A stretch of 63,749 nt of DNA, counting the filler, from Stramenopiles sp. TOSAG23-3 (Eukaryota): NCBI GenBank assembly GCA_900128585.1. It is 3 parts of 3 records of this genome, joined end to end, with 100 filler letters (N's around TTAATTAATTAA, not from the genome) between each part and the next. Parts side by side here need not be neighbours in the genome. Positions count along the whole stretch, not along the records: positions 1 to 21,312 come from LT642360.1; 2 more parts are not named here. The stretch is one strand, 5' to 3'. The position numbers and the translations under genes were made by a program. The notes beneath the pieces are model-generated. The model searched no databases. It was not told where the DNA came from and was given only the letters and a program-made list of their open reading frames with translations. Shown piece by piece: positions 1 through 63,749 of this stretch. The number at the start of each line of letters is the position of its first letter. The first letter of the stretch is position 1.

Positions 1-271
1 TTTCTTGCTAGAGTATTAGTTGTGCACGCGAACGGACGGACTAATAATGTAAACTTTAAAAAATGGAATGAACGGTTTTTTAACATCAAAGAGATGAGGT
101 CAATAGTTGCTGTGTATTTTTTTAGCAACGTGCTTCGATTGGTAATAATTCCCAAAGGCTTTCATCTTTGATCGAAGAAATTAGACACCACCTTGATTGA
201 ACAGCAGTTCGGTTGTTTGCCCTCTGTGTGTTGGCGAAGCTGTCCAGGCGCGTGAAGTAGGAGTTGGGACC

Positions 272-1570
272 ATGTATAGGAAATCATCCATAACAAGGGA
301 AGGGTGGGAGAAATTCAAACGAATTGATGTGACTGTTGACGCCAACAAATCTATGAACGACCGAAAAATGCGGGCTGAAAAATTATACAAACGCCGTGAA
401 CTTGTTTCGGAATTGTATGTGTACATCGTCGATAACGAGGAACTGCTGGAGCTTCTCTTCAAAAATATTTCTCGAGATTCGGACGGAAACGTGGACGTTA
501 GGCAATTTCATGGGTATTTGTGTGCTACAAAGGCGCTGGACTGCACCCCGCAAGAGCTGAAAAAAGTGTTCCTCAAAGTGCAAAACTACGGGCCCGTTCG
601 CGACCTGGACGCGTTTTTCAAAGCTTTGAAAAAATATAGATACATGTTAGCAAACGCCGCCCGCCCCTTAACTGCAACGGCTACACGACAGAACTTACGG
701 CCGCCAACGGCCAAACAGCGAGACGCACACAACAAACCCCTCGGCGAAACCGAGGCGGGAAGCAGCAAGATCGCCGCCGTGCCGAAACTCTCGCTTTCTC
801 GGCAAGGCAAGGAAAAGTCAAAGGTCTCTAGTGTTCCCGACTCTGTGCCGAAACTCTCGCTTTCTCAGCAAGGCCAGAAAAAGTCGAAGGTCTCTAGTGC
901 CCCTGGCCTGGCGAAGAAAAAGGAAGCCCCAACCTACAAAGTTGGAAAATGGGAACGAGAGGAGCTTCCATTTCGGGGTCGCCTAACGAAGCCGGCCTTG
1001 GGGTATGCTTTTAAATACACAGAATCGAAGACAAAGCCGAATGATTACTTGGACGAACGGTCGGTCGATGAATTTGCAGAGCTACTGCGGAAAGAACAGA
1101 CCGCAAGGAACGAGCGAGTATTTACGGCAAAACTTTACAGCTCTAGGCTGAAGAAGAAAGTTGTTGCGAGATTGGATGAGGAGAGAATTCTAGGATATTT
1201 GGAAGAGTGGATGGATACGAAATACTTGCGCATACGAGATGCGTTCTTGAAGATAGACAAAGATGGTAGTGGTGAGTTGGACATCAAAGAGTTTGGTGAA
1301 ATGTGCGTTTCCATGGGCCTGGAGCTGTCCAACATGGAGCTAGAGTGGGTGTTTTCAAGGATCGATACAGATGGCTCGAAAGAGATAAGTTTCCACGAAT
1401 TCGACACCCACATTCGGGCGCAGCGGCAAAAGTTGGCAATGCTGCGGAATGATAGAAGGGTTGGGGGCGACAAAGGCGATAGAACCGTTTATGCGAAACG
1501 TGATAGGGGTGCCAAGTCGGGGACGGACCTGGTCTTTCAGCCTCCCATGTTTGGGAGTTATCGGTACTGA
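272..1570 (+). CDS. EF-hand domain protein (C-terminal EF-hand pair)
   Basis: Long ORF with first ATG at 272; canonical loops DKDGSGELDIKEF and DTDGSKEISFHEF. Confidence 0.85.
   Translation: MYRKSSITREGWEKFKRIDVTVDANKSMNDRKMRAEKLYKRRELVSELYVYIVDNEELLELLFKNISRDSDGNVDVRQFHGYLCATKALDCTPQELKKVFLKVQNYGPVRDLDAFFKALKKYRYMLANAARPLTATATRQNLRPPTAKQRDAHNKPLGETEAGSSKIAAVPKLSLSRQGKEKSKVSSVPDSVPKLSLSQQGQKKSKVSSAPGLAKKKEAPTYKVGKWEREELPFRGRLTKPALGYAFKYTESKTKPNDYLDERSVDEFAELLRKEQTARNERVFTAKLYSSRLKKKVVARLDEERILGYLEEWMDTKYLRIRDAFLKIDKDGSGELDIKEFGEMCVSMGLELSNMELEWVFSRIDTDGSKEISFHEFDTHIRAQRQKLAMLRNDRRVGGDKGDRTVYAKRDRGAKSGTDLVFQPPMFGSYRY
779..899 (+). repeat. 66-bp intragenic tandem duplication (VPKLSLS.QG..KSKVSS x2)
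   Basis: gtgccgaaactctcgctttctc occurs at 779 and 845. Confidence 0.9.
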
Positions 1571-1753
1571 AAAATGTTTGTTTTAATTAACTACAACATG
1601 TATAGATTGCTCTATTAATACCGGTAGATACATTAGAACTACAAAGGAGTGAGGAGGAGGCTAATTGGACTAATATAATAATACCATCGCTCATCATCAT
1701 AGAGAAGAGAAGAATGAAGAATGATGGAGGATCGATTATTTTAATTTGATATT

Positions 1754-1802
1754 NNNNNNNNNNNNNNNNNNNNNNNNNNNNNNNNNNNNNNNNNNNNNNN
1801 NN
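1754..1802. other. scaffold gap (49 N)
   Basis: N run. Confidence 1.
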
Positions 1803-2041
1803 AAAAAATAAAATAATAATAAAACAGTTGTGATTAGACCTCCTCCACTGTTGTTTTTTAATGAAGTAAAGAAATTGTCGAGTATGTTTTTGTTGTAGAT
1901 ACAAAAAATAGCAACGACAAAAAATTTGAACGGTAGGTTGCTCATCATAGATTCATTACGTATTTGATCTTTACTGTTTCACCGAAAGTGTTTTGCTTCA
2001 ACTCCTCCCTTTGCTACAAGCACTTCCTACTGGAGACTAAT

Positions 2042-2917
2042 ATGGACATGGTAGACATGGTCAAAAGCTGGCCACCGACGTTGGTTCAATACGACCCTGT
2101 GCGAGGGCCTGAGCTGGACTACCACGCGGTTGGTACTTTGTTTCTCGTTTGCATGGTCTTTTGGACGTTGACCTATCGCGTTTGCAAGGGGGTTTTTATG
2201 ACGCAAGACTTTTCAGGGTACTCGCCGGGGAATCAGCAAAAACTAAAGGTCCTTGGGCCGGGATACATTTACAGCACTATCAACGCCGGCATATGCTTGT
2301 ATTACGGTTTCGCCGTGTTCACCGGATACCTGGCCGAGGAAAAGTTGTGCCAAACTGCGAACGTGGGCTGCTCATCCAGTGACATTGTCAATTCAAGCTT
2401 TATCGGGGGGGTATTTCTTATGACCTACCTAACACACGACGTCTTTGTGTGCTGGTTTTACCCTGTAGAGCTGGGCCAGAACGGGTGGGACGTTTTCATC
2501 CACCACTTCGTGTTTATCTTCTGCACTATCGCCGGCACAAGGGCCATGGCCATGCCATTTGCGTACAGCTGGTTGAGCCTGTGTGAGATATCAACCATTC
2601 CTTTGAATATTCGTTGGATGACCATTGTCTACGAAAAGGGTGACAGCGCCCTGTACCACATCATGTCGTACGCTTTTGTCCTCTGCTTCTTCGCGTTCCG
2701 TGTGACACTCTACACTTTTGGATTGTGGGACATTGTGACGCAAATGGACTCTATCGTAGCTTCCTTCAACACTTTCGACACGGTTCGAAGATGGTGTAGC
2801 TTTTTTGTCCTGTTCCTAGTGACCGCTGGTTGGTTACTGCAGTTGTATTGGTTTTTCTTCGGAATCCTGCCCATGCTGTTTAGAAAAGGAAAGAAAAAAA
2901 GCGAAAAGTCGGACTAA
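2042..2917 (+). CDS. TLC (TRAM/LAG1/CLN8) domain membrane protein, TMEM56-like
   Basis: Multiple TM segments; YLTHD, FIHH, EISTIPLNIRW and FFAFR motifs; lysine-rich C-terminus. Confidence 0.85.
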   Translation: MDMVDMVKSWPPTLVQYDPVRGPELDYHAVGTLFLVCMVFWTLTYRVCKGVFMTQDFSGYSPGNQQKLKVLGPGYIYSTINAGICLYYGFAVFTGYLAEEKLCQTANVGCSSSDIVNSSFIGGVFLMTYLTHDVFVCWFYPVELGQNGWDVFIHHFVFIFCTIAGTRAMAMPFAYSWLSLCEISTIPLNIRWMTIVYEKGDSALYHIMSYAFVLCFFAFRVTLYTFGLWDIVTQMDSIVASFNTFDTVRRWCSFFVLFLVTAGWLLQLYWFFFGILPMLFRKGKKKSEKSD

Positions 2918-3205
2918 CTCGTGAGCCTTAACTTGCCCGCGATGCTCCCAATTCATTTTTTAAAACAAATTTTTTGATGAATTTTCTTCTCGCCAAATGG
3001 AACGTTTGAGTGAGTGAGTAATCGTAAAAGCAAAATACATCTCTCTCTCATACCTCTAAATTTAGAATTTTTAAGCATTGCCGGAAAGAGTTAAAGTTAA
3101 TAATACGTTTAAATCAATTTCCGTATTCTTTAAAAAGCATTTTTTTTAATTTACAAGATGTATGTTACATGTTATAACTTACGAGGAAGATAAATTTTAA
3201 TATTA

Positions 3206-3685
3206 TTGTTATTGAAAGACCCGAATACGAAGAAAGTAGAAAATTACTACGGTCTAAAAAACAATGTGTTTGTATTGCAGGAGTACAAAACATCGCGCAG
3301 GTACTTCCAGATGCGATTTCCTCTCACTCGAACAGCATTGAAATCCGTCTTTGGTTCTTTTGGTACTCTGAGGAATATCATTCAGAATAGTGTAAAAGTA
3401 TACCCCAGACAGTACTTAATTGTAAACCCGAACAATGGAAAACCGTACGCTACGCTATCCTCCACCATTAGCACCGTCTTCAGCAAGCCTCAATTGTTAG
3501 AAGCAAACAATGGCAACCCAATCAGCGCCAATATACTTCGGCATAGTTATGTGACGTACATGTGGAAAAAGAAGAAAATCAATGATGCACAAAAGAAAGA
3601 TTTGGCTCGACTCATGCTCCACCAAGTCGGCACTGCCGAGAGCTCCTACTTACAGAAGCTCGACGACTTCGTGGAAAGCGATTAA
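3206..3685 (+). pseudogene. tyrosine recombinase C-terminal fragment, Polinton-like virus/virophage type
   Basis: YKTSRRY, then ANILRHSYVT (box II LRH), then DLARLMLH...AESSY (catalytic H and Y). No ATG start and the N-terminal catalytic Arg region is absent. Confidence 0.8.
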
Positions 3686-3689
3686 TACT

Positions 3690-4035
3690 ATTTTTTATTG
3701 TAATTTACCTCCCGAAGACGTACCCTTATTATTAAAAGGTGGTACTGGCGAGACGTACTTAAAAGCTATCGTACAATTAAGTGGTAAGTGTTGTGTACAA
3801 CCCGGCGAGGCGGCAGGTGCTCACAGTTTAATACAAGAAATTCAAATCTTTGATAATTCTTATCAATTGCTCGATCAGCTCGAAAATTACAATGCGTGGA
3901 CAGCTACTAAATTCCACTATGACCAGACCAGGGGTCTGAACAACATGCGCGCTTTAATGGAAGGAAAATCCAAAGTTCAAGGCAACTTTTTAACCTCACT
4001 CTACTGGGAAGGCAACGCCGCGGCCGACTATTGGC
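3690..4035 (+). pseudogene. Polinton-like virus major capsid protein N-terminal fragment
   Basis: LPP..VPLL...ETYLKAIVQLSG...AGAHSLIQEIQIFD...LLDQLENYNAWTATKFHYD..RGLNNMRALMEG matches the PLV MCP N-terminal pattern as I recall it; truncated at both ends. Confidence 0.7.
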
Positions 4036-4237
4036 CACTCCATTGGAGAACACAGCACGCGTTGCATTTACCCACGCGGTAACCGGGAACACACAAGAGT
4101 GGAACGCTACTTCAGGATCAGTTTATTATATTATTAACCACCAATTTTGTTTATAGTATCGCTTACCCACATCTTATAAATTATTATTTATTGGTATACA
4201 TAAAAGGTGTCTTTTTGTTTATTAAATATTTTTTTTT

Positions 4238-4730
4238 AGAGCGAGCCTGATTTTGGTGCGTATTTTAGTGTTGTTCCCCTGGTAATAAAAATTAAAAGAC
4301 GTGTCTTTTGTTTGTTTGTTAACATTTTTTTTTCTTCTTTTTGTTTATTAGTCTATACGTCTATTTTTAGAGCGAGCCTGATTTTGGTGCGTATTTTAGT
4401 GTTGTTCCCCTGGTAATAAAAATTGCGATTTGTTTAATTGTTAACATTTATTTTTTGTTAAAATATATTTTCTTCTTTTTTTGTTTATTTTATTTATTTT
4501 TTTTTAGAGCGAGCCTGATTTTGGTGCGTATTTTAGCGTTGTTCCCCTGGTAATAATTGCGATTTAAAAGACGTGTCTTTTTATGTATACCAATATAATC
4601 TCTTCTTTTTGTTTATTTGTTAACATTTATTTTCTTCTTTTTTTGTTTATTTATTTTATTTTTTTTTGAGCGAGCCTTATTTTGGTGTGTATTTTAGTGT
4701 TATTCCCCTGTTAATAAAAATTGCGATTTT
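4238..4730 (+). repeat. 4-copy tandem repeat with a ~56-bp conserved core, adjacent to the PLV relic
   Basis: GAGCGAGCCTGATTTTGGTGCGTATTTTAGTGTTGTTCCCCTGGTAATAA starts near 4238, 4369, 4506 and 4668. Confidence 0.95.
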
Positions 4731-4925
4731 TCAACACGTATTATTGGAATTATATATTATTTTTATATTGGTATACACAAACGTCTTGTACCGTACATTA
4801 CGACAACGACAATTCGCTTATCTCTGCCTTACAAGTACAACATCTTGATTTTTATGAAATTTCTATGATCGCTTTAAGTCTTTACAAAATTATCTCCCTA
4901 CAAGATTAACCCCGATAGAAAAATA

Positions 4926-7721
4926 ATGAAGGTATATACTACGTTGATTTCACTCCTTGCGGTGCTCCTTGTATGTAATGCATTGGAATCTACTGACCCA
5001 ATTGTGGTAGGCCAAACCTTTCTAGCGGGATCTACTGATCCCACATCAGGAAGCACAGGATGGGCACTGGCGAGCCATGGGATTGCAGAAAAACTCTTCA
5101 CAGTCGACAAAGAGGGTGAGATCATTGGCCAAATAGCAAAATCAGTCCACAAAGTGAGCAACACCACCTGGGATGTCACGCTAAAGTCTGGATACAAATT
5201 CTCCGATGGTACTGTCGTCAATGCCAAGCATGTGGCCGACTGTCTACTGGAATTGAACAAGAAAAATCCTTCTGCGCAGTCATCATTGGATGTTATGACA
5301 ACCACGTCACGCGGAGAACTTGTGGTCCGGATCGAATCCTCACGCGTGACCCACGTAATGGATGCCGTGCTCGCAGAGTGGGTCTTCGTGGTGTACCTGA
5401 AGAAGGGCAATGGTTTTGTCTTTACTGGACCATACGTTGTCGATAAGTTTGTTGCCGGTAGTCATATTGACTTGGTGCCAAACGAGTTTTATAACCAAGC
5501 TAGTAGGCGGTCCAAGCTTACTGTCAAGAAGGTTTCTGGTGGAGACGCACTTGCCGCTGCTCTGGAAAACAACGAAGTGGACGTTGCATTCCACCTGCCT
5601 GTTGACAAACTTGCCGGCCTCCGTGCGAAGGACAATCTTCACATCAAATCTTTTGAGGTGGGATATCACTACATGGCATTTCATAATATCCGCAACGATC
5701 ACATGGCGGATTTGCGCGTGCGACAGGCTATTGATTTTGCAATCGACCGCGTTGCATTATCAGCGGCTCTGGATGGCGGGAGGGGAACACGCAGTCTCTT
5801 CCCGGACTACACACCCTACTTCTCCGACACCTCAAGCCCTGTTGCAAATTTGAGCGGGGCAGCAGCACTGCCTGTTTACGACGGACATTCCAACAAGACG
5901 GACGACGTCAAGAGGATTGTCTTTGCGCGAAACATGAATCACTGGGATGGCGTTCCCGATGGCTCCGTCACTTTCATGCACCTTGTTCGCCACGGTAGCG
6001 CCGAAGAGGTAAAGTCTGCCCTTCTCAACAATACTCTTGATATTGTCGTGGGCGATGGTGTCATGCACCCGGCGGATATCGAAGAGTTCAGGACACAGCG
6101 AAGTCCAAACTTTCACGTGTATCTGACTGAGCCACTCCAAAATCGTATCGTCATCTTCAACACAGCAAAAGCCCCGACAAATGATATAAAGACCCGCAAA
6201 AGCATTATCCATGCGGTGGACAAGGCGTCGATTATCGAGAAAGAGCTTGGTATCCTTGCAAAGCCCGTGAACAATCTATTTCCACAGAAAGCTCCTTACT
6301 GCGACGTGGAACTGACACCGCAATGGGACTACGACATGGAAAAGGCACGCCTGCTCAACTGTGAGAACCAGCGCGAGGTTACATACACATCCTGCGGTGT
6401 CCAGCATACGCTGACCAAAACTCCATCACGAGTGGTGACAATGAATCAAGGTGTCACTGAGTTCATGCTTGCGATGGGTCTCGCCGACAAAATGATTGGC
6501 ACGGCTTACCTCGACGATACCATTTGGCCAAAATATGCGGATGCGTATAGCGGCATACCCGTCCTTTCATCAAGCTATCCAGACGAAGCCACATTGATGA
6601 GCGCGACACCGGACTTTATTCTCGGCTCGTATGCGAGCGCATTTCGTGAGAAGACGTGCACAGATAAGTGCCGTGGAATTTTCAGTAGTGCCACAATTGG
6701 ACCATGCAATGGTCTAGGATCTGACCGTTTTGAATCAGGCTCAAATGCGACCACGAAGTACAGCACCTGTCGTCCTCAGCTGCACGATGCGGGGGTTGGA
6801 ACTTGGCTCGAACCAGTGTCATGCGAAGATGGCACACTAAGGCCCCAGGGCGGAGCAACGGAGGAGACAGTATACGCGGCCATTCGCCAAATTGGAGAGA
6901 TATTTGATACGCAGCACGTGGCCGAGCAACTCGTCACTGAAATCAGGAACGACTTTGCCGTCGCAGAGCAAGCGGTGGGAAACCTTGAAGCCGAGCTGAA
7001 GACTGTCTGGTTGGACTGCGTTGACTGCTGCAAGAGCGAAAATGGAGAAAGGACGGGCCTCTTTGTCGGAGCAGGCACCGGAGCGCCGAATCTAATCATG
7101 CAAGAGGCCGGTCTGAAAAATGTATTTGCAGGCATCAACGGTAGTTGGACATGTGTGACTGCAGGCGCCATTTTGGCTGCCAAGCCCGATGTGATGGTGA
7201 TCGTGGATGCTTCATGGGACACAGCGATGTCAAAAATTGACTTCTTGCACAACCACAATGAATTTTGCAACGCAAAATTTGTGAAGGGAGCTGATTACAT
7301 AAGCATCCCATTTAGTGCATCCACTCTAGGTCCTCGCAACGGAGCAGCTGCGCTTGATATGGCACTGGCTGCCATACACTTGACCACTGGCAGCACAACC
7401 GTTGATTTCAGATCTGGAGTAAAATTCATGAGCCCGGAAGCGCTTGAAAAGCGAACCGCTGGACTCAGATGCCCATTTGACTCAAAATCCAGCACAACTC
7501 AAGCACAGACTGATGCGATAAGCTCTGCTACCGGTATACCCGCCTTGGGCAGTGCCCTCATATGCATCTTTGCAATTCTTTTTGTTATCACCGCCACGTT
7601 CTTGTACGTCATGATTCGTCGCGAGAGACAGGGCAATCCCATGTTTACGTCTTTGTTAAACGCAGAAGTCGACCCGGGCGTGGAATTTACTGCTAGGAAG
7701 GAGGTGAATGTTGTAGTTTAA
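4926..7721 (+). CDS. membrane-anchored multi-domain solute-binding protein (family-5 NikA/Opp-like parts plus class III Fe/B12-type SBP)
   Basis: Signal peptide; KFSDGTVVNA, GPY, DLRVRQAIDFAIDR; TPSRVVTMNQGVTEFMLAMGL; single C-terminal TM helix. Confidence 0.85.
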   Translation: MKVYTTLISLLAVLLVCNALESTDPIVVGQTFLAGSTDPTSGSTGWALASHGIAEKLFTVDKEGEIIGQIAKSVHKVSNTTWDVTLKSGYKFSDGTVVNAKHVADCLLELNKKNPSAQSSLDVMTTTSRGELVVRIESSRVTHVMDAVLAEWVFVVYLKKGNGFVFTGPYVVDKFVAGSHIDLVPNEFYNQASRRSKLTVKKVSGGDALAAALENNEVDVAFHLPVDKLAGLRAKDNLHIKSFEVGYHYMAFHNIRNDHMADLRVRQAIDFAIDRVALSAALDGGRGTRSLFPDYTPYFSDTSSPVANLSGAAALPVYDGHSNKTDDVKRIVFARNMNHWDGVPDGSVTFMHLVRHGSAEEVKSALLNNTLDIVVGDGVMHPADIEEFRTQRSPNFHVYLTEPLQNRIVIFNTAKAPTNDIKTRKSIIHAVDKASIIEKELGILAKPVNNLFPQKAPYCDVELTPQWDYDMEKARLLNCENQREVTYTSCGVQHTLTKTPSRVVTMNQGVTEFMLAMGLADKMIGTAYLDDTIWPKYADAYSGIPVLSSSYPDEATLMSATPDFILGSYASAFREKTCTDKCRGIFSSATIGPCNGLGSDRFESGSNATTKYSTCRPQLHDAGVGTWLEPVSCEDGTLRPQGGATEETVYAAIRQIGEIFDTQHVAEQLVTEIRNDFAVAEQAVGNLEAELKTVWLDCVDCCKSENGERTGLFVGAGTGAPNLIMQEAGLKNVFAGINGSWTCVTAGAILAAKPDVMVIVDASWDTAMSKIDFLHNHNEFCNAKFVKGADYISIPFSASTLGPRNGAAALDMALAAIHLTTGSTTVDFRSGVKFMSPEALEKRTAGLRCPFDSKSSTTQAQTDAISSATGIPALGSALICIFAILFVITATFLYVMIRRERQGNPMFTSLLNAEVDPGVEFTARKEVNVVV

Positions 7722-8330
7722 GAGTTTTACTGTGTTCTTTCTGCACAAACCTCATCCATTAGCCTCCTCATTGTGCGATAAATGAAATTGTAGGAAGTTC
7801 GAAACGATCAATGAAAGTCGCGTCGGTTCAACTGAATTAATTGTGGCGAGCAAACCTCAGATTATATAATTATATTATACTCTATCGATATATCGTAGTA
7901 TCAAAAAATACTTAATATTATAAATGTATAATATTAAGTACTGTACTATTATTATATATAAATAATAATATTATAATATCCCACCAAAAAATACTTATAA
8001 ATAAAAATATAACAGACGACTATAGTAGTAGACGAATGAATATAAAATAAGCCAAATATTTATTACCTCCTCCTGGGAAGACGACATGCTGTGGCAGCAT
8101 ATTATAATATTAGTCCTCGTATTTAAAAGAAAGTGTGTGGAGAGTATACTTATTTATTTGTGTGGTTTTTGAATCTAAAATATAATTATACATATACAAT
8201 ATGAGATAATACATGTTTGTGGAGATTGCATTATTCTAATGTAAGAATTAAACCTGGTTGTTGCTATTTGCTCCTTGTTTTCCTTCTGTCTTTTGAACGG
8301 AAAAATTCGTGCACCTTGAAGAATTGTACA

Positions 8331-9995
8331 ATGGAAGGCCCAACCTTTTGGTCGCGATTGGTAAAGACTGCGTTCACGGTGAAGCACGTCGTGGCCCGTT
8401 CGCAGGAAGAGAGCTTGGTGCGCAAATTGGGGCGGTGGGACCTTACGTTGCTGGGGGTCGGTGCATCTATTGGCGCTGGAATATTTGTGCTTACGGGTAT
8501 TGCGGCAAAGCAAGCTGGGCCCGCGGTATGCTTCTCCTTCCTTCTGGCGGCGGCTATGTGCGTCCTGAACGCGCTGGCCTATGCGGAACTCAGTAGCCGT
8601 TTCCCCGAAAGTGGAAGTGCTTACCTCTATGCCTACTTGGTGTTCGGCGAAGTCGTTGCTATTGTTGCGGGGGTGAACTTGCTGATTGACTACCATGTTG
8701 GCGCGGCATCGATTGCCCGTTCGTTGGTGGGATATTTTGCCCAGCTGTGCAAAGACGTTCACATCCACTTGCCCCAGTTCTTAGTCAGCCTCCCGTTGCC
8801 GTCCGTCCCGTTCCTCTCGCTGTCGTTATTAGCCCCGCTTATTCTGCTTGCCATCACCATGGTTTTGGTGCGGGGCGTACAAGAGAGCAGTTCCGTCTCA
8901 AATGCGTTGACGGTCCTGAAAATTTTTATCGTGCTGCTTGTCATTGGGGCGGGTGTCACAGTGTCCGATAGTAAAAACTTAGCGCCGTTTGCCCCCAAGG
9001 GCGCGAACGGCGTGATAGAGGCCAGCGCCCTGGTGTTTTTTGCGTACATTGGGTTTGATGCAGTGAGCAACACGGCCGAAGAGTGCGTTCAGCCCCAGAG
9101 AGACTTGCCTTTTGGGATCATTGCCTCCCTGCTCGTTTGCGCGACCCTCTACATGGGTGTAACGTTGGTGCTGTGCAGCGTTGTTCCTTATGAAAAAATA
9201 GATGAGGACGCTCCGTTGACGACCGCTTTCAAGGGGCACGGAATGCACTGGATCGAACTGGTTGTTGACATGGGGGCAGTAATTGGTCTTTCAACAACGT
9301 TGCTCGTTGGCCTGTACTCCCAAGCGCGGATCTATCTCGGCATTGCCCGCGACGGTTTGTTGCCCAAACGGCTAGCCGCGGTTGACCCTAAAAGCGGTAC
9401 TCCTGTCATGTCCCAAATGGTATGCTTTGTCGTGGCAGGCGCCCTTGCTTTGTTCTTCGATGTGAAGCGCCTTTCGAGCGTCTTGTCGATCGGGATCATG
9501 TTTGCGTACACCACGGTGTGCGCTGCGGTACTCTACCTTCGCGTTGCCCCCGTGGAAAAGCCTATACTAACCCCGTTGCTCTCCTTGGTCGGGGCCTTTG
9601 CTCTAGCGTCTGGGTTTTGTTCGCGATACAAAGCACCGCTCATCGTGATGTACATGTGCAGTGGCATGGCCGTGCTCACCCTGACGATGCTCTGCTGTCG
9701 GTTGAACTTTAAAGCGCCTACGAACGAGAACGTGTTCGCGTGCCCATGGGTGCCTTTGCTGCCCTCGCTCGGCGTTGCTTTCAACCTGTTCATGATGGCA
9801 CAGCTGGCCTGGGAAGCATGGGTACGACTTGCTGTAGTAACTGTTATCGTCCTCTGCGCGTACGCTTGGAAGGTGTGGGGCGACGATCCAAACAGTAAGG
9901 TTGAAGGGGATTCGGACTCCCCGACAACTGCACCATTGTTGGGAACCCAAAATACATACGGTTCGACAGAAAGGGGGGTCGGGGGACTGAACTGA
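8331..9995 (+). CDS. cationic amino acid transporter (APC/CAT family)
   Basis: GVGASIGAGIFVLTG, YAEL, GSAYLYAY, FFAYIGFD, ARDGLLP, FACPWVP. Confidence 0.95.
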   Translation: MEGPTFWSRLVKTAFTVKHVVARSQEESLVRKLGRWDLTLLGVGASIGAGIFVLTGIAAKQAGPAVCFSFLLAAAMCVLNALAYAELSSRFPESGSAYLYAYLVFGEVVAIVAGVNLLIDYHVGAASIARSLVGYFAQLCKDVHIHLPQFLVSLPLPSVPFLSLSLLAPLILLAITMVLVRGVQESSSVSNALTVLKIFIVLLVIGAGVTVSDSKNLAPFAPKGANGVIEASALVFFAYIGFDAVSNTAEECVQPQRDLPFGIIASLLVCATLYMGVTLVLCSVVPYEKIDEDAPLTTAFKGHGMHWIELVVDMGAVIGLSTTLLVGLYSQARIYLGIARDGLLPKRLAAVDPKSGTPVMSQMVCFVVAGALALFFDVKRLSSVLSIGIMFAYTTVCAAVLYLRVAPVEKPILTPLLSLVGAFALASGFCSRYKAPLIVMYMCSGMAVLTLTMLCCRLNFKAPTNENVFACPWVPLLPSLGVAFNLFMMAQLAWEAWVRLAVVTVIVLCAYAWKVWGDDPNSKVEGDSDSPTTAPLLGTQNTYGSTERGVGGLN

Positions 9996-10450
9996 TTTTG
10001 ATGATGATCCATGTAACGCGTACCTCGGTAAAAAAAATATGTATATAATCCCCTGTTAATTATTTATATATTCTAATACCATTATGATACAGTATGTTTA
10101 TACAAGGACAAAGCGAAGAAGGGCAACTTCTTCTTTTCTGATGATATCTGATTTCTTCTACTATAAATAAACCTACCGTACCGTACCTGGTATTACCTGT
10201 ACCAGTAATAGTATTATTCTACAGTAGTAGAAAAAAATAACTACTCTTTGTTGTGATGAAGAAGAACATTATCATGCTCTTCTTGAAGTATATTTATTAC
10301 ACACAACAGAGATGCGAAGGATAATTGTGTAAAATACAAATTGGAATATTCAAATCATTTTCATCTCAGATACAAGGTGTATTAGTTGAATTGAACAGCA
10401 GGAATAGAATAGCATCCTCGGAGAACCTCTTTTTCACAAAACAAACAAAG

Positions 10451-11119
10451 ATGGCGTCTCTATCAGACCTCACTGAAGTAATTAAACGCTTGGACCAGCA
10501 AGACAAAAAAATAAAACAGCAAGCCGATGAAATAACAGAGTTGAAAAGACAACTGTGGCAGTTGAAGCAAACGAATGTTCAGTCCTTGAATGGTAAATCG
10601 GACAGAAAGAATTTTGTGCAGAAAGAGTGTTCAGACGAAATAAAAACATGGGCGGAAAAGTTACAAAATGTTCAAGAGAGTAACGCTCTGGCGAAAAAAC
10701 CGACACCAGTTGTCCCTGCAGAGAAATACGAACCGTTGGCGCTGTACGTGGCCGCCGAACACGGCGAAATGGAAAAGGCAAAGGCGTTGCTAGCCCAAGG
10801 ATACGATCTAAACCGAGATGATCAGTTGCACCCAAAATTTGGTACCACACCGTTGATGGAGGCATGTTTCCATGGACGCGAAGACATGGCAAAGTTATAC
10901 GTTGAAAACAATGCGGAGCTAAACACGCAGAGTGGGTTTGGATGGACTGCACTCCACTATGCCGGTCAAAACAACAAAGTGGGGTGCGTTGAATTGTTAC
11001 TGGCTGCAGGGTGCGACAAAAATTTAAAAAATTCGAAAGGCAAAACCCCTCTGGATCGGGCCAGAAAGCAAGGCAAAACGGATGTTGAAAATGCCATCGT
11101 TCGTGCCGGTGGGATGTAA
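10451..11119 (+). CDS. coiled-coil plus ankyrin repeat protein
   Basis: GTTPLMEA, GWTALHYA, GKTPLDRA repeats. Confidence 0.9.
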   Translation: MASLSDLTEVIKRLDQQDKKIKQQADEITELKRQLWQLKQTNVQSLNGKSDRKNFVQKECSDEIKTWAEKLQNVQESNALAKKPTPVVPAEKYEPLALYVAAEHGEMEKAKALLAQGYDLNRDDQLHPKFGTTPLMEACFHGREDMAKLYVENNAELNTQSGFGWTALHYAGQNNKVGCVELLLAAGCDKNLKNSKGKTPLDRARKQGKTDVENAIVRAGGM

Positions 11120-11303
11120 ATCGCAAAGAGTACTTCTTCTTTAAAAAACATTTTTTAAAAGATCGTGAAAGCTCGGTCGATGAAAAGATCTGAGATCTGG
11201 ATCCTTCATGGCTTATTAGATAGTTATAGTATTGATAGGTAAATATATTTGACGACTACGCATATTTATTACTAAACACTATTCCTAATAATTATACTTC
11301 TCC

Positions 11304-12569
11304 TCATATACGAGGACATGTAATACCAAGGTAATGTAATACAATAACCTCTTGCTCCCGCTTCGTCAGCAAAGCGAGGTGATTCGTGATGGAGGCGCGC
11401 TGTGCAGCCAGCTCATTTTCCTTTTCGCTGGCTCGGGCAACGAGCGCATCGATGCGCGCTGTCTCTCGCTCCACTTTTTCTGCGGACACTCGTTCTCGTT
11501 CAACGAGCTTTTGCTCGCGCTCTGCTAACATGCTTTCTGTGCGGTCACACGCACGTTCTTTGTCTGTCAAACTGGATTGAACGTAGTGTATGTCCCTTTC
11601 AACAGCCACCAACGATTGTCGCTTAGCTTCTGTTTTTTTCTTGAGCTGCTCTAACTGCCTGGAGCTCTCCGACAGAGTGGTCGCGTCAGCTGTTAAAGCC
11701 CGCTCCCGCTCTTCCATGGTACGCTCCCGCAGCTGTAAGGCGTTCTCGCGTTGCTTCAGTTTCGCTTCCCAATTTGTGTACAGACCCATGAGTTGAGTGC
11801 GGGTCTGCAGATCGTCCCCTCCACCATGTCGAACCTCCTTGTTCGTGACGTCAGGGAAAGAAGGGGGAGGCGGTGATGGGTGGTGGGGCCGTCGCAGGAC
11901 GTTAGACAACTGAAGTTGCGTGTTTTTCAAGAGCGTCTGTTCGTGTAACAATTCGTCGTTTTCGTCGAATGCCAAACCCAGTGGTGGAGCGCGTTTCTGC
12001 TTGAGCTGGGACATGCGCAACCCTTCCAAATACCCGGAAGCGAAGTTTTTATCTTTTTGGACCCCCTCGTTTTGATGGCCGAACGTGTCGTTCTTGCGCT
12101 CTTCGTCGTCGGCGACGCTTCCACGGCTGGGCGTGCTAAACGACCAGTCATCCGATCTCCTTGCCACTGATTGTTTTTGAGGAGTAAACGCTGGTGGTCG
12201 GGGTGCTGGACGCTGCTTATTTGCCGCGCGCGAGGTCTGCGGGCGTTTTAGGCCCTTGTTCACTTGCTCCATCCGTCGGGTAGAGCTAACAGTGGGCCGT
12301 GCCACATCTCGTGCGCGGCGGGTCGAGGTCGCCTTTTTTGTTGCGGGCATCTCGGCCGACGAGGTGCCCCGACGGGCACGGAGGTCAGGGGACCATGCAT
12401 TCAACGGGCGTGCCGTGTCGTATTCGTCTAATGCGTGCGTAGTTTCCTGCAGCTCCGCGAACGCATCTGCCAGACGGCTCCGGCGCAGCTTGCGTTCGGC
12501 CGACAGGGTGCTTACCTCGCCGTCAGGCTGCTCGATCGCGGCGGCTGAGCGGCCAGTGGGTGACGCCAT
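11304..12569 (-). CDS. GC-rich coiled-coil protein, probably 3'-truncated or an isolated exon
   Basis: Long ORF; the coiled coil ends abruptly at EQE|GTTATT and runs into AT-rich DNA. Confidence 0.5.
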   Translation of the reverse strand: MASPTGRSAAAIEQPDGEVSTLSAERKLRRSRLADAFAELQETTHALDEYDTARPLNAWSPDLRARRGTSSAEMPATKKATSTRRARDVARPTVSSTRRMEQVNKGLKRPQTSRAANKQRPAPRPPAFTPQKQSVARRSDDWSFSTPSRGSVADDEERKNDTFGHQNEGVQKDKNFASGYLEGLRMSQLKQKRAPPLGLAFDENDELLHEQTLLKNTQLQLSNVLRRPHHPSPPPPSFPDVTNKEVRHGGGDDLQTRTQLMGLYTNWEAKLKQRENALQLRERTMEERERALTADATTLSESSRQLEQLKKKTEAKRQSLVAVERDIHYVQSSLTDKERACDRTESMLAEREQKLVERERVSAEKVERETARIDALVARASEKENELAAQRASITNHLALLTKREQEVIVLHYLGITCPRI

Positions 12570-12685
12570 GGTCAGGAACAAGCAGATGGCGCACTCGTTG
12601 ATACGATCCTTCTGCTACTCACCGTTCGCCGTCCCGCACTCAACAATCGTTCCCGTGTCTGCGTGTCCGTCCACGTCAATCAACA

Positions 12686-12807
12686 CAGCACACCGTCCGT
12701 CCGTGCATGCCTCGAGGAAGCTCCGCGGTGAATCATGAATCGATCATGCAGCACACCGTCCGTCCGTCCGTCCGTCCGTGCATGCCTTGAGGAAGCTCCG
12801 CGGTGAA
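12686..12807 (+). repeat. two-copy direct repeat with a variable (CCGT)n tract
   Basis: cagcacac(cgtc)n..gcatgcct.gaggaagctccgcggtgaa at 12686 and 12749. Confidence 0.9.
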
Positions 12808-13194
12808 GAGAAATCATCGTTCGATTCGTTAAATCAAAAATGTGTGTCAGTGTGTCAGTACTGTACCAACGACATGGACTATATCTATACATAGACGAAC
12901 AGTACTTGGAAGACCATGTAGAATATGGAATGATCTCCCCTTTTCCGGATATCTCGCAGGGATCCACGTAGTGTGACCGAAGCACATGTACCACATCGGA
13001 CTCATTTACATAGGGCATGCGTGGTCATGTTGTCAACGACTTACTTAAAAGTACATGGGTGGAGAGGACCTCACGCACGTCACCCCCGTTCGTGTTCTAG
13101 ATAAGTTGGATCCAAGTTGGGTAGGCGAGTAGGTCTACATGTCGTTGAAACGTGGCGATGTCACAATTACATGCATCTTCATTCACTTTACTAA

Positions 13195-14511
13195 CTATTC
13201 GAGCGATTCATACTGTTGTCCGCTCTTTTCGATACCCACCTTTTCCCCGCTCTCTTCCACATCTTTCTCGGAGTTTGCTTTGATGATGGCACTGACCACG
13301 GAGGCCAAAATAAATGCCCCCCCCACCAGCACACGTGGTGATGGGAAGCTCTGCAGAATGATCATCCCGAACACAATTTGAACAACAAACTGAGAATTGA
13401 GCCCAGTACTAAGCAGCGCTTTATTGCACATGATCGTTGCTTGCAACCAGCATTGCTGAGGAACCGTTACGAAAAGCACGCCAAAGTATAGCATATTCAG
13501 CCACAACTCATGATTCCACAGTTGTGCGTACTTGTCGGTGCCCTGAAGCAAGTTAATCATGTGGTATGCTACAGTTCCAAGCGTCAGTCGAAAGACGGTC
13601 AGGATTCCTGGGGGCACTGCGGTCAAAAAGCTTTTACTGATCAGCAGTGAGCCTGCAAAACAGAGCGATGCAAGGAGAATGTACATTTCGCCGATTGAAA
13701 TACCTATCTCACCACCGGAAAAAAGCGGGGCAGTAACAAAGGTCAGAACGATTCCAGCAGCCGTCAGCAAAGCGTTGATTGTGTCCCACCTAGACGGGAA
13801 ACTCTTACCACGTGACAGCAAAGGCTGAGCCACGATGATGAACACAGACTGGCTCTTTTCGAGAACTGTTACAGTGGCAACAGAAGCCTGTTCCCAACCA
13901 AGGTTGGAGAACAAAGGACCAAGAATTGTCGATAGTATTGCTCCTACAAACATCCACGACCAAGTTTGTCGTGATATAGTCTTCATTTGATCCTTTGAGA
14001 GGTCTCTCCAAAGAAAGGCGACGGACGAAACAAGTGCGACAGTATTCGATGCACATAGAATATTGCAAGCATTGAACACCGAAGGGTTTGAATTGTTCAG
14101 TGCCTTAAAAATGGATACCTTCAACCCATACAGCCCGATGGATACCACTAGGAAAATCATGCCTGCATTGCGGACGGCATATTGTTTGCAAGCCGACACA
14201 AACGAACCCTTGTCACCCGTGTTCTCGGAGGCAACCACTCTCTCCATGGCACCCGCAGCTTTCAGAAACGATTCGAAGATTCCACGAACGAAGAACTCAT
14301 TCAAGCAACAAACCGCTTTTTCTCTCGACCGAACCGACGACCTTTTCTCTACATTCGTGTCGTGTTCGTGTCCAAAGAGGCACGCATCGCATGAAATAAA
14401 CCCGCAAAGCCGCGTTGCTTCTTCGACTGACTGACATGACTGACTTGCTTCGCCCAACCCTCCCAACGTAACTCGACTCTCAACCCCGCGACGTGACGTT
14501 GCTGTGTCCAT
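13195..14511 (-). CDS. EamA/DMT family transporter
   Basis: About 10 TM segments in two halves; GEMYILLASLCFA and GGAFIL motifs. True start may be a downstream Met. Confidence 0.85.
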   Translation of the reverse strand: MDTATSRRGVESRVTLGGLGEASQSCQSVEEATRLCGFISCDACLFGHEHDTNVEKRSSVRSREKAVCCLNEFFVRGIFESFLKAAGAMERVVASENTGDKGSFVSACKQYAVRNAGMIFLVVSIGLYGLKVSIFKALNNSNPSVFNACNILCASNTVALVSSVAFLWRDLSKDQMKTISRQTWSWMFVGAILSTILGPLFSNLGWEQASVATVTVLEKSQSVFIIVAQPLLSRGKSFPSRWDTINALLTAAGIVLTFVTAPLFSGGEIGISIGEMYILLASLCFAGSLLISKSFLTAVPPGILTVFRLTLGTVAYHMINLLQGTDKYAQLWNHELWLNMLYFGVLFVTVPQQCWLQATIMCNKALLSTGLNSQFVVQIVFGMIILQSFPSPRVLVGGAFILASVVSAIIKANSEKDVEESGEKVGIEKSGQQYESLE

Positions 14512-15106
14512 ATCCCTCTATCTCCTCTTTTTCAGATCAAGACGAGGACATTTCATATTCCATCCATGACCGAAACGGGTGTGTTAGATATACTGTGTGA
14601 ATATATACTCCACGCAGACGACGCGATACGAGCTGAGTAGGAGTCTCGAGGCAAAATTATTATTATTATTACCAACAATTATAAATGGACATTGTAACAA
14701 CATTTTATTGGAATCATTATAATAATATTAATTATTATTACTCTCTATACTATATCTTTATATTATCTATAAATTATATTATTCTCTTCTTTTTTCTTTT
14801 CTTCTCTTCATTTTCACATAATTATTATAGTCGTCTAATAATAATTATGTGAAATTATATTATTTTATTATTATTATTATATAATTCATCACACACAACA
14901 ATAATTCACAACTCACATACGGTACTATATTATATATACAGAGAGACCTTTAAATTGAATTTTTAGGATACTTCTGAATCTTTTGAACCAATAAAATTAC
15001 ACTTGTAATCCGAGTATATGGCTTATATATACGAAGGAATAGAACGAACACATCGATTTTCAACTCTTCTTCTTTTTGAAGACCTCGAAGTGCAAGCTGT
15101 GCGGTC

Positions 15107-16063
15107 ATGTTGTTTTCTTCTCACGGGCTTCGCGCGCTACTTTGCCTTTTAGTAGCAATAATATTTGGGCTTGCCAGTGCTCTCTCCCCTGGGATGGAGG
15201 TTTATCCCAGAAGGTGCAGCTCGCACTATAAAGATGCGTCGGTTGGGTCGAACAAGGCTGTCGTGGGCTGCACTCCGAAAGAAGGTGGGAAATGTGACCG
15301 TGTCGTACAAAGCGATTTTTTGGGAAAGGAAGAGGTGGATACGCTGATCGAGATGGCAGAAAAAGGCATGGCTAAGGTGCCCCGCCGAAGCCAAAAACGT
15401 GCTGGCCCAACGATAATGGACGTAAACAGTGGGTACGTTCTAGGAAGTGGGGAGCACCAGCCGGCAGGAATTTACCGCGACGGGCAAATCTACTCCCCAA
15501 AACAGTACGAAACGTACCGACGCGTGACGACAAAGATCAAAGGGTTCATCGAGGAGTACTTTGAGCTTTCCAAGCTGTACTTTACAGCGCCGACGTTTAT
15601 TACTCGGGAGATTGGGGACCCGAGCTGGAAGCCAAAGACCATGCACGATGAGTATTGGCACGTTCACGTTGACAAGAACAACACAGATCACTACGATTAT
15701 TCGGGGCTGATATATTTGTCGGACCACGGGGTAGATTTCGAAGGCGGCGAGTTGGAATTCTATGAATACGACGCGCTAAATTGCGACCCATTTGTCGACG
15801 AGAAGAACCCAGGGCCATGCATCGTCTTGGGCGAACCATCGCAAACCGTTATCCCGGCCCGGGGCCGGTTGATTGTTTTTGGGAGCGGGCGTGAGAACCC
15901 ACACCGCGTCAAGAAGGTGTCCACTGGTACCCGCTACGTCCTCAGTTTCTGGTTCACCTGCAACGGTCAGCGCGAGTTCGGCACGTTCTTGGACGGGAAA
16001 AACCACAAAAACTACAAAGGGAAACGCAAGCACAGGAAGAAAAGGACGAAAGAAGAGTTGTAA
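15107..16063 (+). CDS. secreted 2OG-Fe(II) oxygenase, OGFOD3/prolyl-hydroxylase-like
   Basis: Signal peptide; DEYWHVHVD (HxD), YSGLIYLS, FEGG, ENPHRV..V..GTRY; C-terminal KEEL. Confidence 0.9.
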   Translation: MLFSSHGLRALLCLLVAIIFGLASALSPGMEVYPRRCSSHYKDASVGSNKAVVGCTPKEGGKCDRVVQSDFLGKEEVDTLIEMAEKGMAKVPRRSQKRAGPTIMDVNSGYVLGSGEHQPAGIYRDGQIYSPKQYETYRRVTTKIKGFIEEYFELSKLYFTAPTFITREIGDPSWKPKTMHDEYWHVHVDKNNTDHYDYSGLIYLSDHGVDFEGGELEFYEYDALNCDPFVDEKNPGPCIVLGEPSQTVIPARGRLIVFGSGRENPHRVKKVSTGTRYVLSFWFTCNGQREFGTFLDGKNHKNYKGKRKHRKKRTKEEL

Positions 16064-16141
16064 AAATTAAAAATTTAAAATAATTCTTCATACTCTAACG
16101 AATCTTTACTGTTCTTAAACTTCGTAAGAACTTTTATTTTA

Positions 16142-16178
16142 AAAACAAGAAAATTGGCCTGTTATTTAAAAATTTATA
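16142..16178 (+). repeat. copy of dispersed 3'-end dyad motif
   Basis: AAAACAAGAAAATTGGCCTGTTATTTAAAAATTTA, about 80 bp after the stop at 16063. Confidence 0.85.
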
Positions 16179-16615
16179 TGGCAGAACCAGACAATCTACA
16201 AACAGAAAAAGTCACTGCCCTCCTATGGAAACTACTAACAGCCTGGATAATGAAAAATCGAAGTCACAGCATAGTTCTCAATCACTTGATCAAGTCAATT
16301 ATGGAACACCACCAGACGAGATGATACGAAGTTTTGAAGATTATAATTGGGAACTGGGTCGAATGATACGATATCGTAGGAACGACAAAGGAGGTACCGA
16401 CCGAAAATTAGATCAGTTTTACAAATTGGGATAATCTTGAGAGTCTTAAAACATACTATATCATTAGTTTTTTTAAGTAATTAAAATTAATGTACTGCGA
16501 ACTTTTATTTATTTAATATTGTACAATTTCTTTTCTGTTTTTATTAATTTCTTCGTCTAAGTTTATGAATCTCCGAGAAACTCTTGCCTTGTAAGTTTCT
16601 TTAAATGGTTCATAT

Positions 16616-17806
16616 TCATTCGTCCTCATCCTCTTTTCTCTTCTGAAAAACCAAAGTTTCCAAGGTCAATTTCTTCAATTGGGCTGTATTCTCATGAGAC
16701 GTTCTATACCCAGCGTCCGCAATTGGGAGATATTTTTTAAAACTTGTCGCAAAGAGACTTTTACGGGAACAATAATTTTTAATGTTGTCAAACTCCTTTT
16801 CAATGCCTTTCATCCTCAAAAGTATGAGAATTAAACCTTCGCTACCCTCTTTTGTTTCAAAAAACTTGTCGCCATGTAATTGGTTAAGAGTTTGTCTGAT
16901 GCGTGGTAGTAGGTCTTCAAAAAGCCAATGCAAGTCTTCTTCACCGTAGAATTTAAAGGTTAACCAAGGATCACCTAGGCAGTAGAAAGTGTCAATAACC
17001 GATTGTAGGGTATGAAACCATTTCTGTTGGATTTCTTTGTCCTTCCCTTTCCTGCTCTTGCTTTTTGGAAGTTTATGTGCATCAAAATCAAGGACACAAA
17101 ACAGCTTGTTACGCATAAGGGTCTGGCTTTGATGGCCTTCACTTTCGCTAATGCAGAATTTAAGAAAGTTCGCACGGTTGTTAGCATCAATGTATTCTCC
17201 AACCAAATGCCCAGATTGAATAGGTGATCCAGAGTAAGTATTGTGGTCAAACTTGTATAATGCATGATTTCCCAACGGGTCAACAAACGCTGGGTGGCTT
17301 CCGTCGCTTGCGCTACTGCTGCTACTGCTACAGCCACCACACGTTTTTTGCTTCTTTGCGCTTGTACTACCCCCATACATTTGTTTGTTGTAGTGGTAAT
17401 TGTATACAACTCCAGCGTGTTGCACAAATTTCTCATGCCACCAAGTGCATTTTTTTGAGCGACACCCTGCGTAAACGTACGCATCACGGTATTCACTGGC
17501 TTGCATATACATGGTGCTTGTTAGCCCATCCATGAATCGAGCACTATAGAGCACACGATCAGGATAGTCGCTGTACTCGCCGGAGGCAGTATCATGCCAT
17601 GTAGGTAAATTTCGTTTCCGCGGGTTTGAATCGCTTAGATCACAGTCTAAACTCCAGTGGTCTTTAGGAAGTCCATTTCTTACGTAATGTTTTACTACTT
17701 CGTATTGGGGTGTTTGAACATAATACATGGTTCTTGAATGTGCTTTTCTCTGATGCGTAATTCCGCGGTAGGTAAGATTCTGAAAGTACTTTGTTTCTTC
17801 TGACAA
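16616..17806 (-). CDS. AT-richer orphan ORF, probably 5'-truncated and of foreign origin
   Basis: 396 open codons with a TTG start just after an in-frame stop; no recognisable domain. Confidence 0.5.
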   Translation of the reverse strand: MSEETKYFQNLTYRGITHQRKAHSRTMYYVQTPQYEVVKHYVRNGLPKDHWSLDCDLSDSNPRKRNLPTWHDTASGEYSDYPDRVLYSARFMDGLTSTMYMQASEYRDAYVYAGCRSKKCTWWHEKFVQHAGVVYNYHYNKQMYGGSTSAKKQKTCGGCSSSSSSASDGSHPAFVDPLGNHALYKFDHNTYSGSPIQSGHLVGEYIDANNRANFLKFCISESEGHQSQTLMRNKLFCVLDFDAHKLPKSKSRKGKDKEIQQKWFHTLQSVIDTFYCLGDPWLTFKFYGEEDLHWLFEDLLPRIRQTLNQLHGDKFFETKEGSEGLILILLRMKGIEKEFDNIKNYCSRKSLFATSFKKYLPIADAGYRTSHENTAQLKKLTLETLVFQKRKEDEDE

Positions 17807-18910
17807 TTTTTAAATCTTAACCTGGTGATGAAACGAAAACGATCTGGTCTATGTGTATAAAATTTTAATTTTTAATTCTTTTTACGTATTTGAAATTGTA
17901 TACATAGTGTCTATTAAATCGGTTTATAAACAAAAGAAGAGCTCTGCGATAGAAAGAAAGAAACAACTCCTCGTATATTTAATATTATCCACCACCGACC
18001 CACCACTTCTTCTTCTTGCTTGATGATGATGATGTCACAGCAGGAGGGTTGATGATAATATGATGGATGATGATGAATAATAATGAATGAATAAATGAAG
18101 AAAATAATAAGAAGAAGATGATAGAAATTATTATTTATTACCTTTTTTTTTATTGGCGCCACTCCTCTGTTGTTGTTATTATTATTATATATAGACTTAC
18201 GTAGTCCTATTATTATTGAAAATAGCTTAAAAAAGTAAACCTATTTATTTTATTTACTCTTCTTTGTAGTCTAGTCTAATACTGTTTCTTAGACTAACTT
18301 CATTTCAAATTTCATCTTTTTTTACTCAGTCCTTTACCTATTCACCTATTATTAGTTTATTATTTTTTATAACAGATCGATCGATCGAATCATTCAAATT
18401 GAATAAAAAATAATAATAATTATTTATAAAAAATTAAAAAATAATTAAAAAAAATGTAAAAAAAAAGGGTTGGTTGGATTCTATTTCTATGTTGTATTAT
18501 ATTTATTAATACTTAAATATAAAGAGTCGTCTAAATATTATTATTATTATTATATAGTATTAAATAGAATTAAAATAACACAACAAGAGATAAAGAAGAA
18601 GAAGAAGAAAGGAAGAAATAAAGTTTAATATTGTTGTGAATAATATAATTTAATAATAATTAATACTACTACATGTAATAGTATTGAAGGGAAAATTGAA
18701 TTGAATTGAATGAAAGAAACTAATTCTTTTTTCTACATTGCATACGTATAGGTATGTGTTTCTATCTAAAAGGGATTAGAAATATTTAGTAATTTTGGAG
18801 AGATAGAGAGAAAAAGTGTTTGTGTGTGCGTGTGTTTTTTGTATGTTTGTGCGTGCAATACTGGAAACAGACCTTTGAAAATACATACCGTCTTCTCTGC
18901 GTTCTCAACC

Positions 18911-20356
18911 ATGCCGAAGGACAAAAAAGACAAGAAGAGCAAGGACAAGAAGGACAAGAAGAGCAAGGGGAGCAAGGCGGCCTTGTCCACTGTTCCGAGT
19001 GATATGAGTGCAGCACCTACGATGGCCACAAGCATGTCCATGGCTCCCGGCGCAGGGCCAGCGTTTGGCGGTGGGCAAGTGTTTGAGCGCTACGCCAACG
19101 AGCAGGGGCAGCTTACTCCCCGCGGCTTCATGCGTATGGTGCAAAGCGAAGGGATGTCGATGAACGGTGCCATGCTGAACCAAGGCCAAATGGGCAGGGT
19201 CCCGGGGACCCCGGACAAAACCGACTTCGAGGTAGGCCGGCTGTTCGCACGGTTCGGAAAGTCCGGGGCCAACGGGCAGATAACGAGCAACGAGTTCAAA
19301 GAGATGATGCACTCCCTGGCGAAGGAAGGCCGCTGGCAAGAGCAGCGCTCGGGGGGGCAGCAGCGTGCGGGGAACAACATGCGCTCGGCGAGCACGTCCT
19401 ACGCGTCCACCTCCGCGGCCGCCGCTGCGGTCGCGCCCCCGGAGCACTTTTTCAACTTGCCCTTAGCGCCCGAGACGGAGCGGATCCGGGCGGAGATCAA
19501 TGCCCACGCGTCGGCGGTCAACCCGCTCGCCGCCACGGAGCTTCACATGCTACAGATGAACCTGTTGTCGAAAAAGGAGCACCTGATGCAGCAGATGCGG
19601 TTCGTCCGGGCACGCGCGGAGGAGGTCCAGTCCGTGCGGCGGGCCATCGAACGGGAGACGCTGGCGGACGCGGAGGCCATCGTCCACCGCCTCCGCGGGG
19701 CCGAATCCTTGAAACTGTCCCTGCTGAAGCACGACATGGACCAGCTGCAGCACGACTTAGACGAGATCGATGGCTTTGCTGCGATCATGAAGCGCGATTC
19801 CAACACGGCCAAGAGCGGCACGATGAACGCGGATGGCAGCGCCCTGTCGACCCGTTCCAGGTACTTGGAAATGTGCGCCGAGGCGGAGCGGATCGCGAAC
19901 AAAAACTTCAAAACGACGATCGACGTTCAAGCGGACGACTTTGACCGGGAGGTTGTAGAGCGCATAAACTTAGCGACCCAGGTGGAGGCTGCCAAGGAGG
20001 CGGCGGCCGTGAAAGACCAGATGGTGTGGATGCTGCTGCAGGAACGGGAAGAGCTCAAGACGACCGAAAAGAAGTACTCCGAGGAAGTCGAAAAACTTAG
20101 CCAAGAGAGCTGTAAAGAAATAGAAGAGTGGGTTCGCTTGACCGATAACTTTCGGGCGAAGCTGACCGCGGCGCAAGCCAGAATCAAAGAACTGGAGGGG
20201 GCCAGTAGGACCACCACCCTTCCCGAAGATTCTGAGAATTCGAATGGGAACGCAGGGTCCGAATCGGAGGTCAACTCGAGCTTCGTGAAAGGGAACAGTG
20301 ATCAAATTAGCGTGGACGGAATCGGGACCCCAGGGAAAAAGGGGGGGTGGGTCTGA
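18911..20356 (+). CDS. EF-hand-like plus coiled-coil protein
   Basis: MPKDKKDKK start; degenerate EF-hands (GQLTPRGF, GQITSNEF); long coiled coil. Confidence 0.75.
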   Translation: MPKDKKDKKSKDKKDKKSKGSKAALSTVPSDMSAAPTMATSMSMAPGAGPAFGGGQVFERYANEQGQLTPRGFMRMVQSEGMSMNGAMLNQGQMGRVPGTPDKTDFEVGRLFARFGKSGANGQITSNEFKEMMHSLAKEGRWQEQRSGGQQRAGNNMRSASTSYASTSAAAAAVAPPEHFFNLPLAPETERIRAEINAHASAVNPLAATELHMLQMNLLSKKEHLMQQMRFVRARAEEVQSVRRAIERETLADAEAIVHRLRGAESLKLSLLKHDMDQLQHDLDEIDGFAAIMKRDSNTAKSGTMNADGSALSTRSRYLEMCAEAERIANKNFKTTIDVQADDFDREVVERINLATQVEAAKEAAAVKDQMVWMLLQEREELKTTEKKYSEEVEKLSQESCKEIEEWVRLTDNFRAKLTAAQARIKELEGASRTTTLPEDSENSNGNAGSESEVNSSFVKGNSDQISVDGIGTPGKKGGWV

Positions 20357-20560
20357 ACGCAGCGCTCCTAGAGGTGGCCTTTAATATAATATTTAAATTC
20401 GTGTCCCAGAGACGTACAGATGACAAAATATTTTCAATGTGTTATTTGTGAAGGACTCGCGTAAAGCAGTTCGTAAAGAATTAAGAGTAAGAAGTGGTAA
20501 AAAATACACACGAGCGAATGCGCCAACGCAGTAAGAATTAAGTTTACTTTTTTGTCTCCG

Positions 20561-21271
20561 TCAAAGCAACGCTTTCGCAAAAAAGTGAATCCGAATTATG
20601 CCGTGCCAATCATGGAACCTTTCCTCTTCGAACTGAAACTTTTTAACGTACATTTTCTTCGCTGCCACCTGCATTTCACTCGTGCTCAGAACAATACGCT
20701 TGTAATTTTTCCTCCTGCAAAATGATTCCAACTCAGCAATCAAAAGCGTCGCAAGGCCCATTCCTCGCGCCGATTTCTTTACACTCATCCTCCTCAGCTC
20801 GGCATCCCCAACTTTCCAACCCTCAGCGTTCTCGGGCAATATTTCATCGAGAGCGACACATCCCACAATTTCTGACTCTGCGGTTTCTGCGACCCAAAAA
20901 TTACACCGGTCCCTACTCATGTAATATTGTTGAACGTCCTTCAGGTCCTTCTTTCGTATGCACTCGTCCACGTAATCGTTTGCAATATAACGAGGGAACA
21001 CAAAAAGCACTACGTACGGAACGACCCCACCCAACAAAACCAAAAGTACCGTTGTCCGCCACCAGTACGTCGCTGCCAGAAAATAGGCGGCGCCCAGCAC
21101 AACGAAAGACCAGATCATCCCAAGCTTTTTCAATATCTTATTCCGGAACCCAGACTCTATCGTTGTCTTCATCCCATCCGCAAAAATGCCCAACACTTCG
21201 CCACGGTCTCTTTTTTCATAAGGCCGCACACGAACCGCGCGATCTTCCGCCGCCCCTTTCCTACGACGCAT
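20561..21271 (-). CDS. GNAT N-acetyltransferase, NAT8/Camello-like
   Basis: TM hairpin; FWVAE..IVGCVAL; ELRRMSV...RGMGLA; LSTSEMQVAAKKMY. Confidence 0.9.
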   Translation of the reverse strand: MRRRKGAAEDRAVRVRPYEKRDRGEVLGIFADGMKTTIESGFRNKILKKLGMIWSFVVLGAAYFLAATYWWRTTVLLVLLGGVVPYVVLFVFPRYIANDYVDECIRKKDLKDVQQYYMSRDRCNFWVAETAESEIVGCVALDEILPENAEGWKVGDAELRRMSVKKSARGMGLATLLIAELESFCRRKNYKRIVLSTSEMQVAAKKMYVKKFQFEEERFHDWHGIIRIHFFAKALL

Positions 21272-21312
21272 ATGAAAAGATGGTGGTGGGACGAGAGAGA
21301 GACCAACACAAA

Positions 21313-21412
21313 NNNNNNNNNNNNNNNNNNNNNNNNNNNNNNNNNNNNNNNNNNNNTTAATTAATTAANNNNNNNNNNNNNNNNNNNNNNNNNNNNNNNN
21401 NNNNNNNNNNNN
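21313..21412. other. artificial contig-concatenation linker
   Basis: N44-TTAATTAATTAA-N44 (stops in all six frames). Confidence 0.97.
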
Positions 21413-21456
21413 AACAGGTCAGGGCTTTGGTGGGATGCAATAATAATTCAACTTAC

Positions 21457-22355
21457 GTAATTCGCGCGACGGTCCCTTACAAGCCCATCGACAGAAAGCC
21501 TTTCAACTGTCTCTAGGTTATGCGCAAAAACATCAAGGCCACTGCGTGCAACGGTCCCAATGTCATCTTGGCTCCCACTAAAGTCGGGAGTCAACGCTTC
21601 CACCAGCAAATCTGGGCATGCCTCTTTCAGAAAAGAAACAGTCCGCGCAAAGTGGTTGGACCCCTGATCAGGCAGATCATCCCTGTCTACGCTGGTGAGA
21701 ACGATATAATCCAGCCCCCAGCTACTAATTGCGGCGGCAACCTTTTCAGGTTCCTCCGGGTCCAAAGGAGGGGGAGCGCGAGATGTTTTTACGGCACAAA
21801 AACGGCAACCCCTGGTACAAGTATCGCCCATTATCATGATGGTCGCGGTAGGAGCACTACCACCCCAACACTCACCTGGCGGAATGGACGAAGATTGTAA
21901 AAGTCAGACATGTTTGGGGTTGTTAAAGGGGTGAATTGGGGCTTCTACTTACCAATGTTTGGGCACTTTGCCTCTTCGCACACTGTTGCTATATTTAGAC
22001 TCTTCACAGTCTTCTTCAGGCGCATGTAATCTGAATCGGGGCTATCGTCAAATTCTGGAGCCTTTAGCCACGCCGGCTTGCGCAACTTCTTTTTCTTCTT
22101 CTTGTTGGTATTGTTGGTACGTTTGCGTACTTCGTTTGTGTTTCCTAGTATGAAATCATCGAGGTCTGCATCGTCAATTTGTTTCAACTCGTCCTGGAAC
22201 TTTTTAAATCGTTCCGACCGTTGGTGACTGTCTGCTTTCTCGGACAGAGCCGAGTTCGCAAAAGTCGCCCTCATACTACCAGGCAAAAACCTTCTAACGC
22301 CGAGAGACCGGCCAAGACCTGCGGGCCGGGCTACACTCCATTGCAGTGGGAGCAT
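21457..22355 (-). CDS. lipA: mitochondrial lipoyl synthase, partial (intron 21876-21952; second intron from 21456 runs off the contig)
   Basis: [41 protein letters not shown]...CTGAC...CAG intron; presequence-like N-terminus. Confidence 0.95.
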
Positions 22356-23063
22356 TGGGGGATGTTTGGGTGTGTTGAATACAAGATAAAGCCGCTTTAA
22401 TTTTCTAGAAAGCTGGAGTGTGCTGCTTATCTTTGCCATTTCTCTTTTGGTAGTACTCTGCTCTTTCATTTCTTTCCGCAGGAATGGATTGTAATGCTAA
22501 ATGTAAATAATATTAAAAATCGATCGTTAATATATAATAAACTTCTTCTTATTATTATTATTATTATATTATTATTTATTTTTTTTATAAAAAAAAAAAA
22601 AAGGAAGAATGATGAAGAAGAAGAAGAGAAGAATAGTAGTAGATTGTAAGATAGTGTAGTAGTACCGTAGTGTATTTTAAAATCATCTATTATTATTATA
22701 ATATTTTATTTATTATAATACTATTACTATATAATACTACCACAACAACCGAATCAGAAAACGACCAGTGTGAACAATACGATATTATTAAATTCATCGA
22801 ACTATTATACTGAGTGGTGTAGTGTAGCTGGATTGAAATATTATTATTTGTACCCTATTATTATTATTTATTAGACCAACCAACTACAATAAACGAGGGA
22901 GAAAAAAAGACGAGTGCAAACTCTTTTCTTCTCGCACCAAATTTATAGTTGAACAGTTTACGTATTGCAAATCTGTGCCAAGGACAATTCTTTTGTTTTT
23001 TCTCCCGTATTTGCCGTAGGTTCACTAGTACGAAACTAACAAAATCAGCTTTCACAAAGTGGA

Positions 23064-23534
23064 ATGGCGGCCGTTACGGGTTTTGGCATGATGGCCACTG
23101 GCAGCGACGAACAAGTTGATGACGAGTTTGATAATATTTGGGTGGCTTCTACCGACGGGGATATTGGCAAGGTGCGTCAATTTTTAGATGGCGGCATGGA
23201 TGTAAATGTACAAGATGAGCACGGTAACTCCCCGATACACTCTGCGGCTTCCTACTCACAGTTGGAATTGTTGGAATTTTTGATTGAGCGTGGTGCCGAC
23301 GTAAATTTACGTGACAGTGACAACGAAACGCCCATTATGCTCACTGAAGACAAGCAAACATTTGAATTGCTAGAACGTCACGGTGGTAATCCAGCGGACA
23401 TGACAAATGATAAAGCGATTAGTTTAGCGGCTGATGGAAACGAGGAAATGGTAACGTACCTTTACGGGCGCAAATTGATCCCTTTAAATTTCAAAATGAT
23501 GTCTGTTGCCAGCGACCATGTAGAAGGGCCATAA
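23064..23534 (+). CDS. small ankyrin repeat protein
   Basis: NIWVASTDGD, GNSPIHSAASY, ETPI repeats. Confidence 0.9.
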   Translation: MAAVTGFGMMATGSDEQVDDEFDNIWVASTDGDIGKVRQFLDGGMDVNVQDEHGNSPIHSAASYSQLELLEFLIERGADVNLRDSDNETPIMLTEDKQTFELLERHGGNPADMTNDKAISLAADGNEEMVTYLYGRKLIPLNFKMMSVASDHVEGP

Positions 23535-23739
23535 ATTTAGGTGTTAGAGGTACGTTTTGAACAGTCTTTTTTTTCGAAAGAGTAAGAGGACTCTAGGAAG
23601 AATTCTTTGAACACTGAACCGGCATTAAATTCTACGAGATACCTATACAATATCTTTATATTAACTGTGTGTTTTCTTTTTTTAATTCAGTTGTGTAAAA
23701 AGTCTTAATGATGATAAATACCTTTTTAACGTTATTTTT

Positions 23740-24185
23740 ATGAAGGAATGGAAGCCTCTAATGGACAAATGCTGAGTACATTCATGTTCGCGGTATGATG
23801 AGGAAAGCTAAATTTTAAATATCATAACACAGACAATTTTTGTTTTTAATTATTTTTTTAATTTAACCTTGGCTTGAGTGGTTTTATTACCAAATTGAAA
23901 CATTTATGATGATAAGATACTAAATATTTTTAGATCAACTGAATTTATGTTTAATCGTACAACGAGCCCCTTTAAAACATTTATGCCGCTGTGTACTTTT
24001 AAGACCAATCAATTGGAATCTTGACCAGAACTTGGGGTTCTTTTTTCTTTAATTTTAATTACTATAAAATAACAGCCAATTTTTCTTGTTTTTGTTTAAT
24101 CGTACAGTTTTTGTTTTTTATTTACAAGCCAGTACATTAATTTTAATTATCATATCATACGTAAATAACAGCCAATTTTCTTGTT
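23740..24185 (-). repeat. cluster of dispersed-family segments: body end plus three co-oriented dyad motifs
   Basis: 23740-23818 is similar to 53448-53524; motifs at 23824-23847 (degenerate), 24066-24092 and 24163-24185. Confidence 0.85.
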
Positions 24186-24225
24186 CTTTTTATTTACAGG
24201 CACTCTCTCTGTCTCTCTCTTTGCG

Positions 24226-27200
24226 TTACATATCCAACTGCAACACCAGCGCGACGCCAAGTTGCTGCGCGTTGATTCCAGGCGGGCATTTTAGCTGGTA
24301 GGGCATCACAAAATTAGTGCTATGCCCCGTCGTACTTAACGTACCCCACCGCAAGGATGTTTTGTAGCATGGGCATGTGTAAGTCTCTTCCAACCGCCCC
24401 GTAGCCTCGGCGGCGATATCATATGGTAGCAAATGGACCACGGGCATTTCACTATAAATTTCTCCAGGCCTACTATGCCGGATTTCTCCCTTTTCTGCGT
24501 CGAACCCTGCCCCGTTTAAATACAAACCGTGGACGTATACGCCCGTGTTTGGAGGAACACCTTGCAGGGCTTCGTTTTCAGTTTTAGATGTCGCAAACGT
24601 TTGCTTCACACTGCTGACAAAACCTTGTGGGAAGAAGAATGAACTGAGCCAAAACGAGGAGGGTGGTGCCTGTTTCAACCAAACCTCAAACGATTTTATT
24701 CTTGAGAAGTAATCTTGCATCCATCCATCAAATGGCTTAAGAGAAGGGTAGGCAACCGCAGCCCAAAGCGCTGGGACTTGCTGCACTCTCATACTACGTT
24801 CCATATTTTCAATGCCTTCCGACATAACAACCAACCCTTTCAGGGCCTTTAACAGCTCTTCCAAAGTAAACTTAATAGTTCTTGTCAATTTGTTGAAACG
24901 AATCAATTCGTTTTTCAAGCATACCCCAATTGCATTTACACCTCCCTGGTCATCCTTTTCAAACGTATCTGGGCCGGCGTCAGCTTCTTCCAAACCTTCC
25001 AGGTTGCTCAGAATGCGCAAACTGATTTTTGTAACGTTGCCATCATCCGCCTGGCTACTGTCACCGGAAGTACCACCACTCTGTGACTGCAAAATCGTTT
25101 CCATAAACACTCTATTTTCTTTTCTTTGGAATGAAATGTTTGCATTCGCGTGCAAACCAAAAACAGCAGGATCATCGAACAGGGGAAGCTGCGACACGTG
25201 CGTGGAAAAGTCCTCCAAGGTGGCAAGATTCGCCGGTGCCGTGTGCACATGTCCACCACCACTTGTAAATTCGTAGCCGTCAGCCATAGCATTTGGCGTA
25301 ATAAACGCCGCCAAGATACTTTCCAGCGTTGGATTGTCCTGTGCATCCGTTACTCGACCTCCGTACGTCACCGCTCCTACCATTGTGCTAAGGGCTGGAA
25401 ACGGCACCGCCGCGACTGCTGCAGCTTCCGTTTCCATTTCAGCAGCACTTTCGCAATAAATACCACACATTAATAAGGCGGTTTTCAAATCACTAGCCAT
25501 CCACTCGTATGGTTTGTTCCAACCTAATCCCCCAAACTTGCACCGTTCCAATGCTAGCGCGATATCCGCCTTTGGTTATCCAATCGTCGCGATTCCCAGG
25601 ATTTTCCGTTGGAAATCCCGCTGTAGCCAAGACAGTTTTGTCGTAAAGCGTTTTGCGCATCATTGATTCTACCTGCAAAAGCCATTTTTCTACGCTACCT
25701 GTTGCCATAACCGCTTCCGACCAGTTGACGATTTCGCCATCAGCACTGTGCATGCCTGTCATTTGCCACATGATCGTCCGCAACCCCGCGTCGTCGTCCG
25801 CGTCGGAATCATCGCTTACAAAATTTAAACTCGCAATGCAATCAAAGCATTTTCTCATATGTGGTTGTACCGCTCTGGGCTCCCGTGTTTGGGCGAGTAT
25901 TTCCAACAGTTCGTCGTTCGAAAGAAAATAAAATCTTGGAAAAGCTTCTCGCTTCAACTGCAAATAATCTTCTAATCCTCGCTGCACTTCTTCCAGTATT
26001 TTGTTACAACTTTGGAAAGAAGTCAATAGCTTGTCTGAAGCACCGAACTTATCTGGACCAACGCATGTCATCGCAATTGGGTCCAGAGAGACGGACCTCA
26101 TTGTGGAATTCCATTCCGCATCGACAGAAATAAATTTGTTGGCTTCTTCCGGCAGTTGATTACGTATATCTTCCCCACTAAAAATATTCTCCAGGTACAT
26201 CCAATTTCGCTGTACCTGCATCCACTCATCAAGCGTATCCGACAACAACGACAGTCGATATTGCCACTGCTCAACGTCATTTTGAATCATGCTGACATTG
26301 CGCGAGGAAAGCATGGTTTGAAGGGCCACTTGGTCATCTTCCATTTGCGTTAAGAACTCTTCCAAATCCCCTAGTATATATTTGTTGTCAGCATTTCGAT
26401 AAGACTGCAAAGGCAAAGCATAAGTTTGCCACACCTCTTCGATCTTGCTTAAGCCTTCAAGTAAGCGAGATTGCCCAGTGGCAAGCGCCGACATGTCAGA
26501 AATTATGTTCTTAAAATCAAAAATATCATGCTCAACTAACTTCTCCAATGTAATGCCCCCTTCATTTATAACGTCAAAATCGACATCCATAGCCTCAAAT
26601 ATTTTGCGTTTGTGTTCCGGTTGCATCGACGGGTTTCCAAATTCAATTACAGTTGGTACATCTGCGCGAAACATTTTTACACGGTCAACAAACTGTTTGG
26701 TTACATTGTCGGAAAATTTCTTGTTCAATCTATGTGCTGTTTGAAAGTATTCCTCGACTTTCTGCCCTAAGTCGTTGACGTCCACGGTTTCAAATGGGCT
26801 TTGCATCCATGTAGTCATGCAGTGTTCGTATGTATATTGACTATTCCACAGTAGATATTTGCTATCGTAGTAAGCTTGACACGATTTTAATGTCTCAAAC
26901 TCATACGCCACGCCTACGCCGAAGAGCTCTTGGTACTCTTTGTACCGATCCGCAGATTTGGTAGACGTCTCCAGTTTCCGCTTCACATTGTCAAGCAGCC
27001 CCAAAACAGTTCCAATCTCTGCGTTTTCATTCACAAATTCACCATGGGTTAAACTCTCTTGCAAATTTGCTAAGTTTTCGTCCATTCTAATAATTTGGAC
27101 ATCTAGCTGTTGCTTTTGCTCGGGCAAATTGGCCTCAATGAATTGGCTAAGTTCTCCCATTTCGCGAGCATGTAAACTCTGGGCAGATCGCATGTCTTCC

Positions 27201-29336
27201 ACTTCAACCATCATTGTAGAGTCAATTCTAACATCTAACTGGTTCAAAAGCCGTATCATTTCATCAACGCTAGCCGTTTGCTGGTTATTTGAAACAAGGT
27301 TTTTGGACGAATTTTTGTAATTTCTAACCACGTCGGCAAACTTGTCCAGGTGCGCAGGCCGCGCTTCGAGCAACGCATACTCTTTTTGAAATATTTTGGT
27401 AATATTCAAGCACTGATCTCGTGCCATCTTCTTCAATAAGTCTTTCATGTCATTCATGATGCCTGTGATTGTCGGCATCAGTTTTGTCTTCAAGTCCCTC
27501 GTTTCGACAATCACAATGCCAATTTTATTGGTAATTCGCATGCGATTAAGCATTTTCTCCATTTCTCGAGTTTTCCTAATTCCGCCTTTCACTTTAGTCA
27601 TATCCCTTGCCTCTTTCTTGTAGTCATCAAAGTTCCACAGTTTAATATAATCTACAATGGGGCGTATAGTGTGAAATGCACGAGCATACTCTCGCACCGC
27701 CATGAAATCCAACCCTACTTTGTCAATTATCTGCTTTAATGAAGACTGGAACGGTTTGCTTGAGCGAACAATCTTTTCCACATCAGGGCGATCGGATAAA
27801 AGTGCGCGCATTTTACGGCGTAACACTGGCAAATGAACGTCACACAACCGAGATACTTTGTGTGCTGTGATGAACGTTTGCTCGCCTAGCACTTCCATCC
27901 CTTCTTTTATGACATGTTCATTGGGCTGAAATGCAACTTCCAAACTACGCGTGAACTTCACCGACGTTTCGAACGTTATGCGAGCCCCCCCAGGGGCTGT
28001 AGGCCAGCGTTTCGCATTGCATGTAATCCAGATATCTGATGTACATTGGTAACATTTCCTTCTCTTGCTCCGCAATTTTTAGCGCTTCCAAGCGTTTGAA
28101 GTGCTGTTCTTTTTGGGTAACAAGCGGCAACCGCCTTGCGTCTTCCGAAAAATAACCTTGCGCTTCCTTTTCAACTTCTTCGCCAGCTCGTTGCGCGACG
28201 TCAACCACCGACTTACACGTATTTTCGACCATTTCATGCATTTGTTCGACAATTATATTTAGCGCATCTCGCGTTTCGTTTCGATTCTTTGATTGGTAAT
28301 GTAGAAATGCGTCTATCCCAGACAACTTTTTTATCATCGCAGATACAAATTGTGTTGCTATGAAACACCTGCGATTCATGTCCTCGAGTTTGCTGTTAAT
28401 GTCAATGGTCGTGATAATAAAAGCAGGTTTAGCCATGAAAAGCCTGTTTGCCACTGCCATCCGCTTCTTTGCGTATAAGCGAAATTGCACGTTTTTCTTC
28501 CACACCCCGAACAACTTTGTGAGCCTAAAGTTTTTATAAAAGGCAATGTTTCCAAGCAGCTTGAAAATCGTTGATTCCCTCATCCATTTCTCAAGGGGGA
28601 TGAACACGGATGGTTCCCCAGGAACAACATTGACGAGGCCTTTCGATGTCATTGTAAACAATTCATTGTTTTCGAGTTCGTACGGTATGGGAGGAAACTC
28701 CAAGTCGCTCTCCGCAATTGGCCCCACCATTACGACATTCAAATCGTACGGTCGCAATTTTACGTTTGTTAACGCGCCCTCTGGTCGACTCAGAAACACA
28801 AATTTAATTGGACACTCGTGGCCATATCGTGCAAAGAACGCCATGGCGTCTGCGCCTGTCTCTAGGTCAAGAATTTCTTCCACCCACGGGTTTGATTCGA
28901 CATTCGCGTTCACTTGGGTGGGGGCAGGGCGGTGTGGCGCTCTCGGTTCGTCCTCCTTTGCGTTTTTCTCTTTTTCCCGTACCTTCAACTTTCGTCGTGC
29001 AGATACCATCCGTTTTGTTTTATATACACGGGGGCTGGTTATCCATTGCCCCTCCATCGCCCGCGGTCCATTGTGCTCGGACGTTGCACCTGGGGTAACT
29101 GTGGAAACGAGCTCATCCAAACGAAGGGTCATACTGTCAATTTCGAACGTACGGTCGCTTTTGTATTCATATATCGATGTTGGCGCAGCAACATTATCGG
29201 GTTTGTTTTTCCCGCGCTCCAACGCTTTCAATAGCCTAGAGCGGCGGGACGCCCTTAGGCCATTGGTCGCAGAAACGCCTCGGGGAGGGACCGGCTTCAA
29301 TGGTGGGACCGTCGCTTTGTTTGGAACCCAACTCAT
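24226..29336 (-). pseudogene. axonemal inner-arm-type dynein heavy chain with two frameshifts and the motor ring deleted
   Basis: Tail and linker (WMYLENIF, FPRFYFLSNDELLEIL, VEKWL) are joined out of frame near 25560 to ERCKFGGLGWNKPYE/YGGRVTD and the C-terminal domain; second frameshift near 28000. Confidence 0.9.
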
Positions 29337-30342
29337 GTTTGTTTTTGGGGAAGCTGAAAATTTTGGAGGGAGTGCAAACTTGTACTTGATTGACTCGCTT
29401 AAACCCTGAATCGGTTCGTTTAAGTAATCGTTGAATTTTCTGATAGATACCGATCTAAATTACTGAACATAATTAAATTGTTGGGTGGATGATTACGCCT
29501 TACTTCATATTTTTAATTATTATTATTACGAATAATTATTAATTTTAAAAATTATAGTTGGAGCAGCATCATTAGATGGGGGGGAGGAAAGCAACAAAGA
29601 ACAACAACAACAAACAAACAAAAAATTAAAAAAAGTGGCAGTTATTTAAATTTTCAACGACAAATGGGTTGCGAAACATAAATTAAGGGTCCATGAATAA
29701 TATTTGTAATTGCATTGCATATAATTAAAGGTATGATATTTTACAATTTAATCATCTATCTATATATATAAAAATAATTACCTTATTCACCTTAATTGTT
29801 TTTCAACGAGATACACTTTTTCAATAAGAAAGACAGAAGACGAGAAAGAAAGATACAAAATAAGACCACATATCTAGACTGTACATAAAATATATATAAG
29901 TAACGGAGGATAGAGGTGTAACGAATTATGAAAAAATAAATTACAAGTCACATCATCATCACAGCAATAGAATTTATTTTTTCTGAATACTGAATACTTA
30001 AGAATACAATTTAAATTGGTATACACTTCATATATTCTATATTCACTGTGGCACTACAAGACTACAAGGTAGACTAACAAGCAGGAAGACTAGTTCACTC
30101 TTTAAAAAAAAAAAGAGAACCAAGTAAGAACGACACAAGGCAAAAAGCACAAGGCAATAAATTATAAAAAAAAGAGGATGATAATAGAAAAGGTTTCCTG
30201 TGAATAATATTATTTTGGACAATAAAATAAAATATTTTTAAATTATTTAGAAAACAAATTATATATATTTGCATATGTTAGTTAAAACAACACGCATGAA
30301 TATTCTCCTGCTCTATGATTCTCGTTTTAATTTTCTTCCTGA

Positions 30343-32349
30343 TTAAGTCTTAAGACTATGACATATGTATCTTTTATTTACTCGACGAAACAGATCGTGC
30401 ACCCCAGTCCAAACGAAAAATATATTACCAAATGCACAATAAGTGGACATCACAAGTAATGGTAAAAACGGCATTTTTGTCTGAATCCATCGTGGGTGAA
30501 ACTGGTAGAACAAATATACAAAGACCAGCCCAACCAAAAAACATTTTTCCGGCGTAGAAAATACTATTCCGCTCTGTTTGATGCGCATTTTACTGCTTTC
30601 TGTTCTGTGGTAGCTGTCCAGCGCTAAATATGCCCCGGCAATGTGGGCGCAAAATGCAAACAGTTGCAGTGGGGCTTCTCTCGCTTCATATAGCAAGGGG
30701 AAGAGGGAAAGGTGACCAATCGAGGACATGATCAAGTAGATTCGCGCGTCGTACACGGAGTCGCAGGCCAACAACGACATGGGCAAAATTGCGATCAGGA
30801 TGGCTTTCTCATGCACGTGGTAACCAAGCATGAAGCTGCACAACTGGGCATACACAACTGCATGAACAAATGCTTTCGGGTGCGGACTCTTCCAAAGTTT
30901 CCACAACACCGGAACCATGGATGCCAACGTCAGCACCATGCATACCCCACCACTTATGTTTGGCAAAATCCGGTGCCCCGACACAACTCCGACTTGTCCA
31001 CTTGTTGTGGAGGGCAAATCCGCGTCTATTCTGTTTATGTTTGCCAGCAAACCTCTGCCCCAAATGGTCGTGTTCAGTACACCCGGGAACCGCTTCAGCC
31101 CTATCAATGTCACTTTATCCAGCAGGTTGTACTCTGCCCATACGTTGGGTGCCCAGTAAGCATGCGTCAGCCCGCGCTGAAACGGGAATAAACGACCAAC
31201 AATTTGCTGAAGAGATTTGATTACCATCGCCTCCCCGCCCTCATTGAACGAAGACACCAGGATGGGGGAAAACGCTAAAATGAACACGCACAGAACAATC
31301 CCTCCGAGCTCAAAGAATGCTGTCATTTTAAACTTCCCCAATGTTTTGGGGGCCAACGATAGAGAGGGCGACCGCTCCCGGGGCTGAACCGTGCCGATAC
31401 CGTCGTAGTTCTCGTCGTCACTTCCGGGTGCACCGTCGCTGTTGCCCTCTTGCCTTGACCCCTCCTCGTCGTCGCTGTTGCCCTCTTCCTGGTCTATTTC
31501 CTCGTCCTCATCCTCCTCGTCGCCTCTGTCCCATTCGTATTTGTCCGGTATGTGTCTTCGCACGGTGCATCCGGCTTGTAAATCAAAGCAATGGTGCCTA
31601 AACAGGTACACAAAGTACACGGGCGCCATGTACAGAAAAATGTGCTTCATGCAAAGCAAGACAGCAAAGGCCAACGCTCCACGTTTGTTGGAGTCGTTCT
31701 TGATGAACGCGAGAGAGATAATAAACAGTCCAACCATTACACCATTGTATTGAAAATGGACGTGATCTACCATCAAGAGCCCTGGGTTCAAAAATGTCAA
31801 ACTTGCCACAAGGGCTGTTTTGGAATAAGTCCTGGCCGTCTCCGTCAAGCGAACTCTGGGCCACGTCTGGCTATAAAGATAAATACCGTACAGTAGCAAC
31901 AAATCGGTAAAGATAACCGTGGTTCGTTGGAACAAAACTGTCGCCTTGGAGTCGTAATTCAGGTTTTGTACGTCTAGCATTAACGGGTCGACAAAGTACG
32001 CCACTTGTGCCATGCACCATTCAAAATACGCGAAAAAGGGAGGGTAGTCGAGCGTCCACTCGCTCTCGGAAGCCTCCCCATACCAAACGTGCAGTGGCTT
32101 TGAGAAAGTTATCGCGAGCCAATTTCTATGGACTTCAAAATCCGTGCTTTTATAAGCCGGGTAAAGCAGCAGTTTAAAACAGGAACCTACTAATGCCAAA
32201 AATGTAAACACAAGGAATTGAGGATGGTAAGCTGGTGTTTGTGGTCTCCCTGGCGTGCCGGCGGAGTCGCTCAGGTTCCCCCACGAACCATGCCTCCGAA
32301 GTGGGGGCGTGGGGTCCTTGGAATCGGGAGTGTTAGGTGCCATATTCAT
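30343..32349 (-). CDS. ALG8: dolichyl-PP-Glc1Man9GlcNAc2 alpha-1,3-glucosyltransferase
   Basis: STDFEVHRNWLAIT, WTLDYPPFFAYFE, DHVHFQYNG, RLFPFQRGLTHAYWAPN, HVHEKA. Confidence 0.97.
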   Translation of the reverse strand: MNMAPNTPDSKDPTPPLRRHGSWGNLSDSAGTPGRPQTPAYHPQFLVFTFLALVGSCFKLLLYPAYKSTDFEVHRNWLAITFSKPLHVWYGEASESEWTLDYPPFFAYFEWCMAQVAYFVDPLMLDVQNLNYDSKATVLFQRTTVIFTDLLLLYGIYLYSQTWPRVRLTETARTYSKTALVASLTFLNPGLLMVDHVHFQYNGVMVGLFIISLAFIKNDSNKRGALAFAVLLCMKHIFLYMAPVYFVYLFRHHCFDLQAGCTVRRHIPDKYEWDRGDEEDEDEEIDQEEGNSDDEEGSRQEGNSDGAPGSDDENYDGIGTVQPRERSPSLSLAPKTLGKFKMTAFFELGGIVLCVFILAFSPILVSSFNEGGEAMVIKSLQQIVGRLFPFQRGLTHAYWAPNVWAEYNLLDKVTLIGLKRFPGVLNTTIWGRGLLANINRIDADLPSTTSGQVGVVSGHRILPNISGGVCMVLTLASMVPVLWKLWKSPHPKAFVHAVVYAQLCSFMLGYHVHEKAILIAILPMSLLACDSVYDARIYLIMSSIGHLSLFPLLYEAREAPLQLFAFCAHIAGAYLALDSYHRTESSKMRIKQSGIVFSTPEKCFLVGLVFVYLFYQFHPRWIQTKMPFLPLLVMSTYCAFGNIFFVWTGVHDLFRRVNKRYICHSLKT

Positions 32350-33616
32350 CCACTTCTTGCTGCAGTGCAAAACAAAAATGAGGGTCGACAGAGTATCGTC
32401 TGATCGTGTGATTTTAAAATAGCATTAGTTGAGTGTGGTTTGTTATTTTTCGTGTCAAAACGATGGTCAAACCCAAATAATAATAATAAATAATAATTAA
32501 TAATAAAAAATATATTTTTTTTTATTATTGTAATATTTTTTACAATAATAATAATAAAGAGAAGAAGAAGAAGAAGGGAATATAAGTCACAATAATAAAA
32601 GAAGAGAAAAGAAGAAGGATGAAAAAAGAAGAAGAAAAAAAAGAATAAAAAAAATAATATATTATTATTATTATTTTACAGTGCCATTATTATTATATTA
32701 CTTGTGGTATTAATATTATTATATTACATTTTTTTATATTATTAATATTTATTAATTTTTTTTTTATTTTTTAGATTTTTTTAGATAAATAATAAAAATA
32801 AAAGAAGAAAAAGGAGGATGAGATGGGATGATGATGGGATGACGGATAATATTTAAATAGGATATATATGAAGGATAGGAAAAAAGGACAATAAGTAATT
32901 AAACTTTAAAAAAAGGGGGGGTCATCCACCATCCACATCCACATCCAATCCACATCCATCATCAATCTATCTAGCACAACTAACTCATTTGCTATTCCAT
33001 ATATATTATAGAATGATAATAGACATAGCATGGAATTGTGGCATTAGCAACAGTAAGCCTATCTAAAGCAACTGAACTAAACAAAAAAGAAAAAGAAGGA
33101 GAAGAGAGGCTTAACTAAATCTAATGCTCTGATACTATTATATTATATTTCCCATGCTCTGATTATGTATAATAAATAACTTCAATTAATTAGATTGCCC
33201 TATCACCTATGACCCTACTTAATTAGTAATCTTCTGTATATTTTGTTTACACAGTATTGTTAACGTATACTATTATTTTAATAAGTATATTACATGTCCC
33301 TATATGTGAATGATTTCTTTTTTTACCTCCTCCTCCTCCTCGAATATATATTTGATATAATAATAATATTATTTTATTAAAAAACGTTTTATTGTTAGTT
33401 TTTCGCATAATCGCATTGCTTTGAAGGAAGAACGAAAGAAAGGTAGAAACAAAGACGAGGAAAAAGAAAGAGAGAGAAGAAGGATAAGATCAACAGAGAG
33501 GAATAGGAAGGTTTTCATGTTTACAATCAAGCAATCATCGAGTGTGCTATTGAACTATTTGGTGAGTACCGCGGGCGACAGACCGTTTTCAGAACTTTTC
33601 TTTTGAGAGTGGCGCC

Positions 33617-36600
33617 ATGCCGTCTGCGTGGGAACGTAGTAGAGTAAGCACTGCGGTTGCGGTTTTGTTTCCATTATTAGTGTGTTTTTTCCCGTTACAT
33701 GCCGATTCTCGCTCCTTTCGTGTTTTGGAGAGATCCAATAGTCTCAACGACAAGCTTCTGCGGTCGCAAGAAGCGTCCCCTGCTTTCAGTACCGGCACGA
33801 AAAGCATTAGTTTAAACCGTCCGGCCGCGCGGGGTAAAAGTGGCCCAGCGTTTAATCGCGACGGGAAGCTAACGTTCCCGACCAACATCAGGCCGTTGAC
33901 AGAACCGACGGAGGACACCGCAGTCCCCCATTTTCCTGGGAAGGATTTACCGGTGTTTCCCCCGGAGCAGGGCCCTGCCAGCTTGCGGATTACTCGCAGG
34001 ACACCAACGTCGGTCACCCTTGCCTGGGAAGCCCCGGAAGGAACCCTGCCGACGCTCTACAACCTTTTAATGGACCGAGTGTCCGTGTACAGTGGTCCAA
34101 ATACATATTTTACGCAGACGGGAATCAACTCTGAGCGGTGTTACGTTTTTCAGGTTAGTGCCTATGTCGATGGTAGGTGGACAAAATTCTCCTCGCCAAG
34201 GCACACAAGCTCACTGGAGCACGCCGTGTCGTTAGAGAAAATAGACAACCAGGTCCAAACGATAAAGGCGGAGATGGAGAAAGCGGCAATGGCGCAAGCC
34301 CAAGGCAATGCCTGTTTGCTAGAGGAAGTGAACAACATGGGGGTTGTTCATACAGATAGCGCGAGCGGGGGTGGGTCGATCGAGTACGATGGTGAGCTGA
34401 GCGCTTTCAGTTCGTCCGGGGTCGAGGCGAGTGTATTAAACTGCCAAGTCGCAAACTGCATGGGGCAGAGCGGGATGACCACGACGCTCGTAAAAAGTCG
34501 CACGGGCCACTTAAATATTCGGCAGGACGATGGGACTTGGAAATTGAGGTTTTTGTCCATCCCGGAAAATACAAACATAATAGAATTCAACAACCCCAAC
34601 AACGCATTTATCAAAACAACCATCAACTTAATAGGGTGCCGTGCAAACGAACTCGACGAGGCCGCGTCGGTGAACATAGGCAAAGTCGGAGTAGGAGCGA
34701 AGAAGTGCATGCAATTGAACTGCACGCGGGAGTCAAAAATGTACTTTTTCTGTGAGCCAAGTAAAGGCCCGCCCGTCAAGGGGCGTTTTTCTATCCAATC
34801 GTGGATGAATGATGTGAATCGCGCAACCTACCCATCAAAGCGATTCAACCGTTTCGAGGCCGGCCTCAAAGTCACGATATCGCCCAAGTTAGTTGTCGAT
34901 ACCGTTAGTGAATTGGACGGGGAGGTGGACCACAGGATATACGCTGCTGCGGGGTACCGCGAGCCTTTTTTCTTTAATTTTTTGACCAGGTTGGTTAAAA
35001 TAGACGCTACGCCCCATTTTCCGCAGCTACTGGGGACGTTTCGCTGCAACGACTTGCCGAAAAAATTCAAGGACGCCCCGGGACCGGGGGGTGTTTCGGG
35101 CATCCTTCCCGCGTTCCCTTTGACTGGGAATGTGGCTGCCACGGTGGACAGGATGAAAATTGACGGGGACGCCTTTTCTTCTGCGTACATGGGCACGATT
35201 TTAGAGCCCACCACGGTCGATTTGGAAACGTATATCAACAGCTTCAAAGGCTTCGCGCTGGACAATGAGTGGGTCCGAGGCATTATGTTCCAGCTCATTC
35301 ACGGCCTAGGGGTCGGGCACCATGCATATGGACTGCACCATAATGACCTTTTGACGATGAGCAATATCCGTCTGAAGCAATATCCTCGCGAAGCAAAAGG
35401 TGTCCGAAAATACTTTTGCTACCAGTTAAACGATGTAGCTTTAAGCGGTAATGGTTGTGGGGGGGCGGAGGGGAACATTGGGGCGGAGGGGGGCAAAGGC
35501 GAAGAGCCAAAAGATATCCCCAAAATGAAATTGAGCAACTCTGGTATTCATAGAGGGGAAAAAGGCAAAGGCGCTTCGTTTTTGGAGGTCCATGTAAGCG
35601 AGTTTAGTGGGCCACCAGAAACATCTGATTTGCCCTCTCAAAGCGATGCGGAAAAGGTAATGACCTCGGCGCAATCGATTAAGCACAAATGTATTGCAGG
35701 CGTGAACGGTGACCCACTGGAGGCCGACCAATTGCCCAGTACGGTGTGTCAGACTGGCAGCAAGGCTGGGGGTGGAAGCGGGAGCGGTTCTGGTAGTAGC
35801 AGTGGTGGTTCTGGTAGTGGAAGTAGAAGTGACAGTGGGAGCGATGATGGCGGCGAGGTACGTAACTCGTGGTGCATCCCTGCGGAGACGGTCGACGGAA
35901 TGCATATTAAAATCCACGGCCTGGGCGCCGCTGCTTTGACGAAAAAAACCGTGGAGTATTGGAAAAAAGGTTACATATTCCCCAATGCCCCCTGGGATGA
36001 CGATTTAGCAGACGTGGCCGTGATCATGTGCGGGTATATTGCACCACATATGTCCAAGATGGACGTTAGGGGGAGAGATCTGTGCAAGAAAATGAAATTA
36101 GGGGAATATCAAGCAAATCCACTTGCAGCTTTACGCCACCCGTACTTCTCAGATTATCTTAAGAAGGAACAAATGCCCATTGTTGACCGAAACAATTATA
36201 TATATATGCCTGGGCCCGCCTGCGACTGCAAAAGCAAAAAAAGACTCGGAGTCCCGAAGCGGCACGCGCAAGCAGATACTGGCAGAGAGAATGCTGAAAA
36301 TGGTATTGCCGATGAGTCAAAGCCTGAGTCGAAACCAAAGATGCCCACTGGGCAAAAATCTGCCGGTATTCCATTTCTGGGAGCTGGGAGGGGAGCGTTC
36401 AGGCTCAAAAACATGACCATGGGCGCTCCAACGGGTTCTGCCCCTATGACGCCGTGGATAAGTAAGCTTGTAAGTGCGAACTCGGACGTCTCTGCCACTG
36501 TGAAATGGACACCTGTAACGGGGTCGAAATACTACAACTTGCTGTTGGACGGTGTTAGCGCGTATTCTGGGCCTGCCAATGAGTTTAAGATCGACAATTT

Positions 36601-36715
36601 AAGAGAATCGAAATGCTATCGCGTAACTGTGGCTGCGTTTGTTAAAGGAAAGGGGTGGACGCCACTCTCAAAAGCCTTGCATATCAACCGTTGTGGTTTG
36701 CGTAGTGACGCGTAG
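33617..36715 (+). CDS. secreted FN3 - PH-like - kinase-like - FN3 protein
   Basis: Hydrophobic N-terminus; two FN3 repeats (YNLL.D.VS.YSGP); IMFQLIHGL...HHNDL..SNI. Confidence 0.8.
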   Translation: MPSAWERSRVSTAVAVLFPLLVCFFPLHADSRSFRVLERSNSLNDKLLRSQEASPAFSTGTKSISLNRPAARGKSGPAFNRDGKLTFPTNIRPLTEPTEDTAVPHFPGKDLPVFPPEQGPASLRITRRTPTSVTLAWEAPEGTLPTLYNLLMDRVSVYSGPNTYFTQTGINSERCYVFQVSAYVDGRWTKFSSPRHTSSLEHAVSLEKIDNQVQTIKAEMEKAAMAQAQGNACLLEEVNNMGVVHTDSASGGGSIEYDGELSAFSSSGVEASVLNCQVANCMGQSGMTTTLVKSRTGHLNIRQDDGTWKLRFLSIPENTNIIEFNNPNNAFIKTTINLIGCRANELDEAASVNIGKVGVGAKKCMQLNCTRESKMYFFCEPSKGPPVKGRFSIQSWMNDVNRATYPSKRFNRFEAGLKVTISPKLVVDTVSELDGEVDHRIYAAAGYREPFFFNFLTRLVKIDATPHFPQLLGTFRCNDLPKKFKDAPGPGGVSGILPAFPLTGNVAATVDRMKIDGDAFSSAYMGTILEPTTVDLETYINSFKGFALDNEWVRGIMFQLIHGLGVGHHAYGLHHNDLLTMSNIRLKQYPREAKGVRKYFCYQLNDVALSGNGCGGAEGNIGAEGGKGEEPKDIPKMKLSNSGIHRGEKGKGASFLEVHVSEFSGPPETSDLPSQSDAEKVMTSAQSIKHKCIAGVNGDPLEADQLPSTVCQTGSKAGGGSGSGSGSSSGGSGSGSRSDSGSDDGGEVRNSWCIPAETVDGMHIKIHGLGAAALTKKTVEYWKKGYIFPNAPWDDDLADVAVIMCGYIAPHMSKMDVRGRDLCKKMKLGEYQANPLAALRHPYFSDYLKKEQMPIVDRNNYIYMPGPACDCKSKKRLGVPKRHAQADTGRENAENGIADESKPESKPKMPTGQKSAGIPFLGAGRGAFRLKNMTMGAPTGSAPMTPWISKLVSANSDVSATVKWTPVTGSKYYNLLLDGVSAYSGPANEFKIDNLRESKCYRVTVAAFVKGKGWTPLSKALHINRCGLRSDA

Positions 36716-36769
36716 TAAAACTTTACTCTGTTAATCGTGAAACGGATCCTTTTTGTAAGAATTTAATTG

Positions 36770-37078
36770 ATAACAAGAAATTGGCTGCTATTTAAAATTT
36801 ATCTTCCTCATGTAACCATTCTAATCACAATATATACCCTTGTCACTAAGTCTTAATTATCATTCTCAGATGTACTCCATGCATTTCATCTGAATCGTAA
36901 GGTGGATCTTGGCAAGGCTTGCAAATGACCCGCAGTCAACTTCCCGGACCGATGTCTCACTCACATAGATACTCAAACCATGTGTGATTTTCCAAGCAGC
37001 GGCGTAAGAATTAAAACAATTTAATTTTAAGAGGAGGTCTTATCATACCTGGCCTAAATAACAGCGCCATTATTTTGT
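36770..37078. mobile_element. ~310-bp non-autonomous element bounded by inverted dyad motifs
   Basis: ATAACAAGAAATTGGCTGCTATTT ... AAATAACAGCGCCATTATTTTGT; interior 36832-37005 is the reverse-complement homologue of 53238-53406. Confidence 0.7.
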
Positions 37079-37210
37079 AGATTTAGACGAATGGAAATTA
37101 GCTTCGGCTTTTTTTATTACAACAAGCCCTGTTGTAATATTTTATCTTTACTGTGTTTTTAAAATTATTCGCTACGAGGTACGAATTACTTCCACGAGCT
37201 CTATGGACTT

Positions 37211-38026
37211 TCAACGAATGAATTTCTTCCCTGTTAAATTATTTAATTTTCTCATATACTTGTGAGTTTCCCGGGACCGCCCTTCACTAACTAAACTTAA
37301 CGACAATCGACTATAGTTGCTAGTATCATCTGGACACAGACGAATCGCCATTTCCAAGTGCGGAATGCTTGCATTGGTCTTCCCTTGTATTTTGTGCAAC
37401 GCTGCAATACTTTTATGTACAGACGCAAGTTGATAGTCACTGTGACTTATCTCTGCGTAGTATAGAGCTTTTCTGCACGCCTTTAGTGCCGGTCCGTATT
37501 TTTCGATGCGGGCAAGGGCTGCACCGACTGTTTGGTAAGCTATTGAGGAATGTGGACTCAGCGATACCGCTGCAGCAGCAAATTTAAGAGCCAGTTCCCC
37601 TTTCTTCATCTTTATTAAAACATTTGCCATGTCTATTAAACTCGGGACGTGTGCTCTATCGATGTTAAGCGCTCTTTCCAGGAGAACTTTGGCCTCTTTG
37701 ATGCGGTTGGCCCGCATCATTAGAGTGGCTTGGGTGTGCAACGCTCCAACTTGATGTGGTCGCTGCTGCAAATATTCTGCCATATCAGACATAGAACTTT
37801 CTAACGAGGTGTTTTGAAACTTTGCCGGGACCTTCGCAGTAAGCCTTTTGCGCCGTAACGTCGCTCGTCTCCGAAGGGCTGTCACGGGGTCACATTTTCT
37901 ATCGCTAGTGCACTGGAGCCACGGTATAACTTTGTGTTTGTTCATTAAAGAATTGTTGGATGTACTTGATGAAGATATGCCCTCTAGTGATCTTGCTAAA
38001 ACCCGAACGTCTTTTCTCCTGTGCAA
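37211..38026 (-). CDS. TPR repeat protein (start uncertain)
   Basis: Repeated TPR-like helices (EAKVLLERALNID, AYQTVGAAL, LEMAIRLCPDD). Confidence 0.8.
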   Translation of the reverse strand: MHRRKDVRVLARSLEGISSSSTSNNSLMNKHKVIPWLQCTSDRKCDPVTALRRRATLRRKRLTAKVPAKFQNTSLESSMSDMAEYLQQRPHQVGALHTQATLMMRANRIKEAKVLLERALNIDRAHVPSLIDMANVLIKMKKGELALKFAAAAVSLSPHSSIAYQTVGAALARIEKYGPALKACRKALYYAEISHSDYQLASVHKSIAALHKIQGKTNASIPHLEMAIRLCPDDTSNYSRLSLSLVSEGRSRETHKYMRKLNNLTGKKFIR

Positions 38027-39055
38027 TTTCCCTTTTTGAGTAGGTATCTACTTCATGTCTAAAACTGGCAAAGATTTCAAGCGGTTGTTTTTCTGTTGTT
38101 CTTCTTGTTGTTTCGTTGTTTTTGTTGTGTTGTAGTAGTAAGTAGTATTGTGATTATTATTATCGTAGACCGACGACGACTATTATTTATTATTATTTTG
38201 GGTTTTTTTTATATAATAATAATAACAACAACAGAGAAGAACAGAGAGAAAAGCAACAACAACAACAACAAAAACCCACATTCTTCTTCATTTTCTCAAC
38301 TGATATTTTATTAGTATATAAATGTAATGTAGTTAAAAATATATTATTAATAGTAAAATAAAAATCTTATAATATATGCTATTATTATCACCTTTATTCT
38401 TTCATTGGCCATCTAATATATATTTACTTATTTATCATATACAATATACTATAGTTATGTAATAAATAATATAAGAAGAATTCCTGCCAACAAACAACAA
38501 AATAATCAGAATTTTTTAATAATTCAGTATGACATGACACAGCACAGGGTAGAACAATAGAACACAAAGAATATTCTATTTGAATCCATCCTTCTCCAAA
38601 CCAAACGTAAATCCCAAAAATAAAGCTAAATAGCATTGAAGAAAAATTGTGAGTACAAAAGTCATTCCTCGAAATTATCGAATTTCGGGTTTTTAGGTTA
38701 TTACTGCGTAAGTATATATTTCTAAACTTATTTTCAAAAGATACATCTTGTGTTAATGAAGCATAAATATAAAAATAAATACAATATATTTTACCCTTAA
38801 TATGACCACCATTGGACGACCAAGAAGATAAAAGAAGAAAAAACAAACAAAAAAAAACTCCTCATAACACGGCGGCGAAGAACAGGATGGAAGAGGGAGA
38901 AGAAGTATACTTTCGGTGCCGGGTGATAATCCATTGGATCGCACGGTAGCAAAAAAAATAATCGATGCAATTAGAGACGTAGATTCTTTTTCAATCCAAC
39001 AAGCAACTCTGAAGATAAACGTATACATTCGTTTTCACACAAACAACAAGCAAAC

Positions 39056-42000
39056 ATGCCAGAATTTATAGAAAAGCAGTTCGAGAAAGCTGGGCGTTGG
39101 ATTGCCCGAAAGCCTTGGATTGCGATAGCAATTTCTGTCGTTCTCGTAGCAATATGCGCGGGTGGTTACCCGAGCTTAAAGGCAGAAAATCGTGCAGAAA
39201 TGCAATGGGTACCGCGAGGTGCCCTCGGTTTAACGCACAAAGATTACGCAGATGAAATGTGGCCTAGCTCGAATCGATTCAACTTTTGGATGGCGCAATG
39301 CACAGGCTCCAACTGCAACGCTCTGGACGCTGCGCACATGAAAGAACTGAACAGAATTCACCAGGAAATCTTGGCGATCACTGTCACTGTCGAGGAAGTC
39401 AAAAAGATCCACACCGTCCGGGGTGGCAAAAAGTCTTTCGTTTGGGAGAAACTCACGGACAAACAATGGGAAGTCTTCAACGGATCGTGGTCGTTCGACC
39501 GATCAAAAGACCGGTCAACGAAACGAAAGTGTGTCCAATTTGGCCCGTTCTGTGGGAAAAGCTCTCCTCTTGAAATATTCAGAGAAGATACCACTGTTAT
39601 TAACACCATGACTGACAAAGAATCGCTAGACGCGTTCAACTTTTGGGAGTCCCAAACCACTGCTTGTCCTGTGACAATAGCGAAATCGGACAGCCCGTGC
39701 GTTGATGCATCGAAATTCAACTCGAACGCTTCGAAGCAGGATTGCCAAACTTACAACACAACTGATGAAAGGAAGAACTGCCGCATTGCAGCAGACGAAT
39801 ACTGCAAGATAAAGTGCCCGCCTCCGTACAACAATTGCGCGGATAATGGTTGCCCGAGTCTTGCGGCATTCAACCAACTAGCCGCGAACAGTAACAACAA
39901 CAACAGTGCCCCCGATAGTGCGTTCGCCTTCGAACCATTTAAAATTTCCACCGTTGCTAGTTCGGGTAAGGATGGCCCAATAAAGAAAAATGGGGAGTAC
40001 GAGTCGGCTACCACCCTTTTTGGCTTCTACGCACTCGCAGCTACGCCTGTGTTAGTCGATGGAAGCGATGAAGACCCAGTTGCGTTGGAGTGGGAAAAGC
40101 GTGCGTTGTGTAAAATGGGGATTGTGGCGGAGACTCTTCGAGGCATAGAAGAACCGGAATGCAAAGGCAGTGACATGTTTGACTTCAAGGCCCAGTTTAC
40201 CAGGAGTCTCAGCGATGAGTTCGGCAATGCAATTCTAGGAGACATCGCTGCTCTCGGTGCATCGTACTTTCTGATCATTATCTACATGGGCATTATGCTT
40301 TCAAGGCGGGACCATGTACACTCTATGGTTTTTATGAGTTTGGTGACCGTGGCCATTGTTGGAATGAGTTACATCGGTGCGATGGGCCTAGGGTCGTACA
40401 TCGGTTTGATGAACAATAACTTGAACACACAAATTCCGTTTCTGCTTTTGGGCTTGGGCGTGGATGATGCTTTTGTACTGTCGAGTGAGTTCGTGCGGGC
40501 GACAACTACGCTCGGGGCCAGTGCACCGATAGAGGATCGTGTCGCGATGGCTGTTAAGAGTGGCGGGATGTCAATTTTAATTACCAGTGCAACTGACGCC
40601 CTTGCATTCTTCTTTGGCTCAATTACAGTCCTCCCAGCCTTGAGTTGGTTCTGTGTATTTGCAGGATTCGGAGTGCTTCTATGCTTCATTTTTCAAATCA
40701 CATTCTTTGTGCCGTTTCTTGTGCTGAATGAGCGGCGTGCATTGCAGAACCGCTACGATATGTCGTGCTTTCCGCTGTGTTGCTTTAAAGCGAACCAACG
40801 GTTGGACAAACTGTGTTGCATCAAGCCCCAGCAAGATAATAGCCCAGCGAACAAAGCTGTTGGTGCTCCAGATGATGCTGGCGCAAGTGCAGCTGACGTT
40901 GACTTCCATGACTGGGATAGCCCCCGAGGGTGTTGCTTCTGCTGCAACTGTAAGCCGGGGGGGCTGGTGGTTGGCTTCGAACGGTTTGGCCGCATGATCA
41001 CTACGCCAGTTGGGAAGATAACAACCTTTGTCGTGTTTCTCTCAATGCTAATTGTAGGGATTGTAGGTGCGTTTCAAATCAAGCAGGACTTTAAATTGGA
41101 ATGGTTTGTACCCGACGATTCGTACTTGAACACATTTTTTAAGTGGAACTCGGAATTTTTTGCTACGGGAACTCCCATCACGATCTATGTTAAGGATATT
41201 GATTACTTCAGCAGCCAAGGCACACTTATTGAGTTGAAGAATCTGATGACATCTAGCAAATTAGTGGACCACCCAAAGGGCTACAGCGACTGGTACGGGT
41301 CGTTCATCGACACGACCAATGGAGATGCGAACTCCGCGAACTGGGGAACGTGGTTGAATTCTGACAAGACGCAGTTCAAAAGTAAGACTGACTTTTACAA
41401 AGAGCTGCACGCATGGTACATTGGTGGCGGCGGTGCAAGATTTCGAAGCAGTATAAAATGGGTCGATAATGACTGCAACTCTGACGATTACAACGAACCT
41501 TTATGCGACCCGCAAAAGGGGGTATTGGCGACAAAAATGGGCTGCACCCTGACGCTCGAGGCAACGGATGACGGCCAAACTCGCTACGATACGATGACAG
41601 CTTTGCGCAAGGGCATTGCGAAGATTCTGCCCGATGAGAAAGCGTTCCCATATTCATTCCAGTTTTTGTATTGGGAAGAAACGGGTGTGATTGGTAAGGA
41701 GTTGGTTCAGAATCTGCTTAGTTGCGGGGCCGTGATCATAGTTCTCATCTGCGCGATGATACCACACCCAAGGATCGCGCCATTCGTTGTGGGCGGTATT
41801 ATTTACAGTGTCGTTACCCTTGTAGGGTTCATGCACTGGTGGGGCATCACCGTCAGTGGCGTCTCGACCATTTACATCCTTATTTCTATCGGTTTGGCCG
41901 TCGATTATTCTGCACATGTTGCTCACATGTTCGTTGAGAGCACAGGGATGCCAGAAGACCGCGCGGTTGCCGCCCTCAAGAGAATCGGCCCATCAGTGTT

Positions 42001-42286
42001 CAATGCTATTGGTTCAACCTTGCTGGCGGTTTGCGTTCTTGGATTCTCTAAATCCTACATTTTCCGAGTGTTCTTCAAGGCATTATTTCTTACCGTCTTG
42101 TTTGGCGGCGCTGTAGGCCTATGGCTGTTGCCTGTGATGTTGTCGGTCTTTGGCGGGACAAAAGAGAAAGGAAACAACGAGGGGGGTGAGTCGCCGCGGT
42201 CCAATCAAGTAACGGCAACAAAACAAATTGAAATGAAGAACATTGAAGAGCAAAAGGACGAATCGAAAGCGAAAGAGACTGTCTAA
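39056..42286 (+). CDS. Patched/NPC1-related RND-type sterol-sensing-domain protein
   Basis: PFLLLGLGVDDAF, SILITSATD, SIGLAVDYSAH; two TM bundles with luminal loops. Confidence 0.95.
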   Translation: MPEFIEKQFEKAGRWIARKPWIAIAISVVLVAICAGGYPSLKAENRAEMQWVPRGALGLTHKDYADEMWPSSNRFNFWMAQCTGSNCNALDAAHMKELNRIHQEILAITVTVEEVKKIHTVRGGKKSFVWEKLTDKQWEVFNGSWSFDRSKDRSTKRKCVQFGPFCGKSSPLEIFREDTTVINTMTDKESLDAFNFWESQTTACPVTIAKSDSPCVDASKFNSNASKQDCQTYNTTDERKNCRIAADEYCKIKCPPPYNNCADNGCPSLAAFNQLAANSNNNNSAPDSAFAFEPFKISTVASSGKDGPIKKNGEYESATTLFGFYALAATPVLVDGSDEDPVALEWEKRALCKMGIVAETLRGIEEPECKGSDMFDFKAQFTRSLSDEFGNAILGDIAALGASYFLIIIYMGIMLSRRDHVHSMVFMSLVTVAIVGMSYIGAMGLGSYIGLMNNNLNTQIPFLLLGLGVDDAFVLSSEFVRATTTLGASAPIEDRVAMAVKSGGMSILITSATDALAFFFGSITVLPALSWFCVFAGFGVLLCFIFQITFFVPFLVLNERRALQNRYDMSCFPLCCFKANQRLDKLCCIKPQQDNSPANKAVGAPDDAGASAADVDFHDWDSPRGCCFCCNCKPGGLVVGFERFGRMITTPVGKITTFVVFLSMLIVGIVGAFQIKQDFKLEWFVPDDSYLNTFFKWNSEFFATGTPITIYVKDIDYFSSQGTLIELKNLMTSSKLVDHPKGYSDWYGSFIDTTNGDANSANWGTWLNSDKTQFKSKTDFYKELHAWYIGGGGARFRSSIKWVDNDCNSDDYNEPLCDPQKGVLATKMGCTLTLEATDDGQTRYDTMTALRKGIAKILPDEKAFPYSFQFLYWEETGVIGKELVQNLLSCGAVIIVLICAMIPHPRIAPFVVGGIIYSVVTLVGFMHWWGITVSGVSTIYILISIGLAVDYSAHVAHMFVESTGMPEDRAVAALKRIGPSVFNAIGSTLLAVCVLGFSKSYIFRVFFKALFLTVLFGGAVGLWLLPVMLSVFGGTKEKGNNEGGESPRSNQVTATKQIEMKNIEEQKDESKAKETV

Positions 42287-42572
42287 AGGTCTGCTTAATC
42301 GCGAGCTACCATGTGCATGAGAGAGATAGCAAAGCTTTATTCTGCTCTCTCGTTCTTTTCGCTATGTAAAAATATACAGCCAGAGATTTATGAAATAGTA
42401 AGAATAAAATTTTCCGAAGACAAAAAAATATTATAAATAAAAAAAGTTCTATTATCACAAAAAAACGACGACGGGGGGGAAATGATAGGGACATATTACC
42501 AAGTTCACACCATGTGTCCGAAAAATGACATTTTTCCGGACGGAAAAATGTTCATTTTTTTTTAGATAAAAA

Positions 42573-42672
42573 NNNNNNNNNNNNNNNNNNNNNNNNNNNN
42601 NNNNNNNNNNNNNNNNTTAATTAATTAANNNNNNNNNNNNNNNNNNNNNNNNNNNNNNNNNNNNNNNNNNNN
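42573..42672. other. artificial contig-concatenation linker
   Basis: N44-TTAATTAATTAA-N44. Confidence 0.97.

Positions 42673-63749: not shown

Follow-up and report, generated by a model that had tools for sequence, protein, structure and literature searches.

The window analysed here is the whole 63.7-kb stretch of DNA, and all coordinates are positions in it unless they are prefixed by the name of a locus or a protein. Its gene content is eukaryotic, with long ORFs, few introns and AT-rich spacers between them, and the Pfam domains found in its ORFs include TLC, EF-hand, dynein heavy chain, ALG6/ALG8 and Patched. Within a 2-kb spacer between two host genes lies a short series of pieces related to a tyrosine recombinase (YR) and to a major capsid protein (MCP), on the plus strand like both flanking genes (Table 1). 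The GC content of this remnant is 43.4%, that of its intact relative, the metagenomic contig L031, is 43.2%, and that of the flanks is 27-29%.

Table 1. Features of the remnant and of the host spacer that contains it
Feature	Position	Strand	Basis
Upstream host gene for a TLC-domain membrane protein; left border of the host spacer	1964..2917	+	Pfam PF03798 TLC domain, E 5.4e-15
3' remnant of the YR gene, codons ~424-580 of 580 plus stop	3212..3685	+	P0001, 93% identity, E 1.4e-91; L031 1627-2124, 88% DNA identity
Remnant of the native YR-MCP spacer, ~22 bp, ending at the deletion junction ~3705-3708	3686..3707	+	DNA alignment to L031
MCP codons 29-132 of ~518	3708..4021	+	L031 2265-2575, 91% DNA identity; phmmer E 6e-45 to 1e-24
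25-bp filler where ~248 capsid codons (133-380) are gone	4022..4046	.	No significant match to P0072 or any locus
Short capsid remnant, codons ~381-390	4047..4075	+	8/9 identities to P0072 275-283; score 45; 0/500 shuffles
Short capsid remnant, codons ~421-431, other frame, ~30 codons deleted before it	4076..4108	+	10/11 identities to P0072 315-325; score 55; 0/500 shuffles
AT-rich tandem array, ~4 copies of a 110-137 bp unit	4179..4730	.	TRF period 137, 3.1 copies; repeat family D1, 4 copies
Downstream host gene, SBP_bac_5 + Peripla_BP_2 fusion, 931 aa; right edge	4926..7721	+	PF00496 E 2.1e-48; PF01497 E 4.1e-12

The surroundings of the remnant have several features of their own. The 931-aa product of the downstream gene (4926-7721, +) combines two bacterial-type solute-binding domains, with hydrophobic stretches near the N- and C-terminus of the translation; in a eukaryote, such a domain combination is unusual. 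Short inverted copies of 'TATTGGTATACATAAAA' are present at 4189, 4579 and 4763, in or near the tandem array at 4179-4730; the array occurs nowhere else in the window and has no match in any fetched locus, and a viral origin for it is unsupported. Comparison of the flanks (2918-3214 and 4022-4925) with all loci revealed no significant similarity, only AT-rich matches of 21-31 nt, and no viral ends, inverted or terminal repeats, or att-like sites were recognised in them. No further viral genes were found in the 63.7-kb window, all 49 tblastn matches of viral-locus ORFs falling in the 3000-4000 bins. Further along the window, three consecutive ORFs on the minus strand (24226-29336) resemble a single dynein heavy chain from which the motor has been lost. 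ORF 25493-27898 (-) contains DHC_N2 (E 5.5e-118), and ORF 24226-25500 (-), which overlaps it by 8 nt in another frame, contains AAA_lid_11 and Dynein_C (E 3.5e-72); the AAA modules, which usually lie between these parts of a dynein heavy chain, are missing. Either a large internal deletion, comparable to that of the viral remnant, or a collapse during assembly would account for this gap.

The ORF at 3206-3685 (+) corresponds to residues 423-580 of P0001, a 580-aa metagenomic protein, and thus covers its 157-158 C-terminal residues. Among the other relatives of this piece, P0002 is 80% identical and the rest are 44-51% identical. Homology begins at about 3212-3215, and the AT-rich DNA upstream of this point is unrelated. 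An earlier sequence-only reading had described the C-terminal half of a tyrosine recombinase here; the C-terminus is indeed present, but the piece makes up only the final 27% of the protein. Of the active-site positions, it retains Lys, Arg-II, His and Tyr. Since it begins after Arg-I (R399) and does not open with an ATG, it is incapable of encoding an active enzyme.

The recombinase family is distant from the established models. Pfam (PF00589, Phage_integrase) gave no hit for the window piece, P0001, P0002, P0003 or P0005, and only one of ten distant short relatives touched the model, at 21.7 bits against a cut-off of 27.1. A PHROGs search of the window piece gave only a hint of an integrase (E 0.005), and a PDB sequence search with the window pieces returned nothing useful. 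When a profile built from alignment A5 (16 YR sequences, including metagenomic relatives of ~190-320 aa) was compared with PDB, it matched XerH (E 1.6e-6) as well as XerC-like proteins, XerA and an integrase. R399, K449, R533, H534 and Y569 are invariant in A5, and H560 is invariant in a 6-sequence YR alignment. The AlphaFold model of P0001 (pLDDT 75.3) displays the two-domain fold of tyrosine recombinases, with a core-binding and a catalytic domain. In the Foldseek search with this model, the listed rows down to rank 39 are all tyrosine recombinases at E ~0.01, with probabilities of 0.94-1.0 in the first ten. VIA-align gave Z scores of 11-13 to XerA, Cre and lambda Int over residues ~186-580, including 13.4 for XerA and 12.5 for Cre (rmsd 5.6, 280 residues aligned). 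On the basis of the invariant residues, the XerH profile match and the model alignments, the family is assigned to the tyrosine recombinases as a divergent group with a long N-terminal extension.

The capsid part of the remnant begins in the frame at 3687-4082, which corresponds to residues ~28-135 of 37 library proteins, the full-length ones being 498-816 aa long. It therefore lacks the N-terminus and most of the protein, as had been supposed from the sequence: only codons 29-132 of ~518 are present in this piece. Pfam, at its thresholds, found nothing in the capsid piece or in its full-length relatives. The structural model of P0033 (533 aa, 60% identical to the window capsid piece) reached a pLDDT of 85.2 and a pTM of 0.83, and Foldseek matched it to the capsid proteins of grouper iridovirus (1e-14), PBCV-1 (4.6e-13) and mavirus (1e-9), to 155 PDB chains in all at E <= 0.001, and to capsid models of giant viruses at E values down to 1.6e-18. 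According to this model, the family is a double-jelly-roll major capsid protein, and the match on which the identification of 3690-4035 as capsid sequence had been made to depend was thereby obtained. A 3-bp insertion at ~3726 in this piece is specific to the present assembly.

Downstream of the filler, two short stretches could be aligned with P0072, the closest capsid C-terminal part, in which residue i equals residue i+106 of the ~518-aa protein. They follow each other in the order of the protein and lie in two different frames. Among 500 shuffles of 4022-4160 the maximum score was 41, and the best ungapped scores in the actual sequence were 45 and 55. The match of the first stretch runs on to 4091 (P0072 275-289), across a stop at 4080-4082. 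A third, frame-shifted coding piece had been proposed at ~4035-4120, and it proved to be real, consisting of these two MCP bits (4047-4075 and 4076-4108) in different frames. The accompanying claim that the fragments are free of internal stops does not hold for this piece, which contains the in-frame stop at 4080-4082. A further candidate for the capsid C-terminus, 'TSGSVYY', was not significant. In total, the window keeps residues 29-132 of the capsid protein and two bits of ~10 residues each, which include only part of the first jelly roll.

The native arrangement of the two genes can be read from L031, a 2,984-bp metagenomic contig that carries the YR gene at 355-2097 and a capsid gene from 2181 on the same strand, separated by an 83-bp spacer. 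Window positions 3215-3705 align with L031 1627-2124 and positions 3708-4021 with L031 2265-2575 (88% and 91% DNA identity, respectively). What is missing between them is L031 2125-2264, a 138-bp deletion that comprises 56 bp of spacer and capsid codons 1-28 and is flanked by ATT microhomology. Because both genes are direct neighbours in L031, the butt joint between YR and MCP reflects this 138-bp deletion and not a collapse of many kilobases. The two fragments are close to each other, as had been noted, but what separates them is ~22 bp of native spacer (3686-3707) instead of the ~5 bp reported. The larger losses lie inside the MCP gene (~744 bp and ~90 bp) and beyond both ends of the remnant. 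Thus, the idea of a collapse by large deletions applies to the capsid gene, which internal deletions have shredded, but not to the YR/MCP joint, where only 138 bp are lost. The other possibility raised at the time, namely that the fragments were captured separately, is unlikely because every piece keeps the order and orientation of the virus.

A scan with a 5-sequence capsid alignment found 30 capsid-bearing viral contigs, whose capsid genes are 39-68% identical to P0033 (41.5-72% by tblastn of the window piece). Twenty-eight of them are 15.5-29.6 kb long and the other two 5.7 and 10.6 kb; the four viral loci measured have a GC content of ~33%. Their common gene order is a DUF5906 primase-helicase-type gene, a ~250-aa Walker-motif gene, the capsid gene and then DUF5872, followed by two genes of ~470 and ~500 aa and one of 1,300-1,800 aa. 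In L002, the contig examined with Pfam, the DUF5872 gene (11728-12102, E 1.1e-33) is located directly 3' of the first capsid gene. After the capsid gene, mcp2 is present in 29 of the 30 contigs and mcp3 in 24. The second capsid-like gene is weakly related to the first (hhalign E 1.2e-4, probability 55%, 151 columns); the third gave no hhalign alignment with the first, and the Atlas clusters nearest to it (score 0.97-0.98) are families of viral capsids, a lead and no more. The morphogenetic module of polinton-like viruses consists of a major capsid protein, a minor capsid (penton) protein and an A32-like packaging ATPase, on genomes of about 15-40 kb. Profile searches of the relatives for a packaging ATPase found no match, the sole support for one being Walker-A-like and Walker-B-like motifs in the conserved ~250-aa gene, and no penton protein was identified in them.

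Trimcap/group X polinton-like viruses are described as having three capsid genes (PMC7805220; PMC11502894; bioRxiv 10.64898/2026.06.19.733378, 10.64898/2026.05.28.728513). The source of the remnant would fit a polinton-like-virus-like element of this three-capsid, Trimcap/group X-like type, with membership judged by gene order and weak paralogy and not by published Trimcap profiles. The polinton-like character suggested by the sequence-only reading is in line with the occurrence of the relatives on viral contigs of 17-30 kb.

The position of the recombinase in this virus lineage is less uniform. Scans of the viral contigs with the YR and capsid pieces of the window and with the recombinase alignment yielded no matches, and a YR of this type was found in none of the 30 viral capsid loci within the DNA fetched. 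The linkage of YR and capsid hence rests on L031, L033 and L035; L033 and L035 carry YR together with the capsid block, and L034 carries YR with the third capsid gene. An additional locus, L032, is a 19-kb eukaryotic contig in which host-type genes (purple acid phosphatase, WW and ephrin-receptor-like) flank viral genes. L032 8259-13304 comprises a small upstream ORF and two intact genes, one for a 580-aa YR with 81% identity to P0001 and one for an 898-aa DUF5906/VapE-like helicase. The helicase shares 51% identity with its counterpart in viral contig L002, and the relative order of YR, helicase and small gene is the same as in L002 and L003; no capsid gene was found in L032. This locus is thus another relic of the virus lineage, one that has been eroded less than the remnant in the window. 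From the absence of YR in the 30 loci and its presence in L032, L033 and L035, it follows that only some of these viruses carry the gene, plausibly those that integrate.

The reality of the locus was examined in sequencing runs. At least half of the sampled words were present in 12 of the 24 listed runs, from 8 studies. In each of two of the three DNA runs, X3 (metagenome) and X4 (organism B), a single contig covers 2700-4188 through all junctions, at depths of 3.9 and 46, respectively; from the third, X5, only a 33-nt piece was obtained with ~55% of the run read. Each of the two contigs has one substitution in 3210-4188, lacks the 3 bp at 3726 and carries 46 additional letters at 3210/3211. 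From these contigs it can be concluded that the junctions, for which read support had been demanded, are genuine and that the 5' edge varies among strains. The 46 extra letters and the missing 3-bp insertion further indicate that the locus is polymorphic between strains. The viral sequence is contiguous with the host genes at 1964-2917 and 4926-7721, and the X3 and X4 contigs are independent of the assembly.

Regarding the host, the best-covering named relatives of an ALG8-type marker are oomycetes and Blastocystis (35-41% identity), with the nearest named oomycetes at ~40%. In a 21-row tree this marker stands apart from green plants and algae (support 96/95), and its placement among the non-green groups is not settled by the tree. 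Composition and an Atlas lead to Streptophyta (plant-type transporter) clusters had raised the suspicion of a green-algal host, which the ALG8-type tree contradicts. The host is probably an uncultured non-green marine protist, with a stramenopile being likely. Trimcap-type capsids have been reported in 'unclassified Stramenopiles', as described in Bellas et al. 2023 (PMC10120064).

Nearly all substitutions relative to L031 are synonymous, with counts of 40 synonymous and 12 non-synonymous changes in the YR piece (dS 0.57, dN 0.033, dN/dS 0.058), and 21 and 4 in the capsid piece (dS 0.43, dN 0.017, dN/dS 0.038). The low dN/dS therefore indicates that the divergence arose mostly under selection as viruses, and the scarcity of non-synonymous changes that decay has been recent and by deletion. 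Judged from these sequence comparisons, the remnant would be young relative to its split from L031, having acquired few substitutions and at least three deletions since its inactivation. We regard the region ~3212-4108 as very probably a dead, deletion-eroded endogenous remnant of a Trimcap/group X-like polinton-like virus. The source virus would have carried a 580-aa YR directly upstream of its first capsid gene, and the viral DNA in the AT-rich host spacer would once have extended from YR codon ~424 to at least capsid codon ~431, or ~1.85 kb. It may have entered as a whole provirus by means of its own recombinase and then been eroded by microhomology-mediated deletions. At least three internal deletions (138 bp, ~744 bp and ~90 bp) together with truncation at both ends have reduced it to the present 0.9 kb. 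With no start codon, no first catalytic arginine and a partial first jelly roll, the remnant presumably does nothing now.

Alternative explanations were weighed against this reading. That viral reads were misjoined to a host contig, by assembly error or contamination, is extremely improbable: N runs do exist in the window, and endogenous viral regions are described as assembling poorly (PMC10120064), but the X3 and X4 contigs cross every junction from the host gene at 2700 to 4188, and there are no N runs in 1803-21312. A closer competitor, which we consider possible but rather doubtful, is that a viral piece of at most ~2 kb, already broken and patched, was end-joined into a chromosomal break during infection, with YR uninvolved. 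Both ends of the remnant lie within genes, its flanks are devoid of viral termini, inverted repeats and attachment-like repeats, no second viral gene occurs elsewhere in the 63.7-kb window, and the 25-bp filler (4022-4046) and 3-bp microhomology are of the kind left by end joining, all of which speaks for such a capture. However, the source virus has an integrase family, and true integration occurs in the lineage because the eukaryotic contig L032 holds a relative with intact YR and helicase; in addition, the 46 further letters at the 5' junction in X3 and X4 hint at ongoing stepwise change and not at one single event. Provirus collapse is somewhat favoured over the capture of a stray piece, although the data do not separate the two.

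A further alternative is that the remnant is retained as an immunity element, in which read-through or its own transcription yields an RNA, or a truncated YR/capsid peptide, that interferes with such viruses. The remnant shares its strand with the upstream host gene, its junctions are the same across many marine data sets, and its frames are open with dN/dS of 0.04-0.06; but the low dN/dS is expected from divergence as live viruses and gives no sign of host selection, the YR frame has no ATG at its start, and the capsid pieces contain frameshifts and a stop. RNA data bear on this question through one poly-A metatranscriptome, X15, in which three contigs, 104-145 nt long and of depth 2-2.4, fall at 3278-3537, all within the YR part. 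One of them is identical to the window over 145 nt, and another comes from another copy because its flanking letters are unlike those of the window; carry-over of DNA is possible as well. An X15 contig over the upstream gene (2700-2969) shows 18 differences and leaves the window sequence at 2969, and this transcript is thus from another strain. The three short contigs are the sole RNA signal and at most a weak hint of transcription of the remnant, and the read-through and small-RNA idea of the sequence-only reading found no support. It is very improbable that the locus is a fixed, weakly transcribed YR/capsid piece downstream of a host gene, priming RNA- or peptide-based interference against the abundant Trimcap-type viruses; if true, this would be the protist equivalent of an immune memory built from viral sequence.

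Read as a dead endogenous remnant, the locus is otherwise an ordinary viral element, and its main use is in linking a virus group to a host. Trimcap/group X is described as the most abundant marine group of polinton-like viruses, with hosts barely known (bioRxiv 10.64898/2026.06.19.733378, 10.64898/2026.05.28.728513). A read-verified fossil in a host chromosome would provide direct evidence that the Trimcap-capsid lineage once entered an uncultured protist. It would also mean that some Trimcap-type members possess a 580-aa YR that is missed by current Pfam models, and it offers a clean case in which deletion outpaces substitution during decay in a compact protist genome.

Compared with known recombinases, the YR family resembles Cre, XerA/XerH and lambda Int in its two-domain fold and in the conserved Arg, Lys, Arg-His and Tyr. 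Its His-to-Tyr spacing of 9 is the same as that of lambda Int. It differs from these enzymes in its length of 580 aa, with a helical and disordered N-terminal extension of ~185 residues, and the first His of the HxxR motif is replaced by Asn ('NILRH', or 'NTLRH' in P0003/P0004).

At the level of the virus, the likeness to Trimcap/group X consists of capsid relatives on marine and freshwater contigs of 17-30 kb, two further capsid-like genes and a very large gene, whereas L031 differs from the 30 fetched viral loci in having YR directly upstream of the first capsid gene. Prasinophyte-specific polinton-like viruses are described as small viruses that are integrated in marine picoeukaryotes and carry a YR and a polymerase-helicase gene (PMC10675990); a match to them was dropped, as the host group, judged by the marker tree, and the capsid group both differ from those described there. 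In Bellas et al. 2023 (PMC10120064), a tyrosine recombinase and a primase-helicase are described as frequent in endogenous polinton-like viruses of protists, and the present locus, which may already be among those counted in that or other cited surveys, resembles these elements as a capsid gene of a small DNA virus within a protist contig. The same source argues that most seemingly broken endogenous copies are assembly artefacts of complete insertions of 15-30 kb. Unlike the copies described there, the remnant reported here is truly 0.9 kb long and located between host genes, and independent contigs agree on it.
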